A stretch of 64,000 bases of DNA. It comes from Prorocentrum cordatum. Its lineage: Eukaryota. Positions within the stretch are counted from its first letter, which is position 1. Each line of letters begins with the position of its first letter. A program made the translations under genes and the position numbers. Of this stretch, positions 1 through 64,000 are shown one piece after another. Under the pieces are notes generated by a model that saw only the letters and a program-made list of their open reading frames with translations, did no database searches and had not been told where the DNA came from. Where the stretch lies: NCBI GenBank assembly GCA_963575745.1, contig CAUYUJ010000150.1, forward strand, positions 1-64,000, written 5' to 3'.

Positions 1-9
1 ATAGTAGAA

Positions 10-63
<54 letters not shown>
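1..63. repeat. (TAG)n microsatellite
   Basis: Direct reading: near-perfect TAG repeats abutting the element that starts at ~64. Confidence 0.95.
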
Positions 64-211
64 ACCGAACAGCTTTTGCTGATAGCTTTCTAGTGGGATC
101 AGAAGATAGCATATGGACTCCTCATGTTCCTTTTTGCTTTTGATAGCTGTCTTTGGCTTACAGAGTTTTTGCCACGGTACTCTTCTGTGGTGAAAAGGCG
201 CCAGTCTCGCG

Positions 212-2389
212 ATGGCATCTTCAGCGTCAGCTTCTCGTGGTGCTTCTCAGTCTGCGAACGAAAGCCGACAGGAGCCCGCGGTCGCCACTGGTCGCTGTGC
301 TTCTCAGCCTGCGTCTTTCACGATCGCCTCCTTCAACTTCGGATTCGATCAGAATATGATGACTGGGAAAAGGGCCGGCACTCACTTCTCCAACTTTGCC
401 CGCGTGTGCGCCACAATCGTCCAGGACGGTGATGCTGATCTGTCGTTTGCTTGCGAAGTCGGTGCGTCTCGGCAAGGCCTCAGCAAAGCGATGGCTGACG
501 CGGCAGACATCCTGACGAAACCGTTTGGCGACAATGTCTGTTTCTCCGAGGTTGACAACTACCTATGCCTGTGGGGATTCGGCGGTGCTTCTCAGCCTGT
601 CGACGTTTCCCTGCAGGGAGACAAGCATATCCATCACATCCCAATCGGGAGACATGTGGACGCGGCGATCACACGGTTCGATGTGCAAATAGAAGGCCAT
701 GGTAGAATTCATTTGATTACTGCCAACTTGCACATCGCTTGCGGAGCGAAGCCGCCGTCGGTGCTGACCAAACAACGCGCGGTCAGGCTCCTCCGACTCT
801 ACCTGGACAGCCTTCCAGGTCCGCAAGTGGACGCACCAGTTGTCCGCGCCATTGTCGGCGACAACAACCTGACGTCCACGCAGGCCCGCGTTGCTCTGCA
901 GCGCCACACCGATGACGAGCAGTTGCGGGATGTGTTTGCGCATCCAAGTGATCGCCAAGGTGACGACGTGGCGGTCTCTGGGGCCACTGCGCAGTTCAAG
1001 CCCATCGCTGTTGGCGCATCGTACCAGGACCGCGGCATGCGCAACGATTCCCACGATGCTGTTGCAATCACCATTACTCTCCCTGGTGCTTCTCAGCCTA
1101 AGGAGACAAAGAAGCGGAAGATTGCCTTAGGAGATTTCGTCGTCTCCGATACTGCTTCAGACAAAGCCGAAACTGAAGTCGACTGGGAACCCTTGCCAAG
1201 CCGATCTCCTTCGCCAGAATGGCAACCCATGCCAAGCCGCTCGCCTTCGCCGCAGCGCAACGAGCTTGACGATGAAGTTCATCAGCGCGCGCAGGAAGTG
1301 CATCGTGAGATGAGGGAGTACTGGGGGCAGATGTACGAGGAGAGCTACGATCCCAAACTTCTCCATCAGCTCAGCCTTCTGCTTTTCATGAAGAGGGCAG
1401 ACGCTGGTGCCCCTCAGCCTGGCGATGACTGCGACGCAGCCTATGCGTCGCAGGAAGAGACTGCTCGGGCCATTCAGGCTGTTCTGCGGATCCGCCGCGA
1501 CTTCCTCCGAAGCAAGAACATTGCGAACATGCGCCTTGTCCTTGCTGAGGAGGAGCGCGGGGAACTTGTCAAACGTGCTCGAGAAGAGTACGGAAGTTCT
1601 GCCTTCCAGGTTCAGCTGCAGAACCGAGATGCCGAGAAAGGGAAAGCGAAGGGAACAACGTCAGCGCAGCAGGAACGCGGCGCTGATCAGCCTGCGAGCA
1701 AAGGCAAGGGAAAAGGCAAGGGCAAGGAACAAGGCATTGGCAGCCTCCGTAAGTTCATCAGAGAGCAAAAGCGCAAGCGATGGCGCCGGCATCTGCAACG
1801 CGTTTCCGGGACGAAGCAGATCTGGGAGGTCCTCGCCTTTTCCGGCCGCTTCGACGTTGACACGCTCAAGCGAGCTTTGCACGTCGAGCCCGGCGATGCA
1901 CCCGCAGAGCTCGCCGATCGCAACCAGGTCTCTCAGGAAGAGCGCCGCCGCCTCCATCGTGACAAGGCGGAGGCCATTGCGCGCTACAACGAAGGTGAGC
2001 GGCTCTATCGCCATCGGCAAGAGGTGCAGCGTCGCGGCGCTAGTCAGCCTGCAGACGATGCCACTTTCACTCGCAGGCAATGGGATGTACTGCGGAAGTG
2101 GGAGAGCGGCGAGTTGCTCGAGAACCGCAATGCGGCGATTGTGGCGCTGGGGCATGGTCGTCTGCGCACGAAAGAGGGTGATTACCTTGACATCGGCGGC
2201 AGCGCCGGAGGTGGATCCCGGCGCATCATCGGTTCTTGGCAGCCTCCAGATTGGCGCGATTTCCTGGAAGACGAGCACGAGAGGCGATGGATCCAGGCCT
2301 GCTTGCCCGCGGTGCTTCTGAGCCTGCGGTGTTGGAATGCTACTTGCAAAATTGATTCCCTGCGCGGCCGCGCACAGCTTCTCTGCTGA
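212..2389 (+). CDS. Intronless protein with an N-terminal endonuclease/exonuclease/phosphatase (EEP, DNase I-like) domain and a basic, helical C-terminal region of unknown function
   Basis: 725-aa ORF (ATG start). EEP motifs in the expected order: IASFNFG, FACEVG, TANLHI, IVGDNNL, GDDVAV, NDSHDAV. Ancestral stop may be at 2285-2287 (CGA here, TGA in the paralogous copy at 3100-3102). Confidence 0.75.
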   Translation: MASSASASRGASQSANESRQEPAVATGRCASQPASFTIASFNFGFDQNMMTGKRAGTHFSNFARVCATIVQDGDADLSFACEVGASRQGLSKAMADAADILTKPFGDNVCFSEVDNYLCLWGFGGASQPVDVSLQGDKHIHHIPIGRHVDAAITRFDVQIEGHGRIHLITANLHIACGAKPPSVLTKQRAVRLLRLYLDSLPGPQVDAPVVRAIVGDNNLTSTQARVALQRHTDDEQLRDVFAHPSDRQGDDVAVSGATAQFKPIAVGASYQDRGMRNDSHDAVAITITLPGASQPKETKKRKIALGDFVVSDTASDKAETEVDWEPLPSRSPSPEWQPMPSRSPSPQRNELDDEVHQRAQEVHREMREYWGQMYEESYDPKLLHQLSLLLFMKRADAGAPQPGDDCDAAYASQEETARAIQAVLRIRRDFLRSKNIANMRLVLAEEERGELVKRAREEYGSSAFQVQLQNRDAEKGKAKGTTSAQQERGADQPASKGKGKGKGKEQGIGSLRKFIREQKRKRWRRHLQRVSGTKQIWEVLAFSGRFDVDTLKRALHVEPGDAPAELADRNQVSQEERRRLHRDKAEAIARYNEGERLYRHRQEVQRRGASQPADDATFTRRQWDVLRKWESGELLENRNAAIVALGHGRLRTKEGDYLDIGGSAGGGSRRIIGSWQPPDWRDFLEDEHERRWIQACLPAVLLSLRCWNATCKIDSLRGRAQLLC

Positions 2390-3230
2390 GGAAGACGAGG
2401 AAGAGGAGGAAGCGAGGGGAGAGGGCGCGCAGGAGGAAGAGGAGGAGGACGGGCAAGAGGAGGGCGGAGGCCGACGAGGATGAGGTGGAAGAGGAGGGGG
2501 GGCTCTGTCTGCCAGTCTCTGTGGTGCTTCTAAGCCTGCAGGCTTGCCTCGCTTTCCTCTTTTGTTCGTCGCCAGACTGGCGCGATCTAGTTCCAAAAGT
2601 GCTGCGCTGCACGGCCGCCCTCAGCCTCTGTGCTGACAGGACGAGGAGGAGGAGGAAGACAAGGGAGATGACGAGCAGGAAGAGGAGGAGGATGGGGCAA
2701 GAGGAGGGCGGAGGCGAAGGGGGATGAGGTGGAAGAGGAGGGGGGGCTCTGTCTGCCAGTCTGCGCGGTGCTTCTAAGCCTGCAGGTTTGCTTCGTTTAC
2801 CGCTTCTGTTCGCCGCCGGACCAGCGTGATCTAGTTCCAAAAGTGACGCGCTGCGCGACCGCGTTCAGCTTCCCTGCTGAAGAGGACGAGGAGGGGGGGG
2901 AAGAGAAGGGAGAGGGCGAGCAGGAGGAGAAGGAGGAAAAGGAAGAGGCGGGCGGAGGTGGAGGAAGACGAGGTGGAAGAGGAGGGGGGACTCTGTCTCT
3001 TAGTCTCTGTGGTGCTTTTAAGCCGGCAGGGTTGCCACGCTTGTTCGCCTGCGATCGCCGCCAGACTGGCGCGATCTTCGAGAAGACGAACAGGAGAGGT
3101 GATGGATCCAACTCTCCATGCCCGCTGTGCTTGTCAGCCTGCAGTATTGGAAGACTACTTCCAAAGGTAATGATCTGCTCGGCCGCGTTGGCACGGTGCC
3201 TGCGAGTGTCTGCGATGCTTCTTAGCTTGC
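2244..3230 (+). repeat. Degenerate ~245-bp tandem duplications derived from the 3' end of the EEP ORF
   Basis: GGATGAGGTGGAAGAGGAGGGGGGCTCTGTCTGCCAGTCT recurs at ~2478, ~2722 and (diverged) ~2968. The segment 2244-2370 recurs at ~3057-3190. Confidence 0.8.
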
Positions 3231-3792
3231 AGCTTTTGCCAGTTTTCTCGCTCCGTACGCTGCACTCATTTGTGCTCCTCGTGCGTGTCCGAAAAAACAC
3301 TTCGAAAGAACGCAGCCATCAAACGCAGCATTCATTGATGCATAAGCTCTACTTTAAACAATCATGGCCATCTTCACATCATCCACTTCAAGCGCTTCCG
3401 TGAGCACGCAGTGAACGTAGATACCAGAGTCTCATTTGAAACTACATTCGTTGATGCCGAGTGCTCGTTTAAACTCACATCCGTCGATCGCAGACTTTGA
3501 TGCAAAAGTCTACAATGAGAGTCCGAGTTGAATATTAATGAAATCGCCATCTGAATCTAAATGATGGTGCACGCATATATGCTTTTACACATCGTTGTTA
3601 GGTTGCTTTGCTTGGATAATTAGATTATGGTCAGGCCTGGCGCTCTGTGGGGGTTCCGAGGCCCTCTAGGGGCAATCTCACATCAAGAAGGGAGTATTCA
3701 CCTACCTCATGGGAGATCGTTTGATTTTGGCTGATCTGAGTTGATTGGGGATTCTCTTCGGACTCCCTCTTGTCCTTCTCGGTACCGTTTTT

Positions 3793-4365
3793 ACCTAACA
3801 GCGTAGACTGATAGGTTGTTAGTAGGATCAAAAGAGGGCAGCAGCTTACTCCACAGGGGGGTCTGGGCGGATGTCGGCGAGCTGCCGGGCGGACGCCGGG
3901 CGGACGAACCGGGTTCGTTTTTCGCCAACAGTCACACACTTCGTGCTCTTCGACCTCCCAGAACTCCATTCCCGGGCCACATTGTGAATAACCGGACGCA
4001 ACAGTCATACACTTCGTGCTCTTCGAGTTCCCAGAACACCATTCCCGGGCCACATTTTGAATGCCCGGAGCCAACTGTAGGCCACTTCGTGCTCTTCGAG
4101 TTCCCAGAACGCCATTCCCGGGCCACATTCTGAATGCCCAGAGCCAACTGTAGGCCACTTCGTGCTCTTCGATTTCCCGGAACACCGTTCCCGGGCCACA
4201 TTCTGAATGCCCGGAGCCAACTGTAGGCCCTTTCGTGCTCTTCGACTGCCCCGAACGCCATCGCCGAATGCCACTCCTGCCACTCCTGGCGCACATTTTG
4301 GATGCCCGGAGCCAACTGCACGCCACTTCCTGCTCTTCCACCTCCCAGAATTCCATTCCCGGGAC
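3793..4365 (+). repeat. Element head followed by ~6 copies of a 73-bp minisatellite (3927-4365)
   Basis: Unit GCCAACTGTAGGCCACTTCGTGCTCTTCGAGTTCCCAGAACTCCATTCCCGGGCCACATTTTGAATGCCCGGA; period 73 (CCAACT at 4071, 4144). Head ACCTAACAGC...ACTCCACAGGGGGGTCTGGGCGG is shared with 6587-6666. Confidence 0.9.
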
Positions 4366-4412
4366 GCATTGTGGAGAACACGCCATTGTAGTCGTAGTAG
4401 TACTCGTACGCC

Positions 4413-4650
4413 TCTCCTCCTCCTTCTACTCGCTCCTCCTTTTTCTTTTCTCATCGACGTCAGAACCCTTGCCTCCTATGACGTCCTCCGCTGGCCTGGG
4501 TGGTCTACTCAGGTCGCGGAGGGGGATAGGAGGGGGGTCGTTGCCATGGCTGGTTCCCTCGAGTTGACGACGGGGAGGGGGGGGTGCACCGTTCTTTCGG
4601 ATGTGCACATCCCCCCCTCCAAGGGTCTCCGAGCCCTTTCTCTCCGTAGA
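4413..4650 (+). repeat. ~210-bp dispersed repeat ending in a (TAG)n tail, copy 1
   Basis: Near-identical to 5378-5582 (TCTCATCGACGTCAGAACCCTTGCC...CTCCGTAGAGTAG). Confidence 0.85.
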
Positions 4651-4673
4651 GTAGTAGTAGTAGTAGTAGTAGC

Positions 4674-4720
<47 letters not shown>

Positions 4721-5242
4721 GAGCAGTAGTAGTAGTAGTAGTAGTAGCAGCAGTAGTAGTAGTCGTAGTAGTCGTAGTAGTCGTAGTAGTCGTAGTAATA
4801 GTCGTAGTAGTAGTAGTATGTAAAGAAAGCTCATAGTTCAATTATGTAGTAAGTAGTAGTAGATCCGTAGTCGCAGTCGGAAGTCGTAGTTGCTAGTCGT
4901 ATCGTAGTCGTAGTCGTAGTCGTAAGCTTCGTAGTCGTAGTCGTAAGTCGTAGTCGTAGTCGTAGTCGTAGTCGTAGTCCGAAGTCGTAGTCGTAGTCCG
5001 TAAGTCTAGTCGTAGTCGAGTCGTAGTCGTAGTCCGTATTCGTCGTCGGTCGTCGTCGTCGGTCGGCGTCGCGTCGTCGTCGTCGTCGTCGTCGTCGTAG
5101 TAGTAGTAGTAGTAGAAGTAGTTAGTAGTAAGTATAGTTAGTAGTAGTAGTCGAAGTAGTCCAGTCAGTATCCTAGTATCGTAGTCGTAGTCGTAGTCGT
5201 AGTCGTAGTCGTAGTCGAGTCGTAGTAGTAGTAGTAGTAGCC

Positions 5243-5316
<74 letters not shown>

Positions 5317-5340
5317 TAGTAGTAAGTAGTAGTAGTAGTA
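4650..5340. repeat. (TAG)n/(TAGTCG)n/(TCG)n compound microsatellite
   Basis: Direct reading. Confidence 0.95.
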
Positions 5341-5377
5341 CAAACACAACACTCCACCCTCTCCTCCTCCTTTTTCT

Positions 5378-5610
5378 TCTCTCATCGACGTCAGAACCCT
5401 TGCCTCCTATGACGTCCTCCGCTGGCCTGGGTGGTCTACTCAGGTCGCGGAGGGGGATAGGAGGGGGGTCGTTGCCATGGCTGGTTCCTTCGAATTCACG
5501 ACGGGGAGGGGGGGGTGCACCGTTCCCTCGGATGGGCACATCCCCCCCTCCTAGGGTCTCCGAGCCCTTCCTCTCCGTAGAGTAGTAGTAGTAGTAGTAG
5601 TAGTAGTAGC

Positions 5611-5675
<65 letters not shown>

Positions 5676-5797
5676 GAGCAGTAGTAGTAGTAGTAGTAGT
5701 AGTAGTAGCAGTAGTAGTAGTAGTAGCAGTAGTAGTAGTAGTAGTAGTAGTAGCAGTAGCAGTAGCAGCAGCAGTAGTAGTAGTAGTAGTAGTAGTA
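5378..5797 (+). repeat. ~210-bp dispersed repeat copy 2 plus (TAG)n tail
   Basis: Duplicate of 4413-4650, followed by TAG/CAG repeats to ~5797. Confidence 0.85.
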
Positions 5798-6139
5798 CAT
5801 CCCCGTTAAGAAAGTTAATTCATCTTGGCTAAAATTGACATGTGTGGGCGCTGTGGTGAGGAGTGGTATGGGAGTGATTCTTCCTTGTGGCTTCACACGG
5901 GGAGAGATTCAGAGTTGCCTGGAAGCGACCGGGAGTGATTTCTCTCTTGTGATTTTTCGGGGGAGAGATTTTTTCCTGAATGGGTTATATACTATTAATG
6001 CTACCAGGGAGAACCCCAGAAATCTCTCCCGCCAAGCCAGGCCGAAGACTGCCGTGCTAGGAGTCTACGGGGGGAAGGGGGGGCCATTCGGAGACGCCCT
6101 AGTCGTCAGTGCTCAAGATGAATAACTTTCGTAACGGGT

Positions 6140-6140
<1 letters not shown>

Positions 6141-6224
<84 letters not shown>

Positions 6225-6268
6225 CGTAGTCTAGTCGAAGAGTAGTAAAGTAGTAAGTAGTAGTAGTA

Positions 6269-6302
<34 letters not shown>

Positions 6303-6303
6303 T

Positions 6304-6362
<59 letters not shown>
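6141..6362. repeat. (TAG)n microsatellite
   Basis: Direct reading. Confidence 0.95.
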
Positions 6363-6585
6363 TTTTGAAGTTTTTTGAGCTCACGCGTAAGAAAGCTTTC
6401 CCATGCGTTCCGATCAGTGCCGTGGGAGAAAAGTGCTCTACGAGGCTCCCGGCGGTAACCTGGTTGACGGTTTACCGCCGCCAGCTTCCCAGTTGCAAAC
6501 TTCACACGCGGGGACCTCTGCTTGTTTTGTCGTTGAAAAAACATTATCGGACTACCCCTTCAAAAACGAATTCGTAAGCTCTAAT

Positions 6586-7683
6586 AACCTAACAGCTTTT
6601 GCTGATAGGTTTTCCTAGTGGTCAAAAAAGAAAGCAGCAGATGACTCCACAGGGGGGTCTGGGCGGGTGCCGGACAGGGTGCCGCAGAAGTCGTTTTAAG
6701 CCAACAGTCACACACTTCGTGCTCTTCGACCTCCCAGAACTCCATTCCCGGGCCACATTCTGAATGCCCGGAGCCAACTGTAGGCCACTTCGTGCTCTTC
6801 GACTTCCCAGAACTCCATTCCCGGGCCACATTTTGAATGCCCGGAGCCAACTGTAGGCCACTTCGTGGTCTTCGAGTCCCCAGAACTCCATTCCCGGGCA
6901 ACATTTTGAATGCCCGGAACCCACTGTAGGCCACTTCGTGCTCTTCGAGTTCCCAGAACTGCATTCCCGGGCCACATTTTGAATGCCCGGAGCCAACTGT
7001 AGGCCACTTCGTGCTCTTCGATTTCCCAGAACTCCATTCCCGGGCCACATTTTGGATGCCTGGAGCCAACTGTAGGCCACTTCGTGCTCTTCAAGTTCCC
7101 AGAACTCCATTCCTGGGCATGATTTTGAATGCCCGGAGCCAAGTGTAGGCCACTTCGTGTTCTTCTAGTTCCCAAAACTCCATTCCTGGGCCACATTTTG
7201 AATGTTGAGGCAGGCTGATGCTGCGGCCGAGGCAGGCTGAGGCTGAGGCAGGCTGAGGCTGAGGCCGAGGCTGAAGGCAGACTGAGGCTGAGGCTGAAGC
7301 AAACTGAGGCTGAGGCTGAGGCAGGCTGAGGCTGAGGCTGAAGCAGGCTGATGCTGAGGCAGGCTGAGGCTGAGGCTGAAGCTGAAGCAGGCTGAGGCTG
7401 AGGCAGGCTGAGGCTGAGGCCGAGGCTGAAGGCAGACTGAGGCTGAGGCTGAAGCAGGCTGAGGCTGAGGCTGAGGCAGGCTGAGGCTGAGGCAGGCCGA
7501 GGCTGAGGCATGCTGAGGCTGAGGCTGTGACTGCGACTGCCGTTGCCGCTGCGACTGTCATCGCGAATGCGACTACGACTGCGAGAGCAGCAAAATTCTA
7601 CAACTGGATTTTCATCTGAATCTTAAGGGGAATGTTTTCAGATATGCTTCTACACACCGCTGTTAGGTTGCTTTGCCGGGATA
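6586..7683 (+). mobile_element. Non-coding member of the 64-3617 element family: 5' hairpin, 73-bp array (~7 units, 6700-7205), (GAGGCT)n-like tract (7205-7525), 3' sub-terminal IR
   Basis: AACCTAACAGC (6586-6596) is the exact reverse complement of GCTGTTAGGTT (7659-7669) and also pairs with the adjacent GCTGATAGGTT across a TTTT loop. Both ends match 64-88 and 3548-3617. Confidence 0.75.
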
Positions 7684-8472
7684 TTTTTTTACAAAAAGAA
7701 GTCCTCCCGGAGACTGGCGGGACAGCAGGGGGGGGGGGGGAAATTGCACCGTACTATGCAGGACCGGGAATGGCGGGGGGGGGGCGTCCGGCAAGGCTTT
7801 GGGCCTCAATTGTGTATTTGTTGTCATTTTTCAGCCTCCACCGCGCCCTTTTTCTCAATGGCAAGGCTCCCATCCTTGAAACTGTCGCCAATTTTGAGGC
7901 CCCGCGCGCGGCTTCTGAGAGAGCCGCCAAGAGGCCCCAGGAGGTCTCAGGAGGCATCAGGAAGTTCCAGGGGGCTTCAGGACGTCCCCGGAGGCCGTGG
8001 GAGTCCTAAGGAGGCTCCAGGACGCTCCAGGATGCCCCAGGATGCCCCGCAAGGTCCCACAAGGCCCCAGGAGGTCCCATCACGCTCCGGGCGTATCCTG
8101 AACAACCCAAAAGTTCCAGAACGCTGAAGACGCCCCTGGAAGGCAGAGGATAACCTAGGAGAGCCCAGGAGGTTTCAAGAGGCCGCAGGAAGTCCCCAGA
8201 AGTTGCTATCCCAGGAGGCCCCCGGGATTACTAGGAGGCTCCATGAGGTCCCATGGTCCATCACGCCCGAGGTAGGGAGGGTGAGGCGGAGGAGGAGGAG
8301 GAGGACGTGGAGGAGGAGGAGGAGGAGGACAAGGAAAAGGAGGAGGAGGACGAGGAGAAGGGTGAGGAGGAGGACGAGCATGATGAGGAAACGATGAGCA
8401 GGGTGACAGCATGACGCCCCAGCAAATACACTTGGCCCAATTGGTGTTTACCCCCGTGAGGGGCGCTACATG

Positions 8473-8540
<68 letters not shown>

Positions 8541-8547
8541 CGTAGTC

Positions 8548-8626
<79 letters not shown>

Positions 8627-8633
8627 CAGCATC

Positions 8634-8671
<38 letters not shown>

Positions 8672-8754
8672 AAGTAGTAGTAGTAGTAGTAGCAGGAGTA
8701 GCAGGAGTAGCAGGAGTAGTAGTAGTAGTAGTTGTAGTCGTAGCAGTAGTAGTC

Positions 8755-8807
<53 letters not shown>

Positions 8808-8978
8808 CGTACAAGTAGTAGTAGTAGTAGTAGTAGTAGTAGAAATCGTAGACGTATCGTAGTCGTAGTCCGAAAGTCGTAGTCGTAGTCGTAGTCCGTA
8901 GTCGAGAAGTCGTAGTTCGTAGTCGTAATCGTTTGTAGTTTAGTTGTAGTCGTAGTCGAAGTCGTTCGTAGTAGTAGT

Positions 8979-9017
<39 letters not shown>

Positions 9018-9027
9018 CAGGAGTAGC

Positions 9028-9075
<48 letters not shown>

Positions 9076-9123
9076 CGTAGTAGTAGTAGTAGTAGTAGTA
9101 GTCGTAGTAGTAGCAGGAGTAGC

Positions 9124-9194
<71 letters not shown>

Positions 9195-9293
9195 CAGTAG
9201 CAGTAGCAGTAGCAGTAGCAGTAGCAGTAGCAGTAGCAGTCGCAGTCGCAGTAGCAGTAGTAGTCGTCGTCGTAGTAGCAGTACTAGTAGTAG
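8473..9293. repeat. (TAG)n/(CAG)n/(TAGTCG)n compound microsatellite
   Basis: Direct reading. Confidence 0.95.
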
Positions 9294-10427
9294 AAGACTG
9301 TGTTAATGTAGTTCTTCCCTTTGTCCTTCCGTTTCTCCCCCCCCCGTGCCCTCGCCCACCCCCCCCTTCCTCCTCCGCCCGCTGCTGCCCCTGCTTCCCC
9401 TCTCCGTCCGACCTGCCCACCCCCCAGCGACAGCATCCTCTCCAAACCAGTCCGCGGGTCCCGTTTGGGCACTGTCATGGCATTCCGAGCCGCGTCCAGC
9501 GGTGGTGGCGGGGAGGGCACCCGAAGGCCCAGAAGGGGAGAACCAGAGGACCCAGGCCTCCCAGACGGGGCTCGGGTAGGCAGGGTTGCGGGTTTGAGCT
9601 GCGCGTTGCCAATGCATCGGCGATGCTGCGCGACCCAGGGCAGGGCTGGACCTAAACGTTGTTGTTCGTTTTGTTTTCGTATTGCTTTTCGTTTTGCTCT
9701 ACCTGTTTTCCTGAACCTCCCTCCCATAACGAACAACAATACACAGCCGAAATCCAGCAGAACAGCGTTTAGGTCCAGCCCTGACCCAGGGCCTGAGTTC
9801 CGCCATCCCGACGTCGCCCATGCATTGCCGATGCCTCGCTGGTGCCTCGGTGACACTGCGATCCCTTGGCCGCCGCTACTCGGGTTCCATTTGAGGGTTC
9901 TCCAGCGGGGGTAAGAGGAACCCGTTTTCTTGTTGCGCTGTCTTGTCATAGGGTGCAACGCTCGTTGAATAAATCGAGGGGGGCTCGTGGATAGCAAACG
10001 CGAAGGAGAACACGCTCAAACAAGCATGAAACGTATGAGAGTGCAATGGGACATTGGAGCGAAAAGAGAGCTTGTCAAGAGCGAGAGTAACGACAGTGGT
10101 ACAGGTCTCTCCTCTTCGATCTTTGATCCCAGACCCACGACATCGTGATTATTTTACAACGTTTACCTCCGAATCTATTTTTTCTGGGGACACGTCTTTA
10201 TCCCGAGTCTTTGTGTTGACGATCCCCAGGTCGGTAAAGGTAGCCGGAGGCCAAACATTGCTAACATCATTGCATGACGGCGCGAGTGATTCTGGGTCGG
10301 CCCCAGAGCCGTTCTTGGGGGCGTTCAGACCTTACTTCCGAATGGGGACGTTGTGACAACAAGGAGACCCTCAACGTTTGGAGCATGCTTCAAAACGCTC
10401 AGAGCATCGAACCTCGGGCCTCGCACC

Positions 10428-10615
10428 GCGCTGGTTCGCGTTGCGTCGACCAGCGGCGGCCCCGCCGATGGCGTTCAACATTGAACGCTGCCGGCGACCT
10501 AGAATCGGTCGATGTTCAACGACCTGATGTTTCGGAAACGGCCGATGAATCAAGCTTGGACGATCCCCGCGGTGTTAGAAACCAATGCCGAGGTCGGCAT
10601 GATACGAACTTGCCG
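10428..10615. mobile_element. ~185-bp MITE-like element (family M1), diverged copy
   Basis: Homologous to 31878-32066 and 52414-52598 (GAATCGG..., CGCGGTGT(C/T)AG(A/G)A, terminal CGAAC(C/T)TGCCG). Confidence 0.7.
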
Positions 10616-11334
10616 CACGTTCGTGCCATTCCTTTCACCCTGGAGCTCAAAGTCGTATTCTTCTGCAGTGGGTCCCGGAGCCCTCGACCACCTTCTGGGG
10701 ACAGGTGTTCACAGCCGCCCAAGGGAGTTTTTGTCCATGCCCTGGGGGCGGTCCTTTTTCTCGAAGAATCCATCCTCCGATCTGTCTTTTTTGTCAGTCC
10801 GCGGCCCCATCGGAGGTGGATAGACCTCCTAACCTGACACGTCGATAAGGAATTGGCCGTTTTCGGTCCGCGAGAGGGCGTCGCGGCCGTCATTTTTGCG
10901 GGTCCAGGTCTGTCGGTTTCGGTCCCAGGCCGTTTTCACTAAGGGGAGGTTTACTAAAGGGAGGTTTGTCCACCGCCGACCCCAGAGGTCCCGACCCCTT
11001 CCCCGGGGGTGATTCTTCGACCAGGATCCATTTTTGCTGACCCCCGTCCCCGATAGCGAGGCCCAGAGGCCGAAATCGGTGAAACACCGCCAGATTAAAA
11101 GATCAGATCTTCGGAGGTCTCTGGAACGCCCCCCCCGTGCCAAGCGCGGAACCAACTCCGGGGCCAGCACCATGGCTCGGCGGCGAGCCGAAGGGCGGGC
11201 CTTCTCGGAAGGCTCGGAAGTCCCCGGGCTTGCCGAGAAGTGTTCTAAGCCTTCCCCGAAGACGCTGGCAGTTCCCAAGAAGGCGCGAGGGCTCCCGAGA
11301 AGTCCAGCACACTTTTGGGAAGGCCTTCTCCTTC

Positions 11335-11550
11335 TTTTTGGACGCCCGAAATGGGTACGGAAAAGATGGGTACAATGCCCAACAACGAGTGTTGTCCCAA
11401 ACCAACAGCGGCCGCTGTTTGGACCTTGGCCTTCTGTTTCAAATGGACACATGTCGCGGCGGCGCGGACAGCGAGTCCTGTCTAAAATGAACAGGAACTG
11501 CTGTTGGGCTGTTGGGCATTGTGCCCATGCTTTCCCTACCCGTTTCGTTC
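11335..11550. mobile_element. MITE-like element with long imperfect inverted arms (family M2)
   Basis: GGGTACGGAAAAGATGGGTACAATGCCCAACA pairs with TGTTGGGCATTGTGCCCATGCTTTCCCTACCC. The left arm is the reverse complement of 52706-52757. Confidence 0.65.
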
Positions 11551-12129
11551 GTGCCGATTCTTGTTTCTCCCCCTCGCTAGCCGCCGAGCGGCACGAGCCC
11601 GCAGCACCCTCCGTCGCCGCCGCCGCCGGGAGGTGCCGGTCTCGGGCGTGGCGCCGCTGATGCTGGGCCCATGCCTGCCGCCCTGAGCCCGAGCCTCCCG
11701 GGCCCCCTCCTCCATGGGCGCCCTTCTGATGGGCCGACTTTCCACCACCACTCCCATAGGTAGAAGGACGGAGTCGGGCGTGTCCCTCTACAGGAGGAAT
11801 ATTCAAAGATAGTTTTAAACATTGTCAGGGGGACGATTTTTTGGGTGGTATGTTTTGGCTATGCTGTTTTTTGGGCGTATCTTGAATGGTTCGCTCAAAA
11901 TCTGCCTGAAGGGGGACATGCCCGACCTAGAGGTAGTAGCACGGGGAATAATCGACAAAGAAAAAACGCCATAAACGAAAAATTGTGGCTCTCCGAGCGG
12001 GTTTCTTGGATCCGCGCTGAGCCCCCCTCGCGCCAGGGAGGGGGGTCCAGCGCAGATCCAACATGTCCGCGCGGACCTCCAAAAGTTTATGTTCATGTTT
12101 TTTTTGGTTCCTATAGAGAAGGGAGGATG

Positions 12130-13150
12130 AGGATGTCCTCCTCCTCCATTCCTTTTCTTTATAGATCACTCCTCCCTGTCGCACCCCGAGGCTGGACGAA
12201 AGGGCGGGCCGGGCGTTTCGCCTGAGCCTTTCTCACCGCTTATGGCCCTGATGCTTCAACATTGGCAGCGGTTTCACAGATGGAGTGCGGATGGTTTTCA
12301 GCGAGTGGCTCTCGCCTTTGCGCCGCGCACATTCTGTTTCAACATTTTGCAAGATCTTCACGGAATGATGGCGGTTCGGTTTCAAAATGTGGTTCTCGCC
12401 TTAGCGCCGCGCGCATCCGTTTCAAACATTTTCGAAAGTTTCATGGATCGAGGGCGGGTGGTGCGACGCGCACATTCGTTGCAGGCATTTGCAAGAGTTT
12501 CACGGATCAAGGGCGGTTGGTTTTCAACATGTGGTTCTCCTTGTAGCGCCGAGCACACTCGTTTTTTAATATTGCGAAAGTTAGCCGATTGAGGGTGGCT
12601 CGTTTTCAACATGTGGGTCTTGCCTTAGCGCCGCGCACATTCGCCTTCAAACATTTCAAGGGCTTCGCAGATTGAGGAGGGCGGGTGGATTTCAAATGTG
12701 GTGTTTCCCTTAGCGCCTCGCACATTCGTTCCACACATTCGCAAGAGTTTCACGTATTGAGGGCGGCTCGTTTTCGAAATGTGGGTCTCGCCTCAGTGGC
12801 GCGCACCTTCTTTCGTTTGTTAAAACATGTCAGAGTTTCATCGGTTCTCATGATTAACGTACCAGAAGTGGTGTTTTGGAACGATTCAGGAGTGCCATTG
12901 CGCCACTGAATCGTTGTTTTGCCGCGTTGATGTTCCAGGAATGATGTTCTGGCGCGTTTCAGGATCGCCAAGACGGAACAGTCAGGTTAACTTGTGACTT
13001 GGACGTCCTGAGAATGGTGTGTTGGAACGCTTCAAGATGTTCACATTGTTGTGAAAATGGCCCCTTGCAGGGGCCTGTGAAGAGGGAACTTGGAGGAAGG
13101 GTATATTTCAATATCGTCGATGCATCTTGGGTTTACACTTGTCCCCTCCG
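12130..13150 (+). repeat. Dispersed element containing an ~80-85-bp degenerate tandem array; inverted paralog at ~32440-32930
   Basis: GTCGCACCCCGAGGC...GGGCGGGCCGGGCGTTTCGCCTGA (12178-12225) and GGGGCCTGTGAAGAGGGAACTTGGAGG (~13070) appear reverse-complemented at ~32834-32880 and ~32520-32550. Confidence 0.8.
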
Positions 13151-14149
13151 TCTCCTCCTCCTCCTCCTCCTCGCTCTCCTACCGATGGTCGTGGTGGTGG
13201 AAAGTCGGCCCGTCACCTCCTGGGGGGTCGGAGTGGCAAACCAAACGTTAAACTCAGAGGAGGAACAGGTAGCCGTAATTACCGCTACCCTTTCATCGTT
13301 TTCGCTTGTCGGCGCCACCGCCGGATTCGCCTCGAAATTCTGGGCAGGGCGCACCCCGGGAGAGGTCCAGGGAGTAGCAGTATTGGCACTCTTGTGGGGG
13401 TTCCCCACAATCGGCGGCGAACTCAAGCGGGTCCTGGCTGGGGGTGGGGGTGGGTTGTGCTGTCCTCAGAGGAAGGAGACGAGGGCAGCGCCGCGCCACC
13501 CGTGCAAAAAGGCCCTGCCCTTTCCGAACCCGCGTGCGCACACATTTTGCGTCGGCGGCTAGGCAGGGTAACAGCACTGGCGGAGTGCTACCTAAGCGAA
13601 GGTACCGTTGTAGCGAATTGTGCCACCATGCAGGGGGGGGGAGAGCAGAGGAAGCGGCCGAAAGAGGGGGCGGACGGAGCGAGCCGCTCAGGGGGACGGG
13701 TCACGCCCCGAGCGTGTGGCGCGTGCGAGTTGAACACATGTCCTGGCAGGGGGGACCGCCGCTAGTGCTCGGCAGCACCTACAGCACGTGGGTGCGGCCC
13801 AGAGCATTCGCCCGCCTTGAGTCGGCGGCGAGCCCAGGGGGAATGCAGAGGGGGCGGGCCTTCGCAGAAGACTCGGAAGGCCTCGGGCCTTTGAGAAGTG
13901 TTCTGAGCCCTCCAAGAAGACACATAGGACTTCTCAGAAGGCCGGGGGGCTTCTGAGAAGGCCTGCCCCCTCTCACTTCCCCCCCTCACCGCCCATCAAA
14001 CCACCCTAACCCAAGCCGCTGCCGAAGGCCCTGATTTGCCGTCTATTGCTGAGGACTTAAGGCCAGTGCCGCCGACCCTGGATACCTCGGCCCTCGAGGG
14101 TGGCGGGTTGCTTGATAAGACGTCGGAGGTAAATGAAGACGTGGCGGAG

Positions 14150-14330
14150 GATGATGAGGAGGAGGAGGTGGAGGAGGAAGGGGAGGAGGAGGAGGAGGAG
14201 GAGGAGGAGGAAGAGGAGGAGGAGGAGGAGGAGGAGCAGGATGAGGAGCAGGAGGAGGAGGAGGAGGAGGAGGAGGAGGAGGAGAGGGAAGGGCGAGGAG
14301 GGGGAAGGGCGAGGAGGAGGAGGAGGAGGA
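14150..14330. repeat. (GGA)n microsatellite
   Basis: Direct reading. Confidence 0.9.
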
Positions 14331-14682
14331 CTCTGAGACTTTACGCTTCCTTGAGGGGTGGAAGGTCCCCAGGTGGTTGGGCATTGAACGAGCAGCCACC
14401 TTTGTGGGCCTGACGGCCCGCAGCGAGCTTCGGATCGCTCCTGCTTGAATCATGAAGTGCCCCATTGGGGGGTGTAGGAGCACAGCGAGCCCTGCTGGGG
14501 GCACGCGTCGTGCCGTACCCTAACGGATGGGGTTCTGGCCCACTCCCAGTCCGCACAAGCGGACTCTGCGGGTGACCAGGGACAAAGGATGGGGAAGCAC
14601 CGGGGCAAGGATGGATTGATGTGGATACCAGCGAGGGGCAGGTGAAAGAGGGGGGCAGGAAGGGCACAAAGCAGAAGCGGGG

Positions 14683-14720
<38 letters not shown>

Positions 14721-15099
14721 GAGAGAGCACGGGGAAGAGAGAGAGGGAGAGCAGCGGATACAGTCGAGGTGGCGGGGAAGGAGGGCAGGATGGGCGGACG
14801 GGGAAGCGCCAGACGAGTCCAGAGGCAAGATAAAGGGGGACCAGACACGATGCTCCAGAGGCTGGCAGGATGGGAGGTGCATTGTGGCACGGGCACTATT
14901 TTCCCTAGGCTTGCGTGGTTCCCAGGTTTGTAGTGCGCAACGCTGCCAGCCTGACGGGCTGGCTCGCCTACGCCACGCCGACCGCCGAAGCGGCGTGAAG
15001 TGCCCCTGTGACGGCCACCCAGACCCTCCCCCTCTGCCCTGCCCCTCCCCTTGCCTGGTGCACTGATAACTGAAAGAATAGAGAAAGAGGACAGCACGG

Positions 15100-16240
15100 A
15101 ACTACGAACGCAGCAGGGTGGCAAGGGACAGGTACTCCTCCATGCACCTCGCTGGCCCTTTCCTAAAATCAGGATGCTGGCCCTTGGAGAACCTGTCCCA
15201 GGAGTATCGCGCCCTTTGGAGGCGAAGCGAGGCTTGCACTCCTCGCCTAGTTTCCCGAGGTTCCCGGATTCAGAGTACGCCCCGCAGGTACTGCATATGA
15301 AGACCACCCCTAATGCATAATTGGACAAGTGGATGGTATGCTTGCGCGGGTTGCGGGCAAGCTCAGTGAAAGCAGCGTTGTGGCCTCGGCAGGGCGCGAC
15401 AGCCGCTGCGGGTCTGGCTGGGCCTCTGGCGAATTTAAGGCAGACCGCGCAGACCCAGCGCGTGCGTTTCCAGCTCCACTGGTGGCTCTGGGCGGGCCGG
15501 GCCGGCTCTGATTGGGTTGCCCTCCTGGATGGGCGCCCTTGGGGCGGGGGCGGGGGAGGAAGAGGACCGGGGAGAAGTTGCCTGGCCGCGCCGACGCCGG
15601 TTACAAAACCTTCCTGCCGAAGGGTTTTGTCGAATTTCGACCGCGTCTCTTTGGTCGGGGCAATTCTGGGGAAGAGAAGCAAGGCCTGGACGGCGTGCAA
15701 GAGAAACCGCCGAAGTGCGGCTGCTTCGTCAGCCCAGTTCTGCAATTCCGTCTCCGACGGCTGGTCTAACAACCGGGCGCCTCTCTTGGCGTACCGGTCT
15801 GCCAGATCGTTCCCAATCGCCAAGTACCACTCATGCGTGAGAGGCTGCAGGGTCTCCGGGTCTACATGGGCAGGGACCTTGAGGATTTGAAAGCCCTGAT
15901 CCCAAGATGGGGCCCCTCGAATTTGAATGCCCAGCCCGGCGTAAAGATGCTGTCTGGCCGCCACCCTTTCCCAGGGATCAGAAGCCAGCTTCACCAGGCC
16001 TAGGAAGTCGGAGTATATGGAAGTGGCACGCGGGCGTTTCTCCATGACCGCGAGCACCGCGATGTGCTCAGCTGCCGGGGAGGTTTGCAGGTAGGCCGCC
16101 CCTGCGGCCCCCCAGAGCGCCGCATGCAGCTCCCCCGCTGGGGTCACCTTTATGGCTGCCCATCCAGCCGCGTAGAACGGACGGGGGCCATCCTTGAAAC
16201 AAGACCCGTCCGTGAAAACGTCGCCCTCGAACGCGCGCTC
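15100..16240 (-). pseudogene. RNase H domain plus CxxC-containing tail of the minus-strand LINE
   Basis: GDVFTDGSC, QTSPAAEH, IYSDF, KVPAH, GNDLADRYAK; then WVCAVC and FICSTCG. Confidence 0.85.
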
Positions 16241-16699
16241 AACCGGGAGGAGGGGATCCCGGCACCAAAACTGGCATGGGTTGGTCCTTGAGCCTGGCGG
16301 CGGCGTCGCCACCGCATCGGGGAACACCAAAAAACCACACACCAGCGGGAAGTTTCGGAGCGGGTCGGCGAGGATGGCGAGGTCACCTGCTTGGAGCATT
16401 TGCTCTCTGAAAGGCGCAGTGCTGGGGCAGTGGCGAAGCCGGTGGGAGATGCAATCCGCCCCCCGCATATGCAGGTGGGATCGACAGGATGGCCAGCACA
16501 GCGCAGTTGGTGATGAGTCCACAAAGAGTGGCATAAGAAGGATGAGAGCAGGCCCTGCTCGTGCCGGGACAAACTTTGCTCTCGGATTAGCTTTCTGGCC
16601 GCTCCCAGGTTCAGCGCGGTGCCACTGGGCAGGCCCATTTTCTGTGCAATCGCAGCCAATTGGACGCGGGCCCACTCTTCGCGCCACTTGACCTCAATG

Positions 16700-18305
16700 A
16701 ACTTTGGCGAGAATTCTTCGAGCGACCATCGCCCTCCAGAGGAGTCAAGAAGGATGAACGGGGTGAGGCATCGCCGACCAATGCGCCGGAGGGGGAGGAT
16801 TGCCGCCGCAATTGGTCCTCTCACCTCTGGCCATGCCTCCGGCGGCCGCTCCAGAAGGGGCCGCGCAAGCTTGAGTAGCTGTGGGAGGGGGTATGGGTTG
16901 AGCGGCGAGTGGTCCAAGAAAGATTTCCAAACGATTTTGGACCACAGGAGCGCGGGGGCCAAGCCCTGCCTCCAAGTGGGGCCCTCATGCAAAGCAAGCG
17001 AGACAGACCGTGACCTGGGGTCGCCTTTGGCACCCGCCAGGCTTAAACATAACGACTGGACGTCGTGGAGCTCACGCTGGTCGAGGCCCGTGACGCTGGC
17101 GCCGTGCATGCCGAACTGGTCGAGGCCTGTGGTGAAGAGCTTACGGAGGTCCGTGCCTGCCCTGCGAAGGGCGTGCCTTCGGCGTTTGCGGCGCTGGAGC
17201 CTGGCCATTCGTCCAGCGAGGACGGGCCTGCTCTTCTTCGACCTGCGCAGGTTGCCCACGGCGTAGTTCATCCCAAGATTCCTGCCCGAGACGCCGACGG
17301 CTCCAGCAAGCTTACCGAGAGCTCGCCGCAGCTTGGTCCTGAGCTCTTCAGAGCTTGCCAGAGTGATTGACTTCTTGAGAGCAATGGTGCAGTGAAGCTC
17401 CCTCGTGATGACGTCATAGAGTGCCGCTGCCCCTTTGACCAGGTCTCTCACTACGACGTCCATGTCGCGGTGGGTCTTCCTGGAGTGCAGGTCGTCTATG
17501 AACAGCGCCAGGGCGAAGGCTTCGTTGTTGCGCTGCCATGTCTCGAACGGGTCTAGGGTGTAGACCTGGACAAGGAAAGTGGCGCACCCGCAGCCAGCTG
17601 CAAGCCCCCGTCCGGGGTAGCCCACGACGACGGCCATGGTCTCGTAGGTGACGAGTCGCTGGCCTTGGTATTGGTTCAGGGCGACGCAGAGCAACCGGAG
17701 GGGGAATTTGCGCCTCCTGGCACGAACCCGCAGCGTGGGCCGATCGACGTGCTCGTAGTAGTCGCTCATGTCCCAGAGCACCGCCCCGGTGTGCGAGGGC
17801 TGTCCGCTATGGTGGCTGCTCTCGGGCTCGAGGGCTTGGAGGAAGACCGATTCCTCGATGCCCCGGCCTTGCTGGTGCCCTATGGAGGGCTGCGATTAGC
17901 GAGCTCCCAAGCGCGCACTATCGGTTGGCGGCATTTGGCCCATGCTCTGCACAGGGCCGGCAACAAAGCAATGCCTCGAAACGCGGGCGTGCTGGTACCC
18001 TCACCCTTCGCTTTCTGCAGGAGCGTAGAGATGATTGCGAGGAGTGCTGAGGGGAAGTGCCCGTGCTCCTCGATGAGCTGGACGAGCAGGGACACTACCT
18101 CTAACTGCGCATCTGACAGCAGGGCGAAGTGCCGCGGGTGAAATCCGTCGAATGTTTGGGCGGTGCCAGTCGGGAACGATTCCGAGGCTGCCCGAATTTC
18201 GTCAGGCTGCAGGGCAGGAAGCGGCTCACTCTCGGGGAGGAAAGGTGCGTGCTTGTCCGCCGACGCTCGCCGCAATGCTGCCAGCCGCTTGGCTTCCTCG
18301 TCCAA
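16700..18305 (-). pseudogene. Reverse transcriptase of the minus-strand LINE (frameshifted)
   Basis: DGFHPRHF, FRGIALLPALCRAW, LWDMSDYYE, RGLAAGC, FIDD (17491-17502), RNLGMNY. Confidence 0.9.
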
Positions 18306-19069
18306 TAAATAGAGCAGAGGGCCGGCCGGTCCAGACCTCCTTGCTCAGAATGTGGGTTGGCTGCCACGTTGGCGTGTCTTTGGACCACTTGTGGGCTCAG
18401 CCTACTGACTTGGCATTGGCCTTGTGCACCCGTGCCTTCCAGGCAGCAGCGCGGTCGGCCTCGCCATTATGGAGCTCTGCGGCGAGATCAGTTTCCAACT
18501 GGTCGCCGATGGGAGCGAAAAAGCTGAGGGCTTGGGCAGTTGGGACACACAATTGCCCATGCGGGGCAATTTGCTGGCAAACGGATTGGGCCTGCGCGGT
18601 GAGCTCGGATACTCTGCGAGGGGGCGGGCTGAGGGCCATCTGCGGATGCCCCAGCCCTTGCGCAGCCAAATCCAGGGACTCGTTCATCGCAATCGCCCGC
18701 TGGACGTCTGCGAGCGCCTGGGTTGCCCACCTCAAGGCCTCCGAGCGCGAGGCCCACGATTCAAGTTCCTCCTGCTTACTCGGCGGCTGTCAAACAACTT
18801 CGGGCGCCCTGCCGTGAAAATGGGCGGGGGCGCTGTAGCCCGTGATTTGGCAGAGCGATCGCGCCAAAGCTTGCGCGAAACCGGCGTAAAATACATCCAG
18901 TAGACGTTGCTTGACGCAGTGCGTGGGGGGGGGGGGGGGGGGCGGGGGCGGAGCTGAGTGAGCGCCGACTGCCCTGCAGTGTGGAGGCGTGCCCAGCTAT
19001 CGGGGTCCGGTCTAAGGCCAAACGGCGCAACGGCTGGGATGCGCGGCGGGCGTCGGAGCTTTGAAAAAA

Positions 19070-19790
19070 GGACTTCGTGCCCCAGGTCTGCCGAAAGCGC
19101 GATGGGCCTGTGGCCCGCCAGCGCTGCTGTCTTGACAGACTGGTCGACGCAGACCCCTGAGACCAGCGGGGCCACGCCGCGGGAAACTAAGAATACATTT
19201 ATGTTGGATCTAGTTTTCTTGGTAAAGTACATGCACTGGTGCGGGGCCACAATGCGGAAGCCGCTGCGCTCGCAGAAATCTGTGCTGGAGAGGAGGGAAG
19301 GGTTGAGATTGAAATCACCGCCTACGATAAGGGCCATGGCGCATTGGTGCTGAATGATGCCGAGGTGGCTGAGGAGGGCCCGATTGGCGGCATTCAGCTT
19401 GACCACCGGGTGGGGGTAGAGCGAGACGAGAATGACGGGGGCACAGCCTGGGGGACCCAGTTTGGCCCCCACTAGGCGCGAGGCGTCGGGGGGCTGGGAG
19501 ACGGAGGAAGGGAGGGGGGAGATGCCGACATCACCGCCTTGGCGCACTAGGATGGCGACGCCGCCTTGGGGGCGGTTGGCGTCTGATCTGCAAGCGGGTG
19601 CAAAAACTGGGTGCCACCCGAGACGTCTGCGCGCCTCTGCAGCAAGCTTCAGGTCATGGTCTGAGACCAAGAGGGCCTCCTACAAAAATAACACGCGACA
19701 GTTGTTGAACCTGCCTCTCTCGAGAAGCGGCTGGACGGAACTCCAGGAGTCCCCATTAAAAGTGCACGTTGGAAAATTGACGGCTGAGTC
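19070..19790 (-). pseudogene. Apurinic-like (APE) endonuclease of the minus-strand LINE
   Basis: TFNGDSW, LFL*E (QE motif with TAG at 19680-19682), GGVAILV, VSLY, GGDFN, GHRPI. Confidence 0.85.
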
Positions 19791-20293
19791 AGGGAGCACC
19801 ATCGAGGACAAAACTTGGTACTCACTGGTCTCTGCTGGGCGGCGGCTGGTGTTGCCCGCCCAACCCGTCGTCTACGACGTCCGCCGCGCAGCCCTGCCCC
19901 TCGGGCGTAGCGCCAGCGGCAGCCCCTGCCGCGGGCGCTTCGGGGTTCGCGCCCGCAGCGGGCTCGGCAGCGGGCTCGGCAGCGGGCTCGCCACCGGCCC
20001 CCCCAGCCGCCCCGCCAGCGCCGCTGAGAGGGCGGAGCGCGGCACTCTCGCCGGCTCCGGGGAGGGCTTCCTCGTCGAACTTCGGGAGGGACTCAAGCGC
20101 TGCAGCGACCGCGTCCTGGGAGGCGTTGATGCGGGCAACCTCTCCCGCGAAGGGCGCCTGCGGAGGAGGAGGAGGAGGGGGGGGATGAGGAGGAGGGGGG
20201 AATGGGGGAGGAGGAGGAGGAGGAGGGGGGGGTGGTCGGCTGAGGAGGTACCTGCACACCTTTTGCCTTGAAGCCCTAGGCGGCGCCACTGCC

Positions 20294-22796
20294 GTGGCCG
20301 CGTGCAATATTCCCTTAGTTGGCGATTCCAAGCGTAGGCGGTTGCGCGCCGAACGAGCACGGAACAGAGCATTGCTGAGGGTGTACAAGGCAGGTTTAGC
20401 GCTGCGCAGCCATCGCGCAACCCCAAGAGATCGAATGTGGCAATGTCCCTCTTGTCACACACATCTTCCAGTTTCTCAGGCAGTATGTGGATGTGGGTAC
20501 AACTGGTACTCGTGCTCCAAGTCGCAGCCCATGCAGTCAAGAGAGAGGTCCAAGAGCAGAGACCCCTGGAACAAAGGCGACAAGGATACTGTGAATCAGC
20601 TCGTGGCGAAGATTGCGCCAGCTACCCCAGAGGTGGCGAGGTCGGAGGCCTTCAAGCATGTCTACGTGAAGGCGCCCCCGGCAGAGCAAAAGGAAGCAGT
20701 GAACAAGCATCGCAGAGATATCAGAGAGAAGAGTCGCAAGATCGGCATTATCATCAAGGCCGCTGCCGCAGCGGATCGCCCTGGGAACGACGCGGACTGC
20801 AAGGAGATTGTTGTTTTCAAATACATGTTGACGGAGAGTTCAGGATCAGAGAACCAGTTGTCCGAGGTCAGAATACAGTTGGAGAAAGAGCAGGGCCACG
20901 TGCGCGAGATGCAGCAGAAGGAGGCGGAGGCGCGCGAGAGGCGCATCCAGATCGAGGAAACCATCCGAAACATTCAGGAGACGATCGACCAGCTGACGAA
21001 GTCGAAGGACGAGGGTGGCACGGCCGAGAGCGCCGACACGGAGATGCACAATGCAGAGGAGGGCGTTGGCAGGGCGCCTGGGGCGCCCCATGCAGGCCCT
21101 GGGGGAGAGGCACCAGCATCTTCAACGGCGCCAAAGGCAGCTGCGGCGAGCCATGCCGCGCCAGCTGTGCCAGAGAGCTCCAGAGAGATGGACTCGATCA
21201 AGGAGTGCCTCCAGCGTCTGACCGCGGCGCAGATGCAGCAGAACCAGCAGGAGGCCATGATGAGGCAGATTGGCAACTTCCGCGGCCACCTGATGGACGA
21301 GGTGCGCATGATGATGAAGGCCGCCCCCTGGACAGCTCAGGGGCCGCGGATGCCGCAGCAGGAGCCAGGGATGGGGAGTCAGCCATCGCCGACCACGCCG
21401 ATGCAGGCGGGGCAGGTGCCAGGCAGATCGCCTACGTCTACGGCTGCGTCTACTCCCCCTGGATATCCGAACATATACGAGCAGTTGCGGGCAGTGAGGC
21501 ATGCGGCGGGCATGGGGTTTCGACAGGCCCCGAGTCCAGCGGATGCGGGGATTTTCTGGGACCCAAGTACGACCCCAGCCGAGTCGGACGCTGCGGAGCA
21601 CCAGCACCAGCTGAGGATGGCCAGGTTCCACCCGGTGTACCCCAGCCATTCGGCGCAGAGGTCGCCGACGTTTCCTTCGGCGCCCTTCGCGCACGCGCAG
21701 CCGCAGATGGAGCCCGAGACACCTGGGATAGCGCCTTGGGATTGCCCGACCCCGCTGTGCGATGTCTTGTACACGCCGAAGGTCCCAGCGGGCGGCCCGT
21801 CTCAGGACGAGCCTCCGACGATCAGGGCGCCAACCTCGGCGTGCCCGACGGATGCGTGCGACAGGGCCTTCGCCCAGATGCAGAACCCGGCGATGGCGGA
21901 GGTGACACCGTCGCCAGCAGCGACGGCGGCAGCGGAGTTGGCCCAAGCTTTCGCTGCAGCAAGCTTGGGAGGGCCGAACGGAGGGAGAGGGCGCGCACCT
22001 CAGGGTCCAGCGGTTCTGCAGGCGGCGCCCACGACCCCCGCGGCCAGGAAGCCACCAGTCGCGCCATCTACGATTCCACCAGGGCAGCCTTCGCCAGCCT
22101 CGCACCAGCATGGAGGCCTGCAGCAGCCGTGCGAGTCGCCGAGGGCGAAGGAGGCAGAGCCAGCGGCCGAGCCCGTGGGATCGCCGAAGAGGGAGATCTT
22201 GCGGCGGATCACCAAGAAGAAAGAGGACCCGAGGGAGAATAGGCAGAAGGGCAGCGTTCACCCGCACAAGGGCAAGGGCGGCAAGGTGGCGATGGTCAAG
22301 GACAGGCCAGTAGCGGACAAGGGCTGGGAGACGATCGAGGAAGAGGACGCCTCCATCCCGTGCCCGCAGCAGCCGTCCCAGATGTCGCCGACGCAGCCCT
22401 TCGTGCAGCCCGAGCAGACGGAGGAGCTGCCAGGGCCCGCTTTCTCTGTGACGGCGACGCCAGCGCCGACGCCTACGGTTACGGGATCACCAGGGACGCC
22501 CCAGTGCCTGCAGCCGTCACCGTGGCCAGTGCCGCCACAGCCAGCAGTCGCCGGTGTTGGTGGAGGCGTCGCCGACCCCAGTGGCGGAGATGGTCGAGCC
22601 GTCGCAGATGACATCGCAGGAGATCAAGCAGCAGGTGGAGGCGATCGACCGTGCTGTGGCAGGGCAGGGGTGCTCGACCTCTGCATCGTCCAGCGGCATA
22701 GCCGCGGCGGACTACAAGACGACGGTGGACCAGCGAGTGGAAGGCAGGTCGCCACCCCAGAAGTTGCAGCGGCAGGCGGATGTCATCGAAGAGTAG
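20294..22796 (+). CDS. LINE ORF1-like protein (N-terminal Cys4 zinc-finger-like motif, coiled coil, Pro/Ala/Gln-rich region)
   Basis: WQCPSCHTHLPVSQAVCGCG; heptad-like EVRIQLEKEQ...IDQL. A probable frameshift near 22550 leads into the frame ending VIEE* at 22796. The start codon is uncertain. Confidence 0.6.
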
Positions 22797-23934
22797 GTAG
22801 CTTTTCGTCGCGTCTGCGGGGCGCGGCGCTCGCCGACACGCACTGCTCACCGTCTAGCCACGGCCAGCACAACGGGGATCGACCCGCACAGCTGGCAGGT
22901 GGCATCGGCGGCAGAGGGTGCCGATCGGCGGGCGGAAATGTGGATGTGGTTGGGTCAGTTTACCACGTCACACGGCAGCTTAATTTGGTCAGCGAAGTTC
23001 TCACATCGTGGCCAGGTCGATCTTTCTCCGCAGGCAATTTGGAGGACGAGGTCAGCTTGATACAACAGCAGGCCCGTGCTTCAGGGAGTGACGGTGGCGA
23101 CCACGAGGAGGGTAGGCCCCATGAGAGCCCTGGCTGCCACCCACATTTTGGACCCTCTGGTGAGTTCGGAGGGCTATTGATATCCGACTCCTCATTCATG
23201 TTGCTGTATCAACGGCTTGTGGAGTTATCATCTGCCTGGGCTATTGAGGTGCACATAATTGGCGAGGAGGCCGCGCATGCCAATTTCATGTATTGGGCAG
23301 TCCCAGCTGTCGTCCAGGAGATTTTCGCTCACCCAGTCTACGACCCCATGTGGAACCCATCAGCTCCGAGATCACCCGAGGTCACCGAGAGGATGCGGTA
23401 GTTTGCTACGCGCATGCTGAACAAGATATGGCGTGAGGGGGCTGTAGAGAGGCGGAGTTTCGCTATCCGTCAAGCTAGAGTGTGGCATGATGCGTCGCCT
23501 CAAGAGTGGGGCAGATCCCTCAATCGCATGTGCGAGGAGCTGTTTGTCGCGGGGCAGCGCCTGATGGTCATGGGGGACCAGTGCTACCCCCCAGACACAC
23601 GCAACATTAATGAAGAGGTGATCGTTGCTTTCGCGATGCAGGTCGCGGAGCACATCAGCCGGGATAGGCCCCCGGCGGTGCATTTCTACGACCCGACGCT
23701 CCCTGGCATGGAGGAGGCGATCCTCGCAGGTGCGGCCGCGACGGGGACAAGTACGGGAGGCGCCGGCGCTTCCTCGGGCAGCAGCGGGCCTGTTGCAGCA
23801 CCTGCGAGGCCTCAAGGCGAGGAAGGGCACCTTGATGCCCAGTCCTTGCTGCAGGTGAGCGTGACGGGTGCATCGCAGAGGGCGGCTAGAGCTACTTCCC
23901 TGAGAGCAGCTTCAGCATCGGTTTCCAGCACGAC

Positions 23935-24120
23935 GGCGCTAGACTCACCCTTCCCTCTGGGTTGGGCAGAGAGCGCGCATGGAGCTGACGAACGGTCGTC
24001 TCCGACGCTACACTCACCCTTCCCCTCGGGTTGGACAGAGAGCGCGCATGGAGCTGATGAACGATCGACTCCGACGCTATACTAACCCTTCCCCTCGGGT
24101 CGGGCAGAGAGCGCGCATGA
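23935..24120 (+). repeat. 69-bp tandem repeat (~2.7 copies) inside the LINE ORF2 N-terminal region
   Basis: ACT(C/A)ACCCTTCC at 23943, 24012, 24081. Confidence 0.85.
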
Positions 24121-24850
24121 AGTACTTCTTCGTGGTTCATCGTGGGTGGCGACTCCATGCAGGTTGGTTTCTTTGTCGACTGGGAGTTCAGTAGGGGAGA
24201 GTGCTGTCAGTGCGCTGCCTGCCTGCGTGCCCGAGCAATAGCGCGAAGCAAACAGAGCGAGTGCATTTTGCAGACAATTTGGAGGGGCGGCAGCTCTTTG
24301 ATCCTGCCAAGCGCGCCGCGCGCCTGGAGAGGCTGATCCCCGCACATTCAGTGCAGGAAGCTGCGCCGCAGCGAGCGGCGGAGTCGCGTTTCTACGCCCA
24401 GAGGGGAACGCACGTGGCTGGGCAAGTTGGCCACGGCACCTCTCAGACGCCTGTTTGTTTTGCGAGGGATTGCCCTCGCGTGCTTGCGATAATTTGAGCA
24501 AGCCGGAGGAAGGCTGCCACACTGATAATGTTCTAGCGTCGCCCACAGTTGCGCAAGATGCGCGGGATGATAGCCTGCGCAACCAGAGTGCCAGTGCCGA
24601 GCCAGCCGATCACGGGGGCCTGAGCGCAGCTGTCGGAGGGGGAACGGGGCCCCACGTCCGCGGGGAAGGGATGCCCACCAGTGAGGTGCACACTTGCCCC
24701 CTCGGAGTCCGAGACCCCCTTCTCCAGACAGCCGCCCCATGGTTGAGTCACCGTCAGTTGCAGTTAGACTTGGAGGGGATCAAGTTGCATCGCAATGCCT
24801 GTTCTGCTTTGAAGCTCGCCCCTGCGAGGGAGATGAGTCGAATCAAAAGC

Positions 24851-25290
24851 GTCGTCCTGCGCCCAGACGGGTCCCTTTCGGTTCACGCGGGGTTAGAACC
24901 AGCGTGGGGGCTCGCGGTTGTCGGCCAGGACGTGAACGGTTTCGCTTTTCTCGGGTTCGCTGGGCAGAGACTTGAGGGGTCGATTCCAGGAGAGCTCATA
25001 GGCAGTAAGAAGTCGAGTACTGTTGTGGAAATGGCTGGAATGACCTGGGCGATGCTGTACGCCGCACGTTTCCCAGCCGACGCCCACGTCACCATCGAGG
25101 TTGATAATAAAACGGCTCTCAAGCGCACAGTCGGCGAGTACAGGTCTAAGGAACATAAGGCCTTGGCAATGGTCCTCAATCCGCTGTATGAGGAGTTTTG
25201 CAGGAGGGGAAGGATTGTTTGCAAGCATGTGCGAGCGCACCGAGGTCAGCCATGGAATGATATGGCCGACTGCATAGCTAAGCACATGTC
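24851..25290 (+). pseudogene. RNase H-like domain upstream of the endonuclease
   Basis: VVLRPDGS, AWGLAV, SSTVVEMAG, TIEVDN, HVRAHRGQPWNDMADCIAK. Confidence 0.8.
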
Positions 25291-25499
25291 CAAGCACCCA
25301 CCACCCGACCCCCCAGGCGAGCTTGTGCAGTTGCTGTGCTATGAGCGTGGCCGTGAATGGGCGTGGGATGTGTCGCCGAGTAATCCTGACCGACACGCCA
25401 ACCCCCCGATGGGGGCCAGCGGATTCGAGTTCCACCGCAAGGCCCCAAGTGGCCAGGTGGAGCATCCGGATCAGGAGTGCGGAGAGAACAAGGTCAAGG

Positions 25500-26325
25500 C
25501 CCGAGTTAGTTTCATTGAGGCCACCTTTACTGTGCTCACTCTCAAGGATGAGGAGGAGTGGTACTGTAAGAAGAAGGCCGCTAAAAAGAGGGAGGCGGCG
25601 GTGGCTAGAGCTGCGCACCACAGGGCCCAGTTCAGGCAGTTAGGTTGGTTGTTCGTGGGGGCGCAAGAACGCCGCGCGCCCAAGCGACGCAAGGTCGCGG
25701 AGGATTTCTTGGTCCTGTCTTCGCGGCCTGAAAAGGGGAGTCTTGGGTGTGAGCTCTACGTTAACTTGCAGGCTGTGTACGCGAGAGTTGGCGAGGTTGA
25801 ACAGCGGATCCAGCCCCAGCAAGTCCGCGCGCTGTATTCTGACACCCGCGCCCTCATCGTGGGTTGGCTGTGCAGGCCAAGTTTTTCGACGAAAATGTTG
25901 CTGCGTTGCATGCCCCACGCAGTAAGCACAAGCCGGAGGTGCGAAAGGCGTGGTGGGCCCACGCGCGGCAGTTGATGGCACGATGGAGGCCGACCATCCT
26001 GCTGGCTGATGCGAATGCCCGCGTCGGCAGCGTCGAAGATGAAGGAGTGTGGGGGGGGGGGGGGGGGGGGGGGGGGCAGCAGAAGGAGGATGATAACGGA
26101 GGAGATGTTCGGAGTTGCTTGACCTTGGGGGCCATGTGGCTCTCAACACGGTCTTGCCTCATGACCAGGGGTACACTTGGGTGTCGCATGCGGGCACCAG
26201 ACGTCGACTGGACTATGTGACAACCAGTGTGGCTTGGCGGCAGTACGCCAAAAAGGTCTGGGTTGACTACGCTTTTGATTCTCAGCGACCCAAGGATGAT
26301 CATTTCCCTGTCGCGTGTTGTTTCG
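25500..26325 (+). pseudogene. APE endonuclease domain (frameshifted)
   Basis: ATFTVLTL, VGAQERR, GCELYVN, ALHAP, LADANARVG, TWVS, RLDYV, DDHFPV. Confidence 0.85.
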
Positions 26326-26799
26326 AGTATCAGGTGGTCAAAAAAGTCAAGGCTCACGGGGCCCCCCGCATGGACCCCCGTAAGTTGTCCGATCCTGAGG
26401 TCAAAGGGGCCCTCGCTCGGGAGCTCAATGAGCTGCCAGTGTGCGCGCGGGAGGTCGGTGCTGAGGGGCATAGCGTGGTGGTGACTGAAACCATGATGAA
26501 CGCCGCTAAGAGGCACTTTGGCCAGGATCCCTTTACTCCCTTTTAAGCCGTATGTCAGTAGGCAGGTCATGGGGCTTGTTAGGCTCCGCGGATGGGGGAT
26601 CAAGGTTATCCGTGGGGCTAGACAGGGCAATTGGGACATAGCACGTATCTTCGCGTGGTCTTTCGGGCCGCGAGTCGCTGACTTCGTGCAGGCGCAGTGC
26701 GAGTGGAGCCTCCACGCGAGCTACCTGGAGGAAACTCGCTCACAGGTTGTGGCGACGGTGTTGCCAGTTGCGTGCCTGGTTGATGCTATCCGTTTTTTT

Positions 26800-29200
26800 A
26801 CTTGACCAGACCCGGCAGGTGCTGCGCGACTGCAGCATGCGGGATCGCATTAGTAAGGTTGAGGACCTGGCGCGGGAAATGATGAGCAGTCGTGAGAGCG
26901 GAGATGCCAGCAACGAGTGGCAGAAGGCCAAGAGGGTCATTGCCACTGGAGGTTTCGAGCAGGCTCGGTACCAAGGGGCGAATCGTTTGCCTATCTATCG
27001 GGATGAACAAAGCCAGGTCCTCCGAGGGCCCCAAGAGTGGGATGGGGAGCTTCTGAGGCATTTCTCCGAAATTGAAGGGGCCCGCAGGGGGCATTTCCAG
27101 GAGCTTGAGGACATCTATGATAAGACGGCTCGTAGGATGAGTACTGACTTTCAAGCGGCGATCGAGTATGTCCCCACCCGTGAGTGGCTCGTTGGGGCCA
27201 TCCAAGGGGCCCCCAAGAGGAAGGTTGTGCCCAACGGGCTCTCGGTCGACGTGCTGGCCGCGGCCCCAGAGGCTGCGGCTCGGCACATCCAACCATTGCT
27301 TGCCAAATATAGTTTTACGGGGTTTGAGCCACCGTCCTGGAAGGGGACCCAGTCGTGTGGGCTGTTTAAAGGCAAGGGGGACTGGGGGGTGGCTAAGCAC
27401 TTCAGGTCCATCACCCTGACCAATGCCGTGCCTAAGTCCCACTATGCCTTCCTCAGACAGTGCTTGAACGCTTTCATTGAGAGTCTGCTCAAAGACTCTC
27501 AGACTGGCGGTCGGCAAGGGAGAGGAACTGCGCTGTCCACCCACACGATGTTGGCTTTCTTGCATCAGGCGCAGGCTGAAAAGTTCACGGCGGTGCTGCC
27601 GCTTGTGGACGTGGTCAGTGCTTTTTATAGTATGATTCGGCAGTTCGTTGTTGATCTGCCCACGGATGAGGAGGAGAGGAGGTGCATCATTGAGTCGGTC
27701 CATATCAAAGAGTGGATGAGACCAGCCCTCGAGCAGACGATGCAGTCGCCGTGTATCCTCGAGGGGAACCCCCCCACCTCAGTCGGCTGCTGAGCGACAG
27801 TCAGAGAGCGACGTGGTTTCGGGTTGGCGAAGCATGTTGCGCCGTTGCCACGACCAAAGGCTCTAGGCCAGGCTATGCGCTTGCTGATTTTTTCTACAAC
27901 ACCCTTTTCGCTAGGACTCTGCATAATATTGAGAAGGAGTTAAGCGAGAAGGGTCTTTTGTATGAGTTGAAAGAAGCCCAGGTCATCATCCTGGCTGAGC
28001 CGGGGGACGAGCCCCCCCTGGCCGACACCGCTTATGCTGACGATGCTAATTTTCCCGTGAGCAACTCTGATGTGTTGTGGGTTGTGCGGACGGTGTTCTC
28101 GGTCATCGTCACGCGCGTGGCCGAAGATGGCCTCGTCATCAGTTTTGTTGCGGGAGAATCGCAGGTGATGGTTCAGGTCAACGGCAGAGACAAAGCTTGG
28201 TGTAAGCGCTTGCTGTCGGTTGAGTTGCAGGGCCAGATCCCAAGCTTGCAGGAAACGGTTGGGATGGTGGCTACGCATGAGTCCCTCGGGACGTTGCTGG
28301 CCGCGGACGGGTCGGTGGGGCCCGAGGTGGCTTATAGATGTGGCGCTGTTAGAGCCATCACGGGAGCGATGTCCAGAACCGTTTTCAGAATGGGAGGGGT
28401 CTCTCTGGCGGCTAAGTTGCAGTGCCATGCGGCTCTCATCGAGTCTAAGATTATGCATCATGCGGAGACGTGGGGACAGCTGAGTGAGAAAAGCAAGCAG
28501 GCGCTGGAGTCGGCCTACTACGGGTCCCTAAGACGCGCCGTCAAGTGTCATAGGCGAAAGGATACCGTGTCGGATGCCGAGGTTTTGCCCACGTGCCAAC
28601 GGGCGCCTCTTGGGCGACTTTTGGCGTACATGAGACTCAAGTACCTTGTGCGTCTGCTTCGTTATGCCCCGCGTCAGCTTCTTCTTTTACTCGACAGGCA
28701 GTGGGACGTCCGCGGCTCGCGGCCGCAACTGATAAAATATGATATTGCGTGGATGAGAAAGCACGCGGGGGAGGAGGCCACTCGCGTGTTGGGGGATTCT
28801 GTGGAAGCCGCGGTGGAAGTGGCCAGGAACGGGCCTGATTTTTTCCTCACTTGTCTCCGCTCGGCCTGGAGGAACTCGCTCGCCTGGGAGCGTGACCAGC
28901 TGAGGCCCACGGAGTGGCGCAGGGCGCTCGCGGCGGAAGCTGACGGCGGAGGCTTGCCCCCCCCCCCCCCCCCCTTTGCGAAGGTCAAGTCCCCTGGAGG
29001 CTATGTGTGCTATGAATGTGGCTACGCCGGCCAAAGCAAGACTGAGTGAAAAATCGATGTCGCTAAGGCCCACCCTGAGCTCGGGCAGGTGAATCCGTTT
29101 CTGTTCGGGTCGTGTTGCCCCGCCTGCGGGTGGGGATTCCACGCTAGGCTGAGACTCGGCAAGCATTTGAGAAACAGAAGTGCGCGGTGTCTCACGGCGA
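26800..29200 (+). pseudogene. Reverse transcriptase plus C-terminal Zn-finger-like motifs (frameshifted)
   Basis: LFKGKG, FRSITL, SQTGGRQGRG, VDVVSAFYS, KGSRPG, YADD (28033-28044); YVCYECG and CPACGWGFHARLRLGKHL. Confidence 0.9.
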
Positions 29201-29459
29201 TTCGGGCGCTTTTCAAGCCCATGGGGCGGGGGGGGGGGGCAGGTTCTGGAGCTTCAGAGGCTTGGCGCGCAGGAGAGCAAGGATCTTCGGCAGCGAGGCC
29301 TCTACCAGGGGAAGGCCTCGATCCCCGCCGCGAGGCCGGCGTCCCCGCTGATCCCGCCCCAGGATCATGAGATGCGCGACCCCGTTGAGCCCCCCGGCGT
29401 CGTGGAGGCTCAGCAGGATGCTCAGGCTTTTTTAGGACGGCCAGAGCGTTGTAGGTTCC

Positions 29460-30330
29460 AGTACTACTTTATATTGCATTTGTTCTCGGGTAGACGTCGG
29501 TCGGGGGACCTGCAGGATTGGGTGGGATATTTCCAGGCCCAGGCCCCCCAGGACAGGCCCGTCTGGACCCTGAGCATGGACGTGGCCAACGCGCCAGTGT
29601 TGGGGGACCTCAGCGTCGAAGGCGCGATCGAGCACTGGCTGAAACTTGTGCGGGAGTTATCGGTTGTCGGCCTGCTCGGGGGCCCCCCGTGTGAGACGTG
29701 GAGCGCGGCCAGGTTCAACAGTCTGGCCAACGGCAGGGGTCCCAGGCCGGTGAGATCCAGGGAGCTCCTTTGGGGCATTGAATGCCTCGCGAGAAAGGAA
29801 AGGAGACAAGTGGACCTCGGCAATGTTCTGCTGAGAACCATGCGTAGATTCTTGGTGGCGTGCGCGGGGCACGACGCTCCCGCTATTATGGAACACCCGG
29901 CCGAGGCCCATTGGCGACCGCAGGCTCCCTCGTCGTGGTTGCTGGGCGAGGTTCGATATATCCTGTCGTTGCCAGGAGCCGAGAAGGTGACCTTTGCTCA
30001 ATGCCTCTACGGTTGTGAGTATGAGAAACCTACTACGTTTCTGACCATCCACCTTCCCTCTCTGAGGAGAAGGGCTCGAGAAGGGCCTGGGGGGGAGGTG
30101 CAACCATCCTGGTCGGCATCGTCAGGCCCTGGACCGTGGGGAGATGGGGGAGTTCCGAACAGCTGCGTTGAAGGAATACTCCGCTGAGCTGCGCAAGTTG
30201 CTCGCTCGATGCATGTGGGAAGGGGTCGAGGCCAGGACGAGGGTCGGCCCTAGGACTTGGGAGGTCCCTCAAGAGGTTCTCGGATTTTATATCCCCTCGA
30301 CCCATACTGTGAGTTTGAGCGCAAGCATGA
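29460..30330 (+). CDS. C5 cytosine DNA methyltransferase-like domain at the C-terminus of LINE ORF2
   Basis: Motif I-like ILHLFSG (~29474), LSMD, GDL, catalytic motif IV GGPPCETWS (~29678), motif VI-like MEHP (~29888), KPTTF. After a G-run frameshift at ~30090: FRTAALKEY. Confidence 0.85.
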
Positions 30331-31269
30331 CTGCGCCCGAAAGTGGGGCAGGGACGACAGCTCAAGCGAATCTGGCGGCGACCGATAAACGGCGGCGGCG
30401 TGTGTGAGGAGGCCCCGCTCCGCGCCTTGGCGCGAGCCGCCGCCCGCCCGCACACTATCATCTTGCAAGTTGTATTCGATACGCTTCGAACATTCCTCAT
30501 GCTGGAAACCGTAGAAACCGTAGGAGGAGGGGGAGGGGGAGGGGGAGTGGGAGGGAGAGGGTCGCCCGGGGGGATGCGTAACTGCCCCCCCCCCCCCCAC
30601 CCGTCCCCCCCCCCCCCACCACCCCCCACCACCCGGTGGGGGGGGCAGGGAGGGGCTTCGCCACGACTGCGATTTCTTTTTGTTTCGTGTTCGATTTCCT
30701 GTGATTTCGGGCGACGACGATGACGACGACGACGACGACGACGACGGTGATCCACGCAAGACGCCGACACCGGGATGCGTCTTCCACACGCCGACAGGGT
30801 CGCCGGATTTCCAGTGGGGGGGTCGGGGAACATTGAACAAAAAACATATATGGAGCCCGTACCCCCTCAACCGGGCCCCAACACGAAATTCGGTCTTCGG
30901 GTTGGGTTGGGGTGGTTTGGTAGGTAGTCACCCCCCCGTGCACTGTCGAACCAAACGGTGCGTGGGCAAGAGCGCTGGCCTATAACTAGAAGAGCCCAGG
31001 CCCAGGCTGCACGTCGGGCCACCGCACCCGTTTCCCAGTCAACACACTGCACCAGCGCGTTGAGGGTACGTGTGCAACCCAGAGTGGATACGCAGGAGCG
31101 GTAGGCAGGTCACACCAGGCGAGCAGGTCACAGTCAGACGACTAAGATTGCCTCTGCTCGTGCTGGCTATTCCTGTAGGGGTTGACTTGATGGGCTCCCG
31201 CGGGAGCCTATCAACCGTGCGCCCTCTCGCGTTAGCGGTCGGGTGAAACACTGACACGACCAAGGGGTC

Positions 31270-31800
31270 AATGGTAGAAGGGCAGGGTGAGGGTCTCTGA
31301 AGCCAGGACTCTCCAAACCAAGGCTTGGAAGAGTCCACTCGCCTGGAGAGGACGCAGAGTGGAGACTGTCGACCCACGGCTGCACTGCTCTCGGGCGCGC
31401 CAGATTTGGCGCTCCCGAGAACTTTGCAGAGCATGCATGCTCTTGCGTACAGTGGAAACCCATGCCAAGAAACGCCCTGCTTGCCTCCAGGGTGCCCAGG
31501 GTTTCTTGGATTTCGATGGTTTTGATGTGGAAGGCGTGACGTCCCCTCACCAAAACTCAATGTACATCCTGGGAGTTCAGGGTTGGTTGAGGTTCTTGTG
31601 GATGGTCTCTTGTGGATCGGCCCCCGCTGTAATAGAAGGCCAGGGTCAGGGTCTCTGAAGCCAGGACCTTGCAAGCCAAGACTTGGAGGAGGCCACCCGC
31701 CTGGAGAGGACGCAAAATGGAGACTGTCGACCCACGGCTGCAGTGCTCTCGGGCGCGCCAGATATTGGCGCGCTCGAGAACACCGCTGCAGAGCATGGAA
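31270..31800 (+). repeat. ~150-bp direct duplication (31280-31430 and 31640-31790)
   Basis: GGGTCTCTGAAGCCAGGAC...CGCCTGGAGAGGACGCA...CTCTCGGGCGCGCCAGAT occurs twice. Confidence 0.85.
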
Positions 31801-31877
31801 TGCTCCGGTGTATTGTCGGAGTCCCCGTGCGCGGGGCCCGGAAGGTCCGTCGCGTGAGGGAGCGAGTTCTGGAGTTT

Positions 31878-32066
31878 CGGCAGGCTTGCGTCGTGTCGAC
31901 GGGCGGCGACCCCAACGCAGGCGTTTAATATCGAACGCCGCCCGTGGCCCCGAATCGGCCCGTCGTTGAACGACCCCGCGTAAGTGGAACGGCCGATGGT
32001 TCAAGTCTGAACGACCCCCGCGGTGTCAGGAGCCAACGCCGGGGTCGACGTGACGCGAGCCTGCCG
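31878..32066. mobile_element. MITE-like element family M1
   Basis: TIRs CGGCAGGCTTGCGTCGTGTCGAC / GTCGACGTGACGCGAGCCTGCCG. Confidence 0.75.
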
Positions 32067-32439
32067 CATCTTCGCCGTTCGTTCGGGCTTTCGGGGCCCG
32101 AAGAACGCCCCGGGAACGCCGATGCACGATTCATGACGCCAATCTGGGCCTCCTAGATGGGGTCGGAGCGGATGGGGTCGGAGGATTGTGCCGCGTCGCT
32201 GATGTATTGGCGATGCTGTTCGATGTTGAGCTATAACTTTTTTTCGACGCCGATGGCGCCGATGCCTCGCCGACGTCGCCGATGCATCGCCGATGCTGCG
32301 ACCCATCTACTCCGACCCGATCGAGGAGGCCTCTAGCAGAGCTGGTCCCCGAAAACGTCCCGGGGACCAGGACCCGTGGCCCTCAGGACCCCGTTTCTTC
32401 CATTCATGCCAAGGCTCTTCCAAGGGGGGTGACGAGGAG

Positions 32440-32930
32440 GGGGAAAGAGAGAACTCTTCCTCCCGCGAGGGGGAGGACCAGCGTAAACCCAAGAGGCGTC
32501 AACGATGTTGGAATTAACCCTCCCTCCAAGCTCCCTTTTCATAGGCCCCTATAACTGTTCATTTCCATTGAGGGCGGCGTTGATGCGCGAGCCACATTTT
32601 GAGAACGACCCGTCATCAAGCCGTGAACCTCTTGCGAATATTTAAAACGAATGTGCGCGGCGCTAAGGCGAGAGCCACAGTTTGACTCAATCCGGGAAAC
32701 TCTTGCAAAGTTTTTAAACGAATGTGCAAGGGGCGAAGGGGAGAGCCACATTTTGAAAATGACTCGCCCTTCATCTGTGAAACTGTTGTCGTTTTTTTTT
32801 TGAATTTCAGAGTCGTAAATGGTGAGGAACTGTCAGGCGAAACGCCCGGCCCGCCCTAAAACAATGCCTCGGGTGCGACAGGGATAAGCTACGTTAAGGA
32901 AAAGGAATGGAGGCATGAGGAGGAGGAGGA
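32440..32930 (-). repeat. Inverted paralog of the 12130-13150 element
   Basis: Reverse-complement matches at both ends and in the internal ~80-bp repeats. Confidence 0.8.
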
Positions 32931-34649
32931 GGAGGAGGAAGTTTGAGGCTCCAGAAACGAATGCTATAAACGTTTCCTGTCCCATCTCCTAGTGGAGGGG
33001 TTACTTTGCTGTTGTTGTTAGTGGGACTCTCCCGCCTCACACGTCGTTTCGCCTCCTACCTTCCTTCACCAGCCATTCAGGTTTACGCATATTCCGAGTT
33101 ATCACATGAAGTTCAGTCATAACTGTCGGCGTACCAATTCCCCACTCATACCCAGATGTACGCATCCATACTGAGACTCACTCACACCCAGACTCGCTCG
33201 CATAAGGACTCACTCACAATCAGACTCAAGCGAAACGACCGTTTCGGACAGTGGACGTCTCTCGCTTTCGAACCCTGTGATCACCGCGATGTTGCAGGCA
33301 CGGCGCTAGGGCCTCCCAGCGGGGGAGCAGCACAGGGGGTATGACATTGGCCAGCTCGCGCCCAGATGTGTGGATGAGGAGGTGGAGGGTCACGGAGGAG
33401 GATCGAGGAAGACGGCCGAAGAGTGAGGAGAGGGGGTGGCAGATGGGGGAATTGCTTACGCTTCGCGAGCCCCCGCCAGCCCATTCAGAATCCCTGCCCA
33501 CGAGAGCTGACGGGAAATGGAAAGCAGAGCCGCGTACAATGAAACAGAGCGGTCAAAGAGAGGAGGGGGGGGAACGTGTTGAGCCATGTTGGAGGTTATC
33601 TTGGAGCATCGGAGCTCTTTTGGGGCGTCTTGGGGCCCTCTTGGAGCCCCTCTTCGGGCTCTTTTGGGGCTCTCTTGTGGCTTTCCTGGGAGCTTCGGAG
33701 GGCCTCCTGGGACCATTTGGAGGCCATCGATCAAAAGGGGGGCGCCCCTTATCTAAACCTTCCCCTATGAGCCCTCGGAATCGGGCCTGCGGGCTCCCTT
33801 GGGGTGCTCTTGGGGCGATGGCCTTTTGGAGGCATGCTGTTAGCTATCATGAGCCATGGTAGGCTATCTTGAGCGATCTTGGAGGCCATCTTGGGCTTTC
33901 CAGGGCCATCTTGGAGCCATCTTGGGCCAAAAAGGACCTGACACCTCGCGACCACCGCCCGTCCGGGTCCAGTGGAGGGGGTAGGGGGAAGGGTCAAGCG
34001 ACCCACCCGCCCGCAAGCCGTCTACTTCACTCCAACCCGCCCTCCCAACACATAAGGAACACCCGAGCCTGAGCATGTTCAGCGGTCGTCTTTAAAATGG
34101 GCAGCTGCTGGGAAGAAAAGCCGACCCCAGGTGCGCGACGCTTGGGCGAGGTGCGCCACGCGTGCCAGGCGCGCCATGCGTGCCAGGCACCCCTGGGGCC
34201 CGAGCGTGCCAGGCACGCCCGGTGCGCCAGATGCGCCACGTGCTCCGAGTGCGCCAGGTGTGCCGCACACTCCAGCCGCGCCAGGTGCGCCACGTTCGGA
34301 GACCGTGCAGAGATCATCAGGTGCGCTTGCGCAAGTGACAGCACACATCGGGAAACATGTCGGCCCCCACCATCCTTGTCGAAAAAAGCATGCCCATCAT
34401 TGTGTCTGGTGGGCCTACGCACAGCAAGCCACGCGACACCACCCCTGCCGCGCGTGTCAAAAACCACTTGACTGTGATCGCGGGATGGCCGCGCATGATC
34501 CAGATTTAGCCGCGTTGGGCATTTGGTACTGTTTTTCCCTACATGTTTTGTGGGATTTTGGTTTTCTTCCACCTGCGTCGCACCCGCGTTCTTCTTCACC
34601 TCCTCCTCCCCTTCTCCTCGTCGTCCTCCCCTTATCCTCGTCCTTCCCA

Positions 34650-35600
34650 TCCGTCGTACGCTCTCAAAGCGTGCCAGGCGTGGCATTTGTTCGATGCCAC
34701 AATGGGGTGCGCTGGGGGGTGGGGTCGCTGTCCGCCGTACGCTCGCAAAGCGTGGCAGGCGTGGCATTTTCTCGATGCCACAGGGGGGTGCGCAGGGGGC
34801 GGGGTCGCTAGCCGTCGTGCGCTCGCAAAGCGTGGCACGCGTGGCATTCGCTCGATATCACACGGGGTGCGCCGGGGGTGGGGACGCTATCCGTCGTACC
34901 TTCAAAGCGTGGCAGGCGTGCAGCTGATCCACACCACCACAAAAATCGCAGGGGGGTGGGGTCGCTTTCCGTCGTGCGCATGCAAAGCGTGACAGGCGAG
35001 GTACTTTCTCAACAGCGCAGGGGGGTGCGCTGGGGGTGGGGTCGCTATCCGTCGTACGCTTGCAAAGCGTGGCAGGTGTGGATGCTTCTCGATGCCACTA
35101 GGTGTGCGCAGGGGGTGGAGACGCTATCCGTCGTACGCTCTCAAAGCGTGGCAAGCGTGGCATTTGTTCGATGCCACAATGGGATGCGCTGGGGGTGGAG
35201 TCGCTGTCCGTCGTACGCTCGCAAAGCGTGGAAGGCGTGGCATTTTCTCGATGCCACATGGGGGTGCGCAGGGGGGGGGGGGGGTCGCTATCCGTCGCAC
35301 GCTCGCAAAGTGTGGCAAGCGTGGCATTTTTCCGATGTCACAAAGGGATGCGCAGGGGGGGGGGTTGTACGCTTGCAAAGCGTGGCAAGCGTGGCAATTT
35401 CTCAGCAGCACAGGGGGGCGGGCACGGTCGTTATGCGTCGCACGCTCGCAAAGCTCGGCTGGCATGGTAGGCGTGGCATTCGCTCGATTCCAGACCGCGT
35501 GCGCAGGGGGTGGGGTCGCTGGTTTTTGCAGTGGCGCACAGCGTCATAGGCGTGGCAATTTCTCGACACCAGAGGGTGCGCGTTCGCACGTTCGGCGCTT
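34650..35600 (+). repeat. ~79-bp degenerate minisatellite (~12 units)
   Basis: Unit CCGTCGTACGCTCGCAAAGCGTGGCAGGCGTGGCATTTTCTCGATGCCAC...GGGGTCGCTA. Confidence 0.9.
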
Positions 35601-36149
35601 GCCATCAGTTGCGTCCAGAACTGCACGCATGGGTAACAGTAAACATCTGGATTCATTCCGACTCGGCGTGCTAGGGCTTTCACGCGGGTGAGCTAGGATT
35701 CCCAATCGGAGGCAGCAAACGCCCCCGTGCTTTGAGCTTCAATCATGCCGCCTAAAATTGCCCATGGGCACATTGCCTCCCCCATGCTTGAGGCTGAATA
35801 ACGCTATGGCGGACAAGGGCTTCGATATTTCGTTGGAAGGCTTGCGTGGCTACATTAGCCAGCAAGGCGATGAACGGCAGCATGGCCTGGTAGAGTGCGC
35901 AATCAACGCGTACCGCCGACAGCTCGACTGGATCACGCGCACCGACATTGCAAGGGACGACCACAGCAAAAGGCAATGTTTGGTGGCGTACTTGCTGAAC
36001 CCAGCTTTGGGCGAGTTTCCAGCAGAGGCCTCTTCTGATTTGCCGGGTCAGAAGGCGGACGACGACGGCGAGCCGCCGGCGAAGGTCCAACGAGTGCACG
36101 AGGCCGACCAGGCAGGCGCTGACTTCGCGTCACCCGCCGCAGCGCATGC

Positions 36150-36530
36150 CGCGCCCATTTCCACGCCGCATAGGGGGCGGTCCCTCTCCGCGGTCTCCAT
36201 CCGTCCCACGGTCGCGGGGCGTGGCAAACGCTGCACTCTGTCCACGCCACAGGGGGTTCGCAGGGCGTGGTCCACCACCGTGGTTTCTATCCGTCCCAAG
36301 GTCGCGGGGCGTGGCCGGCGTTGCATTTTCCCAACACAATTGCGGGGCGCGCAGGGTGTGGTCCCTCATCGTGATCCCTATCCGTCCCAGGGTCGCGGGG
36401 TGCGGCAGACGCGGCATCTTCTCCACGCCTCGGGGTGCGCGCGGGGTGGTGCCTCATCGCAGCCGCTATCCGTCCCAGGGTCGCGGGGCGTGGCAGGCGT
36501 GGCATGTTCTCCACGCCGCGCGGGGTGCGC
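36150..36530 (+). repeat. ~90-bp degenerate tandem repeat related to the 34650-35600 array
   Basis: ATCCGTCCCA(C/A/G)GGTCGCGGGG at ~36199, ~36289, ~36380, ~36468. Confidence 0.8.
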
Positions 36531-38734
36531 CGTTGTCTTCGTTTTTGTTCGCACAGCACTTCTGGCCCCCAAAGCTTGGCAGGTGTCACCAACGGTATCG
36601 GCGGGGCAACGGCCTGTCAGGGATGGCGGCCCTGCGCGCAGCAGGAGATACGCTAATGCCCCCGTCGTTTTTGCAAAAACAGTACGAAGTGTTCGCGGGC
36701 TTCGCGTACATGATTCAAGACTGTGCCCTGAAGTGCACTTTCTATTGTGTTGTTGACAGGGGTGGTGGCGGGAGGGCCCGTCGCATCGGTTTGGCCGCGC
36801 GTGCTCCAGATTCGGAGGCCGCGTTTTGTATTGTTTTTAGACATGGATGGTGGGCGAGGTGGCCGTCGTGGGGTTGGCATGGCTCCATGTTTCCGCCGGC
36901 CGGGCGGGGGAAAAGGTGTATATTGATAGGGAACAATGGTAAATCCTTCCCCGAAGGGGAGCAGGGGCTCCTGGAAGAGGAATGAAAACAAACATCGTTT
37001 GAACGCCTGCGCCCAAAGGCCTGGCGAGATTTCTGCATGGAGAATTGGGGAGCGGGAAGGAAAACTATGATTGGGTACGAAGATCGTTGTAAAAAACCAC
37101 AAAGGAGAGTCCCATTCAGCATCGTCGTTTTCTTATTCATTGTTTTGCCGATCGTCGCGGGCCCTCGCGCCCCCTTCCCCCCCATGGAGAAGATCCTGGT
37201 CGTTTTTGGAGCCTGTTTCGGGCAGGTGGAATCCCCCCCCCTCCCCACAGGACGCACTGATGCAAATCGTCGCATGACGCAGAGGTCCAGAGCCAGCCCC
37301 CCCCCTCCCCGTCCGTTCCGCCCAATGTCAAAACGCCGAGTGAAAAAAAACGCTCACGACTGCATCGCGACGCGAGTGATTCTGGGTCGGCCCCAGGGCC
37401 ATCCTCGGGGTGCGCTCAGGCCAGAATCCCGAAGGGAAACCCAGCCAGAATCCCGAAGCGAAACCCCCCCTCCCCCCCCTTCCCTCCCGCCCAGTGTCGA
37501 AACGCGGACGCCGACTCTACGCTCACATGCTGTGCAGGCTGGCCCGTCCCCGCATATCGTCCGTGGCCCCTCGTGCCTGTCTTTTTGGTGTTTTCTGCCG
37601 GTGACGCCCTCGGGGTGTCTGGGCGCCGCGTCACCCGCCCCCCCCCCCTCCACAATGCGCCTGGAGAGGAGGGACCAGGAGATGAGGGGATGAGGGGGGG
37701 GAAATATGGTGGGGATCGTGTAATCACTAACGCCTCCCTCGCTATATTTTCCTGCCCCGCCTCCCCCCTCCAACTCAGGGTTGGCGGGGCCACTGCTGAC
37801 GTTACATCGTCCACATCCGCCCGGAGAGGAGGGACCTGGAGGAGAGGCATGATGAAGCTCAACGGAGGGGGTAATATGGTGGGGTATAAGTTCGGGGCAC
37901 CTGTCGGAGGAGGAAATGGTACCCATGCCGCTACCCTTCGCGCGTTTTCCCCTGTCTCGGCCTCTTGGGAGGCCCTCGCCGCCACCGCTGGGTCCGATTC
38001 GAAATTTTGGTCAGAACGCACCCCGGGAGAAGTGCGATGAGTATCGGTATCGATGCCTCTTTGGCATCGGTACTCGAACGGTCGCGCATCTTACAGTCAA
38101 CCCGCATAGTAAGGATGGGCAACCTTCTACCCGTGCATCCTTGCCTCCTCGGTCCATCCTTGGCCACTTACGATGGCCGCGCCCCGCACGAAAAGCTTCG
38201 AAATGGGCGTTCAAGGCCCATACATCCTTATTGCGCATCCGTATGATACGGGCCGACTGTATGCCAGGTTACCAGGAGAGACCCTCGCAGAGACAATCGA
38301 GGAGGTACAAGCATAGAGATCGACGAAATGCCGCCCAAACGCAGCTCTCGACCTCGCGTTTCAGGCTGCTTTTGCCGAAGCCAGCGCGCCGCCAGAATTG
38401 ATCAGACGGCTGCCTTCAAACTACCTCGCCCGGACAGCCTCATGGCCCCTTCTCGGGGAAACGTCAGATTCGAGTAAGCTGGAACTCGCGTTTGCCGCCG
38501 CCTTCTGACGAGCGCGTCCTGGATTTTGACAGTCCAGTTTTCGTGGGATGTCTGCAACGGGAGCTCGCGTCGAGTTTCAGACTGGGTCTCGTCATTTGCA
38601 TGATGGCCCGTCGGGGTTACCCGAGTCCCCCGAACCTGAGTTTTACGTCTCCCCGACCTTTGTGTGCGGCAAAGATGCAGGTCCCTGGGGACGTACGAGA
38701 GATAGTATTGAGTAATCAGATGGAGGGGATACGG

Positions 38735-39076
38735 ACGATAACGGTAATGATGATATTCGTGATGGCGATGGTAAGTGTAATGGTCATGGTAATGCTAATG
38801 TCGATGGGGTAATAACGGTTATGATGATGACAATGACGAGGATGATGATGGTGATAATGATGGTAATGATGATGGTAGTTGGTCGCAATGATGATGGTGA
38901 TGATGACGAGATTGATGACGGTGTTGATGTCAATCATGGTAACGGGGATAATGATGATGTTTGTGACAGCACTGAAAATGGCGCGGTGTTGATGATGATG
39001 ACGATGATGATGATAATGATGTTGATGACGATGCTGATGGTGGTGATGATGATGCTAATGATGATTATGGTGATGC

Positions 39077-39114
<38 letters not shown>

Positions 39115-39639
39115 CTGATGCTGATGCTGATGATGATAATGATTGTGCTGGTGGTGGTGATGATGAGCATGATGACAATGATGATGATGATGCTGATGAC
39201 AACGACTATGTCGATGATGATGCTGATGCTGATGCCTCGGATGATGGTAATGGTGACGATGACGACGATGATGACAATGCTGACTACGACGACGATGATA
39301 ATGATGCTGATCATGATGGCGATGATGAGGACGGTGATGATGGTGATGATGATGATGCTGATGATGGCAAGTCTGTTGATGCTGATGATGACGATGCCGA
39401 TGTTGATGATGATGGCAATGATGATGAACATGATATTGACGATAACGATGCTGATGACGATGATGATGATACTGACGATGCTCATGGTGATGATACCGAT
39501 GAGTTTGATGATTCTGAGGATGATGCCGATTATGATGATGCTGACGATGATGATGCTGACAACGACGATGATGATAGATATTATGCTGCTGCTGATGATG
39601 ATAATAGCGACGACGATACCGATTACGATGACGACGATT

Positions 39640-39681
<42 letters not shown>

Positions 39682-39915
39682 CTGACGCTGATGATGCTGA
39701 TGCAGATTACTATGACTACGACGACGACGATGATGATGATCTTGATGATGGTGATGTTGATGATGATGATGCTAATGATGATGATGATGCTGCTGCTGAT
39801 GATGATGACGATGATGATGATGGTGATGATGGTGGTTATGTTGATGGTTACGGTGGTGGTGATGGTGACGACGACGTCGACCTGCTGCTGCTGCTGATGA
39901 TGCTGCTGCTGATGG

Positions 39916-39959
<44 letters not shown>

Positions 39960-40035
39960 CTGATGCTGATGCTGATGCTGATGCTGATGCTGATGCAGAT
40001 GCAGATGCAGATGCAGATGCAGATGCTGCTGATGA
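38735..40035. repeat. Degenerate (ATG)n microsatellite
   Basis: Direct reading. Confidence 0.95.
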
Positions 40036-43000
40036 TGGGGAGGAGGAGAAGGAGGAGCAGGAGGGAAAGGGGAGGAAGAAGAGTGTTCGACGGTGCCCTC
40101 CTCTATCCTCATCCGCCTGCCTCCCCCTCCGCCTCGGCATCGGGCGCCCTCCAGCCTCCTCTCTGCAGAGCAACCCCGCCGGCGCGGACGGGGAGCGGGC
40201 AGACCAGCGGATCGTTTCGGCTCGGAAAGAGCTGCGCGGCGCCTTCCCGCAGGGGCGGCAGAGAGACCGGATCGGACGGGGCCAGGACGAGGACAGATTC
40301 GTTCCGCAGCGTTCGGAACGCTCTCAGAGCGGTCTGGAAGGCTCTGAGAAGGCCGCGGCACCCGAGACGCCCCCCAGAGCCGCCAGATCTCAGAGATTGT
40401 CGACTTAGCCTCGTCCGAGTTCGTCCCCGTCACGGCTTTGTCCGCTGGGATCTCTGGCATCGGCGCTGGGCCCCTGGCGGCGCCTCCGGCGTCGTCTTTG
40501 GCGCACTCCGCGCTCCGGCGGGGGGTCCAGCGCCGATCGAAGAGATCCGCCTGGGTCTTGGAAAAAGGAGGTTTGTTCGGGGTTGCCAGTGTCGGGCGAA
40601 GAGAACTATGCACAAGCACCGATCTTGGCCCGGCCCATCCTGGGCCCAGGATCGGTGCATGTGCCCTCCTGGCCAAGGCAGGATGGCGTATGCACCGATC
40701 CTGGGCTCAGGGTGGGCCTGACCAGAATCGGTGTATTTGCATAGTTATTGTTCCTCTATAATGTTGCTCCTGACCCAGGGCGCCCCCAGCTTTTTGTTCC
40801 ATTTTGGAGCCCCTGGCGCCGCCTGGGCCTGGTGAGGGGTGCCCTGGAGGCCGTGGGGGGCCTCCTGGGAGATCCTGGGGGCACTTTGGGCCAAGCGCAC
40901 TTCTAGCAACACCTGGTTTGTGCTGTGTTTTTTTCTGCCTATTAGGGCAGCGGAGAGGACGAGCAGCGGGACGAGAGCAAGCCCACGATGCATCGCCGAG
41001 CTTGCAATACAGTCGACCTGTCAGAAGTCCGTTCTGATAAGTCCCTACAGGCCTTCCTCTTCACTACAAGTCGGAGGAGGAAAATGTACCCATACCCCTA
41101 TCTTGGCCCGTTTTCGCCTTTTTGAGACTCCTGGGAGGCCCTCGTCGCCACCGCTGGATTCGCCTCGAAATCCTGGTCCGAACGCACCCGCGAAGAGGTC
41201 CGCGGAATATCGGTATTGGTACCTGGTGGTTTCCCCACGTGAAGTCTTTGCAGGCCTTTCAGGCGGGGAACACGCACAGACACAACGTCGACTCCCAGGA
41301 AAACATTGGAGCATATGGGAAAATGGGGGGGGGGGAAGACGAACACCCAGAAAGCATAGGAAAATATTGGGACTCCTGGGATTTGCGTGTGTACTGATTC
41401 ATCTGTGTGTCCCCGGGCCCCTCGACAGCAAGTCCCTGCAGGCCCCCCGTCTTCGCTGCAGAGAGAGAGCGGGGGGCACTCCCTGGAAAGAGAGAGAGAG
41501 AGAGAGAGAGAGCGGCACTCCCCGGGCCTGCCGGCGTGTTCCTGCGGAGGGGCCGGGCTTCTGGGGAGAGGCGCCCGCGTTTGGCGGCGCGCAGCGAGGG
41601 GGAGGAGGAGGAGGCGGAGGAGGAGGAGGAGGAGGAGGAGGAGGAGGAGGCGGAGGCGGAGGAGGAGGCGGAGGAGGAGGCGGGCAGGGCTCGTGCTGAT
41701 TCCTCCGATGCCATTCGATCCGACTTCGGTGGACTCCGATCCCGATTCGACTCGGCGTCGGATTCCGGTTCTGGCTTCCGATTCCTTCATGGAGGCCTAC
41801 GTACCAGTCTGCCGATTTCCGACGGTTCGACTCCGCCCGACTCGGCTGCCGATTTCCGCCGATTCGATGTATTTCGATCGCCGATTCGACTTATCGATTC
41901 GATTCTGGGTTCTCCTGGGGGTAGAGAGGGAGGGGGGAGGGCTTCTCGGAAGGGGGTCGCTTCTTGGAGCGCCGCGGGCCTTGAATCCACATGCGAGGCC
42001 CGCGCCTTCTGAGAAGCAGCCTCCTTCCGCAAAGCCTCCCTCCCTCCTCCTACCCCCCTCTGCGCGCCGCCCATGAGCAGGAGTTCGAAAAGGCATGACG
42101 GGTTCACCGATGTCCCCGCTTTGAACAAGGGATTGCCGCCCTTCCACGCAACTGCTGCACAAGCCTTGCATTCGGTAGCAAGTCATGGGAGCCTTGTGTA
42201 CCCCATGGATTCCGCCTCTGGCGTCGATTAGCGTCGATCAGCGTCCGGGAGTCGAAGTGGTAGCAGCGTCGACTCAGCGCCGCTCAACGCCGATGTGGCG
42301 TCGACTGGCATCGATGCGCAAGAGCCGACAAGGTGGTATGGGATGCTCCCATGAGCTGGCCGCCGAAGCCTGCACGCTGACCATGCTCACCGAGGACATT
42401 CCGAAGCGGAAGCCCCGTTCTGAGGAAGAGCAGCCCTCCGCCCGCGCAGCTGCTGCGTGTGTTGCGGCATCGTTTTTGTGTTCTGAATGCCACGACGCTG
42501 CAGGCGAGAGCCCCCCAGCGGAGAAGCGGCACGCCTTCCATCCTTTACTCGCCGGCCGTTGAAAGTAGGTATTTTTGGATGCCTAAATCCTAATCTACTT
42601 TAGGCGCCTTCCTACTTCAAGAGTCGAGCGGTTTTCCTTCTTTCCTCCTCTTCAGGGGGCGGCGCGGGCGGAAGTCCAATCTACTTCCAACGCCTTCCTA
42701 CTTCATGTTTCTACCCACTTCTTCCGACCGACGTATGACTGTTCCAAGGTTGTAGGCACGGTGGGCACGGAGCCCTGGTGAGAGACCACTTTTGCAGACG
42801 AGCCGCCGCCTTCAGTCATGGCAAGTCCTGCAGGCTGTCAAGATGATCGCGCGCTGCGCTCTAAGGCGGGAGTCCCATGTTGAAGAGGGACCGCCCTCCA
42901 TCATTGTTTAGCCGCTGCAAGCTTATAAGACGGATATGCGCGGAGCTAAGTCGAGAGCTCCACTTTGCAAGCCACCCATGCTCCGTCCGTATGGCTGCTG

Positions 43001-46000
43001 CGAAGTGTCAGCCTCGGGGCCAAACGTCGTGAGGAAGTCCGAGGCGCAAGGCTCGGCCTGCCCTGCCGACACGTCTGGGGGTGCGACGAGACGGAGATAC
43101 CTATCCCATGGAAAAGGGGTGGAGGGAGGAGGGAGGACGGGAGGAGGGGAGAGGGAGGAGGAGGAAGAGGATGGTGGAGGATGGGGGACGGAGGATCGAG
43201 GAAGATGTGTAAGAGGATGCACGATGGAGGATGACACAGAAGGGGGATCATGCAAGTGTTGTGTGCTGGTCTGCGCTAGGGGCTTCGTACATGGGGCACG
43301 GTGGTGCGCGACGCCTACACCAGGAAGCCGCAGCATGGTTCGGCGCAGTCCCAATAATAATGATTCATCCAGTGCCCCTGCATGGCCTGCTTGGCCCCTG
43401 AGGGTGGCAGAGACGCAGAGCGGGATGGCGACGGGGGATGAAAGGGGGACGGGGTGTGAGGAAAGGTTTGCCGGAGGGCAGAGAGGGAGAGGAGGAGGAA
43501 TGGGGACCGCCGATGCGGAAAATGAGGAGCATGGGGAGAGAAGAGACGTGATGGAAGGAAGATGGATGTCGGGAGAGGTGATGGTCATACTGTCAGGAGC
43601 GACAGCGTTGATGTAAGCAGCAGCTCGTGTAAGTTTGCACGCACGTTGCACAGCATTCATGATTCGGATGCCCTTGCACCCTACGCGACCCAGATGAAAC
43701 CCGCCTGGGCTTCATGAACCATCCTGAACCATGATGAACCTTTCTCAAACACGCCGAGCAAGTATGGAGCATGATGAACCAGTCGGGGCCACGATGACCT
43801 ATGATCTATGATGAACCGTACTTAATCACCCTTAAGGCGTGGATAACCATGCCAGTCACTACACCCAAACCATGATGAACCATTTTAAACCATGATGAAC
43901 TACCCCAGTCACTCCAAGAGCTGGGTGGTAACCTTCTGACCGTGTGTGTCGGGCGTCGACCGATAATTTGCAGATGTTCTTCAATCCTACCATTCCCTGT
44001 GCCTTCTTCTACCTCACCCTCCCGCTTGCACGGCCTGTCCAACTTTCTTCCCGCTCGCATTGTTCTTCCTTTGCATTCTGCCTCTTCGCGCAGCGTTGGA
44101 GTTGGACCCAGACCCGACCATAGCAGAACACAACATGATGACACATCTTCTGCGATAAGGTCAATACGAGTACAGCCAAATGCCAGTTGTCTCACAGGCG
44201 CTTTTTTCCAGTCCGTATGAAAACATCCCAAGCTTCCCCGCACCAATATAAACCATTTTACCACTACCCAGTGGCGTGAGCATCTCAAAATTCCCCAGCC
44301 CGCTGCCTACCTTTCCAGGCATGGGGTAGCGCTGCATGTTGTTGGTGACGTCGGGTCTAAGCTCAGCGCGCACTTGTCGTGCCCGCCTGCGCTTTGCGCC
44401 CACGAGCGAATTCCAGTACTGAAGCTGAAGACGGTGCTCCCGCGTCGCATTCCTCTCGGCCCGCGTGCTCGAGCATTTTTCTGCTCAGTTTCGGTGCTAT
44501 GCCGTCGCTAATCACCTGTGCTGCCACTGCCCATCGCTTTTGCGAATGGTCATTTGGGGTTCGCGTTAGCTTCGCATCCTCCTCCGTACGCCTGCTACCA
44601 CGGCTCGCGATTCTCGCATGCGGTGGTCCCACGGTTGTAGTTGATGGTTTTCTGCCGCCCCGTCGAGCTCCCGTACTTCCATTGCCCGCTATCATCACGT
44701 GTGGCGTCTCCATCACTGTAGATAATGACGTTTGGATCGCTTCCATTCGCCCTGCGTCTGTTACCACTGCCCACCATTCTCCCGCGCAGTCGTGCAGTTT
44801 TGTAGCTGAGGACGTAAGGGATCCACATCTGGCACCCGTGATGCCATTGCCCGCCTTTCTCACAAGCAGCGGTCTCAAGACAGCAATTCTTGACGCTTCG
44901 CGTATCCCCAGTTTCCCCTCGGCACCTGTTTGTGCAGTTGTCTCGCGTCCTGGGCTTTTCCGTACAGGCCGCTGGTCAGGTTTCCCCACCTGTGGGTACT
45001 GGCCCTGTGCACAGTCTGCCGACAGTTTGTGGCAGCTCCGCTTGCGAGCTGGCGCCGTCAGGGCGTCTCCTCGTTGGCTTCCGCTGGCATTCGCCCAGTG
45101 GTCTTCTGCATGTGCTCTCTGGCCGGTCTCGGCGCGGGCAGCAGCCGTCGGCAGATGCTCGTGGTTTTGGCCTGCGCTCCCCTGCTTGGCAGCTTAATTA
45201 TCTGGCACTGTGCCCCAGCTTGCCTGATTGATTCGCCCTCTGGACTCTTCCTTGCGGGCCGCAGATCAAAAAGTATCCCCAGTTTCCGTGCCGTTCCTGG
45301 TCCTCCTCCTGAGTGGCTGCACGCGCGTTCGTTTCGCTTGCCCCTCTCTTTTCTTGCTGCCTAGTCGCGGCCCGGCTAGTGTTCGGACGGCTTTCGACTT
45401 GCCTCGCGAGCCCGCAGACCAGAAAGTATCCCTAGTTTCCGGCGGCTGTCAGCTGCCCCTCTACGTCGGGCGCCTCCGGTTCCCGCGCTCCCCCCGGGGC
45501 ACGCGGGGCGGCAGGTTCCTTTCACTTTCGCGGCTTCGCGGTGGCCCTGGAGACGGCCGTGGTTGCTGCTACTTGGTCTTCGGTGTGGGCGCTGCTCGGG
45601 CTTCCACTGGCACGTTCTCCGCTGTCGCTGACTGCTCCTGGGCTCTGCGGTCGCCTGGTCCTTGCGCGAGGTTTCGGCGTCCGTCGGCTGGATCGGTTTT
45701 GAGCTCCCGGGCGCCCACTTACGGCAAGTACACGGAGTGCATCAAATTCAGGGCGATCGCCTACTCGATCTTCTCCCTCCGAGCTGCGGCTTGTGTTTTC
45801 TTCTCCCGCTCCTTTCGGTTTCCTCTCTCGTTTGCTGTCGCTACCTCTTGCTCTTCGTTCTTGTTATCCGTGCTGTCGCTCTTCTTCGTCGTTTCGCCCT
45901 CTCCTGCTTCGCCCGCGGTGCCGTGTAGCGTTTGCTCGGCGTAGTGGCCTCTTCCTTTTTTCGCACGACCTTTTCGACGGCGCGCGGGCGTCCGCTCGCG

Positions 46001-46652
46001 GTCGCGATCAAAAAAGTATCCCCGCCAGCCTATCCAAAACCGATGCCCAGACGAGTTGCCTGATCAAGGGCGTAAGGGAGTAGACAGGGGAAACAGAGGG
46101 CTGGATAAACCGTCGTAGCCCAAGAGGGACAAAAAGGAGGAGGAGCAGGAGGAGGAGGAGGAGGAGGAGGAGGAGGAGGAAGAGGATTTGCATCGTGCCC
46201 GCGTGGAACCACGTTTGTGTTGCAGCGGCCTGCGCGGATTCAGCGGGGGATCCCCCTCCCCGTCGCCCCTGGCGGCCGGCGGGGCGCCACTTCCAGGATA
46301 CTTCGCGCGCTTGGGAAGGGGTGCGGGGAAGGGGTGCCCAGCGGATTCTCGAGGAACCCGCGCTGACTTCCGGAAGGGTCTACTTCTGCAGCGTAGTGAT
46401 GTTCCAGGGAAAGAAAATGGGAAGAGGAAGAGGGGACGGAGGATTCGAGTTAGCGCTGACGCGCTTGACTATAGCCCTGGTCGTGAACCTCGGGGGCCTT
46501 TGGCGGATGCTCGCGCTGAGTTCGGTCCAACCTTCGCAGCCAAGCTGTCACTGCCCCAGCCGCCGCCTCTCCAGCGAGCAGTCCCGTCTCCGTGGTCCGT
46601 GGCGCTCCCCTCTCAAGCATTGCGCGAGCGTGCCGCGGGCGGGCTCTCTGGG

Positions 46653-46685
46653 ATGTGCAGCTTCCTGGTCACGAGTCTGTTGATC
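46653..46685 (+). CDS. AsnB-like gene, coding segment 1 (MCSFLVTSLLI; N-terminal nucleophile Cys)
   Basis: Met-Cys start typical of class II glutamine amidotransferases; joins in frame to SNLTAVN at 51449 through a GATC direct repeat. The frame is open upstream, so an N-terminal extension is possible. Confidence 0.65.
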
Positions 46686-46844
46686 CAGCTGCCTGCGGCA
46701 GGTTCCGCCACCGTTCCAGCTCGGCATTCTGGGTGGCGGCACGGTCGAGGAGGTTTGGGAGGCCATCACAAGTGGCACCTCGTGTCTTCATGCTTGGGCG
46801 CGACGTGACGAGGGTGATGAGAGTTAGGAGGCGGTTGGGAATTA

Positions 46845-47640
46845 TGATAACAAATGATGAGGATAAGGATGAAGACGATGATGATAATGATTATGATGAT
46901 GGTGATGGTGATGACTGTGATGCTGATCTCGATGATGTTGATGATGGTGTTGCGATGGTGATGATGGTGTTGCTGATGCTGCGGATGCTGACAATGACGA
47001 CGATGCCGATAATGACTATGATAATGTGAATTATGATGAGAAGAGGATGAGGATGATGGTGATGATGATGCTGATGATGATGACACTGATGATGCTCATG
47101 ATGCTGCCAATAAGGATGAGTATGTGGTGGCGGTGCATATGATGATGTTCCTTATGATGATGATGCTGATGATGGGATGGTGGTGGTGTTGATGATGCTG
47201 CTGAAGATGACGATTTTGATGTATCCCCACATCCAAAGTGGGTTTTTTGTTGTCGCTGCACCCCCCCCGCGCAGGAGAACACACCCTCTCCGATCACACA
47301 CACGTATCACCATCAGCATGCGTGACATCATCACCACACCATCATCAACATCATTAGCAGCATCACCATCACCATCACTCACTCACTCACTCACTCATTC
47401 ACTCCCACTCACTCCTTCACTCATCATCATCACAATCATCATCGACATCACTCACACACTCACTCACACTCACATTCACTTACACACCGACCATCTTGAT
47501 CACCTTGACCATCACTCGATCACCCACTCACCCACCCACCCACTCACTCATCATCTGCATCATCCTTACCATCATCATCATCATCATCACCACCATCATC
47601 ACTAGTTCAGTCATACACTCACTCACTCACCCACTCATTC
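46845..47640. repeat. (ATG)n, (CAT)n and (CACT)n degenerate microsatellites
   Basis: Direct reading. Confidence 0.85.
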
Positions 47641-47649
47641 GCTTGCTTG

Positions 47650-48185
47650 AATGTGGGGGAGGTATCTGGCAGAAGCCTCGTCTGTGCGTGAATGGCGAGG
47701 AAGTCTCACGCGTGAGCCGTCTCCCTATGGGGCCCGCACCTCATGTTCTTAGTCTGAGCGGGTCCTCCTCGAACCTTTATTTGTCGTCACGTTGGGGCTC
47801 TTGCTGAGGCCTGAATATGGAGGAAGTATCAGGCGGGAGCCTCGTCTGTGAGTGAACTGTGAGGAAGTCGCAGGCGGGAAACCCCTCCCTACAGGGGCCA
47901 GCACTTCATGGTTTTAATCCGAGCGGGTCATTCTCAACCCTGTAGTTGTCGTCACTTTGGGGCTCCCGAGGCTTGAATATGGGGGATGTATCAGGCGGGG
48001 AGCCTCGTCTGTGAGTGAACTGTGAGGAAGTCGCAGGCGGGAGCCCCCCTCCATATGGGGCCCGCACTTCATGTTTTTAATCCGAGCGGGCCATCCTCAA
48101 CCCTGTAATTGTCGTCACTTTGGACTCCCGAGGCTTGAAGATGGAGGAGGTATCAGGCGGGGAGCCTCGTCTGTGAGTGAACTGC
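47650..48185 (+). repeat. ~163-bp tandem repeat (~3.3 copies)
   Basis: GCCTCGTCTGTG at 47675, 47839, 48002, 48163. Confidence 0.9.
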
Positions 48186-48509
48186 GAGTTGCCCCAACGG
48201 CCTGTTCCGCGGGGTTGTCCCAACGGCCGCGCGACGCGGTCATTCGAGAATGCGCCCGCGCTGGCCGAGGCGGCGACGGCGTCGAGGAAAGTCGACGCGC
48301 GCGCTCGTGCAATAGACATGAGGGGGAAGGTGGTTGATGACGAAATAAACAGCAGGAGGGCGAGGCAAGGGCAACGCGGGGACCTGCGCCAGGGTGAGAA
48401 TGATGATGACGCAGGGAAGGCAATACGGGCGCCTCACTAATCGCGAGGACGCCGCTGAGGGTTATTGCCAGATTAGCCGACCGGATTTCCATGTGGGGTC
48501 TTTCCGCCC

Positions 48510-49067
48510 GAATAAGTATGATGACGATGTGGATGCTGATGGTATTGAGGATGCTGAGGATGAGGCTGATGATGTTGATGGTTGTGTTCATGGTGATGAT
48601 GCTGATGTTGATGCTGCTGGTGATGCTGGTGATGATGATGGTCAGGCCGAAGACGTTCGCAATGCGGCCAGGGACGACCATGGTGCCGACGCCACTTGGG
48701 AGGGTGTTTATGTCGATGGTGCTGTTGTTGCCGCTGGTGGTAACAATGGGGGGGGACGGGGCGGGTGAGGATGACGATGGTGGTGATGACGATGATGATG
48801 ATGTGTTTGACGATGAGGGTGGTGCTAATGGTGATACTGATGCCGGTGGTCCTGACACTTATGTAATGACGGCGACGGTGATGCTGATGGTGATGCTGCT
48901 GTTCGTGCTGATGATGTACACGATGACGGTAATACTGATGATCCGGACCATGATGCTAAGATGCTACTGATACTGGTGGTGATGATGCAGCTTCATTTGC
49001 AGATCATGATGGTGCGGACGATGAAGATGATGATGACGGTACGGAGGCTGTATACTTTGATGCCGAC

Positions 49068-49134
<67 letters not shown>

Positions 49135-49425
49135 CTTCTGCCGATGCGGATGATGAAGAAGTTGGTGATTATGATGGCGATGTTGGTAATGGAGGTGCTA
49201 CTGCTGCTGATGCTGATGTTGATTATGCTACCGATGCTGCTGATGCTAGTGGTGGTTATGATGCAGATGCAGCTGGTATTGATGATTCTGGCGTCGGCGA
49301 TATCGACGATCATGGCGGTGATGCTGGTGGCGGTGATGGGGATACGAGGAGGAGGAGGAGGAGGAGGAGGAGGAGGAGGAGGAGGAGGAGGAAGAAGAGG
49401 AGGAGGATGAGGAGGAGGAGGAGGA
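48510..49425. repeat. Degenerate (ATG)n followed by (GGA)n
   Basis: Direct reading. Confidence 0.9.
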
Positions 49426-50195
49426 GTGTCGTCGCGTGGGGCACCTGTTGCCTTCACGTATTCGAGGAGCTCGCATGGAATGCGTTTGGGTTGTTTTGGG
49501 GTTGGTTTGCCCTCTGGCGGGCAATTGTGGGGGTCTCCCGGAGCCGTCGTGGACCGTCTTGGGGCCTTCTTCGCCGTGTTGGGAATCTCGTGGGCCGTCT
49601 TGAGGGGCCCTCTTGGCAGTATGGTGGGTGTCTGGGGGCTGTCGTGGGGCCTTCTAGGCTCCACCTTGGGGCCGTTGACAGGTCGTCTGAGGCCATTTTG
49701 GGTCGCATGTGATGCCGGTTTCGGGCCGTTGTGGTTGCCTCTTCTTCTGGGCCATTTTGGGGAGCCTCTTGGGGCGTCGTTGAGCCATCGTGGATGCGTT
49801 TTGGGCCGCCTTGCGCTGACGGGGCATTATTTCATCGAGGATAAAGGAACCCCTAACCCTAATAGCAGAAGGAAAACGTGGCCACTCTTACGTCCCCGTC
49901 CGTGCATTAGGGTTGAGCAAACTGGGCGGTTTGGCCTGATACACTTGCAGAACAACAAAAAACACCTTCTCTAATGTCTGTGTCCCCTCTAACTTTGGTC
50001 CCCTCCCACAGGGTTACGGTCATTTGTTTGAGAGTCGCCATTCGAAAACCCAATGGACAGCAATGAGTTTGGCTTCGTCGGACCCTGTTGGAGGTTCTTT
50101 CGCGGTATCTTGGGCCGCGGCTCGGGACGCGGATCCATAAGTCAGTGTTAGGGTTGTTGTTGTTAAGTTTTCATGATTGAAAAATAACTATGGTT

Positions 50196-50316
50196 GACCC
50201 CCCTTCTGTGACCATTGTGTTTTGTTATATTGGAGTGCTTCCCCCAGGGCTCGCACTCTTTTTACCAGGGAAGGTCACTGGGCTCAAACTGCGCTGTTGG
50301 CCCCCGGGTTACAACG

Positions 50317-50362
<46 letters not shown>

Positions 50363-51200
50363 CGGCTGCCGCCTGAGACTTCCTCACCATTTAGCCAGGA
50401 CCACCGCTCCCGCCTGAGACTTCCTCGCATTTTACTCAGGAATCGCGCTCTCGCTTGGCATTTCCGGACAATTCATTCAGGGATCGCTCTCTCGGCGCTC
50501 TGGAGTCGCGTTCTTGCGTTGGAAATCCCACCAATTTGCTCAAGCGCCGCGCTTCCGACACTAACGTACCCAGGAGTCGCGCTCACGCTTAGGACTCCCC
50601 CACAGCTTGCTTAGGAATCGGGATCTCGCTGCCCTTCGTGGCCCCGTTGCAGCCCTTCGTGGCTCCCTTGCTGCCCTTCGTGGCCCGTATATGTATGCCC
50701 TTCGTGGCCCCAGCTCGTTCGCGCCCGTCGTGGCCCCAAATGCATTGTCTTCGTGGCCCCGTTGCCGTCCTTCGTGGCTCCCTCCGTGTCCTTCGTCCTT
50801 CGTGGCCCCGTTGCTACCCTCAGTGGCCCTTTCGTTATCCTCTGTGGCCCCGCATTATCTGCCCTTCGTGGCCGCATACGCATGCCCTTCGTGGCCCCGC
50901 TGTCGCCATTCGTGGCCCCCTTCCTGCCCGTCGTGGCCCCGCTCTCGCTTTCGCTTGTCGTCGTCTTCGTCGTCGTCGTCGTCGTGGTCGGTTCCCTGTC
51001 CGTTCCTCTTGGAGTCGGGTTGACGCCGATCAGCGCTGCCGTTGGCCAGGCAGACGGTCCGCGGCCGCCCCGCCGTTTGCCGGGGCCTGCTTGCAGGGAA
51101 GAAAGCTATACCCCCCAAAAGGGGTACGACCGAAGACGAATATGGCGGGTAGTGAGGGTTTGGAAAATACACGTTGGATGACACTCGGGCAGATGAGAGC
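50196..51200 (+). repeat. Dispersed element with an internal ~21-bp GCCCTTCGTGGCCCC array; paralog at 62529-63830
   Basis: Shared blocks GGCCCCCGGGTTACAAC, TTAGGACTCC, AGGAATCGGGATCTCGCTGCCCTTCGTGG, GCAGGGAAGAAAG. Confidence 0.85.
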
Positions 51201-51232
51201 GAACAGTCTTACAATTACTGTTGTTGTGTTGA

Positions 51233-51282
<50 letters not shown>

Positions 51283-51448
51283 TTGCTGTTTTCGAGGGAT
51301 CGTGGCCTCGGGAGGGTGGGGGGAAGGGCATGCAGAAGTCCGCGAGCGGAGGGGGGAGGGGCCCCCTTCATTCAAAGACAGTAAAACTGCCAGACAGCAC
51401 TTGGCACCCCACCGCGCCTCAACGTGCCAGTGGGCACGGTGGCGGATC

Positions 51449-51919
51449 TCCAACCTGACCGCCGTCAACAGGTTCCTGCAGCGACGCGGCCCTGATTCCA
51501 CGCAGGTTGTACAGCATGGCCGCTTCACTTTTGTTCACAATTTGTTGCACATGACTGGGGAGCGTATTGCACAGCCGTTCGTTGACGGGGACGTGGTTGC
51601 ATTGTACAATGGCGAGATCTACAATTCACAGCTTGTGCCAGCGGGGTATCCAGGGAGGCATCGTTACCGTTCGGATGGAGAATGTCTCATACCGTGCTAC
51701 AACAAACTCGGTTCGAGCTTTCCGAAGGTCCTGGACGGCGAGTTTGCTTTGGTGCTAATCGATTTCTCCAAGAGCATCATTATCATGGCAACCGATGTCT
51801 TTTCGACGAAACCGCTGTGGTATTCTCTGCACGAAGGTTTCCACGCTGCCTCCTACCAGTCAGCCCTGCTTGGACTGGGCCTTCCACCCGGATCGGTCAA
51901 GATGGCCGACCCCAACCAG
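51449..51919 (+). CDS. AsnB-like gene, coding segment 2 (GATase II domain)
   Basis: RRGPD, HNLLHMTG, QPF, YNGEIYN, SDGE, LDGEFA, DVFSTKPLWY. Ends at AG|GC donor (51920). Confidence 0.9.
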
Positions 51920-52413
51920 GCGTTGAGAGGGTACAGTCAAAGGTAGTCGCAATGACGATTGACCTTGGTAAGGTACCCTTGCACTCTCATCCTCCTGTTC
52001 CCCTCTCTTCTCAGATCCCCCTCCTCGTCATGAGAGGGGTTGTACGTGCGGACGTCTTACCAAGGTGCATCGTACCCCTGTGCGCTCCATCGCTGGCGAA
52101 CCTGACAGCAGTGAAGGATGGCTTCGCATGCATTCGGCATACGTTCTCGCCCCCTCGTGACGGGCAGCTTCCTTTTCCCAGGCGCCCGCAGGCACCTCCC
52201 AAGTATTCCCGAGGAGGAGGAGGAGGAGGAGCCCGCTCGGCGTCTGAGTCGACCCAGGCCGCCGAGAGGGCTCGACCCCCGAAAATGCGCGCCCGACGGC
52301 CGAGGAGGGCACCTGGCACTGGGCGGTGTCGGCGCCTGCTTTCACGGCGTGTCGCAGCCTCGTGCGTCTCAAGATCGGCGGGTCTGCAGGGTTCGGTACG
52401 ATCGAATTGGGTA

Positions 52414-52598
52414 CGGTAGGTTCGCGTCGTGTCGACTGGCGGCGACCCCGCCGCGGGCGTTCAAGGTTGAACGCCGCCAGTGGCCCAGAATCGGCCTGCA
52501 TGGAACGATCGGGCGATCGGAAAGCCGATCGTTCAAGGTTGAACGATCGACGCGGTGTCAGAAACCAACGCCAGGGTCGACACGACACGAACCTGCCG
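52414..52598. mobile_element. MITE family M1 nested in an M2-like element inside the AsnB intron
   Basis: TIRs CGGTAGGTTCGCGTCGTGTCGAC / GTCGACACGACACGAACCTGCCG. Confidence 0.8.
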
Positions 52599-52814
52599 TG
52601 CGGAAAGAGTGGGTACGAAGGCCGACGGCACTTTTTGTTCATTTTGAGCAGGACTCACTGTCGGTGTCGCCGCGGACGACGTCCGATCGAGACAGAAGGT
52701 CATTTGTTGCTGGGCATCGTACCCAGTTTTTCCGTACCCGTTCCGGGCGTCCAAAAGGGTGTTCTCGATGTTTCTTTGAGCGAGCGCCACTTCTGCCTCT
52801 CACCCTCCTCCGAG

Positions 52815-53344
52815 GTGCTGGTGCTCCAGCTGGAGGGTTCCTCGGCCACGCCCGTCGCGCGGCAAACCCTGCACGAGTTCGATCTGCGGCAGTTCAAGTC
52901 GTCCACTGCAGACTGGCAGCGGGCGTTCCGACGGGCGGTGTGGAAGAGGGTCGCGGGCTCCAACCACCCTGCGTTCGTGGGGCTGAGCAGCGGCTACGAC
53001 TCGGGGGCGCTCCACTTGGCCCTGGAGCTCGAAGCGCCGGCGCACTCGGTCGGCTACTTCACGATCGGCGCCGAGGAGTCGGCCTTCCTGGTGGACGAGC
53101 GCATCAAAGCGTTCAATAAATCCGTCTCACGAGCCTGGTGGGTTGAGATGTCTTTGCCGGAATTCCAGGCGGAGAAGGAGTGGTTGATGGAGAACGCCGA
53201 GCCCTTCCAGTACGGCAAGAGCAACTGGGCTGGAGAGTACGTGTACGAGGACGGTGCGGCCATCGGCTTGTCGGCCATCTTCAGGCGCTGCCGCCGTGCA
53301 GGCATGCTGGTCTACCTCTCTGGCGCCGGGGCCGACGAGATTAT
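52815..53344 (+). CDS. AsnB-like gene, coding segment 3 (synthetase domain, PP-loop)
   Basis: Pyrimidine-rich AG acceptor at 52813-52814; AVWKR, GLSSGYDSG, VYLSGAGADEI. Confidence 0.9.
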
Positions 53345-54748
53345 CCGGGTGCCTGCGACGAGTCCGCCACCGCGCCAGCGAAGCATTCCGTTTGGCGACC
53401 CTTCGATCCCCGACCAGGAGGCCGTCACGCGTGACACCTCGCGTCCCCACATCTCACGGGGGCTGTCCTGGGGCTGTCCTGGGGCTGTCTCGGGGTCCCA
53501 CGTGGCAGTCTTGGGACCATCTTGGGGCCCAGATGAGCCGTCTCAGGGGTCCTCTTGGCCGTCTTGGGGGTCCCTGGGGGCCGTCGCGGGGCATTATTTG
53601 TGCGTTATTGGGCTTTCTGGAGCCGTCTTGGTCCCCTCTAGGGGCCATCTTGGGCCAACGTCCTGAGGGTCCTCTTCGGGCTCTGAGTGGGCCCATTCGG
53701 CGTGAGAAGACCCCAAGTGGACCGATCTTCGACCGAATTGCGTGGACAGCGAGACACGGTTGAAACTCCTACTGGGAATCACTCTGTTTGGCCTCCTGAG
53801 GGGCCTCCTGGACAGCCTCTCGTCGGTATCTCGGAGCCTGTTGGAGGCCTCGTGGGGCCTACTAGGGCGGTTCTTGGTGGTTTTTCTGTGCGTCTTGATG
53901 CTACACGCCGGTCGCTAAAAGTATGTATTTTTGGGTTCTCGGATCCCAATCTACTACAAGCGCCTTCCTACTTCAAGAATCGACACGCTTTTGCTGTGTT
54001 TTGTTATTCCCTGGGGGGGGCCTGGACCCAATCAACTTAATCCGCCTTCCTACTTCATGTTTTCACCTACTTCTTCCGACCGACGTGTATCATGGGCCAC
54101 CATGGTGACCTTCGTGGCCTTCCTTGGCCGTCCTCGAAGCCGTGGAGAGAGCTCTGGAGAGCCCCAGAGGAGGCGGCAGAGCGGCCCCAGGAGCACACTC
54201 GGAAGGGCGTGCGGTGCTCACGCGCGAGCGTGCCGAGGGGGGTGGGTGGGACCCGCTGGAAAGACTTACGGCAGCCCTGCCAGACAGCACGGGCGCCCTC
54301 GAGGGCGCGAAGTGATTCGCGCTTCGCGGTTCGGCTCCGATTCCTCCTCATCCTCCCCTTCTCCCTTGGGAGGCGGCGCGAGAGCGCGAAGTTATTCGCA
54401 CTTCGCGCTTCGCGCAGCGCGAAGCGCGAAGTGGCTTACATCAAGCAGTGGCGAAGCGTCCTGGCTCGCCTGTAGCCCTGCCAAACAATGTTCTAAGAAC
54501 CTCTTGTGGTTTCCACGAGATGTTCTTAGAGGCTCTCTGGTTGATATTGTCTTGTTTATCACATCGGGCTTATGTTCCAAGAACATTGTTTTGTTCTTAG
54601 AAGAACATCTTGGGGTTCTAAGAACAGTTTGGAGTACGACTATGGGAATGCCGGGACGGTCGTTCCCTGCTCAATTACAGCAAGCAGCCCTACCAGACAG
54701 CATTTGGCATTTTGCCACGCCTCAGCGTGCCAGGGGGGACGATGGTAG
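53345..54748. mobile_element. Insert 3 in the AsnB-like gene (AT-flanked family)
   Basis: Starts CCGGGTGCCTGCGACGAGTCCGCCACCG and ends CCAGACAGCATTTGGC...CGTGCCAGGGGGGACGATGGTAG; AT on both sides. Confidence 0.7.
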
Positions 54749-54750
54749 AT

Positions 54751-55381
54751 ATCAGATTACGGCTTCCGCGGGGAGAAGCTCTTCCCTCACAGCTCGTTCG
54801 GTGGGAAGTTTCCGGATGACCTGGCTTCGCTCTTCCCGTGGCAGTCCGTTTTCTTGGGCACGCAGCGGGATTATCTCATGAAAGAGGAAGTGGTAGCCGG
54901 CGGACATGGGCTCGAGGCGCGCTACCCTTTTTTGGATCGCTCTGTGGTGCAGGAGTTCCTGTGGCTCTCCGCAGAGGCGAAGAACGAGCTGTACAAGAGG
55001 CCAGTCCATGACTTCTTGACGCAGGCGTGCTACCCGTTCGCAGAGGGCAAGAAGGAGGGGTTCGCTGCGAGCCACAACCTGAAGCCGTCTGGGCCCACCC
55101 AGATGTCGGTGTCCTTCGATGCCATGGCGGAGCCCTGGGCTGCAGCGCCACCGGCGCCGACGCTCGTCGAGGCCGCAGGCAGCGCAGGTTCCCTCGACGG
55201 CGCATGCGAGGGCGATGCCTGGCGCTCTGCGCGGTCGCGGCTGGTGACCTTCCTGCTGATGCCAGAGAGCAAGGCCGCAGCCGTGCAGGGCCTGGCGGCC
55301 GCTCTGCTCGACGCGCTGCAGCACGGCCTTCGGGCGGCGCCCGGCTGCGACCTCGGCCAGCTCTGCATGCACCTCTTCTCG
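54751..55381 (+). CDS. AsnB-like gene, coding segment 4
   Basis: SDYGFRG, FPDDL, YLMKEE, HGLEARYPFLD, KKEGF, then a C-terminal extension. Confidence 0.9.
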
Positions 55382-55561
55382 GGGGCGGCCAAGAGGGGGG
55401 CGATGACTAGGGGTGGGGGGATATCAGGGCGTGGGCCATGATATTCCCTCAGATTTCACGGCGCCTCAGGTCCCTGGCGCCCGCTCCTGGGCCGCGCACT
55501 TGCCGCCGGCCATGACTTGCGCCCCTCCCTCCCTCTTGGACGCGCCCCTCTTCGCCGCCCC
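55382..55561. mobile_element. Insert 4: 180-bp element with ~21-bp TIRs flanked by CG
   Basis: GGGGCGGCCAAGAGGGGGGCG versus CGCGCCCCTCTTCGCCGCCCC (2 mismatches). Confidence 0.75.
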
Positions 55562-55563
55562 CG

Positions 55564-55767
55564 ATCTTCCTGCTGCTGCTGTCGCCGCCGGAGGCCCGGG
55601 AGGCCCCCCTGCGCGACGGCAGGTGGGCGCCGCTGGCGGCGCTGCCGTGGGTCGCCGCGTCGCGCTCGGGGTGGCCAGTGTTCGCGCTGCTGAGGCGCCT
55701 GGCCGCGCAGTCGACGGGGGGGGCCCCCGCGGCCGCGCTGCCGCACGCGGCGGTCGCGCGGCTCAGC
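55564..55767 (+). CDS. AsnB-like gene, coding segment 5 (C-terminal extension)
   Basis: IFLLLLSPP...LPWVAASRSGWPVFALLRRL...VARLS; in frame with both neighbours after insert removal. Confidence 0.6.
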
Positions 55768-56126
55768 TAGAAGGCCACACGCGAACCCTGCCCCGCCACC
55801 CTACGATTCTAGGGGAGCGAAAAGTGACATAACACATAACAACTCGGAGGTCCGCGCGGATTTCTCGGATCGGCGCTGGGGCCCCCCGGCGGCGCCTCCG
55901 GCGCCGCCCCTGGCGCGCTTCGCGCGCCAGGGAGGGGGGTCCAGCGCCGATCCGACAAATCCGCGCGGACCTCCGAGTTTTAATGTTTTTGTCACTTTTC
56001 GGTTCCCTAGATTCCCAGGGTGGGAGGTGGGGTTCGCTTCGCTCGGGCCCTCCCGAGCAAAGCGAACCCCACGGACCCCCTTTAAAGTTGTGGGGTGGTG
56101 GGGCGGGGCCCGCCTGTGGCCTCCTA
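55768..56126. mobile_element. Insert 5: 359-bp element with ~37-bp TIRs (TAG...CTA), 5-bp TSD TCAGC and an internal long hairpin
   Basis: TAGAAGGCCACACGCGAACCCTGCCCCGCCACCC versus the reverse complement of GGGTGGTGGGGCGGGGCCCGCCTGTGGCCTCCTA; TCAGC at 55763-55767 and 56127-56131. Confidence 0.8.
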
Positions 56127-56131
56127 TCAGC

Positions 56132-56380
56132 GGCTGCGGCGGGCACGTGGTCGGGGAGGAGGAGCTCGACGTGCCGCTCGCCGCGCTGGCGGCCAGCGCG
56201 AACGCGGCCGCCGCGGCGGCGGCGCAGGGCCCGTTCGCGGAGTTCTGGTCGCGCCGGCCGCTGGGGGAGGTGCTGGCCAGCGCCCGCATGTGCGAGGCGT
56301 TTGCCGTGCTGGAAGTCCTCAGCGAGGAGCACTACCGAGTGAACCTCGCAGACGCCTGGCAGCTCCTGGAATTCAAATGA
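56132..56380 (+). CDS. AsnB-like gene, coding segment 6 (last; stop TGA)
   Basis: GCGGHVVGEEELD...NLADAWQLLEFK*; GC3-rich codons. Confidence 0.6.
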   Translation, partial: GCGGHVVGEEELDVPLAALAASANAAAAAAAQGPFAEFWSRRPLGEVLASARMCEAFAVLEVLSEEHYRVNLADAWQLLEFK

Positions 56381-57571
56381 TCCTCCTCATCCCGCTGGTG
56401 CCCTGCTCTCCCTCCGCCCGTTGTCCTCTTTTTGGGCATCCTGGGATGCCCTCGTCGCTACCGCTGGATTCGCCTTGAACTCCTGGTCAGAACGCACCCT
56501 GGTAGACGTCCGGAGAGTAGCGGTATCAGTGCATTTTGGTTGCCCCAGTTTCTCCTGCTGCTGCTCCTCCGTTTCTCGTGCCTGGTGGTTCCTCCCCCTC
56601 ATCTCTCCTTTCTCATTCTCCCTCCTATTATCCTCCCTTCTCCTTCCTTCCGCCTCCCTCGGCCTCCCTCCTCCTCTTCCTCCTCCTCCTCCTCCTCCTC
56701 CTCCTCCTCCTCCTCCTCCTCCTCCTCCTCCTCCCCCCCTCCCTCCTCCTCCTCTTCCCTCAGCCTCCTCCTCCCTCCTCCCCCTTCTCCCTGCTCCTCC
56801 TCCTCCTTCTTCTCCCTCAGTCCCTCCTCCATCCCTTTCTTGTCCCGCTCCTGCCCCTGACGCTAATCATCACACTGTTGACTTCTCATTTCTGTATTTA
56901 TTGTTGGCCCCCCTGCCTGGTGCACATTGCATTTGTACGATCAAGTTGCTCCTCCCCGGGGTCGTGCCCGGTTCTTTTTATCAGGGAAATCTTCCTCCTC
57001 AAGCCGCGCTGCTGGGCGCCGAACTCTAACAGCAATGCTCCCCCGCAGTGTACTCCAGAATCGCGCTCTCGCGTGGCACCTCCTCGCAGTGTGCTGCTGC
57101 GCCGTGCCCCCCAAACACTCTGGAATCGCGCGCTCGTTGTGGATGTCCTCGCGCTCTGCCTGGGAGTCGCGCTCCCGCTCGGACCCGTCCCTGCGGCTCG
57201 TGCAGGACCCGACGCTGCAGCGACCCGCCCGCTCGACCCGGCCGCCGGCGGCCCGCCCGCCAGAGTTGCCCGCGTGCGGGGCCGCCCGCCCGGCTCGCCC
57301 GTCTGGTTCGTCCGCTCGTGCTCTCGTCGTCGTCGTCGTCGGAGGAGGAGGAGGGGGAGGAGGAGGAGGAGGAGGAGAAGGAGGAGGAGGAGTGCTCCAT
57401 CCTTCTCCCTCCCCCATGTCTCTTCCCTCCCTCCCCCTCTGCCTCTGCTTCAAAGGCTGCGCCAGCCACAAGCGGCAGGCAGGGAAGACGTGCCCCCAAG
57501 GCGGGCATCGAAGGTTTGGGATGTACGTTTTGAACTGCACGCGAGCAGATAAGAATGAACAGTCCTAAACT

Positions 57572-57766
57572 GATTGTTGTTGGTGTTGTTGTTGATGGTA
57601 TTGTTGTTGGTGGTGTTGTTGTTGCTGTTGTTGTTGTGGTGATGGTGGTGGTTGTTGCTGCTGCGGCTGTTGTTATTGTTGATGGTGTTGTTGTTGTCGT
57701 TGTTGTTGCTGCTGTTGTTGTTGTCGGTGTTGTTGTTGCTGTTGCTGTTGTTGCTGCTGCTGCTGC

Positions 57767-57802
<36 letters not shown>

Positions 57803-57838
57803 CGTTGTTGTTGCTGTTGTCGTTGTTGGTGGTGGTGA

Positions 57839-57887
<49 letters not shown>

Positions 57888-57908
57888 GGTGTTGGTGTTG
57901 TTGTTGTT

Positions 57909-57959
<51 letters not shown>

Positions 57960-57967
57960 GGTGGTGG

Positions 57968-58022
<55 letters not shown>
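57572..58022. repeat. (TTG)n/(TGG)n microsatellite
   Basis: Direct reading. Confidence 0.95.
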
Positions 58023-58124
58023 CGTAAGGACGTTACCTGGGGGCCCCGGGGGGGGGAGGGAAACAGGAAACGGGAAACGTGGATTCCCTGCGGGGCCCCA
58101 CGTTTCCCGTTTCCCGTTCGGGTT

Positions 58125-61100
58125 CGGTGGGGCTCCCTGTGGGGCCAGAGCCACGACCCTCGAGAGGTGTGTGCCGACATGAAGCCTCGGTGGGGCTCCT
58201 TGTGGGGCCAGGGCCACGATCCTCGAGAGGGGTGTGCCGAAATGAGGGCTCGGTGGGGCTCCCCGTGGGGCCAGGGCCACGATCCTCGAGAGGGGTGTGC
58301 CGAAATGAAGCCTCGGTGGGGCCCCCTGTGGGGCCAGGGCCACGATCCTCGAGAGGGGTGTGCCGAAATGAAGGCTCGGTGGGACTCCCTGTGGGGCCAA
58401 GGCAACGATTCTCGAGAGGGGGATGCCTCGGTGGAGCTCCTTGTGTTGCCAGGGCCACGATCTTCGGGAGGGGTATGCCGAAATGAAGCCTCGGTGGGGC
58501 TCCCTGTGGGGCGAGAGCCACGATCCTCGAGAGGGGTGTGCCGAAATGAAGCCTCGGTTAGGCTCCCTGTGGGGCCAGGGCCACGATCCTTGAGAGGGGT
58601 GTGCCGAAATGATGCCTCGGTGGAGCTCCCTGTGGGGCCATGGCCACGATCGTTGAGAGGGGTGTGCCGAAATGACGAATCGGTGGCGCTTCCTGTTGGG
58701 CCAGGGCCACGATCTCCGAGAGGGGTGTGCCGAAATGAAGCCTCGGTGGAGCTCCTTGTGGAGCCAGGGTCACGATCCTCGAGGGAGGGAGGCCTCGGTG
58801 GAGCTCCCTGTGGGGCCAGGGCCACGATCCTCGAGAGGGGTGTGCCGAAATGAGGGTTCGGTGGAGCTCCCTGTGGTGGCCAGGGCCACGATCCTCGAGA
58901 GATGTATGCAGAACTGAGGCCTTGGTGGGGCTCCCTGTGAGGCCAGGGCCACGATCCTTGAGAGGGGTGTGCCGAAATGAGGGTTCGGTGGAGCTCCCTG
59001 TGGTGGCCAGGGCCACGATTCTCGAGAGATGTATGCAGAACTGAGGCCTTGGTGGGGCTCCCTGTGAGGCCAGGGCCGCGATCCTAGAGAGGGGCGTGCC
59101 GAAATGAGGCATCGGTGGAGCTCCCTGTTGGGCCAGGGCCACGATCCTCTATATGGGTGTGCCGAAATGAAGCCTCGGTGGGGCTCCCTGTGGGGCCAGG
59201 GCCACGATCGTTGAGAGGGGTGTGCCGAAATGAAGCCTCGGTGGGGCTCCTTGTGGGGCCAGGGCCACGATCCTCGAGAGGGGTGTGCCGAAATAACGGC
59301 TCGGTGGGACTCCCTGTTTGGCCAGGGCTACGATCCTCGAGAGAGGGGTGTGCCAAAATGAGGCCTCGGTGGAGCTCCTTGTATTGCCAGGGCCACGATC
59401 CTTGAGAGAGGGATGCATCGGTGGAGCTCCTTGTGGGGCCAGGGACACGATCCTCGAGAGAGGTGTGCCGAAATGCAGCCTCGGTGGGGCTTCCTGCGGG
59501 GCCAGGGCCACGATTCTCGAGAGGGGTGTGCCGAAATGAAGCATCGGTGGGGCTCCCTGTGGTGGCCAGGGCAACGATCCTCTATATGGGTGTGCCGAAC
59601 TGAAGCCTCGGTGGGGCTCCCTGTGGAGCCAGGGCCACGATCCTCTAGATGGGTGTGCCGAACTGAAGCCTCGGTGGGGCTCCCTGTGCGGCCAGGGCCA
59701 CGATCCTCGAGAGGGGTGTGCCGAAATGAAGCCTCGGTGGGGCTCCCTGTGTGGCCAGGGCAACGATCCTCGATAGGGGTGTGCCGAAATGAAGCCTCGG
59801 TGGGGCTCCCTGTGCGGCCAGGGCAACGATCCCTGAGAGGGGTGTGCCGAAATGATGTCTCGGTGGAGCTCCTGTAGGGCCAGAGCAACGATCCTCGAGA
59901 GAGGGAGGCCTCGGTGGAGCTCCTTGTGGGGCCAGGGCCACGATCTTTGAGAGGGGTGTGCCGAAATGAGGGTTCGGTGGAGCTCCCTGTGGAGCCAGGG
60001 CCACGATCCTCTAGAGGGGTGTGCCGAAATGAAGGCTCGGTTTGGCTTCCGGTGAGGCCAGGGCCACGATCCTCGAGAGGGGTGTGCCGAAATGAAGCCT
60101 CGGTGGGGCTCCCGGTGGGGCCAGGGCCACGATCCTCGAGAGAGGGAGGCCTCCGTGGAGCTCCCTGTGGGGACAGGGCCACGATCTTTGAGAGGGGCGT
60201 GCCGAAATGATGGTTCGGTGGAGCTCCCTGTGGGGGCCAGGGCCACGATCCTCGAGAGAGGTGTGCCGAAATGATGCCTCGGTGGGGCTCCCCGTGGGGC
60301 CAGGGCCACGATCCTCGAGAGGAGTGTGCCGAAATAAAGCCTCGGTGGGGTTCCCTGTGGGGCCAGGGCCACGATCCTCGAGAGGGGTGTGCCGAAATGA
60401 AGCCTCGGTGGGGCCCCCTGTGGGGCCAGGGCCACGATCCTTGAGAAGAGTGTGCCGAAATGAAGCCTCGGTGGGGTTCCCTGTGGGGCCAGGGCCACGA
60501 TCCTCGAGAGGGGTGTGCCGAAATGAAGCCTCGGTGGGGCTCCCTGTGGGGCCAGGGACACGATCCTCGAGAGAGGTGTGCCGAAATGCAGCCTCGGTGG
60601 GGCTTCCTGCGGGGCCAGGGCCACGATTCTCGAGAGGGGTGTGCCGAAATGAAGCATCGGTGGGGCTCCCTGTGGTGGCCAGGGCAACGATCCTCGAGAT
60701 GGGTGTGCCGAAATGAAGCCTCGGTGGGGCTCCCTGTGCGGCCAGGGCCACGATCCTCGAGAGGGGTGTGCCGAAATGAAGCCTCGGTGGGGCTCCTTGT
60801 GGGGCCAGGGCCACGATCCTCGAGAGGGGTGTGCCGAAACGAAGCCTCGGTGGGACTCCCTGTGGGGCCAGGGCAACGATCTCCGAGAGGGGTGTGCCGA
60901 AATGAAGCTTCGGTGGGGCTCCCTGCGGGGCCAGGGCCGCGATCCTACAGAGAGGTGTGCCGAAATGAAGCCTCGGTGGGGCTTCCTGCGGGGCCAGGGC
61001 CACGATCCTCGAGAGGGGTGTGCCGCAATGAAGCCTCGGTGGAGCTCCCTGCGGGGGCCAGGGCCACGATCCTCGAAAGGGGTGTGCCGAAATGATGGTT

Positions 61101-61320
61101 CGGTGGAGCTCCTTGTGGGGCCAGGGCAACGATCCTCGAGAGGGGTGTGCCGAAATGAAGCCTCGGTGGAGCTCCTTGTGGGGCCAGGGCCACGATCCTC
61201 GAGAGAGGGGCGCCGAAATGATGTTTCGGTGCAGCCCCCTGCGGGGGCCAGGGCCGCGATCCTTGAGAGGGGTGTGCCGAAATGAGGCCTCGGTGGGGCT
61301 CCCTGTGGTGCCAGGGCTCC
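58125..61320 (+). repeat. 63-bp satellite, ~50 units
   Basis: Unit CCTCGGTGGGGCTCCCTGTGGGGCCAGGGCCACGATCCTCGAGAGGGGTGTGCCGAAATGAAG; period 63 (58185, 58248); occasional ~51-bp deletion variants. Confidence 0.97.
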
Positions 61321-61329
61321 CTGTGTGCC

Positions 61330-61765
<436 letters not shown>

Positions 61766-61767
61766 GC

Positions 61768-61943
61768 CCTATGGATGCCCTAGGGTTCCCTATGGATTCC
61801 CTAGGGTTCCCTATGGATTCCGTAGGGTTCCCTATGGATGCCCTAGGGTTCCCTATGGATTCCCTAGGGTTCTCTATGGATTCCCCAGGGTTCCCTATAG
61901 ATTCCTTAGGATTCCCTATGGATTCCCTAGGGTTCCCTATGGT
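61768..61943 (+). repeat. 21-bp minisatellite (~8 units)
   Basis: CCTATGGATTCCCTAGGGTTC repeated. Confidence 0.92.
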
Positions 61944-62175
61944 TGCTGGAGCCTCGCTGGTGCTCCCTCGCGTTTGCGTGGTCGACTCCAGGGCGGAGGT
62001 GGAATGGGCGGACTGGAGTCCGTATTCGTAGGTATTATGAAGCCGGAGGGGTTTCCCGTTTCCTGTTTCCCGTTTCCCGCCGCCCCCCCCCCCCCCCATG
62101 GGGCCTCCAGCTAAGGTCCGTACAAGAGGGTAGGGACAGCAAGGTAGAATGGGGCCTCCAGGTAACGTCCTTACC

Positions 62176-62500
<325 letters not shown>

Positions 62501-62528
62501 CTCATTCTTAAAGAATAATTGTTGTTGA

Positions 62529-63830
62529 TCCCCCCCACCAGTGCACATTGTTTTTTTCAATTGAAGTGCCCCCCCCCAGGGCTCGCACCTTGTTTTTTGT
62601 CCAGGAAAATATTCCTGCTCAAACTTGCCCCCTGGCCCCCGGGTTACAACAACAACGGCTCCCGCTTGAGACTCCCTCACAATTTAGCCAGGACCCCCGC
62701 TCCCGCCCGAGACTTCCTCGCATTTTATTCAAGAATCGCGCTCTCGCTTGGGACCTCCTCACGATTTATTCAGGAATCGCTCCTCCTGCGTTCTGGAGTC
62801 GCGCTCTCGCTGGAGATTTGCTTGCAATTTACTATAAAATAGCGCCCTTGCGTTGGAAATTCTTACAATTTACTCCAGCGCCGCGCTCCCGACACCCAGG
62901 CAACCAGGAGTCGCGCTCACGCTTAGGACTCCTTCACAGATTACCTAGGAATCGGGATCTCGCTGCCCTTCGTGGCCCCGTTGCAGCCCTTCGTGGCCCC
63001 CTCGCTTTGTTTCGTGGCCCCATTGCAGCCCTTCGTGGCCCCCTCGCTTTGTTTCGTGGCCCCGTTGCAGCCCCTCGTGGCCTCCTCGTTGCCCTTCGTG
63101 GCCCTGTTGCAGCCCTTCGTGGCCCCCTCGCTTTGTTTCGTGGCCCCGTCGCAGCCCTTCGTGGCCCCCTCGCTGACCTTCGTGGCCCCGTTGCAGCCCT
63201 TCGTGGCACCGTTGCAGCCCGTCGTGGCCCCTCGCTGCCCTTCGTGGCCCCGTTGCAGCCCTTCGTGGCCCACTCGCTTTGTTTCGTGGCCCCATGTATG
63301 TATGCCCTTCGTGGCCCCCGCTCGTTCGCGCCCGTGGTGGCCCCATATGCATGCCCTTCGTGGCCCCGCTGTCGCCCTTCGTGGCCCCCTCGCTGCCCTT
63401 CGTGTCCCCGTTGCTGCCCTCAGTGGCCCCGTCCATTCCCTTCGTGTCCCCGCTGTTGCCCTTCGTGGCCTACTTCGTGTCCTTCGTGGCTCTGCTGTCG
63501 TTCTCTCTCGCTCTCGCTTTCGCTCGTCGTCGTCGTCGCCGTCGCCGTCGTTGCCGTCGTCGTCGACGTCGTCGTCGTCGTCGTCGTGGTCGGTCCCCTG
63601 TCCGTCCCTCTTGGGGTCGGGTCGACGGTCCGCGGCCGCCCCGCCGATCAGCGCTGCCGCTGGCCACGCCGACGGTCCGCGGCCGCCCCGCCGCTTGCCG
63701 GGGCCCGCTCTGCAGGGAAGAAAGGTATACCCCCCAAGAGGGGTTCGATCGAAGACGAAGAGGGCGGGTATCGAGGGTTTGGGCAATTCGCGTTATTCGA
63801 CACTCGAGCACATAAGGGCGAAGAGTCTTA
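62529..63830 (+). repeat. Paralog of the 50196-51200 element with an expanded 21-bp array, followed by (TTG)n to the window end
   Basis: Colinear shared blocks with 50196-51200. Confidence 0.85.
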
Positions 63831-63888
63831 AACTGGTTGTTGTTGGTGTTGTTGTTGTTGTTGGTGTTGGTGTTGTTGTTGTTGTTGG

Positions 63889-63922
<34 letters not shown>

Positions 63923-63924
63923 AC

Positions 63925-63967
<43 letters not shown>

Positions 63968-64000
63968 ACTGTTGTTGTTGTGGTTGTTTTAGTTGGTGTT

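What the first reader, a model, noticed from the sequence alone, without database searches (positions are those of the whole stretch)
46653..56380. Stop-free AsnB-like gene interrupted by four transposon-like inserts lacking canonical splice pairs; precise removal restores the frame
Seen: joining 46653-46685, 51449-51919, 52815-53344, 54751-55381, 55564-55767 and 56132-56380 gives 2118 nt (705 aa plus stop) with no internal stop. The junctions read naturally: CSFLVTSLLI/SNLTAVN, GADEII/SDYG, HLFS/IFLL, ARLS/GCGG. Only 51920-52814 is an ordinary GC-AG intron. The other four gaps are bounded by short direct repeats (GATC/AT, AT, CG, TCAGC) and inverted repeats, and no register of the precise excision gives GT/GC/GA...AG. 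The inserts look old (mismatched TIRs, nested repeats, up to 4.8 kb), yet the coding parts keep the catalytic motifs (N-terminal Cys, NGEIYN, SSGYDS, GADE, RYPFLD). Established: non-canonical introner-type introns with inverted and direct repeats are described in the parasitic dinoflagellate Amoebophrya. Inference: several unrelated DNA-transposon families may be removed precisely at RNA or DNA level, guided by end-pairing. The alternative is a recently killed gene copy.
Basis: partly seen in the sequence, partly recalled or inferred. Interest (0 to 1): 0.85.

Follow-up and report, generated by a model that had tools for sequence, protein, structure and literature searches.

The report
Transposon-derived introns without splice motifs
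A working enzyme gene of the red-tide alga Prorocentrum cordatum is interrupted by four transposon-like inserts that lack the usual intron end signals, yet they are missing, cut out to the base, from its RNA, as was known before only from a distant parasitic relative.

Summary
The six segments give a stop-free AsnB-like ORF. The window matches a Prorocentrum cordatum protein at 100%.

Assembled contigs from 4 of 4 public runs, from 4 studies and one on record as polyA RNA, join the exons and skip the inserts. The fourth is 9 nt off: the true skip is 191 nt, bounded by TCTTC.

No register gives GT/GC/GA..AG for any of the four. The product is 702 aa and aligns without gaps to 7 dinoflagellate orthologs at every junction. 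The deposited model, built on canonical sites only, loses conserved residues.

Two inserts are MITE-like, with a 5-nt duplication plus terminal inverted repeats. The other two belong to one family without inverted repeats, and a third copy lies in an environmental contig.

Best reading: RNA-level removal of transposon-derived non-canonical introns, as in Amoebophrya, here in a free-living core dinoflagellate (0.78). End-pairing explains two or three inserts, not all four. An unannotated uninterrupted copy is not excluded. One run carries a 7-nt footprint-like variant that stays unexplained.

The parts
46653..46685 (+). Exon 1 (Met-Cys start, 9 to 11 codons; the last 4 nt GATC are shared with the far end of insert 1)
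   Evidence: ORF; collinear with the MCSFL.T N-termini of 7 orthologs; all 4 contigs leave the window sequence at 51445 and carry 24 to 70 more letters. The joint itself was not read letter by letter.
46682..51448 (+). Insert 1: non-canonical intron, 4763 nt removed, flanking repeat GATC. Registers are GA..CG, AT..GG, TC..GA, CC..AT, CA..TC. It is a family-A element swollen by nested repeats and microsatellites.
   Evidence: Its 11-nt internal complement to the 3' end is only marginal (score 24, equalled by the best of 200 shuffles). End duplex: 9 of 300 shuffles pair as well.
51449..51919 (+). Exon 2 (class-II glutamine amidotransferase domain)
   Evidence: GATase_7 1.6e-17; contig pieces 51445-51917 in 4 of 4 runs; 100% identity to P0001.
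51920..52814 (+). Intron 2: ordinary dinoflagellate GC..AG|G intron, 895 nt, boundary repeat AGG
   Evidence: No end pairing (145 of 300 shuffles pair as well).
52815..53344 (+). Exon 3 (start of the Asn_synthase domain, with the SSGYDS loop)
   Evidence: Two synonymous differences in run X18.
53343..54750 (+). Insert 3: non-canonical intron, 1406 nt removed, flanking repeat AT. Registers are AT..AG, TC..GA, CC..AT. It is a family-A element.
   Evidence: No terminal inverted repeat. No end pairing beyond chance (149 of 300).
54751..55378 (+). Exon 4 (rest of the Asn_synthase domain and the start of the C-terminal extension). It ends inside TCTTC at 55373-55378, not at 55381.
55374..55569 (+). 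Insert 4: MITE-like non-canonical intron, 191 nt removed. 5-nt duplication TCTTC. Inverted repeats 55379-55402 and 55541-55564 (22 of 24). No register has a G start or an AG end.
   Evidence: The RNA fold closes at the duplication, z -3.7. End duplex 0 of 300 shuffles.
55570..55767 (+). Exon 5
55763..56131 (+). Insert 5: MITE-like non-canonical intron, 364 nt removed. 5-nt duplication TCAGC. Inverted repeats 55768-55804 and 56090-56126 (30 of 37). The only register with an AG end is CT..AG. A nested inner palindrome lies at about 55796-56023.
   Evidence: runs X5 and X9 show the 364-nt skip; X1 skips 357 nt instead. Also. Fold -317 kcal/mol, z -19.7. End duplex 0 of 300 shuffles.
56132..56380 (+). 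Exon 6 with the stop codon (conserved C-terminal motif shared with orthologs)
   Evidence: Contigs end or branch at 56360-56369.

Best explanation
This is the single annotated copy of a conserved dinoflagellate AsnB-like amidotransferase gene in Prorocentrum cordatum. It carries one ordinary GC-AG intron and four transposon-derived non-canonical introns. Two of these are MITE-like, with a 5-nt target duplication plus terminal inverted repeats. The other two are members of one dispersed family without inverted repeats, flanked by AT or GATC. After transcription, each insert is removed together with one copy of its flanking repeat. The mRNA therefore reads exactly like the uninterrupted site and encodes a 702-aa protein collinear with its orthologs.

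Shown: the joined form exists in four independent data sets, and the inserts lack GT/GC/GA..AG pairs.

Inferred: removal happens at RNA level. For inserts 4 and 5, the terminal stem puts the two cut sites at the foot of a helix. For family A, the conserved termini carry whatever signal is used. The machinery is most likely a spliceosome with relaxed end recognition, as proposed for Amoebophrya. A non-spliceosomal cut-and-ligate route is not excluded.
For:: one contig of about 2.1 kb per run in 4 of 4 runs from 4 studies (X18 on record as polyA RNA) bridges the junctions 51917>52813, 53342>54749 and 55373>55565. X5 and X9 also bridge 55762>56127. There are 0 differing letters in X1, X5 and X9 and 2 in X18, both synonymous. 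Unique intron parts (53448-53805) have zero depth in all four runs.

17 of the 24 listed runs hold 0.20-0.23 of the sampled words (3 more hold 0.12-0.17, 4 next to none). The exon share of the stretch is 2109 of 9851 = 0.21.

no register gives a canonical pair for the four inserts.

gap-free collinearity with 7 orthologs at all 5 junctions.

only one P. cordatum protein (P0001, a cluster of 1, on 1 contig) matches exon 2 above 72% identity, among proteins of 86 to 2000 aa.

inverted repeats and stems abut the duplications of inserts 4 and 5.

family A has a third copy with different flanks in an environmental contig.

(passages of PMC7789003): the same anatomy, direct repeats of 3-5 nt plus inverted repeats of 8-20 nt with non-canonical ends, is removed from RNA in Amoebophrya.
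Against: No DNA reads of the same strain were examined, so an unassembled or unannotated uninterrupted copy, or empty-site DNA molecules, cannot be excluded. Three of the four laid runs have no library type on record. Contigs cannot show unspliced precursors or rare isoforms. Run X1 carries a different joint at insert 5 (357 nt skipped). It leaves both TCAGC copies with TA between them. That looks like a cut-and-paste excision footprint and shifts the frame of the conserved C-terminus. Insert 3 has no end pairing, so no single structural rule covers all four. Exact restoration of the pre-insertion sequence for three unrelated element types is also what an insert-free allele would give.
Confidence: 0.78

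Rival explanations
1. The transcripts come from an uninterrupted allele or paralog that is unassembled or unannotated. The copy in the window is a silent, recently disrupted gene.
For: Removal restores the empty-site sequence exactly for three unrelated element types, which an insert-free copy would give trivially. The genome paper reports extensive gene duplication (passages). Other contigs share the 3' part 56203-56483 at higher depth, and the main contigs branch at 56360-56369. The X1 joint looks like an excision footprint in DNA.
Against: No second P. cordatum protein matches exon 2 closely in the 86-2000 aa range. The exons are 100% identical to the contigs over 2.1 kb, although the locus has had time for four insertions, nested insertions in inserts 1 and 5, and diverged inverted repeats. 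The ORF and all motifs are intact. A second genotype (X18) differs only by 2 synonymous changes.
Confidence: 0.13
2. The inserts are excised from DNA in the transcribed chromatin, as with ciliate internal eliminated sequences. The assembly would then show a non-expressed form.
For: The removal is precise and bounded by duplications. The X1 form (TCAGC, TA, TCAGC) resembles a transposon excision footprint.
Against: From general knowledge, dinoflagellates have one nucleus and no germline and soma split is known, and DNA and RNA come from the same vegetative cells. Family A has no inverted repeats for a transposase to act on. Insert 1 is 4.8 kb long and full of nested repeats.
Confidence: 0.04
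3. These are ordinary spliceosomal introns that use nearby canonical sites, as in the deposited gene model.
For: The deposited model P0001 uses only GT/GC/GA..AG sites. The annotation pipeline allowed only those sites.
Against: 0 of 4 runs show the model's joints. P0001 lacks exon 1 and loses conserved residues at three junctions that all 7 orthologs keep.
Confidence: 0.02

Closest known systems
Non-canonical introns and introner elements of Amoebophrya A25 and A120 (Farhat et al. 2021, PMC7789003; passages read)
   Same: They are removed from mRNA and have no fixed terminal dinucleotides. Direct repeats of a few nt overlap the boundaries. Inverted repeats form a hairpin that joins the exon ends. 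They are repeated and transposon-like, they carry no transposase, and classical gene finders fail on them.
   Different: The host here is a free-living, photosynthetic core dinoflagellate with a genome of several gigabases, not a parasitic syndinian. The inserts are 191 to 4763 nt long, whereas the Amoebophrya analysis was limited to 40-1000 nt. The inverted repeats are longer (24-42 nt and 37 nt, against 8-20 nt). One family (inserts 1 and 3) has no inverted repeat, and insert 3 has only a 2-nt repeat.
Introner-like elements of Polarella glacialis and Symbiodinium (Roy et al., bioRxiv 10.1101/2020.10.14.339549; part 1 of 4 read)
   Same: Transposons insert into coding sequence and are removed together with one copy of the target duplication. 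Classes 4 and 5 have a 4-nt duplication of the form GHNN that serves as the 5' site, and GATC at insert 1 fits that form.
   Different: Those elements always end up with GT/GC/GA..AG. Here the other end is non-canonical (CG at insert 1, AT at insert 3), or both ends are (insert 4).
Nonconventional introns of euglenids (review PMC11282704; passages read)
   Same: They have non-canonical junctions, terminal pairing that brings the ends together, duplication-like repeats at the borders, a proposed MITE origin and very variable length.
   Different: They occur in an unrelated lineage. Their defining short pairing at +4..+6 and -8..-6, and their excision as circles, were not tested here.
MITE-derived non-canonical introns of the tunicate Fritillaria borealis (as summarised in PMC11282704; passages read)
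   Same: Transposon insertions with non-canonical ends are neutralised by removal from the RNA.
   Different: They occur in an animal. The review describes their splicing as spliceosomal with a characteristic preceding exon motif, and no such motif is seen here.
Identically repeated intron boundaries of dinoflagellates (Mendez et al. 2015, PMC5032977; passages read)
   Same: 2 to 9 nt are repeated at both intron borders and kept once in the mRNA.
   Different: Those repeats always contain GG or AGG and are compatible with G..AG splicing. Here that holds for intron 2 only.

Membership tests
Amoebophrya-type non-canonical introns / introner elements | Absent from mature mRNA at a junction supported by RNA data | tested here: met
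   the joints of inserts 3 and 4 appear in 4 of 4 runs, one of them polyA RNA on record. The in-frame joint of insert 5 appears in 2 of 4 runs, neither with a library type on record. For insert 1 the break at 51445 appears in 4 of 4 runs, but its partner was not read.
Amoebophrya-type non-canonical introns / introner elements | Terminal dinucleotides differ from the canonical pair in every possible register | tested here: met
   none of the 5, 3, 6 and 6 registers of inserts 1, 3, 4 and 5 gives GT/GC/GA..AG.
Amoebophrya-type non-canonical introns / introner elements | Direct repeat of 3-5 nt overlapping the exon-intron boundaries | tested here: met
   GATC (4 nt), TCTTC (5 nt), TCAGC (5 nt). 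Insert 3 has only AT (2 nt), so 3 of 4 inserts meet the feature.
Amoebophrya-type non-canonical introns / introner elements | Inverted repeat of 8-20 nt between the two intron ends, forming a hairpin | tested here: inconclusive
   Inserts 4 and 5 have longer inverted repeats. Insert 1 has an 11-nt complement set 22 nt inward, which is marginal. Insert 3 has none (149 of 300 shuffles pair as well).
Amoebophrya-type non-canonical introns / introner elements | Occurs as repeated families | tested here: inconclusive
   Family A has 3 copies, two here and one in L001. No second full copy of insert 4 or of the outer element of insert 5 lies in the 64-kb window. Only the inner palindrome of insert 5 recurs.
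Canonical dinoflagellate spliceosomal intron (G[T/C/A]..AG, usually followed by G) | G at +1 and AG at the 3' end in one register of the observed joint | tested here: not met
   met by intron 2 only (GC..AG|G). The four inserts fail.
Introner-like elements with a GHNN duplication (Polarella classes 4 and 5) | A 4-nt duplication GHNN gives the 5' site and the element end gives AG | tested here: not met
   Insert 1 has GATC but ends in CG. Insert 3 ends in AG but starts with AT.
MITE (miniature inverted-repeat transposable element) | Short, no ORF, terminal inverted repeats directly flanked by a target duplication | tested here: met
   Inserts 4 (186 nt between the repeats) and 5 (359 nt). Multi-copy status and mobility were not shown.
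Ciliate-type internal eliminated sequences (DNA-level excision) | The joined form is present in DNA of the expressing nucleus | not testable with these tools
   No DNA run holding the locus was offered (no run holds more than 0.23 of the words).
Asparagine synthase B family (class-II amidotransferase plus PP-loop synthetase), the host gene | N-terminal Cys after Met, a GATase domain, an Asn_synthase domain | tested here: met
   orthologs score 139 bits against TIGR01536, below the equivalog cut-off of 267. So this is a family member of unknown substrate, not a proven asparagine synthase.

The most novel reading that the evidence does not exclude
Core dinoflagellates have a removal system that does not depend on splice motifs. 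It erases transposon insertions of unrelated families from coding RNA exactly, from one flanking repeat to the other. It may be non-spliceosomal, with cuts at the foot of the terminal helix followed by ligation. It would then be widespread, and invisible in all annotations restricted to GT/GC/GA..AG. That would help explain how these genomes tolerate massive transposon loads and gain introns.
Probability: 0.3. Interest if true: 0.85.

Novelty: new member of a known kind. Interest (0 to 1): 0.62.

Why it matters
Introns whose ends follow no dinucleotide rule were described as unprecedented in the parasite Amoebophrya. If they also occur in Prorocentrum cordatum, several things follow.

- The trait is either old in dinoflagellates or arises readily.
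- It can be studied in an axenic, culturable alga for which genome, transcriptome and proteome data already exist.
- Gene models built with GT/GC/GA..AG only are wrong wherever such introns occur. Here the deposited model loses the catalytic N-terminal Cys exon and conserved residues at three junctions.
- The locus shows transposons becoming introns without bringing or finding splice sites.

This rests on one gene. Genome-wide frequency is unknown.

Tried and rejected
- The window's own genome is not held, so copy number and paralogs could not be searched in DNA.
- Exon 1 and insert 1 were left out of the laid stretch because of their long microsatellites. The exon 1-2 joint is therefore inferred.
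- A 35-nt exon-2 word found nothing in metagenome contigs.
- Rfam found no RNA family in the window.
- Pfam on 135 ORFs outside the gene found no second conserved gene on which to test other introns, only weak retroelement hits.
- Earlier scan notes held nothing relevant.
- A Helitron reading of family A was considered: 5' TC, host A^T in one register, a 6-bp hairpin 8 nt from the 3' end. It was dropped as unproven. The 3' end is not CTRR, and all three copies are equally well read as flanked by a 2-nt AT duplication.
- A common TC..GA register fits inserts 1, 3 and 4 but not insert 5, and could be chance.
- The fold of the whole of insert 3 gave no convincing closing stem.
- Literature searches found no report of introns outside G[T/C/A]..AG in Prorocentrum or other core dinoflagellates. 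Subscription journals are not covered. Of the genome paper's supplements, only two files were held as text.
Full report
**1. Observation**

Pfam places a class-II glutamine amidotransferase domain in exon 2 (GATase_7, 1.6e-17). It places Asn_synthase in exons 3 and 4 (1.6e-5 and 1e-3).

A protein search with exon 2 returns one 100% match, P0001. NCBI names it an unnamed partial protein of Prorocentrum cordatum, on a 117,595-nt contig. Next come dinoflagellate orthologs at 60-74% identity from Polarella, Durusdinium, Effrenium, Symbiodinium and transcriptomes. The window's G+C content of about 59% agrees with the 59.7% reported for that genome (passages of PMC10666404). No whole genome is held for the window.

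**2. Are the inserts absent from RNA?**

A search of public runs with 46600-56450 listed 24 runs. Of these, 17 hold 0.20-0.23 of the sampled words, 3 hold 0.12-0.17 and 4 hold next to none. The exons make up 2109 of 9851 nt, or 0.21.

I laid four runs from four studies on 51300-56650. X18 is on record as polyA RNA. X1, X5 and X9 have no library type on record. Insert 1 was left out of the laid stretch because of its long microsatellites.

Each run has one contig of 1798-2123 nt that bridges the gaps:
- 51917>52813 (895 nt skipped): 4 of 4 runs.
- 53342>54749 (1406 nt skipped): 4 of 4 runs.
- 55373>55565 (191 nt skipped): 4 of 4 runs.
- 55762>56127 (364 nt skipped): X5 and X9.
- 55766>56124 (357 nt skipped): X1 only.
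- X18's contig ends at 55664, before insert 5.

The contig pieces have 0 differing letters in X1, X5 and X9. X18 has 2, at 52904 and 53081, and both are synonymous serine codons. Unique intron sequence (53448-53805) has zero depth in all four runs, so these data do not contain the genomic locus.

All four contigs stop matching at 51445 and carry 24, 34, 46 and 70 further letters that are not the intron. This fits exon 1 plus leader. Those letters were not shown, so the exon 1-2 joint is inferred from this break, from the shared GATC and from the orthologs.

**3.

Three of the four unusual junctions are exact. The fourth is not 55381/55564. It is 55373(+0..5)/55565(+0..5), with the repeat TCTTC.

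The transcript-supported CDS is 2109 nt, or 702 aa. It aligns without any gap to 7 orthologs at all five junctions.

**4. Boundaries**

I listed every register allowed by the shared letters.
- Insert 1: GA..CG, AT..GG, TC..GA, CC..AT, CA..TC.
- Insert 3: AT..AG, TC..GA, CC..AT.
- Insert 4: TC..GA, CT..AT, TT..TC, TC..CT, CT..TT, TC..TC.
- Insert 5: TC..TA, CA..AT, AG..TC, GC..CA, CT..AG, TA..GC.

None is GT/GC/GA..AG. Intron 2 is GC..AG followed by G.

Insert 1 can have a dinoflagellate-type GA donor, and inserts 3 and 5 can have an AG acceptor. But no insert has both, and insert 4 has neither.

**5. What the inserts are**

*Insert 4.* It is 186 nt between two copies of TCTTC. Its inverted repeats start directly after the duplication. 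They match at 22 of 24 positions, or 42 nt at 76%.

*Insert 5.* It is 359 nt between two copies of TCAGC, with inverted repeats matching at 30 of 37 positions. A second palindromic element is nested inside it, at about 55796-56023.

As RNA, both close into a stem whose foot is at the duplication. Insert 4 folds with z -3.7. Insert 5 folds at -317 kcal/mol with z -19.7.

*Inserts 1 and 3.* They have no terminal inverted repeat, but they share both termini, so they are one family, here called family A.

A pattern from their common 3' end found one hit in metagenome contigs, L001. It is a third copy of 806 nt with the same two ends and unrelated flanks. Its last 57 nt are 89-90% identical to both window copies.

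All three copies are flanked by AT..AT. This extends to GATC in insert 1 and L001, and reads TATC/GATA at insert 3. So either 2 nt are duplicated, or 4 nt.

Insert 1 is the same element enlarged to 4.76 kb by tandem arrays and by repeats that recur elsewhere in the window.

Both window copies of family A lie in the sense orientation in this one gene. No other copy of the 3' terminus lies in the 64-kb window.

**6. Does end-pairing guide the removal?**

I compared the best duplex between the first and last 60 nt plus flanks with 300 shuffles.

| Intron | Shuffles pairing at least as well |
|---|---|
| Insert 4 | 0 of 300 |
| Insert 5 | 0 of 300 |
| Insert 1 | 9 of 300 |
| Insert 3 | 149 of 300 |
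| Intron 2 (canonical) | 145 of 300 |

Pairing is a good explanation for the two MITE-like inserts and a weak one for insert 1. It is no explanation for insert 3. For family A, the conserved termini are the more likely signal.

**7. Rival: an uninterrupted copy**

Among proteins of 276-2000 aa and 86-275 aa that match exon 2, P0001 is the only P. cordatum entry. It is a cluster of one, on one contig. The next-best hit across the two searches is at 74% identity. So no uninterrupted paralog is annotated.

A dead copy that had time for four insertions, nested insertions and diverged inverted repeats would be expected to differ from the expressed copy. Yet the exons are identical over 2.1 kb and the frame is intact.

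Three facts keep this rival alive.
- No DNA reads were examined.
- Other contigs share the 3' part 56203-56483 at higher depth, and the main contigs branch at 56360-56369.
- X1's joint at insert 5 keeps both TCAGC copies with TA between them. This is the classical look of a cut-and-paste excision footprint. It adds 7 nt and destroys the conserved C-terminus.

Whether X1's form is a genomic footprint in that culture or a shifted RNA cut is unexplained.

**8. The deposited model**

P0001 maps to 51431-51925, about 52815-53348, 54776-55396, 55603-55752 and 56162 onward. It lacks exon 1 with the Met-Cys start. It replaces SDYGFRGE by R, drops LLLLSPPEAREA, and trims the C-terminal part.

The genome paper's pipeline recognised only GT, GC and GA donors with AG acceptors. 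It looked for introner elements only inside introns predicted that way, and found them in 2.4% of introns (passages of the main text and of two supplement files).

**9. Comparison with what is known**

The closest match is the non-canonical introns and introner elements of Amoebophrya A25 and A120. More than 60% of their introns lack GT-AG, and a subset has 3-5-nt direct repeats and 8-20-nt inverted repeats that form a hairpin (passages).

Introner-like elements of Polarella and Symbiodinium insert with a duplication that supplies one splice site, but they always give GT/GC/GA..AG (part 1 of 4).

Euglenid nonconventional introns and Fritillaria MITE-derived introns work in a similar way in unrelated lineages (passages).

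The repeated intron boundaries of Mendez et al. always include GG or AGG (passages).

My searches and a 2024 review (passages) gave no report of such introns in Prorocentrum or any other core dinoflagellate. The review assigns boundaries other than GT/GC/GA-AG to Amoebophrya only. Subscription journals are outside the library.

**10. Verdict**

The finding is real and largely as described. It is best read as a new occurrence of a known kind: transposon-derived introns without canonical ends that are removed precisely from RNA. The new setting is a free-living core dinoflagellate, where published models miss them.

The host protein belongs to the asparagine-synthase family but scores below the equivalog cut-off. 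Its exact reaction is unknown.

Confidence in RNA-level removal is 0.78. The machinery is not identified.

Noticed in passing
window 55762-56127 (run X1): Run X1 joins 55766 to 56124 (357 nt skipped) instead of 55762 to 56127. It keeps both TCAGC copies with TA between them, which is footprint-like, adds 7 nt and shifts the frame. It is the only form among X1's contigs.
   Followed up: partly
window 56203-56490: The last exon and the start of the 3' UTR have more depth than the main contig (290 and 180 against 72 in X1). Several loose ends lie at 56174 and 56203, and the main contigs end or diverge at 56360-56369. Other transcripts therefore share this part.
   Followed up: no
window 55796-56023, with partial copies at 40440-40550 and 12029-12117: The palindromic element nested in insert 5 is a high-copy repeat in RNA contigs (summed depth up to 6932 in X1), with many different flanks.
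   Followed up: partly
window 54164-54700 (inside insert 3): A block of CGCGAAG-type palindromes and AAGAAC inverted repeats has very high depth in RNA contigs (up to 3672 in X1) and many loose ends at 54432-54441.
   Followed up: no
L001 744-1559 (metagenome contig): This is the third family-A copy, 806 nt, flanked by CGGATC on both sides. The frame stays open across the flanks if the element and one repeat are removed, but the flanks match no known protein family and were not searched further.
   Followed up: partly
window 50155-51290 and 62486-63910: A repeat of about 1.1-1.4 kb (74-78% identity), containing a 21-nt tandem array, lies both inside insert 1 and near the end of the window.
   Followed up: no
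window 18735-19679 (-) and 24302-25972 (+): There are weak endonuclease/exonuclease/phosphatase and RNase H matches, likely remains of a non-LTR or LTR retroelement. No other conserved gene was found in the window.
   Followed up: no
window 46854-47214, 49068-49134, 49346-49426, 56667-56815, 57574-58022: Long trinucleotide arrays (ATG, GAT, GAG, CCT, TTG; up to about 150 units) lie inside insert 1 and just downstream of the gene.
   Followed up: no
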